Virus record (IMG/VR): IMGVR_UViG_3300035051_000028
Length of the DNA stretch: 35,489 nt
Direction: 5' to 3' (one strand)
Source: a virus
In this document: piece after piece, positions 1 to 35,489 of the stretch
How positions within the stretch are numbered: position 1 is the first letter of the stretch
How the letters are laid out: each line of letters begins with the position of its first letter
The notes under the pieces: generated by a model
The model's database searches: none
Told to the model about the DNA's origin: nothing
The model's input: only the letters and a program-made list of their open reading frames with translations
Program-made: the position numbers and the translations under genes

Positions 1-127
1 AACCTTTTGCCATGTCGTGAAAATCTTCGCCAGCAGCAAAGTCTACCTCAACACTCTCGAGGTCTGTATATAAGCGATAATCTTCTGCAAATGTAGCAGT
101 ATCTGAGATTAAAGCAACTGTTCTGTT
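1..127. repeat. Terminal direct repeat, copy 1 (identical to 35363..35489). This is a circular-contig overlap or a terminal redundancy.
   Basis: Base-by-base comparison shows 127/127 identity. A reading frame continues across the joined ends. Confidence 0.95.
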
Positions 128-196
128 TATGTCAATAAAATTAGTAGGCGGTTGTTGTCTTACATAAGTAATGACCGCTTGTCTGTTTAAAGCCAT
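1..196 (-). CDS. N-terminal segment of the tail sheath gene. It continues across the circular junction into 34494..35489. Bases 1..127 duplicate 35363..35489.
   Basis: ATG at 196..194 overlaps the stop of the upstream gene (ATGGCTTTAA), with GGGGAGA about 9 nt upstream. The frame is open and in phase (183 nt = 61 codons) with the ATG at 13, which equals 35375. The joined ORF is 1065 nt, or 354 aa. Confidence 0.8.
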   Translation of the reverse strand, partial: MALNRQAVITYVRQQPPTNFIDINRTVALISDTATFAEDYRLYTDLESVEVDFAAGEDFHDMAKG

Positions 197-645
197 TCTA
201 TTGTCTCCCCGTATTGAATTTGTTTAACTAAAGAAGCGTCATATCCAACATTTAAATTGAATTGATACCCCTCTTTTACATAGCCATTTTGAACTTGAGG
301 GATAGGAACAATTGAACCTACCCCCCTGTAAAATAGCCCTGCATTTTTAAGTTCTTCTTGCCAAATCTGTAAACCGTAATATAAGTTTCTTGACTCAGCA
401 AAAGAACCATCCCCTCTAACATCTATCTGCACAGTTGCACCCGTTACGATATTAAAAGTAGCATCCACAAGGTCGTCTGTCGGGTTATATTCCCTATTCC
501 CTGTAGCTTGCGTAAATGTGTCGTCATTTAAGATGTAGTAACTTACATAAGCGTCTGGCTCTGTAAATTGAACCATTGCATTTCTAATTTCCCAAGTTGA
601 TACGCTTTGTAAAAATGTGTGCAAAGATTGTCTTATGTCTGTCAT
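187..645 (-). CDS. Neck or tail-completion protein. The function is assigned by position only.
   Basis: 152-aa ORF coupled by ATGA-type overlaps to both neighbours. It lies immediately upstream of the sheath gene. Confidence 0.5.
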   Translation of the reverse strand: MTDIRQSLHTFLQSVSTWEIRNAMVQFTEPDAYVSYYILNDDTFTQATGNREYNPTDDLVDATFNIVTGATVQIDVRGDGSFAESRNLYYGLQIWQEELKNAGLFYRGVGSIVPIPQVQNGYVKEGYQFNLNVGYDASLVKQIQYGETIEWL

Positions 646-968
646 ATTACTAGCTCCCCTAGTAGTTTCTTGTAAGCCCCTACTATCTTAGAGTTATCGT
701 CTGTGACTTTGTATCTTTTACCCTCGTAAACAACTTCATCATTATTCGTAATGTCAGTATTTCGTTTACAAAAGATCTTAATACTCTGTTCTAAACGAAC
801 GCCCTGTGCATTATAAACATCTGTTTTATAATCATTAGGATGTATATATGCTCTAACTGTTGCATCTGTGCCAACTCTTTCTTCGCCGTTGTAAGTGTTT
901 ATAATCGCGTATCTCGTGCGTGTATAATTTGCTTCAAACTTTGTAAAGACTTCTGATACATCTAACAT
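642..968 (-). CDS. Head closure or head-tail adaptor-like protein
   Basis: 108-aa ORF with a TAATG overlap to the upstream gene. Its size and position in the connector block fit this role. Confidence 0.5.
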   Translation of the reverse strand: MLDVSEVFTKFEANYTRTRYAIINTYNGEERVGTDATVRAYIHPNDYKTDVYNAQGVRLEQSIKIFCKRNTDITNNDEVVYEGKRYKVTDDNSKIVGAYKKLLGELVI

Positions 969-1435
969 TATTTAGCCTCCAGCGCCCAAGATACAGAACC
1001 AACCATATGTGAACTGTCTATCAGTGGATTATTTGTACCTTTTATCTTGATTGTTAAGTCGCTGTTTGGAGGGTTTTTAAAATCAACTATTGTTTTTTTC
1101 ACATCACCCTCGCCAACTGCTCCTATTTGACTAAGCAACTGTTTTTGTTTCATTTTGCCGATATTCTTAGCTATCATTTTGCGATATTTATTTACATTTG
1201 AAGCAAAGGCAACAGACATAAAAGGACGCTTTGGAACACCTAAACCAAAGTTGTTTACAGTCGCTTTATAAAGTGCCGTTGCTCCATCTTTCTCGGACAT
1301 AGTCGCACTTTTTGAAGCTGGAAAACCTACCTTAACGCTTGCGTTTTTACCATCTTTGAAAGTCTCTTCTAGCTTTTTTTGAGCTTGAATATCTTTAGAT
1401 GACTTAATAGGCTTTCCACTTTTTCTCTTTAGCAC
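968..1435 (-). CDS. HK97 gp10-like neck / virion morphogenesis protein
   Basis: 155-aa ORF with a GTG start. The motifs GVPKRPFM and PPNS..T...KG.NNPLIDSSHM are typical of the gp10 family. Confidence 0.55.
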   Translation of the reverse strand: MLKRKSGKPIKSSKDIQAQKKLEETFKDGKNASVKVGFPASKSATMSEKDGATALYKATVNNFGLGVPKRPFMSVAFASNVNKYRKMIAKNIGKMKQKQLLSQIGAVGEGDVKKTIVDFKNPPNSDLTIKIKGTNNPLIDSSHMVGSVSWALEAK

Positions 1436-1788
1436 GTGAAGCCACCTGCGCCGATATGTAAAGTCAATCTAACATACATTTGACCGTATGAAGTTGAGTT
1501 AAGCATACCGTTTGTAGCGTCATTTGATATACCACTATCTGCATAAGATATAGATACACCGTCAACGCTTTCAGAACTTGTTGGCTTTGTGCCGCTTGAC
1601 ACGCCGTCAAATTGATTAGAATTTAAAGCTAAAAAGTGAGCCGTTAGATATTTCAATCCCAAATCATAATTAGTGCCTAGCTCTCTCTCGCTTGATGTAG
1701 CAAGAGCGATATCTAAGGCTCTGTTGATTTGAGCATCGGTACTATCTGTAAACTCTGGAAAATAGTCTTTAAATTCTGCGATTGTCAT
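1429..1788 (-). CDS. Head-tail connector (gp6 / DUF4054-like)
   Basis: 119-aa ORF directly downstream of the capsid block. The N-terminal pattern is F.D..I..AL..A. Confidence 0.5.
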   Translation of the reverse strand: MTIAEFKDYFPEFTDSTDAQINRALDIALATSSERELGTNYDLGLKYLTAHFLALNSNQFDGVSSGTKPTSSESVDGVSISYADSGISNDATNGMLNSTSYGQMYVRLTLHIGAGGFTC

Positions 1789-1997
1789 TACTTGCCTCTT
1801 CTTTTAGTTGTAGTATTTTCAACTACGGGGGCTTCATCTTTGACCGAAAAAGCTCCAACTTCAACATAATGCTTAAAAAAGAAATTTTCACGAATAGCCT
1901 CTCTTTTATCTTCAGGAATTGTCACACCTTTAGGGTCTGGCGTAATCGCCACTCCCTCGATTGTAATTGTTCTTGCTTCGTTAGATACTACTTTCAT
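1788..1997 (-). CDS. Small hypothetical head-module protein
   Basis: 69-aa ORF packed tightly between the capsid and connector genes. Confidence 0.5.
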   Translation of the reverse strand: MKVVSNEARTITIEGVAITPDPKGVTIPEDKREAIRENFFFKHYVEVGAFSVKDEAPVVENTTTKRRGK

Positions 1998-2007
1998 TTA
2001 AAACCCC

Positions 2008-2913
2008 TTATGATTTTGAGTAATCGCCGTATTGAATCCCGTATGGGCGTCTAATAAATACACCGCCAACTTTTGCGAATGTTGGAACTTTAAACATATT
2101 GTTTTCGCGTTGTACTGGTTGATACTCAACTGGTAAAGTCTCTTCAAAGTAAAGAACTCTTGCATTATTAGCAAATGCAACAGCACGCTGAACACCTGCC
2201 GCACCTTGACCTTCAAGCTCAAGAGATGAAACGATTTTCACATTTCCAAATAGTCCGTTAAGTCTTGTTTGTAGCATATCAAGCTCAGACTTGTCTGTAA
2301 CGACTCCAGTGTTTGAGTAAGTTTTCTCTCCCATTGCTGTATATTCAGCTGATGGAATAACCAACGTATCAGGTGTTACGGTGTTTTTTGAGTTTGTCCA
2401 AACATTAGAACATAAACCAGCATAGAATGTAACTCTTTGCTCAGATGTAGCCGCTGCAAAAGTAGCTCCCATATCTGTAAGAATGTCAACATTAGCGTTG
2501 TTTGCTAAGCCTGTAAGACCTAAGTCCGATTGACCTACGAATGCAACTCTATTAATCATTTCTTCGTAAGCTTCTAAAACTGCCGCCGCTTTTTCGCTGT
2601 CTAAAGAAGTATTTGACTCCATAGATGCTGCAATTTCGTCAATGTCATATTGAAAACCATTTTCAGAAACAAGCAAAGGAAGATAAACCGCAGTTTTTGC
2701 AATGTCTGTTAATTCTACCTTATCAGAGATTTTCTCTTTTAGTCTCATATACCCTACACGATCTAAAACATATTGCTTTAGTGCTTGAGAACCTCTTGAA
2801 GCTTTAGCGTCGAATGGCATAATATCTCTTGCGATTTTACGCCCGTATTCGACTCTTTCAACTTCGCCAATTATCTTTACTAATTCTTCTTCAAAGAATG
2901 CTGTCATACTCAT
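2008..2913 (-). CDS. Major capsid protein (DUF2184-like)
   Basis: 301-aa ORF downstream of the scaffold gene and a small beta-rich protein. Its size and composition fit a major capsid protein. Confidence 0.7.
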   Translation of the reverse strand: MSMTAFFEEELVKIIGEVERVEYGRKIARDIMPFDAKASRGSQALKQYVLDRVGYMRLKEKISDKVELTDIAKTAVYLPLLVSENGFQYDIDEIAASMESNTSLDSEKAAAVLEAYEEMINRVAFVGQSDLGLTGLANNANVDILTDMGATFAAATSEQRVTFYAGLCSNVWTNSKNTVTPDTLVIPSAEYTAMGEKTYSNTGVVTDKSELDMLQTRLNGLFGNVKIVSSLELEGQGAAGVQRAVAFANNARVLYFEETLPVEYQPVQRENNMFKVPTFAKVGGVFIRRPYGIQYGDYSKS

Positions 2914-2923
2914 TTATAACCCC

Positions 2924-3418
2924 TTACTCAAAAATGCGTGTTACTGCAACACGAACTAACTCGCCAGCACTTGCCGACTCTGCGAAAATAACGCCCGGTA
3001 CTTCAACCGCTGTTGCAGTGTCAGCGTCTGCTCTGATTGCACCTAAAACCGTACCACCTGCACCTGCACCGTAACGAATAAAGACATTTCCACCTTTAAC
3101 AACATCACTCTCTGCTGTTACTACGATGTAACCCATATTACAAACTGGAACACTTGCCCCGATTGCGTAATCTGTAGCTGTAGTTGCATTGTAAGCATTT
3201 GTTAGTGTGTGTTTACGAACTGTAAAGCCTACGAACGCATCACCTACTAATGTGAAAGGCTTAACACCTGTTGCCGTTCTAGCAAGTGGAACACCAAAGC
3301 CTGCTACTGCTGTATCTAAGATTGCATCTGTTACATTGTTTACTTGTAGCGTGTCAATTTGACCCGCATATCTAGCATTTGCGTATTGTGATACGCTTGA
3401 TTGTACGAATGTACTCAT
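2924..3418 (-). CDS. Putative capsid decoration or cement protein
   Basis: 164-aa Ala/Gly/Val/Thr-rich ORF between the scaffold and capsid genes. Confidence 0.4.
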   Translation of the reverse strand: MSTFVQSSVSQYANARYAGQIDTLQVNNVTDAILDTAVAGFGVPLARTATGVKPFTLVGDAFVGFTVRKHTLTNAYNATTATDYAIGASVPVCNMGYIVVTAESDVVKGGNVFIRYGAGAGGTVLGAIRADADTATAVEVPGVIFAESASAGELVRVAVTRIFE

Positions 3419-4536
3419 TATTTAACTCCTCTGTTTTTTCTAGCTTCTGCCGCGATTGCGTTCAAGTCATTTGATAAATTCCCTGTACGAGGCGTTGCTT
3501 TTTTGTCATTTACGACACCTTTATACCCTGCTTTTTGAGCTTTTTTAGCTACCTTAGCCTGGTCTACTGAAATACGGTAAACAGTTTTCAAAGTTGCTTT
3601 ATCAAAACTATCAAAACTATATTTGTCTCCCGTGATTGCTTTTAAAATCTCTTTACGCTTAGCGTCATTTGATTTTTCTTTAGTCTCGATTTCCAGCTCT
3701 TCCGCATCTTCTGAAATTTCAACAGATTCTCCAGCCATTTCTTCAGCCTCTTCCATTGTTACCATTCCAGTAAGTTGCTCTTGAAGTGCTACTAACTCAG
3801 CTGTTTTCTCTTTTATCATATTAGCAAGTTCTTCTTTACTCGCTTCGGCGTCTTGAGTTTTCTTTTCAGCCTCTTCAACTTTCTCCATTGCTTCGTCTTT
3901 CGATTTTTGAAGCTCTGTAACATATTTTGTTAATTCCGCTTCATCCATAGAAACAGAACGCCCATCAACTTGAATTTTAATCATAGTTGTTACTCCTTTT
4001 TTATCTAAGTTTAATTTGCACGCGTTTCCGCATCTGCCCTCATCTACAACCGCCACATGATTTACTCTTATGTTCCTTTGAACATAGTCATAGCTTTCAC
4101 CGTTATATTCTCCGCTCTCTTTAACTAAATCACGAGTGTAACCTGCACTTAGCTCCCGTTTTCCATTCTTAATGTTTTCAATTAAGTCCGGGTCGGTAAT
4201 CGTTGCTTTCGCTATAATGTAAGTTTCGTCGTTGATTTTTTTAGAGATTGCTTCGGATACGTTCCCTCTCGTTAGCACTTTATAACTATCTGTAGTCACT
4301 ATGCCGTCGTCTGGGTGGTTATCTGTTATGATAGAACCATTGTATGAAGAGAGGGACGCCACAACCTCATCTTCGGGACGATATACTTTTATAACTCTTG
4401 TAGCATCATCGCCTTGTAGACCTAATTCGGAGCCTAAATATTCTTGAATACCACTTCTAGCACAAATACCGCTCACACGCATAAAACCACTGTCAGGGCA
4501 TATCTCGTATTTGATTGTTTTTGCGTCTGTAGTCAT
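3418..4536 (-). CDS. Scaffold / prohead protease-like protein (DUF2213-like)
   Basis: 372-aa ORF. The central region is a highly charged E/K/A coiled coil (EAEKKTQDAEASKEELANMIKEKTAEL). Confidence 0.6.
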   Translation of the reverse strand: MTTDAKTIKYEICPDSGFMRVSGICARSGIQEYLGSELGLQGDDATRVIKVYRPEDEVVASLSSYNGSIITDNHPDDGIVTTDSYKVLTRGNVSEAISKKINDETYIIAKATITDPDLIENIKNGKRELSAGYTRDLVKESGEYNGESYDYVQRNIRVNHVAVVDEGRCGNACKLNLDKKGVTTMIKIQVDGRSVSMDEAELTKYVTELQKSKDEAMEKVEEAEKKTQDAEASKEELANMIKEKTAELVALQEQLTGMVTMEEAEEMAGESVEISEDAEELEIETKEKSNDAKRKEILKAITGDKYSFDSFDKATLKTVYRISVDQAKVAKKAQKAGYKGVVNDKKATPRTGNLSNDLNAIAAEARKNRGVK

Positions 4537-4615
4537 GATATTCCTTAGAAATTTATACGCTATTTTAGAATAATCAATGGTTTTAGTAAAAATTGTATAA
4601 AAATATAAATTTTTA

Positions 4616-4624
4616 TGTTATAAT
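4616..4624 (+). promoter_or_regulatory. Extended -10 promoter TGtTATAAT for the plus-strand two-gene cassette
   Basis: Exact TGnTATAAT lies 27 nt upstream of the ATG at 4651. An AAGGA Shine-Dalgarno sequence lies between them. Confidence 0.55.
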
Positions 4625-4650
4625 TTCTAATATTTGCATAAAGGATAATA

Positions 4651-4809
4651 ATGAGTAAACCTGTATATATAAGCCAGAATGTTTTTAAAAAACTTGAATA
4701 CGAAAAAGTAAAAGACGGCAGAACATTAAAAGCCATTGTTGATAGTGCTTTGTTGATGTATATTGATTTTAAAAACAGTGAAAGATTACTAAACAAAGGA
4801 CAAAAATGA
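4651..4809 (+). CDS. Ribbon-helix-helix (CopG/Arc-like) small DNA-binding protein
   Basis: 52-aa ORF absent from the ORF track. It shows a beta-strand (KPVYIS) followed by two helices. Its stop overlaps the next start (ATGA). Confidence 0.55.
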   Translation: MSKPVYISQNVFKKLEYEKVKDGRTLKAIVDSALLMYIDFKNSERLLNKGQK

Positions 4810-5024
4810 AAACAGTAAAACAAGAGCTTATGTTTTGTAAAGAGTGCGGTCGTGCTACATTGCACTATAAAAACGGTAAAAAAATAAATTGGTTGCTTCA
4901 TATCTTCTTGATGATAGTCACGGCTGGTTTGTGGGTTATTCCTTTTGTTATAATTCTTATTTTAGGTATGAATGTTTGGGATAGTGAGAAGTGGACTTGC
5001 TCGGTTTGTGGGAATGAAGGGTAG
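4806..5024 (+). CDS. Zinc-ribbon membrane protein (CxxC, hydrophobic hairpin, CxxC; LITAF-like topology)
   Basis: 72-aa ORF. CKEC lies near the N-terminus and CSVC near the C-terminus. They flank roughly 30 hydrophobic residues (INWLLHIFLMIVTAGLWVIPFVIILILGM). Confidence 0.6.
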   Translation: MKTVKQELMFCKECGRATLHYKNGKKINWLLHIFLMIVTAGLWVIPFVIILILGMNVWDSEKWTCSVCGNEG

Positions 5025-5031
5025 CGTTTTG

Positions 5032-5715
5032 CTACTCTATAATGTTTTTTGTATGAGGTAAGTTGTTTTTGTCTATATAATCGTTATATGCTTTTGCAGC
5101 TTCTTTTTTTGTTTTGAATGTTCCAATGTGTTTAAACTTTTGAGACACTGTTATGTATGCTCTATAACGCCCTCTTGATAATCCGACGCCTCTATAACCA
5201 GATGTATTATCTCGATGCACCTGTCTTGTAGCAGAGCTATTTATCTGATGAGTTACAAAGTTTACATTTTTTGGCTCATAGTTCCCGTCGTTGTCTATCC
5301 TATTTATTTCTAACCCCGTCCTAAATATATCTTTTAAATCTGTATAGAAGTTTAAAAAGTTATTTTTCCATCTATCACAAACTTTTATCCCTCTTCCGCC
5401 ATAATTTTTAAACCCTATATCATCTTCATTGTAACATCTTTTAATCATGCTGTGGTATATTGGATATAATGGGTGCTTACTTAGCCCGTGAGTTTTTATC
5501 TTTTCTGCTCTGTCTGATATTGTTGAACATCCACAACTTTTTGTATCCCCAAATCTAACATTATCTAATTGTGTTTCAAATTCATTTCCGCATTTGCATT
5601 TAAATAAGCCAAATCTTCTTTTTCTTCCACTCATTATTTTACTATCTATTTCTTTGATAAAAAATATGCCATTTCCCATATCTTGATTATGAAATAATTT
5701 TACTCTTTTTGCCAT
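5032..5715 (-). CDS. AP2-domain DNA-binding protein (free-standing, homing-endonuclease-associated type)
   Basis: 227-aa ORF. The C-terminus SGYRGVGLSRGRYRAYITV...HIGTFKTKKEAAKAYNDY is an AP2/ERF-like fold. The N-terminus has a CKCG...SCGC cysteine motif. Confidence 0.65.
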   Translation of the reverse strand: MAKRVKLFHNQDMGNGIFFIKEIDSKIMSGRKRRFGLFKCKCGNEFETQLDNVRFGDTKSCGCSTISDRAEKIKTHGLSKHPLYPIYHSMIKRCYNEDDIGFKNYGGRGIKVCDRWKNNFLNFYTDLKDIFRTGLEINRIDNDGNYEPKNVNFVTHQINSSATRQVHRDNTSGYRGVGLSRGRYRAYITVSQKFKHIGTFKTKKEAAKAYNDYIDKNNLPHTKNIIE

Positions 5716-5805
5716 GATTATTTTTCCCTTATCTGATTGATAAAGGTCGAGTATATAATTTCAATACTCTTGAAGCCTTTGCCATTTTACTGGTCTTATG
5801 TAGTA

Positions 5806-5814
5806 ATTATATCA
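5806..5814 (-). promoter_or_regulatory. Extended -10 promoter TGaTATAAT upstream of the AP2 gene
   Basis: The reverse complement of attatatca is TGATATAAT. It sits in the intergenic gap between the MuF-like gene and the AP2 gene. Confidence 0.5.
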
Positions 5815-5822
5815 TAAGTTTA

Positions 5823-6584
5823 TTAATTTACAATGTATCTCCCAATACAAGTACAGCCAATCTCGCTCGACGGCCAGATGTATTTACCGTCAACTTTTAA
5901 GCCTTTATCAATGTCAAATATTTTACCATCAGCGTCTATGTGGCTTTGTCGTGGTGTATAGTTTTTGGTTTTAGAGGGCTTTGTTTTAACCCATTGCATA
6001 GATGTTATCCCCGCCTGTTCTGCTCTTAACCTTGATAGGCTTCCGTTGATACTAGAAACTTGATCCCTAGCTATAAACTTCGCGCGTTTCTTAGTAGCCC
6101 CCGTCGCATCTTGTATCTTCTTACCAAGCGTTTCAAAGTCCTCTCCATTCATCACACCGTTATAAACTAGGTTCTCAATCTTATCGAAGTAATCATCACT
6201 AATTGATTTAATGAGGTTCACTTGATTTTGAATAGCTATGTTTGAAAAGTCTTTTAAGCCCGATTTAGTAAGCTCTGATGCTAAATCAATGCCTAAAGCT
6301 TTAAAAGCCCCGTTCATCTCTTTTTCGTTATAAGAGTTAATTCTTTGATAAAACCTCTTAGCTAGTCTTTGAGTCATACGAATAGGAAAGCGTGCTAAGT
6401 AAGCATCTCTCATTGCGTTTATTTTTGTTCTCAAATCAGTACCGGGTGCATCTGTTTGTTGTTTTAACTCTCTGAGTATTTGACCTTGATGTTCTTCTAA
6501 CCATCTTGCACGAACTAAAAGTGCATTTCTGTATTGAACTTCAATTTTTCGGCTCTCTCTTATCGGGCGTGTTTTTTTAGGCAT
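5823..6584 (-). CDS. Head morphogenesis protein (Mu F / SPP1 gp7 family)
   Basis: 253-aa ORF overlapping the portal stop. The C-terminal Cys motif (IGCTCIG) and its position directly after the portal gene fit this family. Confidence 0.65.
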   Translation of the reverse strand: MPKKTRPIRESRKIEVQYRNALLVRARWLEEHQGQILRELKQQTDAPGTDLRTKINAMRDAYLARFPIRMTQRLAKRFYQRINSYNEKEMNGAFKALGIDLASELTKSGLKDFSNIAIQNQVNLIKSISDDYFDKIENLVYNGVMNGEDFETLGKKIQDATGATKKRAKFIARDQVSSINGSLSRLRAEQAGITSMQWVKTKPSKTKNYTPRQSHIDADGKIFDIDKGLKVDGKYIWPSSEIGCTCIGRYIVN

Positions 6585-7917
6585 TTGTGTATTCTAATTC
6601 ATCTTCGATTTCAAAGGATTCTAACTCAAACCCATTAACAACTTCTTGCTCTTGGTCGCTGTCAATCAAGCCATACTTAACCATTCTATCCGCTATTACT
6701 TTATCACTCACTTGCATAGTTTGCATATTCATAAGAATATTTGTATTTATTTGTCTAATCTCTGCTTCTTCTTTTTCACTCTTCGGAAATGGATTAACCC
6801 ACTCGTACTCTGATACTTCATAGCCGTTCGATACTGCGATTATCTTATCCACTTTGTAAAGAAACGGGTCGATATTGATTTCTCTAATAGCTGTTAGCCT
6901 ATCGCTGAATATTGAAAGGTCACTGTCTCCTGTAGCGTTCATCCCGTCTGGACTTTGTCCTAGAAATATTGTAGCTGGTATTTCCGCTGCTGCTGCGATT
7001 CTCTTAAGAGATTGAATATCCATTGCATCAAAACCGCTAAACTGTTGTGTAATACGCTCATACGTTTCAGCGTTTTGACCGTTGTATCCCGCATCTTTTA
7101 CCCAAGTATTAAGTGTACTCATTGCACTTTGAGCTATTCTAACACGTTCTTTGACTGCATCTTCTTGACCGTTCTTTATCATATTAGATAGATTCGGGAT
7201 TCCCATAATATCGACAGTTGCTTTTTTCATCATATTAGCTACAGAAGAGAGAAACACATCATCTGCGATTAGTTGTCTGTAAATTATTTCGATTTGGGAT
7301 ACGCCCCAGTACTGTTCATTAACTGCTTCATCGTGTGGGAGTGAGTTTGTAATGAACTTATGGCATCGTGACGGGTGGTATCTTGCTGTATGATTTCCTA
7401 CTGTTACAAGATAATACTCAGGCTCCAAATAGTTATCATCAAACGGGTTAGTGTTAATCTGGCTATAAGTCACTTTCCATCTATCAACTATGACAATTCT
7501 TTTAAATCCGTTTGGCTTGACTTTATTGAGGTCTAAAGGCTTATCCGGTGCTTGTCCGTCATCTACTACCATAACCGCTAATGAACCACCAAACAGATTA
7601 GCCCACTTTATGGCTTCGGCTGTAACTGCTTTGAGGTTGAGGCGTTTCTCTTCTTTGGCTACCTCATCGTTTTCGCATTTTCTCCAACCCTTGACCGCAT
7701 AATCGGCAGGAATTGCAACGGCTTTTTTAACCCAAATATTAGAGCGGTACATTCTCTGGAGCATAGTATAATTGCGAGTTACATAGTTAGCAAAGCCCAT
7801 CATCCCAGTAGCTAATATGTCTTTCTCCCCACCGATACCGCTTAGCGCATCTCTTAACCCGTCGTTTGAAAGTCCGCCCTTAGCGTGTGTTCGGTTTGCT
7901 CTTCTGCCTCTAGCCAT
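6577..7917 (-). CDS. Portal protein
   Basis: 446-aa ORF between the terminase and MuF-like genes, with an acidic C-terminus. Confidence 0.75.
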   Translation of the reverse strand: MARGRRANRTHAKGGLSNDGLRDALSGIGGEKDILATGMMGFANYVTRNYTMLQRMYRSNIWVKKAVAIPADYAVKGWRKCENDEVAKEEKRLNLKAVTAEAIKWANLFGGSLAVMVVDDGQAPDKPLDLNKVKPNGFKRIVIVDRWKVTYSQINTNPFDDNYLEPEYYLVTVGNHTARYHPSRCHKFITNSLPHDEAVNEQYWGVSQIEIIYRQLIADDVFLSSVANMMKKATVDIMGIPNLSNMIKNGQEDAVKERVRIAQSAMSTLNTWVKDAGYNGQNAETYERITQQFSGFDAMDIQSLKRIAAAAEIPATIFLGQSPDGMNATGDSDLSIFSDRLTAIREINIDPFLYKVDKIIAVSNGYEVSEYEWVNPFPKSEKEEAEIRQINTNILMNMQTMQVSDKVIADRMVKYGLIDSDQEQEVVNGFELESFEIEDELEYTNA

Positions 7918-7942
7918 TATGAAAGCCTTTTGTTTTTATCAA

Positions 7943-7951
7943 ATTATAGCA
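7943..7951 (-). promoter_or_regulatory. Extended -10 promoter TGCTATAAT upstream of the portal gene
   Basis: The reverse complement of attatagca is TGCTATAAT. It lies 26 nt upstream of the portal ATG and downstream of the tRNA. Confidence 0.45.
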
Positions 7952-7985
7952 CATTTATGATTATTTGTTTTGATTGTTTTTATGG

Positions 7986-8075
7986 TGGAGGATAATATAG
8001 GATTTGAACCTATGGATGAAACTAATCATCAACGATTTAGCAAACCGTCACAATAAACCACTCTGTCAATTATCC
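7986..8075 (-). tRNA. tRNA-Ser (anticodon GCU), class II with a long variable arm and an encoded CCA
   Basis: Hand-folded cloverleaf. The acceptor stem GGATAAT/ATTATCC has 7 bp. The D stem is ACAG/TTGT. The anticodon stem ACGGT/ATCGT closes the loop TTGCTAA. The variable arm is GATGA-TTAGTT-TCATC. The T arm is ATAGG-TTCAAAT-CCTAT. The 3' end is T-CCA. Confidence 0.85.
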
Positions 8076-8304
8076 ACAATGCTTCTAGCTTAAGGATTTT
8101 CACCTTGATGAGGATAGGCGTAGATTGACGCCTCGTTTTACTTCTAACTCTTAAGAGTTCTTTCTTGCTTTATATACTCAGCATGTTCTCTGGCAAGTTC
8201 TCACATCATCTGATTATGCTTTTCGCATAGACTAGAAACAAATGCCTTATTGCGTCCAATAAGATTTAATATCATACTATCAATTTACTTAGAAATTAAT
8301 TAAT

Positions 8305-9519
8305 TTACCACCACTTGTCGGAGTTGTTTCGAGCATCTTCAAGGCTGTATCTTAGAGCATCTATCATATGGTTATATTTATCTAAAATTATTGATGTTAC
8401 TTGTCCACTTGCTTTATCAACTTTGTAACTATAATATTTAGCTTCGTGTATTGTATTTGAGCATCGTGAATGTATTATGATTTTATCGAAGCTTCTTAGG
8501 TATGATACACCATCTTCAACACTACCCTTTCCTTTTTGAGATGGTACAACATTGAAGCCATTCTTTACCATATGAGCGATTGTCTCAGGTCGTGCGTTAT
8601 CTGCTTTAACTTGATGTTGTCTAACGAGCGGAACGGTATCCCATAATGCAGGAAGTGCATCTATATCGCTGCTTGTTATTCTATTCTCTGAATTATAAGG
8701 GCGGTCGTTTGCTTCGTAGTCTATGTATAAGCAGTTATTTCCATAATCTTTATGAGGGGCTATAAAACATCTAGTTAATGTGTTCGGGTCGTTAGAGAAG
8801 CCCCAGTCAGCACCGAAATAAAAATGAACATTATCGGGTGTATTAAAATCTTCTATGCACCATTTATTGTTAAGCACCTGTTCATCTGTATTCTTTTTGA
8901 GCTGTCCTTCCCAAATATGCAAGTATTTGTCAGGGTCGTTTTTCATCATTCTATTTTTTTGGTCTTCTAGCTCTTTTGGAAAGTATTTATTATCTTGCCA
9001 GTTTACTTTTATGACTATTGCGTTATCAGGTGGGTTTTCTATGAATGTAGTGTAAATTATATCATGTTCATATCTTGGATTGAAACTAATCCATATTTCA
9101 CTATCAGGCTTTCTTATAGTCGGGTCTAGTATTTCCCAACTCATTGCAGATATACTCTCAGCCTCTTCTATCCAGCAGATATCTACACCCTCGAATGATT
9201 TAATTTTAGATAGGTTTGTATAAAGCCCTTTGAATAAAAACTCACTTCCATTAGCGTGTCGTATCACATCATTTTGAACTATGTAACCTTGTAATTCTAA
9301 TAAATCTATTTGGTCTTTAAGTAATTTGTGTACTGAGTCTTTTATAGAGTCTTGTATTTCACGGGTACAAAGTATCCTCATCGGTTTTTGCATTGCTTTT
9401 AGTAGAAGTATTCTTGCAATAGTCCATGACTTACTTGATCCACGACCGCCGTATGCTATTTTATATCTCGCTTGTTGTGTAGCAAATGGTTTTAGTTTTT
9501 TATTTAGAGTGACTTTCAT
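8305..9519 (-). CDS. terL: Terminase large subunit
   Basis: Walker A motif YGGRGSSKSW and a C-terminal nuclease-type domain. I place the start at ATG 9519 (ATGA overlap with the terS stop), not at the GTG at 9525 used by the track. Confidence 0.88.
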   Translation of the reverse strand: MKVTLNKKLKPFATQQARYKIAYGGRGSSKSWTIARILLLKAMQKPMRILCTREIQDSIKDSVHKLLKDQIDLLELQGYIVQNDVIRHANGSEFLFKGLYTNLSKIKSFEGVDICWIEEAESISAMSWEILDPTIRKPDSEIWISFNPRYEHDIIYTTFIENPPDNAIVIKVNWQDNKYFPKELEDQKNRMMKNDPDKYLHIWEGQLKKNTDEQVLNNKWCIEDFNTPDNVHFYFGADWGFSNDPNTLTRCFIAPHKDYGNNCLYIDYEANDRPYNSENRITSSDIDALPALWDTVPLVRQHQVKADNARPETIAHMVKNGFNVVPSQKGKGSVEDGVSYLRSFDKIIIHSRCSNTIHEAKYYSYKVDKASGQVTSIILDKYNHMIDALRYSLEDARNNSDKWW

Positions 9520-9971
9520 TCCCACTCTATGACTATGTTGTTTTGAAGAGCATTTGTGTTTTGAATGTTTACTTGTGTGTTTGCTTCTTTACCTAGTACG
9601 CTGTCTTTATTTCGTGATGTTATTCTGCTGTGTGCTTCTAAGTCATTCATAGATATATTATCATTTAATTTCTTATTTGCAAGTGTTTGATTTTTTAATG
9701 CTGAATTTGTAAAAAATAATAAGTGCTTTGTTCTTTCGTTTATTGCAGCTTCAACAGCTGAAACTTCCTTGAAACTTTCTTGCAATAATTCCGCTCTCAT
9801 CGCACTTATGGTTGAAACTTTCTCTTTATGCTTAGGCTCTAAATCCTTAACCATTTTATTAACAGTTGTGTGACTTGTCTTGTATTTTTTTGCTAACTCA
9901 TTATTTGAATATTCTCCAGTATGGTAGTCGGCAAGTAAATCTTCTTTTTGTGTCTCAGTAAGTCTTGCCAT
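9516..9971 (-). CDS. terS: Terminase small subunit (N-terminal HTH)
   Basis: 151-aa ORF translationally coupled to terL. The HTH-like segment is YSNNELAKKYKTSHTTVNKMV. Confidence 0.6.
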   Translation of the reverse strand: MARLTETQKEDLLADYHTGEYSNNELAKKYKTSHTTVNKMVKDLEPKHKEKVSTISAMRAELLQESFKEVSAVEAAINERTKHLLFFTNSALKNQTLANKKLNDNISMNDLEAHSRITSRNKDSVLGKEANTQVNIQNTNALQNNIVIEWE

Positions 9972-10047
9972 TTATAATAACCTCATCTGGTTTTGGTTTC
10001 TTTGTATCATCAAGCCATACTGTTTTTTTATATTTTAGCTCCATCCC

Positions 10048-10311
10048 TTAAACCTCTCCCTCAAAATCAAAAAGCGTTAATCTCTTCTTATCCCATTCAC
10101 TCTTAAACTCTCTTAGCTTCCACATGGGCATATCATATAAAAAGTTTAGTTCTGTTTCTAAGTTGTGTAGCTTTGTCATTTCCAGCCATTCTAGGATATC
10201 ATCTCTGTTGTTAGTGCCATAGCAATATTGTATTATTGCGTCGGCTATCGCTTCTATATCGTCTATTATATCAAATAAGTCATAATAAATGTAGAGAAGC
10301 TCATCTCTCAC
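10048..10311 (-). CDS. Small, very acidic hypothetical protein; first gene of the late unit
   Basis: 87-aa ORF with 21 D/E against 9 K/R residues, counted by hand. Confidence 0.55.
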   Translation of the reverse strand: MRDELLYIYYDLFDIIDDIEAIADAIIQYCYGTNNRDDILEWLEMTKLHNLETELNFLYDMPMWKLREFKSEWDKKRLTLFDFEGEV

Positions 10312-10443
10312 ATTATCATCCTTTTTATTAACTTATACCAACCCGTAAAAGGACGAACAAAAACGGGCTGAGATAAATTAACTGTTCGCCTATAGGCTAG
10401 ACGGTAGCCATCTCTTGCTTCTCAATGGTAGCTGAGCAGTGAT

Positions 10444-10452
10444 ATTATAGCA
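10444..10452 (-). promoter_or_regulatory. Extended -10 promoter TGCTATAAT at the head of the late unit
   Basis: The reverse complement of attatagca is TGCTATAAT. It overlaps the stop of the HNH gene and is followed by a 130-nt leader before 10311. Confidence 0.45.
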
Positions 10453-10801
10453 TAGTTTTAATATATTCTTGACATATTTCATCTGCAAATTCATTCTGCA
10501 GCTCCATACCAAAAGTATCTCGCCATCTCTTCGGGTTTCCGTGTGGACTTAACTCTCCGTTTCTATGGTGTTCACTGCCGCATAAAGGTATCAGTCGCTT
10601 ATGATTCTTGTTGTCTGTGCTATGTAGCTTGACGTGATGCCACTCTATCGGGTCGTTTGGGTTTATCTTGCCACAAACAAAGCATTTATAGTCTTGATGT
10701 TGTAGCCACTCGAGATACTCTTTGTCTTCATCTGTAGTCTTCTTTTTGTTCTTACCGTTGTATTTCGGTTTGATACGATTTGCTTTTATTTTAGTTCTCA
10801 T
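10445..10801 (-). CDS. HNH nuclease, Ref/DUF968-like
   Basis: The motif CFVCG...EWHHV...IPLCGSEHHRNGELSPHG matches the Cys/His pattern of Ref-type HNH proteins. Confidence 0.6.
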   Translation of the reverse strand: MRTKIKANRIKPKYNGKNKKKTTDEDKEYLEWLQHQDYKCFVCGKINPNDPIEWHHVKLHSTDNKNHKRLIPLCGSEHHRNGELSPHGNPKRWRDTFGMELQNEFADEICQEYIKTML

Positions 10802-11174
10802 AAATTTCTACTTTCACACCATTAAAAGCAGCATATTGCTTTCTTGCTTGAATCATGCACACTTGACTATCGTCATTAAATGCTACTCCATTAAGCGCAT
10901 CTAGTATGCTCTTTACTAAATTATCTATATCGGGCTTAGAAGTATGCCATTTAGCATTTTCTTTTTTCTTTTTACTCCAACTCTTAGGAATTTCATAAAA
11001 AAATTCTATTTTCATACTTACTGGAGTAGTTATAGGATTTTTAAATCTTGTCTTAGCCAATAATTTTAATCCATTTTTCCACTCTGTATAATCTTCATTG
11101 TTGTATGTCCCATTTCTTGTTACTCGTGGTCTTGGTGCTGGTTTTGGTCTAGCTGGGTAGTATATATTAATCAT
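10791..11174 (-). CDS. rusA: Holliday junction resolvase RusA
   Basis: 127-aa ORF with the motif SKPDIDNLVKSILDALNGVAFNDDSQV. Confidence 0.85.
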   Translation of the reverse strand: MINIYYPARPKPAPRPRVTRNGTYNNEDYTEWKNGLKLLAKTRFKNPITTPVSMKIEFFYEIPKSWSKKKKENAKWHTSKPDIDNLVKSILDALNGVAFNDDSQVCMIQARKQYAAFNGVKVEIYEN

Positions 11175-11398
11175 CTTATCTCCCTATCATCTTTTTTCCT
11201 TTTATTAAAATAGCGTCTCACCGCATAGCCTCTAATTATTGAAGCGACTGTGTATATCGTTGTTATCTGTAAACTTACGCTGTGTGACTGTTCCACTCCG
11301 TAAAGAGGCAGTACGGTATAGCTTAGTATGTATGAAACGATAAAGCCTATAAAAGTGCTTGTGTTTGCCTCTAAAAAGCTTTCTAGTTTAGTTTGCAT
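11171..11398 (-). CDS. Small membrane protein
   Basis: 75-aa ORF with two hydrophobic segments and a basic C-terminus. Confidence 0.5.
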   Translation of the reverse strand: MQTKLESFLEANTSTFIGFIVSYILSYTVLPLYGVEQSHSVSLQITTIYTVASIIRGYAVRRYFNKRKKDDREIR

Positions 11399-12197
11399 TT
11401 AACATCTCTTTATTCGCTTTTTTGTACATATCTCTTGAGATTTCGAAGCCATAACAGTGTCTGCCTAGCTCCCCACTTGCTCTTAGTGTTGAAGCACTAC
11501 CAGCACAAGGGTCTATTATAACATCGCCCTCATCTGTAAAGATTCTTATTATCTCAGACAAAACAGCTATTGGTTTTTGGGTAGGGTGTATTTTTGGATA
11601 TCTGTTTCCGTCTTTTTTCCACTTGAACCAATTTAGAACCATCTTCCCGTGATTGTTAAACTTTGGAAGCTTTTCTCTATACAAAACAACTGCATATTCA
11701 GAAGCTCCAACTATTTTCATATTTGCCTTTAGTACCTGAGAAGAACTGTCTTTTATAAAAAGTAATGGAAAACTGTTTTTAAAACCGTGTTTTTTCCCAT
11801 ACTCAATAACCATATGCATTTGTTCAAAAGCACAAAAAACTATCATTGCAGGTGCTTTGCCTGTCTCTTTAGGCTCTGGCTTTAAAAGTCTGCTACAAAA
11901 ATGCATATACTCAGCAATATTGAAATTATAATCAGATCCAAAAAAAGCTTTATTTGCTTTTGTGCTTTCCCCGTTCTTGTTATCCCCGCCATTATACCAC
12001 TCAGGGCTTGAGGCATAAGCATTGTTGCCTAGATTGTACGGTATATCTGCGATAATTAACTGAGCCTTTGGTATGTTATACCTCTTAAAGTTTTGAAAAT
12101 TATCATTATAAAATTCAATCCTTATATCTTCTCGCATTGTTAAGCTTCCAGCTGCTAGTGAGTTTTTAGCTTTTCTTTTTTCTGCTACTAATTCCAC
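11388..12197 (-). CDS. DNA methyltransferase (N6_N4 type, beta-class motif order), orphan
   Basis: Motif IV-like IADIPYN comes first. Motif I VIIDPCAGSASTL...GRHCYGFEIS lies near the C-terminus. The start is GTG. No adjacent restriction gene was found. Confidence 0.8.
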   Translation of the reverse strand: MELVAEKRKAKNSLAAGSLTMREDIRIEFYNDNFQNFKRYNIPKAQLIIADIPYNLGNNAYASSPEWYNGGDNKNGESTKANKAFFGSDYNFNIAEYMHFCSRLLKPEPKETGKAPAMIVFCAFEQMHMVIEYGKKHGFKNSFPLLFIKDSSSQVLKANMKIVGASEYAVVLYREKLPKFNNHGKMVLNWFKWKKDGNRYPKIHPTQKPIAVLSEIIRIFTDEGDVIIDPCAGSASTLRASGELGRHCYGFEISRDMYKKANKEMLNAN

Positions 12198-12198
12198 A

Positions 12199-12318
12199 TT
12201 ACACCTCTACATCCAACGCATATCTTCTAACAATAAGTTGATGAAGCTCTGTTAGTTCGTTTTGGCTCAGTTGGTTGAGCAGCTTTTGTATTTTTGTTTT
12301 TATTTTACTTCTTTGCAT
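12199..12318 (-). CDS. 39-aa hypothetical protein (absent from the ORF track)
   Basis: ATG preceded by AAGGAG at a 7-nt spacing. Its stop abuts the methyltransferase start. Confidence 0.4.
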   Translation of the reverse strand: MQRSKIKTKIQKLLNQLSQNELTELHQLIVRRYALDVEV

Positions 12319-12354
12319 TTTAACTCCTTGCCATTATTTTATCAGAACTGGAAA

Positions 12355-12549
12355 CTAATATCCTTGATATATATCAAGAGTTTTAAAGTATTCTCTAATT
12401 TTATCGCTAATCGTCCCGACCTCAACCACTTTGTTATCTTCGCACTTTTTACAAGTATGGCGATGTCCGTCTCTTGACTTGTAGTTTTCTCTAAACTGAT
12501 AGAACCTCTTCTGCTTTTTGCAGAATTTGCAGGTTTTGCAGTTTGTCAT
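12355..12549 (-). CDS. Zinc-finger protein (CxxC-x22-CxxC)
   Basis: 64-aa ORF with C7..C10 and C33..C36. The spacing resembles Ogr/Delta-type late activators. Confidence 0.5.
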   Translation of the reverse strand: MTNCKTCKFCKKQKRFYQFRENYKSRDGHRHTCKKCEDNKVVEVGTISDKIREYFKTLDIYQGY

Positions 12550-12604
12550 TTTTTCAACATCTTTTCAACTTCATAGCTTATCGCTGGTTGGTTGCTGTAT
12601 TTTG

Positions 12605-13552
12605 TCATATTGTTATCCCTACATATCCAGCTACTATTGATACCGCTGTTTTAAAATCTACATTATTTGCTTCTTGTACAAATCCTATCACATCTGTACT
12701 AAGGTCTGATCCAAAATCTTTTATCAGTAAATCAGGAGATATACTCGCAGATGGTGTTTTTTCATTATGTCGATATTTAAACATAAACTTTCTATTAACT
12801 TCATATCCGGACGCTGAAACTATATCTGCAACCAATTCTCTCGTTAAACGGTTTTTTATATCTTGGATAGGTAAGTCGTTCCTTATATTGATATTATGCG
12901 AAATAGGTGCTTTAAAAATAGTTTTTTGCTGTGGTTTATCTACCATCTTTGCGCGCTCTAATCTTTTAAATGTTTCTATAACCTCATTACAGTTAAAAAA
13001 ATTGCCTTTGTTGTAAAAATATTCAGCTCCAAAGAACCCTAAAAAAGCACCTGTTTTTGTGTTTACTTGTTTGTCTATAAATGGATATTTTTTTTCTATC
13101 ATTCTCATAAAATTAAAATACTCATCGTCTTTTGGTATATTGTTGCTTGGAATGATTATTCTAAATCTATCACACTTTAAACCTTTTTTATCTATCTGAT
13201 GTGACTTTGTTGTAGCTAAAAGATACTCATAAGACTTAAATTGTTTTTTGGCTTCTTGGATAGTTAAACCATTATCAATATCTAGGATTATTAAATCTTG
13301 ATATTCATTACTCCAATTCTCACTTTTTTTAATCCCATCTTTGAAAGTAAATGGCGAATACTGACGATAATCTGATTTAACAATGTCTATTAGCTTACTA
13401 AACTCTATGTTTATATTTTTGTAAAGTGGCTCGGCGGTTAAGAACATATTTTTGGATAGTTTACTATTGTTCCATTTTTCTAAATTTAATTCTTTTCCAT
13501 TTACTCCTTGAAATTCCAAAGGTACTTCAAGATAAGAAATATTTACTTGCAT
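12605..13552 (-). CDS. Primase-like replication protein
   Basis: 315-aa ORF with an acidic LIILDIDNG motif. The C-terminal segment EKTPSASISPD..IKDFGSD..DVIGFV resembles a cysteine-less DnaG zinc-finger region. It lies next to an AAA_25 ATPase gene. Confidence 0.5.
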   Translation of the reverse strand: MQVNISYLEVPLEFQGVNGKELNLEKWNNSKLSKNMFLTAEPLYKNINIEFSKLIDIVKSDYRQYSPFTFKDGIKKSENWSNEYQDLIILDIDNGLTIQEAKKQFKSYEYLLATTKSHQIDKKGLKCDRFRIIIPSNNIPKDDEYFNFMRMIEKKYPFIDKQVNTKTGAFLGFFGAEYFYNKGNFFNCNEVIETFKRLERAKMVDKPQQKTIFKAPISHNINIRNDLPIQDIKNRLTRELVADIVSASGYEVNRKFMFKYRHNEKTPSASISPDLLIKDFGSDLSTDVIGFVQEANNVDFKTAVSIVAGYVGITI

Positions 13553-14361
13553 TATAAAACTCCCATTTCTATTTTGTCTTGATATATTGTTTCTTGCACT
13601 TTTATTATTTTAGGCATTACTTTTAGCATTATTTCGTCACTTCCATCAGTCATTTGCCATAAATGTTTTCTAATGCCCCAGTTGTCTTTTTTAAGTCTTG
13701 CGACTCTAAAGCCCTCTTTTGTTAATGCTTCATTTGGAGTATCATCATCATTAAGAGGTATTGTTAATTCATATCTTGCTCTAACCCCATCGTGGAATGC
13801 TGTGGCTCCTCGGCTCGCTCCGTCTTTGTTTGCGTGATGAATTATCAAACTTGTTATTTCTGCTTTTTTTGCCCACTCTGCAAAAGTTTGAATAAATACT
13901 CTTGCCTCACTATTATCATTTTCGTTTCCGCCATAAAAAGCAAGTAATGGGTCAAAGACCGCAAATTTAACATTATTCAAAATTAGAGTTTCGCCTATTT
14001 TATTTATCTCTTCATAATTGGCTTTAAATATTCCGTTCTCTCTTTTTGCTAGTTGTGGAGGCTCATTTATAATCAACATCATTTTTGTTAATGATGATTC
14101 TTTTGTAAGTCCATTTTTTTCCATTTCGTCAAAAGTTGCTCTTACTTGCCCTGGATAATCCTCTGTTAGCCATAGGGCTACGATTTCATCAGTTTCTTGA
14201 ATGTGTTTGTCTGCCATTATTAAACTAAGTCTTGTTTTACCCATCCCGCCACTTGCACTTAGTAGGGTTACTGCATTCTTAGGAATAGGCATAAACTTTT
14301 TTAAGATAAAATTTGCTTCTATTGCTTTTACTTCCGATAAAAATTGATATTTTAGGCTCAT
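13552..14361 (-). CDS. RecA-fold AAA_25 / RepA-like replicative ATPase
   Basis: Walker A SASGGMGKT, Walker B FAVFDPL and the motif IIHHANKDG. Confidence 0.7.
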   Translation of the reverse strand: MSLKYQFLSEVKAIEANFILKKFMPIPKNAVTLLSASGGMGKTRLSLIMADKHIQETDEIVALWLTEDYPGQVRATFDEMEKNGLTKESSLTKMMLIINEPPQLAKRENGIFKANYEEINKIGETLILNNVKFAVFDPLLAFYGGNENDNSEARVFIQTFAEWAKKAEITSLIIHHANKDGASRGATAFHDGVRARYELTIPLNDDDTPNEALTKEGFRVARLKKDNWGIRKHLWQMTDGSDEIMLKVMPKIIKVQETIYQDKIEMGVL

Positions 14362-15014
14362 ATTAAAGACTCCTTTTGTTTCTTGCCTTTATACTTATCT
14401 TCTAAAACTTTTACTAAGTTAGTATCATTCTCTATTAGCCAATCAAAACTAAAAAAAGAACCATTAAGCAGGAAGTCACTCTCTTTTGCTTTTATTATTC
14501 CTAATTCAAACACTCTTTTAAAGTCTTGAAAGTCTTTATGTCTGGCTTGTATCTTATTTCTTCTTTTATCTGTTATCTTTAACACTTTGCTTTTATTGTA
14601 TTTTTCACAAAAGCTATTCCATTCATTTATAAAGAAGTCATAATCAATATATGTTTTTTTATCTGGTTTATTATATGGTATAGGTTGGCTGTTTTCTACA
14701 TCTCCATTGGTTAAAACCTCCAACTCGAGTATGCAGTACCACTTAGTCCTATCGTATTTATTAGCATTATGCTCTCCAGACATAATATACCCATTCTCTT
14801 CTAGTGTTTTTAAAGCATTTTTTATTTGAGTTTCTCCAAGATATGGAAATAGCTCTTTCCAAGCTTTAACGCTGTTATATGTCCAGTAGTTGCCGTCAAT
14901 AAAGTTTTTATTGTTTGCTTTATTTTTACTACACCAGAACTCTAAATTTTTATAAATAATTGCACAATTAACATTTAGTTTTTTTGCCAAGTCTATATCA
15001 AAGTGATGCTCCAT
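14358..15014 (-). CDS. Replication initiator / organiser-like winged-helix protein
   Basis: 218-aa ORF. The N-terminal motif is WTYNSVKAWKELFPYLGETQIKNALKTLEENGYI...YDRTKWY. It is the first gene of the replication block and lies next to a repeat-rich region. Confidence 0.5.
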   Translation of the reverse strand: MEHHFDIDLAKKLNVNCAIIYKNLEFWCSKNKANNKNFIDGNYWTYNSVKAWKELFPYLGETQIKNALKTLEENGYIMSGEHNANKYDRTKWYCILELEVLTNGDVENSQPIPYNKPDKKTYIDYDFFINEWNSFCEKYNKSKVLKITDKRRNKIQARHKDFQDFKRVFELGIIKAKESDFLLNGSFFSFDWLIENDTNLVKVLEDKYKGKKQKESLI

Positions 15015-15060
15015 TATATCCCCTTTATTTTACAGAGAATATTAACTAGTATATTTTTGA

Positions 15061-15303
15061 TTAACGGAAAATTGTCCGTAACTCTCATAAGCCATTTTGT
15101 CATTTTAGTAACCTTTTAGTTACCGCTGTTTGTAATTTTAAGTAGATTTGAAAGATATGAAGAGTAGCGGGGTTCTTCAACAAATAATACTTAACCAAGC
15201 CAAGCGACCCCGCTAAGAGTTATTTGACTTGACTTGATTAAAAATTAATTGTCTATATCTTTATCAGCGTTAGAAAGATATTATCTCTCAATCGCTGTTT
15301 GTA
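15061..15303. promoter_or_regulatory. Repeat-rich non-coding region; candidate origin or operator cluster
   Basis: Contains a palindrome TTAACGGA-n6-TCCGTAAC and tandem TTTAGTAACC/TTTAGTTACC. A 9-bp GC-rich inverted repeat lies at 15165-73/15207-15. TTGAC is tandemly repeated. An 8-bp inverted repeat lies at 15255-62/15274-81. The 11-mer CGCTGTTTGTA occurs at 15124 and 15293. Confidence 0.4.
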
Positions 15304-15324
15304 TTATAGCATAAAAGAGTTAAA

Positions 15325-15501
15325 TTACTCTACGACCTCATAAAATTTATCTAATGTTCCATAGTGGATATGATGGGATTTTTGATTTTTATTTAAAGGG
15401 CGTGTAGTGTAGTGACCATTTCCGCCCATCTTTGAAACAATTTCTATTTTTTTGTCACTTGTTTTTGATTTAAGAATTGTTCCTTTTTTATACTTAGTCA
15501 T
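15325..15501 (-). CDS. 58-aa hypothetical protein (absent from the ORF track)
   Basis: ATG at 15501 lies 2 nt downstream of the preceding gene. The frame is open to the TAA at 15325. Confidence 0.4.
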   Translation of the reverse strand: MTKYKKGTILKSKTSDKKIEIVSKMGGNGHYTTRPLNKNQKSHHIHYGTLDKFYEVVE

Positions 15502-15503
15502 TT

Positions 15504-15740
15504 CTATGCCTCTTGTTCACTCAGTCTATACTCAGCAATATAACTGCCATTGTCAATATTAACTTGCTTTGACTCGATATTGCAGCCGAATCTTTTTAAA
15601 TCGCTTATGCGTGAGCGTAAATTCATACCCCACCCATTTTGAGCGGCTTGTAAGCAAGTAAGACTTTTGCCTGTTTGAAGATATGCTAAAATCTTGCTGT
15701 TTTGTGAGTCTGTTTTGAAACTTTTAATTTTTCCTTGCAT
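15504..15740 (-). CDS. Helix-turn-helix DNA-binding protein
   Basis: The start is placed at the internal MQGKIK to avoid overlapping the upstream gene. The motif SLTCLQAAQNGWGMNLRSRISDLKRFGCNI is a typical winged-HTH pattern. Confidence 0.55.
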   Translation of the reverse strand: MQGKIKSFKTDSQNSKILAYLQTGKSLTCLQAAQNGWGMNLRSRISDLKRFGCNIESKQVNIDNGSYIAEYRLSEQEA

Positions 15741-15741
15741 T

Positions 15742-16056
15742 TTAGTTCTCTTCAATAATAATTTTTTGATTTTTAACAATACTTTTTATCATCCACTCAT
15801 AACCCATAAAACCTCTTGACATTTTTCTATATTGTGTTGCAGTTTTGTTGTTAATTAATTCTACTTTTATTGAAGCACCCCACCCATCACCAAAATTATA
15901 GTAAAACGATTTATCTACAATGTTACAGAGATTATCTTTTTTATATTCAGCTTCTTTAAACTTCTGAATATTACAATAAAAATTACTTTCTCCGCTAAAT
16001 TTTCCATTCCATGACCCACAATTTGGCATACTTATTATAAATGCTAATATTTTCAT
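15742..16056 (-). CDS. Hypothetical protein
   Basis: 104-aa ORF tightly packed in the left-early operon. Confidence 0.55.
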   Translation of the reverse strand: MKILAFIISMPNCGSWNGKFSGESNFYCNIQKFKEAEYKKDNLCNIVDKSFYYNFGDGWGASIKVELINNKTATQYRKMSRGFMGYEWMIKSIVKNQKIIIEEN

Positions 16057-16205
16057 TATTTACTCTTTTTATTTTTACTATCTTTTAAAATTAAAGTGCT
16101 TATATAGTGAGAGCGGTTTTGTATCTCAACTCTCTCTTTTGTTGCACTATCTGCCAGTTTTATAATTTCTTCATCTAAAGAAAGTGTTATTATTTTCTTT
16201 GCCAT
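16056..16205 (-). CDS. Ribbon-helix-helix protein; first gene of the left-early operon and a candidate switch regulator
   Basis: The start is placed at MAKKIITLSLDEE, with AAGGA upstream. The fold pattern is a beta-strand followed by two helices. Confidence 0.55.
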   Translation of the reverse strand: MAKKIITLSLDEEIIKLADSATKERVEIQNRSHYISTLILKDSKNKKSK

Positions 16206-16242
16206 TTCGTTCCTTTTTTTAATTGATTTAAAGAATGATAAC

Positions 16243-16248
16243 ATTATA
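16243..16248 (-). promoter_or_regulatory. Candidate leftward early promoter -10 (TATAAT)
   Basis: The reverse complement of attata is TATAAT, about 38 nt upstream of the RHH start. Confidence 0.35.
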
Positions 16249-16304
16249 TTTATTAAACTAATCTTATTTAAACTTTATACATAGATTAATAATGCTTTAA
16301 GAAA

Positions 16305-16318
16305 TGTTATATTATAAT
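16305..16318 (+). promoter_or_regulatory. Candidate rightward early promoter (TGtTATATT overlapping TATAAT)
   Basis: TGTTATATTATAAT was read directly. It lies back to back with the leftward -10. Confidence 0.45.
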
Positions 16319-16324
16319 TTTCTC

Positions 16325-16640
16325 ATGCGTTTGAAATAAACACATAGGCGAGAGCCTTAAACGAAAGTTTTAAATGACTGCCACGAGTGTGATGCAGTTT
16401 AGGGGGTTGCCACCAGATAGCTTAACTTTTCGATGTAGCACATATTCAGGACTGAGGATACTCGCTCGGTATGTGTTGCACAGAAAAGTTCCTGCAATCG
16501 TTACCAAAGTGGTAGCAAATCTTATAAGTGGTTGCAGGTCATTAAGATTTACAAGAGCCGATTTACAACTAATTATAGTATTAGTTATGCACATCTATTC
16601 ACTACAGAGGCTGTCGGTTCTTATAAGTTTTTGACTTAAT
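16325..16640 (+). ncRNA. Candidate structured RNA or long structured 5' leader of the right-early operon
   Basis: Seven nested helices were found by hand, including a GAAA tetraloop hairpin. Two G-U pairs work only on the plus strand. The region is visibly richer in G+C than its flanks. It ends in a helix followed by TTATAAGTTTTT. Confidence 0.5.
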
Positions 16641-16660
16641 TAAATAAAAAGGATGAAGTT

Positions 16661-16897
16661 ATGGATATGGACGAAAAAAATGCAATGCGAGAAGATATGC
16701 TAAAAGATCAACACCACGAACGAATGATGAGAAGTAACATAGAGTATTTTTGTGAGTACACGCTTGAAAACTTATACATCACGCCTGAAAAAACAAAAGG
16801 GTTGTTTTTGTTTGATGTGGTGGACGAAATGAGAAAGCATTGTAACAGATACGAGCAAGATTTTAACGAGTTTTTAGATTATTTAAAGGAGATATGA
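16661..16897 (+). CDS. Hypothetical early protein
   Basis: 78-aa ORF with an AAGGA Shine-Dalgarno sequence. Confidence 0.6.
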   Translation: MDMDEKNAMREDMLKDQHHERMMRSNIEYFCEYTLENLYITPEKTKGLFLFDVVDEMRKHCNRYEQDFNEFLDYLKEI

Positions 16898-16949
16898 TGT
16901 TAGAGAAGTTTGAAGAGTGGTGTGAGAAAATGGCGGAGAGGTGGCTGTG

Positions 16950-17546
16950 ATGAAAGAGCTATTAAAAGCAAAATCGGAATTTAGAAAAAAAGGAATTGCA
17001 CTTGTAGCAGATAAGCGCAAAGACGGAGCGGGTGGCTCTTGGAAGTTTGCAGGCGAGGACAATGTTATTAAGACTATACAACAGCCGTTAATTGACTGTG
17101 GGCTTGAGGTTGTATCAACTATGAACGAGGACAGTGTAAAAGTGACTTTATGGCACGTTGCAAGCGGGGAGAGTATCGAGTCATCTATTAAACTCCCGCC
17201 AGTAACACCTCGTAAAGATAGAAATGGCAATGAAATGTATCTTGATGCAGAAATTGAAAGAGGTAAGCAGTTTGGATACTGGAGCAGAATCTTAACTATT
17301 CGTATATTGAGCTTAAGCGACATAGACCCTGAAGATATGAATAACCGCCCTATTGATATGAGTGACGATACTGTCGAAATGAGGGCGGAGCTTGACTTGC
17401 TAGTAGGCAAAACAAAAGACGCGGAAGCGACTAAACAGTGGATACATAAAGCTTATAAGGTTAGCCAAGTATCCGAGTTAAACAGTGAACAACTAAAGCA
17501 CGTCATAAACCTCTTGAAGCAAAAATCAAGCAAAGATAGCGTATAA
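16950..17546 (+). CDS. erf: ERF-family single-strand annealing protein
   Basis: The pattern SWKFAGEDNVIKTIQQPLIDCGLEV...LWHVASGE...GKQFGYWSRILTIRILSLSDIDPED fits Erf. I prefer the ATG at 16950 over the GTG at 16941. Confidence 0.6.
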   Translation: MKELLKAKSEFRKKGIALVADKRKDGAGGSWKFAGEDNVIKTIQQPLIDCGLEVVSTMNEDSVKVTLWHVASGESIESSIKLPPVTPRKDRNGNEMYLDAEIERGKQFGYWSRILTIRILSLSDIDPEDMNNRPIDMSDDTVEMRAELDLLVGKTKDAEATKQWIHKAYKVSQVSELNSEQLKHVINLLKQKSSKDSV

Positions 17547-17570
17547 TTATAGAGTTAGTAATTGACAGAG

Positions 17571-17622
17571 GTGGCAGGACATCCTACCCCTTTGCCACTT
17601 CTTTCAAATATTAGGGGTAGGA
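17571..17622 (+). promoter_or_regulatory. Interleaved GC-rich inverted repeats with pseudoknot topology; the second stem covers the Shine-Dalgarno of the next ORF
   Basis: GTGGCA (17571-76) pairs with TGCCAC (17593-98). TCCTACCCC (17582-90) pairs with GGGGTAGGA (17614-22). The AGGAG at 17619-23 is the Shine-Dalgarno for the ATG at 17630. Confidence 0.45.
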
Positions 17623-17629
17623 GCCTACA

Positions 17630-17815
17630 ATGTTAAACAATCAAGAAATAAAAATACCAGCGCTACTTAAAGACTTAGGGATGATATTTCCTACCAGTAA
17701 ATCTAAAAAACAAGTATATCTTGGACTGTTTAAAACTCCTATTGAAGCTGCACTTGCTTATGATAACTATGTGCTAAGACATAATTTAGAACATACTATA
17801 AATGGAGTATTATAA
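17630..17815 (+). CDS. Truncated AP2-domain fragment (possible gene remnant)
   Basis: 61-aa ORF. VYLGLFKTPIEAALAYDNYVLRHNLEHTIN aligns with HIGTFKTKKEAAKAYNDYIDKNNLPHTKN of the 5032..5715 protein. The first two AP2 strands are missing. Confidence 0.5.
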   Translation: MLNNQEIKIPALLKDLGMIFPTSKSKKQVYLGLFKTPIEAALAYDNYVLRHNLEHTINGVL

Positions 17816-18423
17816 TGAAAATTATTCAATGTGAGCAAGGAACGCAAGAGTGGATGGATTATCGAATAGGAGTTCCTACTGCATCAGGCTTTAGTAAGAT
17901 TATAACTCCGGCAAAAGGAGACAAATCAGCATCATACAAAAGTTATATGTACGAACTTATTGCGGAAAAGCTCATAAATGAAAAAACGAATGGCTTTAAG
18001 AGTGAGTTTATGGAACGAGGCAATGAAATTGAACCACTTGCAAGAGCTTCATACGAATTTATTCACGAAGTAGAAGTTAAGCAAGTAGGAATGATTTTCA
18101 ATGACGAAATGACAATAGGCATTAGCCCTGATGGTCTTATAGGTGATGTAGGCGGCTTAGAGATTAAATGTCCTAAACCGAGCACACTTGTTAAGTACAT
18201 GCTTGACGGTGGGCTTCCCTTAGAGTATAAGCCGCAAGTAATGGGTAGCCTTTGGATTAGTGAGCGTGAATGGTGGGATTTTTTAGCGTTTCACCCGTCA
18301 ATGGATTTTTTCCAAATAAGAGTTTATAGAGATGAGGCTTATATCAAAAAGATGGAACAGCGCTTAAACGACTTTGTGGACGAACTTCAAGCTAATTTTG
18401 ATAAGATAAAGAAGTCGAAATGA
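17815..18423 (+). CDS. YqaJ-type (lambda Exo-like, PD-(D/E)XK) recombination exonuclease
   Basis: GISPDGL...GGLEIKCPK motif, 202 aa, adjacent to erf. Confidence 0.75.
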   Translation: MKIIQCEQGTQEWMDYRIGVPTASGFSKIITPAKGDKSASYKSYMYELIAEKLINEKTNGFKSEFMERGNEIEPLARASYEFIHEVEVKQVGMIFNDEMTIGISPDGLIGDVGGLEIKCPKPSTLVKYMLDGGLPLEYKPQVMGSLWISEREWWDFLAFHPSMDFFQIRVYRDEAYIKKMEQRLNDFVDELQANFDKIKKSK

Positions 18424-18863
18424 AACTAAATCTTAAAAAGCAATACGGGCAGCTTATACCATATTCTAATGAGGACAAAGAGAAGCTTGATAGACTCAAG
18501 GACGGTGCTATTTACGAGATTGACATTAAAGACGCCGATATGCGAACCGTTACACAAAACAGAGCGATTCATCTATGGTGCGATATGCTAGCAAACACTA
18601 TGAATAATCAAAGGATGGTTATCCAAGATGTTATTAAGCTCAATACAAAATGGGATATGCTAAAAGTCAAAGAGATGATCTTCAAGCCCGTAGTAAAAAG
18701 TCTCTATACAAAAGACAGTACTACGAAGTTAAATAAAGATGAGTTTGAGCTTATTATAGATACAGTTATAAGAGCTTTGAGTTATAAGGGTGTTGAGAAT
18801 ATACCCGACTTTCCAGACCGTAAGAGTTTGGAATTTGAAAATAAAAAGGAAAAATATGAATAA
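18420..18863 (+). CDS. ninB: NinB/Orf-family recombination mediator
   Basis: RTVTQNRAIHLWCDMLAN aligns with lambda NinB RSLDQNRKLWACLGDV. STTKLNKDEFELIIDTV aligns with STSRMRVGEFAELLELI. Confidence 0.55.
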   Translation: MKLNLKKQYGQLIPYSNEDKEKLDRLKDGAIYEIDIKDADMRTVTQNRAIHLWCDMLANTMNNQRMVIQDVIKLNTKWDMLKVKEMIFKPVVKSLYTKDSTTKLNKDEFELIIDTVIRALSYKGVENIPDFPDRKSLEFENKKEKYE

Positions 18864-19365
18864 TGTACAAATTCTTGGAACGATAACTCGTGACTTAGAG
18901 ATGAAATTTACCAGCGGTGGCACTGCAATTCTAAGTTTTGGAATTGCTTACAACGAAAAACGAAAACAGCAAGACGGGAGCTATGGCGATATAGCGCACT
19001 TTTTTGATGTAACAGTATTTGGTAAAAAAGCCGAAACTGTGAATCAGTGGTTTAATAAGGGTTCTCGGATTCTTATTCAGGGCTCTTTAGATTACCAATC
19101 GTGGGTTGACAAAGACGGAAGCAAAAGAAGCAAGGTCGGTATAAAACTAAATGATTTTGACTTCATAGACAAAAGAGAATCAGGTAACGCTCAAACAAAT
19201 CAAGCACCGCAGCAAGGCGGTTACAGCGGAAATAACCAACAACAGCCACAAAGCTATCAAGCAAATCACACGGCTTATAGAGAGCCACAAAGACAAATGC
19301 CGGATGCAAGAGCTTTGCCTAGCATTGACATAGACGATTCTGATATTCCTTTTAATCGGGGTTAA
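18856..19365 (+). CDS. ssb: Single-stranded DNA-binding protein
   Basis: OB-fold N-terminus (MNNVQILGTITRD...), a Gln/Gly/Pro-rich linker and an acidic tail DDSDIPF. The start is placed at the ATG at 18856. Confidence 0.88.
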   Translation: MNNVQILGTITRDLEMKFTSGGTAILSFGIAYNEKRKQQDGSYGDIAHFFDVTVFGKKAETVNQWFNKGSRILIQGSLDYQSWVDKDGSKRSKVGIKLNDFDFIDKRESGNAQTNQAPQQGGYSGNNQQQPQSYQANHTAYREPQRQMPDARALPSIDIDDSDIPFNRG

Positions 19366-19464
19366 GTGCTACCAGAACAAAGAAGCACTAAATAGTCTTG
19401 ACTGCGGTCATAGACTTTAAAATGTTTACATGCAATAATTGTAGATATTAAAAAAAGGAATGAG

Positions 19465-19947
19465 ATGAAAATTTTATTACTAACTCTGCTTACTTGTTTA
19501 TCCCTCTTTGGTTTAGAGAGAGAGTGGTCTGAGATGAACGATAGGCAAAAAAATAATATTCTTATGGCTTATACAAAATCTAAAGAGTTTGATTTAGGCT
19601 ATACAATGGCTGCGATTATGTGGCAGGAGAGTCTTGGAGGAAAGTATAAAGTAAACCTTCAAGACCCTAGTTGTGGAGCGTTCCACAATAATATAAACAC
19701 GATTATGGCAAGACACTCTATCGAGAATACATCTTTTAATAGAAATAGAATCTGCCAGATGCTTATCGACAATACAGATATTGCTTTAACAGAAGCTATA
19801 ACAGAAATTCAGTACTGGTTACATGAGAGAAACGGCAGCTTTATTGAAGCATGGGCTTCTTATAATGGTGGCTGGAAAATGAACAAGTCTTATGCAGAGA
19901 ACATAAGAAAAAAGATTGTATTTCTAAAAAAGATAATAAAGGATTAA
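19465..19947 (+). CDS. Secreted lytic transglycosylase (SLT domain)
   Basis: Signal peptide MKILLLTLLTCLSLFG. Catalytic motif MWQES. Motif ASYNGGW (AYNxG-like). Confidence 0.65.
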   Translation: MKILLLTLLTCLSLFGLEREWSEMNDRQKNNILMAYTKSKEFDLGYTMAAIMWQESLGGKYKVNLQDPSCGAFHNNINTIMARHSIENTSFNRNRICQMLIDNTDIALTEAITEIQYWLHERNGSFIEAWASYNGGWKMNKSYAENIRKKIVFLKKIIKD

Positions 19948-19958
19948 GAGATGAAAAA
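19927..19958 (+). repeat. Start-junction cassette A, copy 1 (32 nt identical to 20595..20626)
   Basis: aaaaagataataaaggattaagagatgaaaaa spans the stop of one gene, the Shine-Dalgarno and the ATG of the next. Confidence 0.9.
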
Positions 19959-20604
19959 ATATGAATTAGTTAATCAAAGAGAAGATGGATTGTGGCAAAT
20001 CAAAGCTTTAAAAAGTTTTAGGGATGTGAAAATAGGAGAACTTGGTGGATGGGTAAAGTCTGAACAAAATCTTTCACATACTGGTAATGCTTGGGTATCT
20101 GGTGATGCTAGGGTATTTGGTGATAGTGCTAGAATATCTGGTAATGCTAGGGTATTTGGTAATGCTACAGTGTTTGGTAGTGCTAAAGTGTCTGGTAATG
20201 CTAGAATATCTGATAGTGCTACAGTGTTTGGTAATGCTAGAATATCTAATAGTGCTAAAGTGTCTGGTAATGCTTGGGTATCTGGTAATGCTTGGGTATT
20301 TGGTAATGCTAGAATATCTGATAGTGCTAAAGTGTCTGGTGATGCTTGGGTATCTGGTGATGCTAGGATAATACAAAATAGTGATTACACTGTATTTAAA
20401 AATAACTTAACATCACAAAGATATTACACTTACATATTTACAAACGACTTTTGGGTAATAGGATGTTTTAGGGGTAACACCGATGAACTCAAAAAGCATT
20501 TAGAAAAAAATGGTAATGAGTTACAAAAGATAGAGTACAACATGGCTATAGAATATGTACAAAAACTAAAAGAAATTAAAGAAAAAATGGCTGTAAAAAG
20601 ATAA
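19951..20604 (+). CDS. Hexapeptide-repeat (left-handed beta-helix type) protein of unknown function
   Basis: 217-aa ORF with 16 consecutive units of the G[ND]A[RWKT][VI][SF] type, flanked by unique N- and C-terminal domains. Confidence 0.7.
   Translation: MKKYELVNQREDGLWQIKALKSFRDVKIGELGGWVKSEQNLSHTGNAWVSGDARVFGDSARISGNARVFGNATVFGSAKVSGNARISDSATVFGNARISNSAKVSGNAWVSGNAWVFGNARISDSAKVSGDAWVSGDARIIQNSDYTVFKNNLTSQRYYTYIFTNDFWVIGCFRGNTDELKKHLEKNGNELQKIEYNMAIEYVQKLKEIKEKMAVKR
20083..20373 (+). repeat. 18-nt tandem repeat (16 units, one of 21 nt) encoding the hexapeptide repeats
   Basis: ggtaatgct(agg/tgg/aga)(gta/ata)t(ct/tt) units were read directly. Longer sub-blocks recur nearly identically. 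Confidence 0.9.
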
Positions 20605-20632
20605 TAAAGGATTAAGAGATGAAAAATGATTT
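20595..20632 (+). repeat. Start-junction cassette A, copy 2
   Basis: Identical to copy 1 over 20595..20626 and to copy 3 over 20606..20632. Confidence 0.9.
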
Positions 20633-20789
20633 AAGAGATTTCGAATTAGATGTTAGATTTTCGGGCGAAGATGTATTTATAAACAATGAGATTTACAACA
20701 AAAAAGAAATATTGGAATTAGTCAAAAAGCTGGCTAATTGTAGTGCAGAATTATTAGCTGCAATAGATACTAGAGATTTAAAGGATTAA
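20619..20789 (+). CDS. 56-aa hypothetical protein (absent from the ORF track)
   Basis: Starts in cassette A (MKNDL...) and ends with KD-stop inside the next cassette. Confidence 0.45.
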   Translation: MKNDLRDFELDVRFSGEDVFINNEIYNKKEILELVKKLANCSAELLAAIDTRDLKD

Positions 20790-20806
20790 GAGATGAAAAA
20801 TGATTT
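20780..20806 (+). repeat. Start-junction cassette A, copy 3 (27 nt)
   Basis: aaaggattaagagatgaaaaatgattt is identical to 20606..20632. Confidence 0.9.
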
Positions 20807-20879
20807 TATTTTATACGCACTTGTAGTTGCAAATGTCGCATTAGTAGTTATAGTTATTTTAGAGGAGATGTCGAGATGA
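20793..20879 (+). CDS. 28-aa hydrophobic single-TM peptide
   Basis: MKNDFILYALVVANVALVVIVILEEMSR. It starts in cassette A copy 3, and its stop overlaps the next ATG (ATGA). Confidence 0.4.
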   Translation: MKNDFILYALVVANVALVVIVILEEMSR

Positions 20880-21115
20880 AGAGTTTAAGAGTGTTCAAGG
20901 ATGAGGATTTAAAGAGGAGTTCAAGACAGAACCTTGAGCTTAAGTTGGCGATGGTTGAAACCAGTCCGGACTTAACAAGTGAGGAAAAGGATCTTAATGT
21001 AAAAAAGATTCGCTTTTATCTTAATGGATGCGTGCATTATACGCCTAAAGAGGTGTCGGATGAAATCGCAGCGGGTGCAGCTGATATAGACGATATTAAT
21101 AAAAGTTGGTATTAA
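20876..21115 (+). CDS. Hypothetical protein
   Basis: 79-aa ORF coupled to both neighbours. Confidence 0.55.
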   Translation: MKSLRVFKDEDLKRSSRQNLELKLAMVETSPDLTSEEKDLNVKKIRFYLNGCVHYTPKEVSDEIAAGAADIDDINKSWY

Positions 21116-21202
21116 ATGAGCAAATGGAAATATGAAATAATATACAGTGTTGTATTGATAACTGTATATATTACAACTTATTTTATAGCAAAATACAGCT
21201 AA
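21116..21202 (+). CDS. 28-aa hydrophobic single-TM peptide
   Basis: MSKWKYEIIYSVVLITVYITTYFIAKYS. The ATG follows the upstream TAA directly. Confidence 0.35.
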   Translation: MSKWKYEIIYSVVLITVYITTYFIAKYS

Positions 21203-21253
21203 GTAAACAAAATGCTCATAGATTAGAGATAATTAATTTTATAGGAGAGAAAA

Positions 21254-21538
21254 ATGTTTAATGTGTATGATTTAAGAAAATATACTAAAAATGCAGATGA
21301 ATTACATAAGTATATAAGACAGCGAATGACCCCTAAAACAAAGCAGATGAAAGTTAGAAGTTGCTTTAATGGCAAAGAAAAATTTAGCTTGTTAAAAGTT
21401 CCGCACTATTCTTTAGATTTTTGCATCAAAGAGGCAAAACAAGTTATACTAAAAAATAGAAATGGGCGTGTGAATATAGCAATATGGACAGAGATAATAG
21501 ATGCACTTGAAAGGATGAAAAATGAGAGAGATAATTGA
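21254..21538 (+). CDS. Hypothetical protein
   Basis: 94-aa ORF with an AGGAGA Shine-Dalgarno sequence. Confidence 0.55.
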   Translation: MFNVYDLRKYTKNADELHKYIRQRMTPKTKQMKVRSCFNGKEKFSLLKVPHYSLDFCIKEAKQVILKNRNGRVNIAIWTEIIDALERMKNERDN

Positions 21539-22046
21539 AGAACTAAGAATATGGCGTGAAGCTAGAAATATGCAGGATAATGAGTTTTTTGTAGAAGAGC
21601 AGGTTGCTAGTATGACTGATGAGTGTAAAGAGGTATTACTTGCGAAAACAGTTGAGCATAAAGCGGTAGAGGTGTGCGATATCGCTATTTTTGCTATAAA
21701 TGGTTTAGGCTTGTTGAAAATGGAATATAAACCAAAAGCTACAAAATGGAGCGGTTTGCCGTCGATTATGAGAGCATTGTCTAATATCTTAGAAGAGAAC
21801 AGCGAACGAATGGCAGGCGTTGAGCTTAACTACATAATCAAGTTTTGTGAAAACACTGTTACAGAACTTGGCTACGACTTTAAAAAGATGATGATGGAAA
21901 AGATAAAAGTGATTAGCAGCAGGATGCAAGACCCTGAGCAAGCTAAAGACTGGGAGCTAAACGGAGCATCTGGGAAGTGGAAAAAATTTGAGGGGCAGGA
22001 CAAAAACACCCTCTATTATGCAAACTTTGAAAGCTGTAAATTATGA
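21522..22046 (+). CDS. MazG-like all-alpha nucleotide pyrophosphohydrolase
   Basis: The acidic motif spacing EEQVASMTDECKE...EVCDIAIFA follows the EExxE...ExxD pattern. Confidence 0.5.
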   Translation: MREIIEELRIWREARNMQDNEFFVEEQVASMTDECKEVLLAKTVEHKAVEVCDIAIFAINGLGLLKMEYKPKATKWSGLPSIMRALSNILEENSERMAGVELNYIIKFCENTVTELGYDFKKMMMEKIKVISSRMQDPEQAKDWELNGASGKWKKFEGQDKNTLYYANFESCKL

Positions 22047-22330
22047 TAATAACAAAAGCAGATATTGAAAGAGCAGGATATTCTAAGGAAGAGTCCCGCG
22101 TTTTTATAACAAGCGCTATTGTTAATAGCAAAAACAATGGCTATACAGTAAAAATGGGTAAAAATATACAAGGATGTATTTCTTGTTTGGCTCACTTCGA
22201 TTTGGATAAATTTATCGAATGGCAAAAACAAAAAGTAGAAAATGTGAGACCGAACAATGTGAAACTTGCTAAACATCTACTTGAAAAACTTGTATTGCTT
22301 AAGAAGAGGATAGGGGAGAGGGATGAGTAA
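22043..22330 (+). CDS. Hypothetical protein
   Basis: 95-aa ORF with an ATGA overlap. Confidence 0.55.
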   Translation: MIITKADIERAGYSKEESRVFITSAIVNSKNNGYTVKMGKNIQGCISCLAHFDLDKFIEWQKQKVENVRPNNVKLAKHLLEKLVLLKKRIGERDE

Positions 22331-22562
22331 GATAGATTTTGTACAAACATTACATATAGGAAATCCTAAAGCACTTATGGAGGTTATTGGTTTTTTCGTG
22401 GAAACCTACTATGAAACCTCTGGTCAGTACGTGTTTTGGGAAAAGCCTGTGGGGGATGAAACTATATTTGATACTAGAGTAAAAAAGATGAAAGTAGATA
22501 AGTGTCAAAAACTCTGTTTTGAAAAAATGCAGGAAATAAGGAAAGGATTGTTTGATGAGTAA
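22323..22562 (+). CDS. Hypothetical protein (MSKI start family)
   Basis: 79-aa ORF. Its start context ATGAGTAAGATA is shared with the next gene. Confidence 0.55.
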   Translation: MSKIDFVQTLHIGNPKALMEVIGFFVETYYETSGQYVFWEKPVGDETIFDTRVKKMKVDKCQKLCFEKMQEIRKGLFDE

Positions 22563-22564
22563 GA
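22541..22564 (+). repeat. Start-junction cassette B, copy 1
   Basis: gaaaggattgtttgatgagtaaga matches 22781..22804 at 23 of 24 positions. Confidence 0.85.
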
Positions 22565-22779
22565 TAATTATAGAGAATAAATGCGTATGGCTAAAACTAA
22601 GTACGGCAATAACTTGTATAGATGAAGTGATAAAAATGGGTAAAATATCAAAGGGACCATATGGTGAACAATATTGTCACTTAACTACATTCACTTTTAA
22701 AGCAGGGAAAATTGGAGTTAGTGCAGACAAGAGGAATAGTGGGACACATAAGTTTATAGTATTTGAAATGCACGAGTAG
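22555..22779 (+). CDS. Hypothetical protein (MSKI start family)
   Basis: 74-aa ORF. I prefer the ATG at 22555 over the TTG at 22552. Confidence 0.55.
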   Translation: MSKIIIENKCVWLKLSTAITCIDEVIKMGKISKGPYGEQYCHLTTFTFKAGKIGVSADKRNSGTHKFIVFEMHE

Positions 22780-22780
22780 A

Positions 22781-22804
22781 GAAAGGATTGTTTAATGAGT
22801 AAGA
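22781..22804 (+). repeat. Start-junction cassette B, copy 2
   Basis: gaaaggattgtttaatgagtaaga. This copy is intergenic up to the ATG, whereas copy 1 lies inside the upstream coding region. Confidence 0.85.
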
Positions 22805-23127
22805 AAACAATAAAAAGATTAGCATTTAAACGATATGTGACAAATAAGTGTCATGATAACTACTACTTTTTAACCAAACACATGAACGACGCTACACTTG
22901 CGCTTGCTTTATCTCTTACGGAAAATCAAAGAACACTTGAGAATTGGGTTGTTTTTATAGCGAGAGACTTGTTTATGCTTCCTACCAAAGGGGATGCAAA
23001 TTTTTATAAAATTGGTAAAACAATGTGGGATTTTTTCAGATTAACAAATAATATAATAAATTATATGTTTTACAAATGCGGAATTAAAAGAGAAGATAGA
23101 GATTTAGAGAGGTTTCTTACGGCTTAA
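22795..23127 (+). CDS. Hypothetical protein; last gene of the right-early operon
   Basis: 110-aa ORF. Its 3' end overlaps the convergent endolysin gene by 11 nt. Confidence 0.55.
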   Translation: MSKKTIKRLAFKRYVTNKCHDNYYFLTKHMNDATLALALSLTENQRTLENWVVFIARDLFMLPTKGDANFYKIGKTMWDFFRLTNNIINYMFYKCGIKREDRDLERFLTA

Positions 23128-23527
23128 AAAGTAAAACCTCATCTCTGTTGCGGACATCAATGTGTAACCATGTTATATCGGTTTCTATTCCTTTTATATG
23201 TGGAAACAGTTGTGGATTGCTTATTACAAAGCTTCTTACCTCATCGGCAGTGTATTGGCTAAAAACTGCGTCAATCGCTTTGCCGTATGAGTGCATACTT
23301 TTTAAAGAATAGTATTTGCTATTTGGAGTTCTTAGACCGCTCCATTGTCTATCTCCGCCCCAAAACCAATTATTTATTGTCATAGTTCCATGCGGAAAGT
23401 GTTCTTTTATTAAATCTATCACTTCGATTAAATTTGGATCAAAAATCTCCCATACTTTAGCATCTCCCATTTTCTCATAATCTTCTTTACTTACAAGTTC
23501 ATAGGCTTTGAAGTATTTTGATTTCAT
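23117..23527 (-). CDS. Endolysin, zinc peptidase M15 family (D-Ala-D-Ala carboxypeptidase-like)
   Basis: SMHSYGKAIDAV and WLHIDV form the H..D...H metal-ligand pattern. The start is placed at MKSKYF, with GGGGGA upstream. Confidence 0.7.
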   Translation of the reverse strand: MKSKYFKAYELVSKEDYEKMGDAKVWEIFDPNLIEVIDLIKEHFPHGTMTINNWFWGGDRQWSGLRTPNSKYYSLKSMHSYGKAIDAVFSQYTADEVRSFVISNPQLFPHIKGIETDITWLHIDVRNRDEVLLFKP

Positions 23528-23528
23528 A

Positions 23529-23858
23529 TTATCCCCCTTTTTTAACAACAAGAGAGCCGAGAGCTACCATAACCATTGTTGCAATAGTCCATCCGACCCT
23601 ACTTTTTGCCTTATCAATTTCATCAATTCGTTTGCGTTCGATATCTATATCTTTATAGATTCGTTTTAGAGTCTCTGTCTTGGCACGTCTGTCTTCTTCT
23701 TGAGCTTGTCTGAGTAAGCGGATATCTGCCATTATTTCGTTTTGTTTCTCTAGAGACGACTCCATTTTAGATAGTATCTTACTAATCTGTCCTAGCTCTG
23801 CCGCTACTAGAGTGTAACTATTTTCTAATTTTGAGATTCTTTGCTCCGCTTCAACCAT
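23529..23858 (-). CDS. Coiled-coil protein with a C-terminal TM anchor (lysis-associated, spanin-like?)
   Basis: 109-aa ORF with a charged heptad-like region followed by WTIATMVMVALGSLVV. A strong GGAGGGAGAAGGA Shine-Dalgarno lies upstream. Confidence 0.45.
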   Translation of the reverse strand: MVEAEQRISKLENSYTLVAAELGQISKILSKMESSLEKQNEIMADIRLLRQAQEEDRRAKTETLKRIYKDIDIERKRIDEIDKAKSRVGWTIATMVMVALGSLVVKKGG

Positions 23859-23900
23859 ACTTCCTTCTCCCTCCGTTTTGTGTTTTTATTATAACATGTT

Positions 23901-24320
23901 TTATTTTATTTTTCTACTAACTAACCATCTCAAACCAAACACTCCAGCCACGATTCCCATAACTAGAAACATGTACCATTCCGGTGTTTTTGCTAAAGTT
24001 TCAAACCCTTTTAAAACAGCTTCTTGAGTTTGTGGAAAAAATGCAAGAATTAAAGGTAAACTAAACAGTATTGTAAGATACTCATCTTTCCAGCTAGTTT
24101 TCATGTCTTGCTGTGCATTTGTATCCCAATTAGCCTCTATCTGCATACCTTGCTTTGCTAACTCTGTAGCAACATCTATTTTTTTTAGATTTATTTCATG
24201 TTGTCTGTCTTTCTCTTTTGCATCAAGTTCAACTTTTAGCGTTTTTCGTTTTTGCCACTCTTCTAACGGTGCTTTTACTATATCTGTTATCGGACTAAGT
24301 ATTTCTTTGAACCAGTTCAT
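23901..24320 (-). CDS. Putative holin (charged N-terminal region plus C-terminal TM segments)
   Basis: 139-aa ORF with TM segments LTILFSLPLILAFF and WYMFLVMGIVAGVFGL. It sits in the lysis block. Confidence 0.45.
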   Translation of the reverse strand: MNWFKEILSPITDIVKAPLEEWQKRKTLKVELDAKEKDRQHEINLKKIDVATELAKQGMQIEANWDTNAQQDMKTSWKDEYLTILFSLPLILAFFPQTQEAVLKGFETLAKTPEWYMFLVMGIVAGVFGLRWLVSRKIK

Positions 24321-24329
24321 TTCGCTCTC

Positions 24330-24566
24330 CTACTTTATCAACTCTACCAACACAAGCAGAGCTGGAATCATTACCGTAAACATAATATCTTTAATGCCAA
24401 ATTTACCGTAATCTTTATAGTCATATACTTCTTTACCTACAGCAACTAACACAACTACACATAATGCTTTATACACACTAAATACGCTTACTAAAGCATA
24501 TATTAGTGTCCCATAAAAGCTATGTAGCAGTTTATCTTTGTCTATATTTGCTAGAAATTCCAACAT
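24330..24566 (-). CDS. Small multi-TM membrane protein (holin or antiholin candidate)
   Basis: 78-aa ORF with 2-3 hydrophobic segments. Confidence 0.45.
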   Translation of the reverse strand: MLEFLANIDKDKLLHSFYGTLIYALVSVFSVYKALCVVVLVAVGKEVYDYKDYGKFGIKDIMFTVMIPALLVLVELIK

Positions 24567-24609
24567 TCTATTTTCCTACTTAAACTTCAATGCTACTATA
24601 AATCTAACA

Positions 24610-24930
24610 TTAGCCATTAGCTACCTCCACTTTCCATTCATCTTTAATTTTTTGGATTTCATCTAACCAAACACTCTCTTCAATTTCCCCTCTTTGCACT
24701 TTAAAGAATAAAGGGTCTGTTATTTCACTATATAAAAAACCTCTTACAGCTTCATAACCAGCTTCAATCTCTTCATCTGTAATGTCATCTATATATTCAC
24801 CATCTTCTTTTTTTGTCAAAGGTCTGTTTACATCTGCAATAGTGTAACCAACTTCTTTATGCCAGTTGATTACTTCTGCTGTTAATCCATTTGTATATAC
24901 TGTTCCGTTTTCTTTAGTTGTTATCATCAT
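24610..24930 (-). CDS. Tail fibre assembly or chaperone-like protein
   Basis: 106-aa ORF immediately downstream of the fibre gene, with a DPLFFKVQRGE...WL motif. Confidence 0.45.
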   Translation of the reverse strand: MMITTKENGTVYTNGLTAEVINWHKEVGYTIADVNRPLTKKEDGEYIDDITDEEIEAGYEAVRGFLYSEITDPLFFKVQRGEIEESVWLDEIQKIKDEWKVEVANG

Positions 24931-24936
24931 CTATCC

Positions 24937-26109
24937 TTATTGATATATTATACCGTTGCCAGTTGGTGCATTAGCGGCTTGACTTAATACTGTTACAGTT
25001 GAACCAGTAATGTCTATAGAGCTTGCTTCTATTGTTGAACCGTCTTGTACTCTTATGCAATTTATTCCAGTTGTTTGGTTCCGTATTTTAGCACTATTAC
25101 AATTTATCTTTCCGCCTTGAGCAGCATTCACTCCACATACACCACACGCATCAGCATTGAGGGCATACACTGTTACTTCTGCATTAAAGCTGGCTGCAAC
25201 TCCATAATAACCTGCCCCACTACTCGCTGTCATATATCCATTTATTAATGCACTATTTGTTGCATGTATCCCACAACTACCCGCATTTATCACACCTTTA
25301 GCATTTCCTATATTAGCACTACTTCCAGCACCATGTGCATATATACCATCTTTATTTTCGGCAGTATTTCCTACACCAGCACCATAGTTCATATTGAACA
25401 GTGCATTTATGTATGGCAGAGTACCACCTTTATTTACACCAAAGGCAGGGTATCTACCTTCAAATGCAGTAGTCAGTGCAGTATGTGTAATAGTTGTCTC
25501 TGCATCTACACCAGTTATAGTTACCCATCCAAAGTCTAAGCCTCTAACTAGCACTTGCTCAGCCATTACAAAACCAGTTAGTAAACTGATTGTAGCTGTT
25601 ACTCCTGTGTTTTTGTATAATGGATATAAAGTACTCAAGTACTCTAATGCTTCATTAATAGTTGTATATTGTCCACCGCTACCAACCGTTACTGTTATAT
25701 CTGAAGAAACTCTAACTGCTGAACCATTACTCTCAATCACATTAGTAACTGACTGAGTAGCCTCATCTAAAACATCTTGCGTTATGATGCGCTTCCAGTT
25801 AATCCCGTCATTGACAGGCTCTATCTCATTTAAATCAGTTAGACTTATAAAAAATTCTCCGTTATGACGAATTAGTGAGCCTTCGTTGTATTCTGCTGTG
25901 GCATCTAGTGCGGTTGGGTCTTCCCAATCCCATACACCATCGTTTTTGTTTTTGTTCGCTGCTGCAAAAAGTTGTTTGAAAAGCTCGTTGTGCTCACTCG
26001 CTTCTACCGTTTGCCCATCGGCGTAACCGTCATTTTTTAAAAAGTCTGGTACTGGTTGCGTGTTCGTGTCATTCTTGTCATAACCGTCAATTAGTTCTGG
26101 GTTAGCCAT
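24937..26109 (-). CDS. Tail fibre / receptor-binding protein with a Gly/Ala/Asn-rich beta-helix-like C-terminal half
   Basis: 390-aa ORF downstream of the baseplate genes. It contains repetitive G.G/NA segments. Confidence 0.65.
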   Translation of the reverse strand: MANPELIDGYDKNDTNTQPVPDFLKNDGYADGQTVEASEHNELFKQLFAAANKNKNDGVWDWEDPTALDATAEYNEGSLIRHNGEFFISLTDLNEIEPVNDGINWKRIITQDVLDEATQSVTNVIESNGSAVRVSSDITVTVGSGGQYTTINEALEYLSTLYPLYKNTGVTATISLLTGFVMAEQVLVRGLDFGWVTITGVDAETTITHTALTTAFEGRYPAFGVNKGGTLPYINALFNMNYGAGVGNTAENKDGIYAHGAGSSANIGNAKGVINAGSCGIHATNSALINGYMTASSGAGYYGVAASFNAEVTVYALNADACGVCGVNAAQGGKINCNSAKIRNQTTGINCIRVQDGSTIEASSIDITGSTVTVLSQAANAPTGNGIIYQ

Positions 26110-26130
26110 TGTTTTTCCTTGTTTTAAATT

Positions 26131-26742
26131 TTACCATGTTTCTGGGTAAGCCATATTTCCGTATTGTGATATGCCATATCTAAACGGCTCTGTACCCTCT
26201 GGAACTGTACCTATAAAGTTTATACTAACCGTTAAAGAATTATAGCGTAAAACATATTCTATGATTTTTTTCTCTAAAAAGCTTAAATCTCTATGAACAA
26301 CTATGCCGAACTGACTCGCTTGATTAGAAAAACTTACTTTGCTATTTGTTAAAACAAAAAGTATATCCTCCCACTCTTGTATTGTCCCGCTAAAGTTCAA
26401 TCCTAATGCAAATACTCTCAACACTTTAGAATACTCTTTATCCGTCATAGGTCTGTATTCGCCGAGGTCTGCAAAAGAATAAGGAACAGTCCCATACTGA
26501 GAAAGCCCATATGTGAAAACTATCGGCTTCCCTTCTATTGTTTTTGGTAAAAGAGGACGAGGATACACACCTAAACTTTTACCGATTTCATCTAGTACAA
26601 TAGAATAATCAGAATCTAAGTTATTCATATCTTTAATTATTGCAAGGCTCTCTTCATCATAAGCAGTAAGAAATTCTAAAATATTATTAAAATTATCGCT
26701 ATCTCTGAATTTTGGAGTTATCCTTGTTTTTGGATTTATCAT
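26131..26742 (-). CDS. Baseplate/tail protein (P2 gpI / XkdU-like position)
   Basis: 203-aa ORF overlapping the baseplate J gene. Confidence 0.5.
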   Translation of the reverse strand: MINPKTRITPKFRDSDNFNNILEFLTAYDEESLAIIKDMNNLDSDYSIVLDEIGKSLGVYPRPLLPKTIEGKPIVFTYGLSQYGTVPYSFADLGEYRPMTDKEYSKVLRVFALGLNFSGTIQEWEDILFVLTNSKVSFSNQASQFGIVVHRDLSFLEKKIIEYVLRYNSLTVSINFIGTVPEGTEPFRYGISQYGNMAYPETW

Positions 26743-27851
26743 GCAAAGCTCACTAAAGTATTATTTGTCGCTAATTTTGTTTTATAATTTGGAACGATGT
26801 CTAAAGCTCCGCCGTCTAATGTTACAGATACTGCCGTAACGCCCTCTATAAAACAAACAGCTTCTACTTTTTGCTTATATAGTGTTTCGCCAATTTTGAG
26901 AGAGTTTATATACTCTGATACAAGATTTATAATATTACCCTCACCGCTCAAATCATCAAAGCTTGCATCTGTTGTTAGTGCAATAACTACTGTTACGCTT
27001 TGCTCAGTTGCACGGGTAAAATATACCGGATATTTTTGTCCTCTTTGAGAATTTACAATGATAGACTGCTCACCGAAGCTAGGATTTCCGTTTTGCATAA
27101 AGTCGTAAACCGTGTTAGCTACTTCGATGTCATTGCCACCGATAACAATAGCACTAAAGTATCTTGCAGGGATTTCTCCGTGCATAACTGCGTCTGTATT
27201 GTTGTCAATCACTTTAGCAAAAGATACACCATTTAAAAGCAATAGTGCAAAATATAAACCGTCTTTTATATGTGTTTGCTCCGTGCCAACAAGCTGTAAA
27301 CGCTCTCTTAAGCTCTCATCGCTTTCTTTTTCATAGCCGATTACTCCGCTCGTTGTATTTGTAGCGGTTGTGACACCTGCTATCTCAGATGTTAAGGCTA
27401 GAGTTTGAGCAGGGCAGGTTACTCCATAGTTTTCAGAGCTAACTGCGACCTGAGCCACACTGTCGGCAATAGTCACTTGATATTGAGTTGTAAATATCTC
27501 ATCATTCGCGGAGCAAGTGAAAGAAGTACCTTCTAAAATAATAGTGCCATTTACTCCCGTGATGCTTACGACTGCAACGGTCGGAACATTTAAGCGACGA
27601 TATACACCTTTACGCTCAGCATATTGGTCGAGGTTTATTCCATCTGCCATTACGGTATTGTTTACGAATGCAGCCGCTAGGTCTTGCTCGAAGCGTGTGT
27701 CTGCTTCGCTCTTGATTGCAATAAGCTCGCCTGCTGCACTTGATGGAGCCACATCGACATCGCCTGTTTTTTGAGTCCATAGTGTTGAGTTATCTAAGAC
27801 TGTATCTGCAAGGCTTCTCAGAACAACGCCGTTTTCTGTAATTACTGCCAT
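26739..27851 (-). CDS. Baseplate J-like protein
   Basis: 370-aa ORF. Its N-terminal pattern and its position after a gp25/W-like gene fit this call. Confidence 0.7.
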   Translation of the reverse strand: MAVITENGVVLRSLADTVLDNSTLWTQKTGDVDVAPSSAAGELIAIKSEADTRFEQDLAAAFVNNTVMADGINLDQYAERKGVYRRLNVPTVAVVSITGVNGTIILEGTSFTCSANDEIFTTQYQVTIADSVAQVAVSSENYGVTCPAQTLALTSEIAGVTTATNTTSGVIGYEKESDESLRERLQLVGTEQTHIKDGLYFALLLLNGVSFAKVIDNNTDAVMHGEIPARYFSAIVIGGNDIEVANTVYDFMQNGNPSFGEQSIIVNSQRGQKYPVYFTRATEQSVTVVIALTTDASFDDLSGEGNIINLVSEYINSLKIGETLYKQKVEAVCFIEGVTAVSVTLDGGALDIVPNYKTKLATNNTLVSFA

Positions 27852-28202
27852 TTATGCCACCTGTGTGAAGTTTTGGGTTTGGTTTTCTGTTGATGTCACA
27901 TCAAAACTTATTAAAAGTTCTCTCTGTGCATTTTGAGAAATTGCGAAATTTGTTAAAGTTTTGAAATATTGTAATGCTGATACTTTTGAGTAGTATTCGA
28001 TTTCTATCTCTGTAACATCCACGCTTTGCGTTCCGAGAATTTTACCCTCATAGTCGATTCCCATAGTAACATCATAAGGAAAATCAAAAGTCCAAGTATT
28101 TAATAAAAGTCTAACTTGCTGAAATAACAAATCACTCTCATTTGTGACTTTTTGCAAAGGTAAAACAATATCAAAGTTTTCATCTACGAGATAATCAATC
28201 AC
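27852..28202 (-). CDS. Baseplate wedge protein (gpW/gp25 or XkdS-like)
   Basis: 116-aa ORF with a GTG start. The call is by position. Confidence 0.5.
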   Translation of the reverse strand: MIDYLVDENFDIVLPLQKVTNESDLLFQQVRLLLNTWTFDFPYDVTMGIDYEGKILGTQSVDVTEIEIEYYSKVSALQYFKTLTNFAISQNAQRELLISFDVTSTENQTQNFTQVA

Positions 28203-28204
28203 AG

Positions 28205-28798
28205 TTAAGCCTTAAATGAATCTATTTCAGATTTCAAAGTTTCTAATTCTGTTTGTATTATACCAAAATTTGAAGAATTGACAGGAACACTACTAATAGA
28301 ACCAGCTGGAGCGCTAATTACAGTTAGCAATTGAAGTTGTACAGTTTCTTCTATTAATTGAGCAAGTAAATTGCTAAGCGTTGTTATCAGCTCAGCTGTA
28401 CTGTTTTGTATCTTAATCTTAGTTACATTTAAAGTTGTTACTTGTGTAAGTTTTAAAGGGTTTGCTAAAGTGTCTAAGCCTACTAAAGCAAAAGCATTTT
28501 CTAAACCAAAGTTTATTTCACTTGTTATCTCGTTACCGCTCAACCAATCAAGAGCTGAATCTTTTGTAAATACAATCAAAACCTCTTCGCCAACTTTTAA
28601 AGGAAATTGCAGATATTCTCCTGACCCTTGCAATGTGAACACGGGAATATCTGGCAAAGTAGTATCTCTTTGAGGTAAATATATATCTATACTATCTTCA
28701 TTTAGTACCTTAATTTCTCCGTAAGTTGAAGTTTCTAAAAGTTTTTTAAAGTCCTCTATCCGACCATTTACAAATCTTTCTAATCCGTCAAAATTCAT
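28205..28798 (-). CDS. Baseplate spike / central OB-fold protein (gpV / Mu gp45-like)
   Basis: 197-aa ORF. The motif G.I........I.V......LP.IPV...G.....FPLKVGEEVLIVF is typical of this family. Confidence 0.55.
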   Translation of the reverse strand: MNFDGLERFVNGRIEDFKKLLETSTYGEIKVLNEDSIDIYLPQRDTTLPDIPVFTLQGSGEYLQFPLKVGEEVLIVFTKDSALDWLSGNEITSEINFGLENAFALVGLDTLANPLKLTQVTTLNVTKIKIQNSTAELITTLSNLLAQLIEETVQLQLLTVISAPAGSISSVPVNSSNFGIIQTELETLKSEIDSFKA

Positions 28799-29673
28799 CT
28801 TAAGAATATCCCCGTAATGTCTGTTTTTGCTACTGCCGCAGTATTGTTATCAAAGGCGTGCGATATCTCAATTACTTTATAAGTACCCTCGCCGCTAAAT
28901 CGTGCTTTGTTAGCTCTATTTGTAGTCAAGTTTCCAAAAGACTGATTATAACTTTTCGCTTGCAGTTCTATTGTCCCGCCTATTTGAACATCTGTATTTA
29001 TTCTCACACTCGCACGGCATCCTTGCTCGTTTATTTGAGGTGGTGCTAAAAACTCTGTTAGAATTGTATTTTTTGGAATAGCCGAGCCTTTTGGAAGTAT
29101 GTTTAATTTCTTGTTATCTATAAATGTATCGGCATCAGGTAAGCAGTCTTTGATGAGTTTTTTAATGTTTTCTATAACATTACCCTCATATAAAACACGT
29201 TTCAAAATAGATTTACTCCCACAATTATTTCTTAGTGCTTGTATATCAAAATCGTTTAATCCTACATCGGTTAGACTATCGAAAAGTTTATCTAAAGCAC
29301 TGCCTCTCGAATCGCCTTTTTTAGTTTCAACTTTTGCGGTTTTTCTAAAGGCATTATAACCCTCGTTTGCATAGATGGTTGTCTCCCAATTTCCGACATT
29401 ATAAGTATGTCTCACATTTACGATATCGCCGTTAAAAAAAGACTTATTATCCAAAGTAGCATTTATATTAAATTCTGATTTATCATCTTCGTATATGCTA
29501 CTAATGAAGTCTCTTGACTCTTTTGCTAATCCAAAAATCGTTATATTTGCAATGTTTGGCGTAGCTGATAAAGTCTTAATTGCTTCGATATTAAAGTGCA
29601 AGTCTTTAAATACTTTTGTGTCTTTTTTGCTCGTTATTGTTACTACAATGTCTCTTGTTGAGAATTTAGCCAT
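28795..29673 (-). CDS. Baseplate hub / late control D-like protein
   Basis: The start is placed at the ATG at 29673 (MAKFSTRD), which overlaps the upstream stop. The protein is 292 aa. Confidence 0.5.
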   Translation of the reverse strand: MAKFSTRDIVVTITSKKDTKVFKDLHFNIEAIKTLSATPNIANITIFGLAKESRDFISSIYEDDKSEFNINATLDNKSFFNGDIVNVRHTYNVGNWETTIYANEGYNAFRKTAKVETKKGDSRGSALDKLFDSLTDVGLNDFDIQALRNNCGSKSILKRVLYEGNVIENIKKLIKDCLPDADTFIDNKKLNILPKGSAIPKNTILTEFLAPPQINEQGCRASVRINTDVQIGGTIELQAKSYNQSFGNLTTNRANKARFSGEGTYKVIEISHAFDNNTAAVAKTDITGIFLR

Positions 29674-29926
29674 CAAGCACCGCCGTGAAAGATGATATGT
29701 TTTGAGCATTTGCATAACTTGCACTATCAGAAGACGTGAAGCGAATGCCCGTTCCGTAATTATAGCCAGTCACTACTTTGTTGTGCAGTCGGATTAAATC
29801 GCCGTTTGAACTAAATAAATCAAAATAAAAGTAATCTGCATCTGTGTTATATTTGAATTGCAGTTCATAATTAGCTGTTTTGATTGAGTTGTTTGTGTAG
29901 GTTAAGTCTAATTTTACATTTATCAT
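29666..29926 (-). CDS. Small tail protein
   Basis: I prefer the ATG at 29926 (MINVKLDL), which has GGAG 8 nt upstream, over the GTG at 29938. Confidence 0.5.
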   Translation of the reverse strand: MINVKLDLTYTNNSIKTANYELQFKYNTDADYFYFDLFSSNGDLIRLHNKVVTGYNYGTGIRFTSSDSASYANAQNISSFTAVLDG

Positions 29927-29928
29927 TT

Positions 29929-30435
29929 TTAGCTCCACAGTCCTAAATCAGGCGAAAAATTAGCAGTCGTTCTCGCTTCATCGCCGTTCTCTTGCTTTTC
30001 CATAATTGATACGGTTATTTGAATACCCATCGCGCTTGTTTCAGTCCAAGAGAAATTTTCACAATAGAAGTCTTTATATATAGAATATTTCGTTTTTACC
30101 GTAACTAGACCGCCTTTATTTGCCTCTTCTTCCATTTTTTGAAGTTGCTTTTTTACATTTCCCTCGACCAAATTTAGCCCTGTGCTGTTTGCTAAAGTTG
30201 TATAAACTCTATCATCTATTACGCTCTGTGGGTTGTCTGTGACCCATATCTTGAATGTTGTTCGTATAGGGAGTTGATGCTGAGCATCTGTAATGTTATA
30301 TCCTTGCTCAACTGGATGAGAGGTTATCATTCTTGAATTAGTAGTAGATACCTCTGTTATACCATCTACGCGAATAGACTGATTTCCGATTGTAAGCTCG
30401 TTAGGGACTAAACTTGAAAGTGAAAATAAAGGCAT
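29929..30435 (-). CDS. Tail protein downstream of the tape measure gene
   Basis: 168-aa ORF with a TAATG overlap to the tape measure gene. Confidence 0.5.
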   Translation of the reverse strand: MPLFSLSSLVPNELTIGNQSIRVDGITEVSTTNSRMITSHPVEQGYNITDAQHQLPIRTTFKIWVTDNPQSVIDDRVYTTLANSTGLNLVEGNVKKQLQKMEEEANKGGLVTVKTKYSIYKDFYCENFSWTETSAMGIQITVSIMEKQENGDEARTTANFSPDLGLWS

Positions 30436-31883
30436 TAGAAGCCACCTCTCTGTGCTGATTTGTTTAGTTCTTCGTTCATTACTCTTCTAACCGCCTCGGC
30501 TGTTGCTTCTGGATTTTGTGAGCCGTCAATTTGGAAACTAATATTATTATTCATTACTGGTTGAGGTGTAGATTGCTCACCACCGCCAAAGAAATTTTTA
30601 GTTCCCTCCCAAGCGTCACCTGCAAAATCTCCAATGCTTCCACCGATATTAGAAGCAGATTCTACAACACTATTAAACTTCGCTACAAGATCGTCAATCC
30701 ACTTCATTAAATCTTGCCACCCTTTCGTAACCTTTTCGATTCCGTACATCATCCAGTCATAAAGATTAGTCCATCCATCATAAGACATTTTTAGAAGCTC
30801 TATAAATCTATCAAGAGGATTACCTAATGCCAACAAAAAGCCTCGTGCGTCTTCTGCTCCTACTCCTATAGCGTCAAAAAAATCCCCAATATAAGACTCT
30901 TCGCCATGTAAAAAACTCATAACTTCGTCAAAAGCTAGATATAAAGCACCAACAACTAGTATAGCTGGGAGCATAGCGGCGATTGTTTTATATTTTATTG
31001 CGGCAATTGCTGCACCTAAAGCGATTGCGGCTTTTTCCAACCCGCCAAACAAATCAACAAGTTTGATAAAAGGCTGTGAAAGTCTTGTAATCATACTAAA
31101 GATAAACTCGCTTGCTTTTGCAACTGCTTCAAAAATCTTAGTAATAACTTCACTAATTTTTTTCATATTTTGAGAGGCGAATTTATTAAATGCTTTTATG
31201 GCTGGGTTAATAGTATCGTTAAGCATCTGAGAGCTAACCTTATTTAATATACCCGTTGTTATAGTAGATGCTCTTTGCCAACCACTCATAAAGTCTTGAG
31301 AACTCTTTAACATATCTTTAGTAGATACTCCGCCAAGTGCTTCAAGTTCTGCACCTAAAGCACCTAAGCCGTCGCTTCCTTGTTGTAAAGTCTGTAAAAG
31401 TTGTGGAGAGATTCCAACACGACTCATAAGATCTATCGCCTCAGTGCTTCCTAAGTCTTTAACAGAGTCACTTATAGCTAAAAGCAAATCGGCTGTATTC
31501 TCGTACTCATTAGGATTAACGCCTAAGCGACCCCACGCTTCAAAATCGCCCTTGCCTCTTAAAAGTTCTTCTTGCTGTTTAGCCAAAGAGCCTAAAGAGC
31601 TTGTGACATCGTCCATCGTTGCACCGTTGTCTTCTGCTGCAAATGTTAGTTTCTGGATTGATTCGGTTGTAGCATTTACTCGCTCAGATGTTTTAATGAG
31701 ATTGTCTGTACTTTGTGCATAACTCTTTGACATTGCAAAAATAGCGGCACTTGCAGCGGATACAGCGGCAGTAGCAACTGCGAATGACTTAACGGTTTGA
31801 TTTATAGAAGCGTCAAGATTTTTGAAACCTATTTTGTCCCATGCCAAATCAATACTATATACTAATTCGTCAGTTGTAGCCAT
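30435..31883 (-). CDS. Tail tape measure protein
   Basis: 482-aa ORF, alpha-helical and Ala/Leu/Gly-rich with hydrophobic central segments. It follows the frameshifted chaperone pair. Confidence 0.8.
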   Translation of the reverse strand: MATTDELVYSIDLAWDKIGFKNLDASINQTVKSFAVATAAVSAASAAIFAMSKSYAQSTDNLIKTSERVNATTESIQKLTFAAEDNGATMDDVTSSLGSLAKQQEELLRGKGDFEAWGRLGVNPNEYENTADLLLAISDSVKDLGSTEAIDLMSRVGISPQLLQTLQQGSDGLGALGAELEALGGVSTKDMLKSSQDFMSGWQRASTITTGILNKVSSQMLNDTINPAIKAFNKFASQNMKKISEVITKIFEAVAKASEFIFSMITRLSQPFIKLVDLFGGLEKAAIALGAAIAAIKYKTIAAMLPAILVVGALYLAFDEVMSFLHGEESYIGDFFDAIGVGAEDARGFLLALGNPLDRFIELLKMSYDGWTNLYDWMMYGIEKVTKGWQDLMKWIDDLVAKFNSVVESASNIGGSIGDFAGDAWEGTKNFFGGGEQSTPQPVMNNNISFQIDGSQNPEATAEAVRRVMNEELNKSAQRGGF

Positions 31884-31915
31884 ATCGTGCCTTTACTTTT
31901 TGTAATTATAGCATA

Positions 31916-32233
31916 TTAATCAAACATCATTTTAAGCTGTTCTTCGGTGAATCCCATGTCCGATACATTACGACTTCGAACATTACTCAACTGCGATTTT
32001 ATTTTGTCTGTGTTTTGCTTTTTGGACTTTTTGTTGATCTGTTTATTCTTAAAAGCGACTAAAGCCTCTAACCTTTTGAAGTCAAAGTAGTTCATATCTA
32101 AGAACTCGCTATAAGAAATAATCCGTTCAGAGATAAGTACGCACCCCCTAAAATATAGAGGGGTCATTCCACTCTCTTTGAAGAACTCTATCGCTTCGCT
32201 ATTCTCTGTGGCTTTGTCGCTTGTGGCTTTCCC
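31916..32233 (-). CDS. -1 frame extension of the tail assembly chaperone (gpGT-like fusion; total 190 aa when joined to 32234..32487)
   Basis: The -1 frame is open from the slippery site to the TAA at 31916. The downstream ORF lacks its own Shine-Dalgarno context. The frame offset of 320 nt is 2 mod 3. Confidence 0.7.
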   Translation of the reverse strand, partial: GKATSDKATENSEAIEFFKESGMTPLYFRGCVLISERIISYSEFLDMNYFDFKRLEALVAFKNKQINKKSKKQNTDKIKSQLSNVRSRNVSDMGFTEEQLKMMFD

Positions 32234-32487
32234 CCTTGTGGTGCCTCAAAAACATAACTTAGAACATTAGGAAAGTCTTGCATAAGTTGAAACAAGAAAG
32301 GCTCGTCTTGCATATCTTTATAAACAAGTTTTGCGACCTCTTCGCCTCTGTCTTTGATGAGAGATACAAAAGCCTTTTTTAGAGCTTCGTTATCTTCGCC
32401 GTGTTCTACGATAATCGGGAAAACAATCGCTTCCAAGTCTTTAAGCTCTCTGTTTGTCATTTGGTTTTTTTCTTTGAGAATTAGCAT
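32188..32487 (-). CDS. Tail assembly chaperone (gpG-like, zero-frame product)
   Basis: 99-aa acidic ORF directly upstream of the tape measure gene, with an AAGGAT Shine-Dalgarno. Confidence 0.7.
   Translation of the reverse strand: MLILKEKNQMTNRELKDLEAIVFPIIVEHGEDNEALKKAFVSLIKDRGEEVAKLVYKDMQDEPFLFQLMQDFPNVLSYVFEAPQGGKPQATKPQRIAKR
32227..32233 (-). promoter_or_regulatory. -1 programmed ribosomal frameshift slippery heptamer G GGA AAG
   Basis: The reverse complement of ctttccc is GGGAAAG. GGA is codon 86 in the zero frame (32487 minus 32232 equals 255, which is 85 x 3). Confidence 0.75.
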
Positions 32488-32539
32488 TAATATCCTTTTT
32501 TCATATTATAGCGAAATTAAAAGAATTTATTAAATACTC

Positions 32540-32568
32540 TTGACATTGCACAATATTTGTGTTATAAT
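32540..32568 (+). promoter_or_regulatory. Perfect consensus sigma70-type promoter TTGACA-17 nt-TATAAT with extended TG
   Basis: Read directly: TTGACA (32540-45), a 17-nt spacer ending in TGT, and TATAAT (32563-68). Confidence 0.8.
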
Positions 32569-32599
32569 TATGTTATCTAAGAAACAAAAGGATGAAAAA

Positions 32600-32770
32600 A
32601 TGAATTTAACAATTGAAATAAACGGAACTTTTAAAAAAGTAGAAGCTTTAAATGAAAGAGGTACTACACTTCTTAACAACTTTATAGATGGTGTAGTAGA
32701 AGCGAAAGAGCTTGAAAACAATCAATACAAAAGCTATTTACAAATAACTAGTTTAGCAACTATTTTATAA
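32600..32770 (+). CDS. 56-aa hypothetical protein; first gene of the tail-module island
   Basis: ATG at 32600 with AAGGAT upstream. The track's longer TTG-started ORF would overlap the promoter. Confidence 0.5.
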   Translation: MNLTIEINGTFKKVEALNERGTTLLNNFIDGVVEAKELENNQYKSYLQITSLATIL

Positions 32771-32780
32771 GGTTGTTAAT

Positions 32781-33065
32781 ATGAGTTTTATTGATAATTT
32801 AGTAAAGATTGAACATATAAAAACAGGCATTGAAAAAGATTTTGGAATGTATGATTTATCTGAAATATTAGATAGCAATGTTGTGGATTATATATACAAT
32901 TTTATAACATCAGAGTTAAATACCGTAAGATGTACAAATTGTAAATACTTAAATAAAAATAGCGAAGATAATTCATGTAATAATGATGTGATGAAGACAT
33001 ACTATGGCATTTCATTTGATGTTGATGATTTCTTTTGTGAAAAATACAAAAGGGGAATTTTATGA
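32781..33065 (+). CDS. Four-Cys small protein (paralogue 1)
   Basis: CTNCKY...SCNN...FFCEKYK motif in a 94-aa ORF. Confidence 0.55.
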   Translation: MSFIDNLVKIEHIKTGIEKDFGMYDLSEILDSNVVDYIYNFITSELNTVRCTNCKYLNKNSEDNSCNNDVMKTYYGISFDVDDFFCEKYKRGIL

Positions 33066-33337
33066 AAATAGAGGATAGAATAAACTTTATAATGAGCATG
33101 GCAACATTTACAGATGATAAATATTATCTTGATGGTTTTAAAAGAGGACTAGAAGTTGCGTATAGAGATATCTATTTTAAGACTTGTGGGAATTGCAAAC
33201 ACTGCGTAGGTTATGAAAAAATGAATTTTTTTGAATGTAATTTATTAAGTTTTGAAAACAACATGGGAAGACTTGAATACATAGAAGTAAAAGAAGATTT
33301 TGGGTGTTTCAAATGGGAAGCAAAGGATAAAGAATGA
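33062..33337 (+). CDS. Four-Cys small protein (paralogue 2)
   Basis: CGNCKH...ECNL...FGCFKWE motif in a 91-aa ORF with an ATGA overlap. Confidence 0.55.
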   Translation: MKIEDRINFIMSMATFTDDKYYLDGFKRGLEVAYRDIYFKTCGNCKHCVGYEKMNFFECNLLSFENNMGRLEYIEVKEDFGCFKWEAKDKE

Positions 33338-33705
33338 ATATTATCTTAAATAAAGAGTTATTGAGTGAGGTTCTAAATATAGAAAATGAAAGAATTTCTA
33401 AAAAAGTAGATAGGTTTTGTTTTCTACCAACAAGCAACATTATTGCAGTAGGGTACTATATGGAAGATGGATGGCAACATCTTAATATTCACGAATTAGT
33501 ATATAACTGTAAAGAGTGGGCATTCGATAAAGATATTGTTTTATCAACAGAAAAATCAAGGCTTACGGGTCTTTGGTATTGTAACTTATTTTTACCTGAT
33601 AATAATACTTTATACCCATCAATTAGTAACGATTTTGATAGCGAAACAGAACCTGAAGCAGTATTTGCAGCGTGTCTACGGATGCTTAAACATGAAACCA
33701 ACTAA
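33334..33705 (+). CDS. Hypothetical protein
   Basis: 123-aa ORF with an ATGA overlap. Confidence 0.55.
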   Translation: MNIILNKELLSEVLNIENERISKKVDRFCFLPTSNIIAVGYYMEDGWQHLNIHELVYNCKEWAFDKDIVLSTEKSRLTGLWYCNLFLPDNNTLYPSISNDFDSETEPEAVFAACLRMLKHETN

Positions 33706-34069
33706 TCAAAACTTAGCCACTTTTTACGGTGTGCATAAAAACACTATTGACAACTACAGAAATGGCGATGAGTTTAAAAGAAGATTATATGAGGCGATGA
33801 AGAGATATTTTATAGAAAATGACCCTGATACTGATATTAATTTATTTGCATCTATAAGAAATAAAGATTTTATTTTTAATTGTGATGAATACAAAAATGG
33901 AGAACATGTAATAAAAGTTAAAAGAGGAAGTCCCGTATACAGAAGAGATAGTGGATGTTCTCTAGTTCATTATCTTGATGAAAATGGGGATAGAGTGCCA
34001 TATTCTGACATTAGCTTTTTAAAGCTATATAGGAGTGGTTTAATTGTAGAAGTCACCCCCGAAGAGTGA
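33689..34069 (+). CDS. HTH-containing protein
   Basis: The start is placed at MKPTNQNLATFYGVHKNTIDNYRNG (HTH pattern). The longer track ORF would overlap the previous gene by 170 nt. Confidence 0.5.
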   Translation, partial: NMKPTNQNLATFYGVHKNTIDNYRNGDEFKRRLYEAMKRYFIENDPDTDINLFASIRNKDFIFNCDEYKNGEHVIKVKRGSPVYRRDSGCSLVHYLDENGDRVPYSDISFLKLYRSGLIVEVTPEE

Positions 34070-34072
34070 CTT

Positions 34073-34483
34073 TTATATAGCAGCTTTAAAAATACTACCT
34101 TTGAAGCTGTAGCTTACATTTTCGATATCGCTTCCGCCTGTAGTGTCTGATAATGCTACTTGAGAACAAATAGCCGAAGCCATTCCAACTGTGTATCCGA
34201 TACCTTCGTCTCTTACAAGAAGAGGGTAAGGTGTTTTAGTTAATATCTGAGCATCTATTAGTGCAATTTCTGGCGCACCTTTTGGGATTGTAACTGTAAC
34301 AGTTGATACGATACTTCCTGCATCTTCAAGTACGTGTACTATGTCACGAACCGTTGAGAATGTATCTCCATTTTGCCCGATTTCGTATGCTACCGCTGCA
34401 TCTTTTGTTAAGTTAAAAGCAGATATAGCACCCCATACGAAACTTACTTGACCCTTGACTTGTGTAATTGTTTCACTTGCCAT
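34073..34483 (-). CDS. Tail tube protein
   Basis: 136-aa ORF immediately downstream of the sheath gene. Confidence 0.6.
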   Translation of the reverse strand: MASETITQVKGQVSFVWGAISAFNLTKDAAVAYEIGQNGDTFSTVRDIVHVLEDAGSIVSTVTVTIPKGAPEIALIDAQILTKTPYPLLVRDEGIGYTVGMASAICSQVALSDTTGGSDIENVSYSFKGSIFKAAI

Positions 34484-34493
34484 CTAAGCCTCC

Positions 34494-35489
34494 TTATAAA
34501 ATCTGAACACGGTTAGTGACAAAGTGTCCTGCTACCGCTTCATTATATGTGTAGTTACCCTCAATCTCACGGAGCAAATCACCTGCTTGGAAAGCTATTG
34601 TATAGTTTTCGTCTCCCGGCTGAATAATTCCTAAGTTTTGAGCTCTCTTAAATACTGGCTTAGTAGCATTTTCTAAAAGTGCGAAGCCTTGTGAGTCAAT
34701 CGTTACCTTTTTTTGTTGAAATAAATCATAACAAATAGCTGTAAGATTAACTTCCATCCAGATAGCACCGAGTGAAGTATCTATGAAGTTGCCAGTTTTG
34801 AGTGACATGCCCTCTTTAACAAAAGCTCTACCTGTTACTTCATTTGTGCCCGTGTAAACGTTGATGTTTTTATCCATCAAAAATGCAAGTTCTGCACCGC
34901 TTAGTGTTTCAGGTGTACTTAGTAAAGGTTTAGCAAACTTAGCAGTTCTAGAGCCGATGTTTTGACCCATCATTACACCCGCCATTTTTGCAGCGATTGG
35001 GTCGGTTGCATCACTAGAATAAATAAATGACATATTACCAACGATTGTAGAGTTATCTCCACTTAGTGAGTCATACACCGCTTTGTTAACGCTTGCTGCA
35101 TCTGTTGTAGCCGCTGTTTTTGCATCTGCTTCATTTGTCTCGAACATCATGTGATAAGCTTTGTTGTACTTAGCCGCTGCGAGAGTACCATCAATAACCT
35201 GAGCTGATGTTCTTATAGTTGTATCTGCAATAACAAAAGCCCATATTAGCGTAGAATCATTTTCGATTAAATCTAAAGTTCCCACTACATCTGGGTCAGT
35301 TCCTACTACATCACGAACTGGTACAGCATAAAGATAACCACTTCCGCCCGTCTCTTGAAAATAACCTTTTGCCATGTCGTGAAAATCTTCGCCAGCAGCA
35401 AAGTCTACCTCAACACTCTCGAGGTCTGTATATAAGCGATAATCTTCTGCAAATGTAGCAGTATCTGAGATTAAAGCAACTGTTCTGTT
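34494..35489 (-). CDS. Tail sheath protein, main body (the 5' end continues across the circular junction to the ATG at 196)
   Basis: The frame stays open upstream of the track's ATG (35375) to the window edge. Its position before the tube gene supports the call. The joined product is 354 aa. Confidence 0.65.
   Translation of the reverse strand, partial: NRTVALISDTATFAEDYRLYTDLESVEVDFAAGEDFHDMAKGYFQETGGSGYLYAVPVRDVVGTDPDVVGTLDLIENDSTLIWAFVIADTTIRTSAQVIDGTLAAAKYNKAYHMMFETNEADAKTAATTDAASVNKAVYDSLSGDNSTIVGNMSFIYSSDATDPIAAKMAGVMMGQNIGSRTAKFAKPLLSTPETLSGAELAFLMDKNINVYTGTNEVTGRAFVKEGMSLKTGNFIDTSLGAIWMEVNLTAICYDLFQQKKVTIDSQGFALLENATKPVFKRAQNLGIIQPGDENYTIAFQAGDLLREIEGNYTYNEAVAGHFVTNRVQIL
35363..35489. 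repeat. Terminal direct repeat, copy 2 (identical to 1..127)
   Basis: 127/127 identity. Confidence 0.95.

Follow-up and report, generated by a model that had tools for sequence, protein, structure and literature searches.

A probable non-coding leader RNA built of exchangeable hairpin modules behind an early promoter of a tailed phage

The gap between the two divergent early operons of a tailed phage very probably harbours a conserved, structured non-coding leader RNA that is built of hairpin modules. As judged from aligned relatives, the element is a mosaic of modules exchangeable between phages and not one conserved 300-nt fold, and the pattern of substitutions argues that its structure is selected at the RNA level on the plus strand. 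With regard to its role, we tentatively favour a structured plus-strand leader at the 5' end of the rightward early mRNA, which would be recognised by a double-strand-specific factor.

Genomic context and promoter

The whole stretch of DNA analysed, termed the window, is a 35,489-bp contig carrying terminase, portal, tape-measure, primase, methylase and replication-initiator genes. Its early operons diverge from a gap at 16206-16660; this agrees with the 455 bp given in a preliminary description of this DNA, and the gap lies between a ribbon-helix-helix (RHH) gene and the gene of a 78-aa protein. The Arc/CopG-like RHH regulator (16056..16205, minus strand; PHROG 4738, transcriptional repressor) heads the leftward operon, in which a winged-helix protein and replication genes are also found, the latter at a distance of 1.3 kb leftward of the element. 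The true start of the RHH gene is MAKKII at 16205, the same Met at which its homologues of 47-55 aa begin. The rightward operon comprises the 78-aa protein, Erf, YqaJ exonuclease, NinB and SSB. The closest proteins of cultured phages belong to phages of Gram-negative hosts and share only 32-47% identity. MAG labels of related contigs conflict (Bdellovibrionales, Cloacimonas, Gammaproteobacteria), and an Erf profile search of genome contigs gave a single match, a 38-kb MAG-labelled contig identical to the relative L003.

A promoter scan placed the rightward early promoter at 16286..16318 on the plus strand, with a -35-like TTAATA at 16286-91 and TGtTATATT / TATAAT at 16305-18. The block AGAAATGT..TA(t/c)AAT..CTCATGC is common to the window and its relatives L003, L013 and L001. 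Because the promoter region is conserved in relatives down to CTCATGC, we infer a transcription start near 16325. The AAAAGGATGA..ATG context of the first rightward gene recurs at a second divergent promoter (32585-32603); a cluster of short matches at 32586-32655 consists of a shared Shine-Dalgarno context and an ordinary small gene.

Directly 3' of the rightward promoter, a plus-strand structured non-coding RNA had been proposed, and our analysis upholds this proposal. G+C content reaches 0.39-0.40 over 16300-16599, compared with 0.24-0.27 on the left flank, so that the reported enrichment is real. At the other end, the rightward operon begins with the 78-aa gene, whose Shine-Dalgarno sequence AGGA (16650-53) and start codon (16661-63) occupy 16650..16663 on the plus strand. 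The predicted fold leaves both unsequestered, and the distance from the last hairpin to the Shine-Dalgarno sequence and start codon is about 20-30 nt in the window as well as in L013, L015, L267 and L315.

Stability and strand of the fold

The plus strand of 16320-16640 is predicted to fold with -95 kcal/mol (z -4.19), a value that none of 100 shuffles attained, and the minus strand with -78.7 kcal/mol (z -2.73). For the leaders of relatives, z values of -3.70 (L013), -6.25 (L267) and -4.59 (L003) were obtained. In all 12 hairpin modules tested, which stem from four phages, the promoter-sense strand is the more stable one. The preliminary description had assigned the element to the plus strand on account of G-U pairs; the 12 sense-stable modules and two invariant G-U pairs in modules of the M4 type (Type II, see below) bear out this argument. 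GNRA and UUCG tetraloops occur among the hairpins.

Of the helices described previously, H3, H5, H6 and H7 were recovered with ensemble pairing probabilities of 0.89-0.99. The GAAA-capped hairpin H2 fared differently, having a low probability in the single-sequence ensemble; it is nonetheless kept by compensatory changes in relatives. Helix H1 (16339-46/16470-77 and 16348-52/16461-65), which was thought to enclose a single multi-helix fold of 300 nt, is not supported: its probability is about 0, and its 3' strand (16470-77) belongs to the 3' arm of M2, a much stronger local hairpin. What takes the place of the enclosed fold is a chain of independent hairpin modules which have been exchanged between phages.

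Hairpin modules

Three long hairpins, M2, M3 and M4, follow a 5' domain of small hairpins, all on the plus strand. M2 (16424..16490; inverted repeat I1) is a Type I module with pairing probabilities of 0.96-0.99. It consists of a basal helix (16424-31/16483-90), a GA/CA loop (16432-33/16481-82), an upper helix (16434-46/16468-80) and an apex (16447-67), and is scored by the Type I covariance model R1 with 43.9 bits (E 1e-6). M2 is near-identical in L267, the sole change being located in the apex.

M3 (16491..16538) corresponds to the former H4 and H5; in the MFE fold, 16491-99/16530-38 surround 16500-06/16510-16. The pairing probability is 0.92 for H5, and H4, while present in the fold, reaches only about 0.5 in the ensemble. 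The large loop of M3 has the palindrome CUUAUAAG (16520-27). This hairpin was found only in the window and L267, where one loop substitution separates the two copies and the stems are without informative variation; both differences between the window and L267 in M2-M3 are thus at unpaired positions.

M4 (16544..16631), a Type II module, holds the former H6 and H7 and is 89% identical in L015. Its parts are a basal helix (16544-51/16624-31), a C-A mismatch (16552/16623), an upper helix (16553-62/16613-22) and, as apical sub-hairpin, H7 (16567-73/16580-86). No difference between the window and L015 alters both sides of a pair in M4. Two one-sided changes, C-G to U-G and G-U to G-C, keep the pair, although the opposite strand would have a mismatch in either case; the uppermost pair of the long helix is broken in L015 (A-C), and the remaining differences lie in loops.

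Both module types share one architecture, in which an AU-rich basal helix of 8-12 bp and an upper helix of 10-13 bp are separated by a small conserved loop or mismatch and carry a variable apex. The stems also conserve sequence, namely UG...CA closing pairs, the GA/CA loop and the invariant G-U pairs. Type I comprises M2 of the window, L013-B and L013-C, L003-1, L003-2 and L003-3, and one module each of L264 and L001. Its basal helix has 8-10 bp and the consensus AAAGCUUU; the layout further includes an internal loop (GA/CA or 3x3), U-A and G-C closing pairs that do not vary, an upper helix of 10-13 bp and a free apex. Type II comprises M4 of the window, L015, L267-M4, L013-A, L267-A and a compact version in L315, and is characterised by UUAAGAUUU... 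/ ...AAGU(C/U)UU arms with a single mismatch. U4-5 runs are found in the terminal Type II modules (window, L015, L267, L315) and are absent from the internal copies L013-A and L267-A.

The modules are mis-aligned by MAFFT alone, and the arms were trimmed to a common geometry. In seven Type I modules from four phages, with apices replaced by GAAA, 98.3% of the cells are paired, compared with 40-53% when the arms are slid against each other; 9 of the 17 pairs have changed on both sides, and the covariation score was reached by none of 500 shuffles. The Type II set (window M4, L015, L267-M4, L013-A, L267-A; 20 pairs) has 93% paired cells versus 35-54% when slid, and seven pairs changed on both sides. 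These figures come from only 3-7 independent sequences per element, and the preselection of arms as inverted repeats inflates the percentage paired, not the shared geometry or the compensatory changes. Covariation speaks for the M2- and M4-type stems, and for P3 of the 5' domain. The proposed H1 is without a complementary partner in L013.

Model R1 matched leaders of related phages only (35-45 bits), including the L001 cassette, which resides at another position, and detected no module in 372 kb of unrelated viral DNA. As a further Type I candidate, M1 (16364-16424) was considered and rejected: R1 gave it only 15 bits in L013/L269 (E 3.2), and in L315 its closing helix is out of register.

Mosaic evolution among relatives

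Relatives were gathered through flanking proteins and DNA patterns, and all are uncultivated phage contigs. In about nine, a promoter of this kind is followed by a long stretch of non-coding DNA (L013/L014/L269, L015, L003, L019, L264, L266, L267/L268, L315 and L001). The RHH gene adjoins the RNA element in the window, L013, L015, L019, L264, L266 and L267. The leader measures between 165 and 560 nt among the phages and about 335 nt in the window.

Pairwise comparisons best illustrate how these leaders are composed. Positions 16245-16440 of the window are 86% identical to L013, which has about 375 extra nt after the shared part and then a paralogue of the window hairpin. L015 matches the window only over its last 114 nt. 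In L267, M2-M3 are shared at 98%; the 5' part is different and M4 has diverged. In L315, a diverged 5' domain is followed directly by a compact terminal hairpin. The L001 cassette (5615-6076) lies inside an operon behind its own promoter. Modules have thus been reshuffled, duplicated and lost between phages, with insertions nested within hairpin apices and varying copy number, and they are always co-oriented behind the same type of promoter.

The genes after the cassette vary as well: we found the 78-aa protein, a peptide of 30-58 aa, Gp49-like, Gp157, a 333-aa protein and a pentapeptide-repeat protein. Conversely, L316 and L016 have the same 78-aa gene with a short leader and lack the element, and relatives found through Erf (L001-L009) are mostly without it at this position. 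The leader family is rare. From the short leaders of L316 and L016 it follows that the element is dispensable for expression of the 78-aa gene; for this reason, an accessory function or one in trans fits at least as well.

The 3' end of the element

In the preliminary description, H6 and the sequence after it were taken as a layout compatible with a terminator. It is not a canonical one: no terminator-like site was found in 15900-17000, and the U5 run at 16628-32 is part of the extended M4 helix, on its 3' side. Without a terminator, transcription should continue into the first gene, and the element would act as a leader. Six terminator-like sites were counted in 8000-24500, compared with 7.4 expected, and none on the plus strand of 16660-22000. 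The lack of a detectable terminator at its end weakens both functions suggested previously, a stand-alone sRNA and a leader of the terminator/antiterminator type. The operon downstream likewise has no excess over chance of sites that a processive antiterminator could override.

Proposed function and alternatives

In the mechanism that we propose, the plus-strand 5' leader RNA would head the rightward early transcript of this phage of about 35 kb. Each module has roughly two turns of helix with an internal loop between them and would be bound by a double-strand-specific factor, RNase III-type processing being the first candidate and a hairpin-binding protein the second. As a result, the stability, the 5' end and the expression of the early mRNA might be adjusted, or stable hairpin RNAs might be released. 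Double-strand-specific recognition appears most likely because two-turn helix, internal loop and conserved stem sequence are combined in the modules; the conserved stem sequence and the invariant G-U pairs indicate that a protein recognises the modules, and not that they serve stability alone.

Early transcripts of phages are known to contain processing signals, such as the hairpins of the R1.1 type in T7 and the RNase III-sensitive hairpin in the N leader of lambda. The element resembles these signals in that hairpins of about two turns, with lower stem, internal loop and upper stem, occur in a phage early RNA, one of them immediately upstream of the ribosome-binding site of the first gene. 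It differs from them in the lack of sequence similarity and in having tandem hairpins, some with large multi-branch apices, and its cleavage is predicted only. The geometry is that of M2 with 8 bp, a 2x2 loop and 13 bp, and of M4 with 8 bp, a 1x1 mismatch and 10 bp; the same two-turn geometry recurs in 12 modules. Bacterial RNase III substrates have about two helical turns, often with an internal loop that limits cutting and leaves a protective hairpin behind (PMC1540722). The fit relies on this bacterial rule, and the specificity of the host enzyme may differ. Tandem hairpins without genes between them count against RNase III, as this is not the classical layout of T7 and lambda, and the 5' domain P1-P5 is left unexplained. 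Taking these points together, we regard processing by RNase III specifically as possible, if doubtful.

A different role would be that of a stand-alone or processed RNA acting in trans; it might serve as a decoy or sponge that captures a host RNA-binding factor, a nuclease or a defence sensor. Such an RNA would be the first that the phage transcribes and would be made in large amounts, and any transcription that continues into the operon would be incidental. Several features of the mosaic agree with this idea: promoter and RNA form a self-contained cassette before unrelated genes, which in L001 has its own promoter inside an operon, and the downstream gene does without the element in L316 and L016. 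Modules repeated with conserved stem sequence are what one would expect of repeated binding sites, and the restriction of U4-5 runs to terminal Type II modules is likewise in favour. We nevertheless consider a trans-acting RNA unlikely, given that a canonical terminator is absent from 15900-17000, that a recognisable binding motif was not found in the element (there are, for example, no recurrent GGA loops), and that neither complementarity to the rest of the phage genome nor repeats of the element elsewhere in it exceed chance.

The put RNA of phage HK022, which has about 70 nt and two hairpins, is needed for reading through terminators. If the element were a processive antitermination RNA of this kind, its hairpins would bind RNA polymerase and confer terminator resistance. 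Like put, it is a structured RNA right after an early promoter, co-oriented with it in every relative, which needs no dedicated downstream gene, and its internal loops and stem sequences are conserved. In comparison by description, however, it is modular and dispensable; with leaders of 165-560 nt it is 3-8 times the size of put, its number of modules varies, and relatives with the same operon lack it. Moreover, there are no evident terminators to be overcome, as downstream sites show no excess and the plus strand of 16660-22000 has none. A put-like function is therefore quite improbable.

Mosaic organisation, variable copy number and insertions nested in apices are also properties of DNA-level elements. 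Nested palindromes resembling MITE, REP or BOX elements, or a replication origin, would make the RNA structure incidental, and the palindromic module ends (AAAGCTTT in L003) as well as the replication genes to the left are compatible with this. The pneumococcal BOX, enterobacterial BIME/REP and Neisseria Correia elements are intergenic mosaics, some of which are transcribed and cut by RNase III, and they share with the element modular, hairpin-forming units in variable numbers. In contrast to those elements, of which tens to hundreds of copies are scattered in either orientation, we see one cassette per phage, in promoter sense and with compensatory stem evolution. A DNA-level origin of the signal is remote for further reasons: the strand asymmetry extends to 12 of 12 modules, invariant G-U pairs and the GNRA and UUCG tetraloops are present, the upper stems compensate instead of both arms being conserved, the orientation to the promoter is constant, and there is no second copy in the 35-kb genome and none in the 372 kb of unrelated viral DNA.

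The 5' domain

The region upstream of M2 folds into the small hairpins P1-P5 (16329..16414, plus strand). It is 84-86% identical to L013/L269, more diverged in L315, and conserved in three lineages. P1 (16329-32/16338-41) has a U-A pair replaced by G-C between the window and L013. P2 (GGC-GAGA-GCC, 16347-56) is invariant. In P3 (AAAC-GAAA-GUUU, 16359-70), which is the former H2, two pairs have changed on both sides among the window, L013 and L315. P4 (16377-84/16389-98), the former H3, is mis-registered in the MAFFT alignment; by inspection, its CAC/GUG core is kept, and the outer helix and the loop vary. P5 pairs 16405-07 with 16412-14. An alternative long-range helix, LR (16355-62/16397-404), excludes P3.

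P2+P3 and LR are mutually exclusive and have similar energies. Based on four sequences, 100% of the cells are paired in P2+P3, with two pairs changed on both sides, and 96.9% in LR, with one double and two one-sided changes. Shuffle controls of these pairings (39/500 and 99/500) were not significant, so that neither is statistically secure from four sequences. The constellation is reminiscent of a riboswitch or attenuator in which P2+P3 compete with LR: each pairing is compatible with all homologues, and alignment columns 43 and 45 co-vary with both partners. Such a switch is, if anything, still more remote than a DNA-level element. Besides the scarcity of sequences, neither pairing reaches a terminator or the Shine-Dalgarno sequence, a conserved multi-helix junction is missing, no Rfam riboswitch matches even at E<=10, and the downstream genes are unrelated to metabolism.

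Open reading frames within the element

Long frames are open on both strands, an 86-aa frame on the plus strand (16374..16634) and a 74-aa frame on the minus strand (16370-16594); they are by-products of the raised G+C content, and we regard both as spurious. That one of them is a protein-coding gene can effectively be considered refuted: in the closest relative, L013, the 86-aa frame reads MTATSVMQFRG and ends after 11 codons with a stop at codon 12, the alignment of the two leaders contains indels of 1, 3 and 4 nt, the 86-aa frame has no Shine-Dalgarno sequence, and neither frame matches a Pfam or PHROG family. In three identical public copies of this DNA the gap is free of called genes, and there is no protein record for the 86-aa product. 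The non-coding nature of the 86-aa frame had already been suggested in the preliminary description.

Relation to known RNA families

T7, lambda and HK022 provide the classical cases of early phage transcripts with structured leaders and processing hairpins; to our knowledge, very few such families have been catalogued outside model phages. The covariance models of Rfam 15, applied with gathering thresholds, did not match the leader in the window or in 17 related loci; the preliminary description, too, had matched the fold to no known RNA family. At E<=10, the gap gave chance-level matches only (an miRNA, a snoRNA and Ms_IGR-8). A comparison with 50,697 cultured-phage records, by BLASTN for the gap and by tBLASTN for Erf, was without a match. 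Exact and degenerate DNA patterns of the 5' domain retrieved from IMG/VR and a metagenome collection the known contigs plus chance matches only; a pattern of the 3' arm gave 44 chance matches, none of them a module, and a 14-base module pattern proved too degenerate. In the literature, we found no described equivalent.

Of the large phage-associated structured RNAs in Rfam (GOLLD, ROOL, HEARO), GOLLD and ROOL are, like the element, phage-borne, non-coding and highly structured; none of the three covariance models matched it in the window or any relative. The arrays of ToxI, the antitoxin of type III systems, consist of near-identical 36-nt units, a terminator and the gene of an endoribonuclease toxin. 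The element is repetitive, too, but its repeats are degenerate two-copy repeats and hairpin paralogues, the downstream gene varies, and there is no toxin gene. We see in it a new RNA family that is rare and not listed in Rfam, though its general kind, the structured phage early leader, is familiar.

Its mode of evolution is unusual: much as protein domains do, the modules undergo shuffling, duplication and nesting, and compensation preserves their stems. A bolder reading, which we think rather unlikely, is that the portable promoter plus hairpin-module array represents an undescribed class of phage early ncRNA. The exchangeable two-turn modules, with their conserved G-U pairs and GA/CA loop, would then offer a host machine (RNA polymerase, RNase III, a dsRNA-sensing defence or a decoy target) several copies of a docking site, and the 5' domain would toggle between two conserved folds. 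Should docking of RNA polymerase, of RNase III or of a defence sensor be borne out, the modules would amount to an RNA part that is compact and portable, and to a new case of early control at the RNA level in phages whose low-G+C hosts are uncultivated. Should they be merely stabilising hairpins, what results is a sound, ordinary annotation, that of a non-coding leader in place of a gene.

In the Rfam search of the window, a tRNA at 7989-8075 was the sole match, and a tRNA/tmRNA search gave only a tRNA-Ser at 7986-8075.

Pairing alternatives and the AUG of the hairpin modules

The palindrome CUUAUAAG occurs twice in the leader RNA of the window, namely in the loop of hairpin M3 (16517-16528) and in the 3' arm of the Type II hairpin M4 (16620-16631). 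These copies can pair with each other over 12 nt (92% complementary) in competition with the basal helix of M4, which makes their pairing a possible alternative fold. In the related phage contig L267, the M4 copy reads CUUGUGAG, and pairing with the M3 loop is still feasible via G-U pairs.

In every Type I module, an AUG is located immediately 3' of the internal loop, e.g. as AUGUAG at 16433-16438 of the window. A start-stop AUG-UAG is formed in M2, the Type I hairpin of the window, and in module L013-C; in the other Type I modules, the AUG opens ORFs of 2 to ~16 codons. Because this AUG lacks an upstream Shine-Dalgarno sequence, it is probably a reflection of the conserved A plus UG closing pair rather than a sign of translation.

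Leaders and putative further RNAs in related phage contigs

L003 contains three Type I hairpins in succession (2677-2932), whose junctions have the palindrome AAAGCUUU in common. The 3' end of a stem doubles here as the 5' start of the next one; thus, either the formation of one basal helix excludes that of its neighbour, or the junction palindromes are available for intermolecular pairing. A UUCG-capped hairpin is located at 2471-2496 of the same contig.

Leaders with other hairpin sets were found behind homologous genes of the ribbon-helix-helix regulator in L019 (2555-2895, minus strand), L264 (3136-3500, minus strand), and L266 (1208-1526, minus strand). A long-range helix with a compensatory change (AGAGGGC/GCCUUCU versus AGAGAGC/GCUCUCU) is common to L264 and L266; in L019 as well as in L013, a small ORF containing the motif Y(T/S)YAELCRMKK comes after the leader. 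A promoter of the same type (TGTTACAAT) together with a hairpin-module RNA lies within the rightward operon of L001 (5615-6076), with NinB on one side and, on the other, a pentapeptide-repeat protein that contains an extended (ADLRS)n array; therefore, the cassette changes its genome position.

Further G+C-rich, apparently non-coding islands of related phages (L002, 2178-2300; L004, 2316-2440; L005, 2570-2680; L003, 3280-3560; example sequence GGGGAGCTTTTGCCGGACTTCCC...CCGTCCGGCAAGAGG) gave no Rfam match at gathering thresholds and look like additional unclassified structured RNAs.

Contigs with these phage genes (those of L003/L143, P0007, and P0009) have been deposited under the conflicting MAG labels Bdellovibrionales, Cloacimonas, and Gammaproteobacteria; they are probably binned phage genomes.

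Other features of the window

The only Rfam match within the window (52 bits) is a phage-encoded tRNA-Ser with anticodon GCT and a long variable arm (7986-8075, minus strand), whose gene separates the portal gene from the terminase gene. At 32488-32603, a second region of divergent promoters contains the near-consensus promoter TTGACA-17-TGTTATAAT and the same ribosome-binding context, AAAAGGATGAAAAAATG, as the 78-aa gene downstream of the leader; a small gene (ATG at 32601) follows directly, with no structured leader in between.

What the first reader, a model, noticed from the sequence alone, without database searches (positions are those of the whole stretch)
32488..34072. Opposite-strand five-gene island with a perfect consensus promoter, inserted between the tail tube and tail chaperone genes
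In contractile-tail phages the order sheath, tube, chaperone (G/GT), tape measure is normally contiguous. Here 1.5 kb of plus-strand genes sits between the tube gene (34073..34483) and the chaperone gene (32188..32487).

The island starts with TTGACA, a 17-nt spacer and TGtTATAAT (32540-68). This is the best promoter match in the genome and needs no phage factor. That is what one expects for a moron expressed from a resident phage or very early in infection.

The five genes are translationally coupled (32600, 32781, 33062, 33334, 33689). None is recognisable as a structural or known defence gene. They encode two paralogous four-Cys proteins, an HTH protein and two unknown proteins.

The last gene stops 3 nt from the convergent tube stop, with no terminator. 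Late transcription must therefore either read 1.5 kb antisense through the island or restart at the weak TATAAT at 32505-10.

This placement and promoter are typical of phage accessory hotspots that carry superinfection-exclusion, defence or anti-defence cargo. The cargo here appears uncharacterised.
Basis: partly seen in the sequence, partly recalled or inferred. Interest (0 to 1): 0.7.

Follow-up and report, generated by a model that had tools for sequence, protein, structure and literature searches.

The report
Swappable early-gene cassette inside tail operon
An uncultured phage carries, between its tail tube and tail chaperone genes, a backwards-facing, exchangeable five-gene cassette with its own perfect host promoter and a small DNA-binding regulator, built like known anti-defence (anti-CRISPR) operons but made of uncharacterised proteins.

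Summary
A + strand operon (32600-34069) lies between the - strand tube gene (34073-34483) and chaperone gene (32188-32487). It is driven by the only 12/12 sigma-70 match in the circular 35.4-kb genome: TTGACA, 17 nt, TGtTATAAT at 32540-68.

It is an insertion at a hotspot:
- Relatives with 63% and 46% sheath identity have tube and chaperone 17 and 10 nt apart.
- An 81% relative has three unrelated same-strand ORFs there.
- Two near-identical lineages keep the same ends but carry different cargo.

The island has the lowest GC of the genome (28% against 35%). g1 and g5 are under purifying selection.

New here: the island belongs to a recurring cassette type, seen in at least seven phage contigs. 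It consists of a consensus promoter with a conserved spacer, then 2-4 variable small genes, then a small "MKPT" HTH gene. One cassette sits backwards between terminase and portal; others lie in early regions. Two cargo families recur: a 4-Cys family (g2, g3) and a family with weak ABA-sandwich fold resemblance (g4).

No integrase was found, so early lytic expression is favoured over a prophage moron. The closest analogue is an acr-aca operon. A unique palindrome in the promoter spacer is the candidate operator. Function is untested.

The parts
32488..32599 (.). Divergent control region between the chaperone ATG and the g1 ATG. It is 94% identical to the L020 counterpart, although the flanking genes have dS of 0.35-0.52.
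32505..32533 (-). Promoter-like site (TTAATA, 17 nt, TATAAT; 10/12) facing the chaperone, tape measure and baseplate genes. It is a possible restart point for late tail transcription.
   Evidence: the TATAAT is conserved in L020
32540..32568 (+). Consensus sigma-70 promoter: TTGACA, 17 nt, TGtTATAAT. It is the only 12/12 site in the genome. It is homologous to the promoters that head MKPT-HTH cassettes in L020, L023, L024, L025, L027 and L030.
32549..32561 (.). Palindrome CACAA-TAT-TTGTG inside the promoter spacer. It is the candidate operator for the HTH protein. It occurs once in the window (0.02 expected by chance). In L020 the arms are 6 bp.
32569..32599 (+). Conserved leader with RBS (ACAAAAGGAT). 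The same leader type is seen in L020, L030, L027 and L006.
32600..32770 (+). g1, 56 aa, unknown function. A 79%-identical homolog is present in L014 (dN/dS 0.20). g1 is replaced by other genes in L020.
32781..33065 (+). g2, 94 aa. A distant member of the four-Cys family (CxNCK[YHW]...C...FxCxK[WY]).
33062..33337 (+). g3, 91 aa, four-Cys family member. A word-indexed search of 5.8 billion proteins found only g3 itself. Family relatives were found in L023, L024 and L030.
33334..33705 (+). g4, 123 aa. It belongs to a family (P0004-P0008) that also occurs in the early small-ORF regions of unrelated phages. The model has an alpha/beta fold. Its best, non-significant fold match is 1r7l (Bacillus cereus phage protein).
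33692..33818 (+). g5 N-terminal module: the 'MKPT' helix-turn-helix domain. Elsewhere it is mostly a stand-alone protein of 44-62 aa. It is the conserved 3' gene of the cassette.
33819..34043 (+). g5 C-terminal module of about 75 aa. It is an in-frame insertion relative to the 47-aa HTH of L020. It is related to the C-termini of P0016 and P0018. Its function is unknown.
34045..34078 (.). Stable hairpin spanning the g5 stop and the convergent tube stop. It is atypical as a terminator because no clean U tract follows the stem.
34073..34483 (-). Tail tube gene (flank). It is assigned by position after the sheath gene and by conservation in relatives.
32188..32487 (-). Tail chaperone-like gene (flank). 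It follows the tube gene directly in L010 and L008.

Best explanation
The region is a horizontally exchanged, self-contained accessory cassette. It is inserted backwards at a recombination hotspot between the tail tube and tail chaperone genes of a probably lytic, uncultured small myovirus.

Proposed mechanism (inferred unless marked otherwise):
1. Host RNA polymerase alone fires the consensus promoter as soon as the DNA enters the cell.
2. This produces one tightly packed (overlapping or closely spaced) mRNA for four small cargo proteins (g1 to g4) and, last, the MKPT-HTH protein g5.
3. The cargo acts early, as anti-defence or host-takeover factors.
4. As g5 accumulates, it binds the palindrome CACAA-TAT-TTGTG in the promoter spacer and shuts the operon off.
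5. This also stops head-on transcription into the tube and sheath genes before late tail expression. Downstream tail genes may restart at the - strand promoter-like site at 32505-33.

The overall architecture is that of an acr-aca operon.

Shown by the data:
- the insertion and the hotspot;
- the conserved frame with swapped cargo;
- the promoter's uniqueness and its conservation across cassettes;
- purifying selection on g1 and g5;
- family membership of g2 to g5.

Inferred only:
- expression timing;
- DNA binding and autorepression by g5;
- anti-defence activity of the cargo.
For: Insertion and hotspot.
- The junction is empty in L010 (17 nt) and L008 (10 nt).
- L006 has unrelated cargo at the junction.
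- L014 has a g1 homolog, a 58-aa gene and a g5 homolog.
- L020 has the same promoter and leader, then 100-aa and 70-aa genes, then a 47-aa HTH.
- Homology breakpoints fall at the leader/ATG, at the g1/g2 boundary, at the HTH ATG and after codon 42 of g5.
- The island is the lowest-GC 1.6 kb of the genome (0.4th percentile).

Promoter.
- It is the only 12/12 site in the genome.
- The intergenic region is 94% conserved against L020, while flanking dS is 0.35-0.52.

Recurrent cassette.
- A 12/12 or 11/12 promoter with a conserved spacer lies 418-1152 nt upstream of an MKPT-HTH gene in the window, L020, L023, L024, L025, L027 and L030. The cargo between them is mostly unrelated from locus to locus.
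- The L030 cassette is backwards between the terminase and portal genes.
- Of the 7 IMG/VR contigs that match the promoter pattern, 6 carry the HTH gene downstream.

Operator and regulator.
- The palindrome occurs once in the window against 0.02 expected.
- The spacer type co-varies with the putative recognition region of the HTH: 'HKNTIDNY' goes with CACAA/TTGTG, and 'LTRQTIGTY' goes with GTTAA..GTAC.
- Several family members give weak matches to various Pfam HTH families.

Coding and early character.
- dN/dS is 0.20 for g1, 0.24 for g5 and 0.02 for the HTH module.
- g4 and four-Cys relatives lie in the early small-ORF regions of other phages.

Architecture of acr-aca operons: PMC13551039.
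Against: - No experiment of any kind exists, and the host is unknown.
- No cargo protein matches a known anti-defence family. g5 matches no characterised Aca family or any Pfam family above threshold.
- The palindrome has only 5-bp arms. The spacers of the other cassettes are not clear inverted repeats.
- Spacer conservation could reflect recent common descent, because the leaders are conserved too.
- The spacer/HTH co-variation rests on only two classes.
- In L023, L024 and L027 the HTH gene lies in the middle of long co-directional early gene arrays rather than at an operon end. That fits a general early regulator equally well.
- L029 has its consensus promoter 2.3 kb upstream. L022 and L045-L049 show no consensus promoter.
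- The g5 structure model is unusable (pLDDT 38).
Confidence: 0.55

Rival explanations
1. It is an ordinary early regulatory or host-takeover gene block that has simply been relocated. On this view the MKPT-HTH is a developmental regulator of the phage, either Cro-like or a middle/late switch. It acts on other promoters and does not autoregulate. The cargo genes are generic early genes and have no role in countering defence.
For: - In L023, L024, L027 and L029 the HTH gene and the g4 and four-Cys relatives sit inside long co-directional early arrays, next to replication and recombination genes.
- The window's own early region lacks any copy of these families. The island may therefore supply them.
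Against: - The palindrome occurs nowhere else in the genome. No second target site is visible.
- The cargo differs between near-identical phages. That is unexpected for core developmental genes.
- Relatives with an empty junction apparently do without the block, at least at this locus.
Confidence: 0.27
2. It is a classical prophage moron. The cassette would be expressed from a repressed prophage and would benefit the lysogen through superinfection exclusion or anti-phage defence. HK97 gene 15, in the same part of the tail operon, is the model.
For: - The formal moron hallmarks are met. There is extra DNA that relatives lack, deviant GC and an own promoter.
- The first named moron lies between the chaperone and tape measure genes of HK97 (PMC3594210).
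Against: - No integrase, recombinase or recognisable CI-type repressor was found in the genome.
- No prophage copies were found in 185,579 species genomes with sheath or HTH patterns. The one exception is a whole phage-sized contig binned into a MAG.
- There is no PADLOC hit.
- None of the five proteins has a predicted membrane segment by eye.
- The pattern-based scans have limited sensitivity.
Confidence: 0.08
3. The main role is cis-acting transcriptional interference. On this view a very strong early promoter fires head-on into the tube and sheath genes and keeps tail genes silent until the HTH shuts it off. The encoded cargo would be secondary.
For: - The geometry is convergent, with only 3 nt between the stop codons and no canonical terminator.
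- The L030 cassette is also backwards inside a late operon.
Against: - A stable hairpin sits exactly at the junction and may stop read-through.
- The same cassette type is co-directional in early regions of other phages.
- The L006 island is on the tail strand.
- The cargo genes are under purifying selection.
Confidence: 0.07
4. The ORFs are chance open frames in AT-rich DNA, and the promoter is a chance match.
For: - The DNA is AT-rich and the ORFs are small.
- g3 has no homolog in a word-indexed search of 5.8 billion proteins.
Against: - dN/dS is 0.20-0.24 for g1 and g5.
- g2, g3, g4 and g5 are detected by HMMs built from proteins of independent phages.
- The genes are packed tightly, with ATGA overlaps.
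- Rough arithmetic from base composition gives about 0.005 expected sites of 12/12 plus TG in the genome. The real site is conserved in L020 and homologous to that of L030.
Confidence: 0.01

Closest known systems
acr-aca (anti-CRISPR / anti-CRISPR-associated) operons of phages and other mobile elements
   Same: - A strong promoter fires at entry.
- One to several small, highly variable ORFs follow the promoter.
- A conserved small HTH gene lies at the 3' end of the operon.
- A symmetric sequence lies within the promoter.
- Cargo is exchanged between close relatives while the regulator is kept.
- Such operons are often embedded among structural genes.
- Repression is needed because unregulated expression harms the phage (PMC13551039).
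   Different: - The HTH belongs to an undescribed 'MKPT' family of about 45 aa. It has no significant match to any curated family, and no library of Aca1-14 sequences was available to compare against.
- No cargo protein matches a known Acr.
- The operator has only 5-6 bp arms and is untested.
- The orientation is convergent with the late operon.
- In some phages the HTH gene lies in mid-array rather than at the operon end.
Morons of lambdoid and other temperate phages (for example HK97 gene 15, which lies between the tail chaperone and the tape measure genes)
   Same: - It is extra DNA relative to close relatives.
- It has an own promoter.
- Its GC content deviates from the genome.
- It lies in the same neighbourhood of the tail operon.
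- It spreads by horizontal exchange (PMC3594210).
   Different: - This is a five-gene operon rather than a single gene.
- It is on the opposite strand.
- It has no clean terminator.
- There is no evidence that the phage is temperate.
- It carries its own regulator and has a conserved frame.
Hotspots of antiviral systems in P2-like phages and P4-like satellites (PMC9122126)
   Same: It is a fixed genomic junction flanked by conserved phage genes, and closely related phages carry different cargo there.
   Different: The P2 and P4 hotspots hold large defence systems in prophages. Here the cargo is small early-type genes, with no PADLOC hit, in an apparently lytic phage.
PDB 1r7l, a phage protein from Bacillus cereus ATCC 14579. 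From memory, not checked here: this structure defines the 'phage ABA sandwich' fold.
   Same: It is the best structural match to the g4 model, which has the element order helix, two strands, helix, two strands, helix (Foldseek probability 0.91).
   Different: - The E-value is 0.06 and the TM-score 0.41-0.47.
- The g4 model is only moderate (pLDDT 68).
- Pfam gives no hit.
- The function of 1r7l is itself unknown.

Membership tests
Moron | Extra DNA that is absent from otherwise syntenic relatives | tested here: met
   Tube and chaperone genes are adjacent in L010 (17 nt apart) and L008 (10 nt apart).
Moron | Base composition differs from the surrounding genes | tested here: met
   The island is 28.3% GC, against a genome mean of 35.4% and about 40% in the flanking tail genes. 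It is the lowest 1.6-kb window of the genome.
Moron | Own promoter | tested here: met
   It has the only 12/12 sigma-70 site in the genome, with TG upstream of the -10, 31 nt before the g1 ATG. This is sequence-level evidence only.
Moron | Own terminator | tested here: inconclusive
   The scan finds no canonical terminator. A stable hairpin lies at 34045-34078 but lacks a clean U tract.
Moron | Carried by a temperate phage and expressed from the repressed prophage | tested here: not met
   No integrase or recombinase is found in any ORF of 150 aa or more. No prophage relatives are found in genome contigs. Expression itself cannot be tested here.
acr-aca operon | Strong promoter directly upstream of small ORFs that are co-transcribed with a downstream HTH gene | tested here: met
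   Consensus promoter, five tightly packed genes (overlapping or closely spaced), and the HTH gene last. The same order is seen in six other loci.
acr-aca operon | Variable cargo upstream of a conserved regulator among related elements | tested here: met
   The window, L014 and L020 share the promoter and/or the HTH gene but carry different cargo. Across seven loci the cargo proteins are mostly unrelated to one another.
acr-aca operon | Inverted-repeat operator in or near the promoter that is bound by the Aca protein | tested here: inconclusive
   The palindrome CACAA-N3-TTGTG lies in the promoter spacer and is unique in the genome (0.02 expected). It is conserved in L020. Binding is not testable here, and the spacers of the other cassettes are not clear palindromes.
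acr-aca operon | The regulator belongs to a described Aca family (Aca1-Aca14) | not tested
   No library of Aca sequences was available. Pfam gives only sub-threshold HTH matches (best HTH_17, E = 0.0075). The PDB sequence search gives nothing below E = 0.5.
acr-aca operon | The cargo inhibits CRISPR-Cas or another defence system | not testable with these tools
   No cargo protein has a hit in Pfam, PHROGs, PADLOC or NCBIfam.
Tail structural or assembly genes | Conserved presence and position in related tails, with structural family hits | tested here: not met
   The five genes are absent from L006, L008 and L010. No structural family hit was obtained.
Known anti-phage defence systems (PADLOC) | Match to a defence protein model | tested here: not met
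   None of the five proteins matched any family at E <= 1.
1r7l-like phage protein fold (g4) | Significant sequence or fold match to 1r7l | tested here: inconclusive
   Pfam gives no hit. A PDB search with a profile of the g4 family gives none. Foldseek gives E = 0.06, probability 0.91 and TM-score 0.41-0.47, on a model with pLDDT 68.

The most novel reading that the evidence does not exclude
The 'MKPT' mini-HTH would be a new Aca-like regulator family. It would mark a portable anti-defence cassette that uncultured AT-rich phages shuttle between early regions and junctions of late operons: consensus promoter with built-in operator, then swappable small inhibitors, then the repressor. The four-Cys family, the g4 family and the singleton cargo proteins would then be new inhibitors of bacterial immunity. 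The HTH gene could serve as a guilt-by-association marker to mine more of them.
Probability: 0.3. Interest if true: 0.72.

Novelty: new variant of a known kind. Interest (0 to 1): 0.55.

Why it matters
If the model holds, the locus offers three things:
- a new marker gene (the MKPT-HTH) for finding anti-defence or host-takeover genes in phages that have no cultured relatives;
- a compact, portable expression module consisting of a perfect promoter, a candidate operator and a regulator of about 45 aa;
- a clear natural example of how a strong early operon can be tolerated head-on inside a late tail operon.

Even without a known function, the comparison shows that the tube/chaperone junction is a recombination hotspot in this lineage. 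Five states are observed: empty, three cargo sets on the conserved promoter-HTH frame, and one unrelated same-strand set. The breakpoints fall exactly at gene boundaries.

Tried and rejected
- **DNA and protein searches of deposited phages.** The locus (blastn) and the sheath protein (tblastn) found nothing in 50,697 phage records. The lineage has no deposited relative, so no annotated synteny was available.
- **Curated family libraries.** Pfam, PHROGs, PADLOC and NCBIfam gave no usable hit for g1-g5. Pfam and PHROGs also gave none for the alternative cargo proteins.
- **Word-indexed homology search.** g3 returned only itself. g5 returned one protein.
- **Structure of g5.** The model from a 2-sequence alignment had pLDDT 38 and was not used for fold search.
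- **Structure of g4.** The model had pLDDT 68. The PDB and BFVD fold searches gave no hit with E <= 0.001. The best match was 1r7l, and the viral hits were all uncharacterised.
- **PDB searches with family profiles.** The g4, HTH, four-Cys and g5 C-terminal families gave nothing significant.
- **Host or prophage search in 185,579 species genomes.** Sheath patterns found none. HTH patterns found one phage-sized contig binned as a Balneolaceae MAG, which is not a reliable host call.
- **Generalising the promoter-HTH link.** The contigs holding more HTH family members (L045-L049, L022, L026) were too short or showed no consensus promoter.
- **Direct g2/g3 paralogy by BLASTP.** This was rejected as not significant. 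It was replaced by the family-HMM test.
- **Leader RNA structure at 32569-32610.** It is no better than shuffled sequence.
- **The L006 island.** It has no strong sigma-70 promoter, so it is a different kind of insert at the same junction.
- **L037.** It matches the promoter pattern but is a high-GC, unrelated phage without the HTH gene.
Full report
**What the window is**

The window has a 127-nt terminal direct overlap, so it is a circularly assembled genome of 35,362 unique bases with 35.5% GC.

Family hits identify the following genes:
- terminase, portal, a Mu-F-like protein, major capsid, tail terminator, sheath, tape measure, Dit, sheath initiator and baseplate genes on the - strand;
- a replication and recombination block with Erf, YqaJ, SSB, a replication initiator, a helicase, a primase, a methylase and RusA.

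Several Pfam families that hit the neighbouring genes are named after the myophages E217, Pam3 and XM1.

Neither the locus DNA nor the sheath protein matches any of 50,697 deposited phage records. The lineage therefore has no deposited relative.

No integrase or recombinase was found in any ORF of 150 aa or more.

**Check of the observation**

The promoter is exactly as described: TTGACA at 32540-45, a 17-nt spacer, TG at 32560-61 and TATAAT at 32563-68.
- It is the only 12/12 site on either strand of the genome.
- Apart from one 11/12 site with a poor -10 at the window edge, all other sites score 10/12 or less.

The five + strand genes are tightly packed:
- g1 32600-32770;
- g2 32781-33065;
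- g3 33062-33337;
- g4 33334-33705;
- g5 33692-34069.

Three corrections apply.
- g5 starts at 33692, not 33689.
- The pipeline's 66-aa call for g1 starts 2 nt after the -10, and in L020 that frame is closed by a stop codon. The 56-aa form, which has the RBS AAGGA, is preferred.
- The g5 and tube stop codons are indeed 3 nt apart, and no canonical terminator is found. A hairpin at 34045-34078 nevertheless spans the junction and is unusually stable (-16.2 kcal/mol, z = -3.3).

The identical island is present on 7-9 contigs from six samples.

**It is an insertion at a hotspot**

Five states of the tube/chaperone junction were recovered.

| Locus | Relation to the window | Content of the junction |
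|---|---|---|
| L010 | sheath 63% identical | tube and chaperone 17 nt apart |
| L008 | sheath 46% identical | tube and chaperone 10 nt apart |
| L006 | sheath 81% identical | three unrelated ORFs on the tail strand (105 aa; 47 aa, a weak HTH-family member; 81 aa). A hairpin follows the tube gene and there is no strong promoter |
| L014 | tube 94% identical | opposite-strand island with a g1 homolog, a 58-aa gene in place of g2-g4, and a g5 homolog (78% identical) |
| L020/L021 | tube 94% identical | same promoter, palindrome and leader, then 100-aa and 70-aa genes, then a stand-alone 47-aa HTH almost identical to the first 42 residues of g5 |

Homology between these variants breaks exactly at four points: after the g1 ATG, at the g1/g2 boundary, at the HTH ATG, and after g5 codon 42. 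The last 26 nt of g5 and the hairpin are shared again. The C-terminal domain of about 75 aa in g5 is therefore an in-frame module.

The island is the lowest-GC 1.6-kb stretch of the genome: 28.3% against a mean of 35.4% (sd 2.7%), while the flanking tail genes are about 40% GC.

**The genes are real**

- Between the window and L014, dN/dS is 0.20 for g1 and 0.24 for g5, with dS of about 0.66-0.69.
- Between the window and L020, dN/dS of the HTH module is 0.02.
- The 115-nt control region is 94% identical to that of L020, although synonymous sites in the flanking genes have diverged (dS 0.35-0.52). This suggests constraint on the regulatory DNA.

**What the proteins are**

No curated library recognises any of the five proteins.

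*g5.* An exhaustive HMMER search of 1.84 billion representative proteins found 41 relatives. g5 has two modules:
- an N-terminal 'MKPT' helix-turn-helix of about 45 aa, which mostly occurs as a stand-alone protein of 44-62 aa;
- a C-terminal domain shared with two other proteins.

Several members of the HTH family give weak matches to various Pfam HTH families, most often HTH_17.

*g4.* It belongs to a family (P0004-P0008) that occurs in the early small-ORF regions of unrelated phages, next to YqaJ, helicase or ERF/SSB/NinG genes. Its model (pLDDT 68) has an alpha/beta fold. The best, non-significant match is the Bacillus cereus phage protein 1r7l.

*g2 and g3.* Both match an HMM built only from four-Cys proteins of other phages. 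The motif is CxNCK[YHW]...C...FxCxK[WY].

*g1.* It has only the L014 homolog.

**A recurring cassette**

Searching IMG/VR with the HTH family returned eight loci.

In L023, L024, L025, L027/L028 and L030, as in the window and L020:
- A 12/12 promoter (11/12 in L024) lies 418-1152 nt upstream of the HTH gene.
- Its spacer is conserved: ttgttaaatatttgtac and close variants, against ttgCACAAtatTTGTGt in the window.
- A similar leader ending in ACAAAAGGAT follows in most of them.
- The 2-4 small genes between promoter and HTH gene are mostly unrelated from locus to locus.

The window's promoter region aligns to that of L030 at 72.5% identity (E = 1.7e-6).

In L030 the cassette holds a 59-aa gene, a g4-family gene, a four-Cys gene, the HTH gene and a 73-aa gene. 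It is inserted backwards between the terminase large subunit and the portal gene.

In L022 an HTH gene converges on the gene that follows a tail terminator. That gene is probably the major tail protein, but this is inferred from position only.

In L023, L024, L027 and L029 the unit is co-directional within early regions.

A scan of 2.9 million viral contigs with the promoter pattern found seven contigs. Six of them carry the HTH gene downstream, and the seventh is an unrelated high-GC phage. This test is partly circular, because the pattern was derived from those six contigs.

**How it most likely works**

The architecture is that of acr-aca operons, in which:
- rapid early expression comes from a strong promoter;
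- the cargo is variable and made of small genes;
- a conserved HTH repressor, encoded last, binds the promoter because unregulated expression is harmful (PMC13551039).

The candidate operator here is the palindrome CACAA-TAT-TTGTG in the promoter spacer.
- It occurs once in the genome against 0.02 expected.
- In L020 it has 6-bp arms.
- The spacer type co-varies with the putative recognition region of the HTH, but this rests on only two classes.

Repression would be especially useful here, because the promoter fires head-on into the tube and sheath genes. The junction hairpin may help to stop read-through. The - strand site at 32505-33 (10/12) may restart transcription of the chaperone, tape measure and baseplate genes.

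All steps beyond the anatomy are inferred.

**Rivals**

- **General early regulator block that was relocated.** This is the main alternative, because in several phages the HTH gene lies in mid-array.
- **Prophage moron.** The formal hallmarks fit (PMC3594210). There is, however, no sign of lysogeny and no defence hit.
- **Pure antisense control.** This is weakened by the hairpin, by purifying selection on the cargo, and by the co-directional copies elsewhere.
- **Chance.** This is excluded.

**Novelty and verdict**

The concept of morons, hotspots and acr-aca-like operons is known. What is not described:
- the HTH family;
- the conserved promoter-cargo-HTH frame;
- its placement backwards in two different late-operon junctions;
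- the cargo families.

Function and host remain unknown.

Noticed in passing
window 4537-5031 (+ strand); L001 16569-17343: A second backwards mini-operon lies inside the head module, between the 372-aa scaffold/protease-like gene and a 227-aa gene.
- It has the same extended -10 nonamer, TGTTATAAT.
- It encodes a 52-aa protein that looks like a ribbon-helix-helix by eye (no family hit).
- It also encodes a 72-aa protein with two CxxC motifs and a hydrophobic helix (LITAF-like zinc ribbon, E = 4e-4).
- A terminator-like hairpin lies at 5018-5038.
- The otherwise near-identical contig L001 has 280 nt more here, including an extra 93-aa HTH_17 gene (E = 1.5e-6).

This island is therefore polymorphic too.
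   Followed up: partly
window 5032-5715 (- strand): A 227-aa protein in the head module has Cys-rich N-terminal motifs and a weak AP2-domain match (E = 0.005). It may be a homing-endonuclease-like insert next to the second island.
   Followed up: partly
window 1-127 and 35363-35489; sheath gene 34494-35489 continuing at 128-196: The first and last 127 nt of the window are identical, which indicates a circular assembly. The sheath gene therefore runs across the window ends. It is 354 aa, as in L001. The 293-aa ORF (34494-35375) in the ORF list is only the part from an internal ATG.
   Followed up: yes
window 7986-8075 (- strand): A tRNA-Ser (anticodon GCT) gene lies between the portal and terminase genes.
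   Followed up: no
window 31916-32167 (- strand): An 83-aa ORF lies between the chaperone-like gene and the tape measure gene. Its N-terminus (MTPL[YF]FRG...) is highly conserved in relatives with sheath identity as low as 46%. It starts 20 nt after the 99-aa gene. Whether the two form a G/GT-type frameshift pair was not examined.
   Followed up: no
L006 9304-10229: The relative with 81% sheath identity fills the same junction with three unrelated ORFs on the tail strand. A hairpin follows the tube gene (9310-9325). Just before the chaperone gene there is a TTGACA ... TGTGTTATAAT pair spaced 25 nt apart. The pair resembles the window's promoter elements but faces the other way and has non-functional spacing.
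   Followed up: partly
L029 3488, 3693 and 10216; L006 2155: Related phage contigs carry several perfect 12/12 sigma-70 promoters, whereas the window has only one. The window's main early region (about 16.2-16.7 kb) has only 9-10/12 sites.
   Followed up: no
L050 (JBBAEC010000027.1, 39,953 nt): The only genome-contig hit for the HTH family is a whole contig binned into a Balneolaceae MAG. It has the same length as the IMG/VR contig of L028. It is probably a phage contig rather than a prophage, so it is not a trustworthy host assignment.
   Followed up: no
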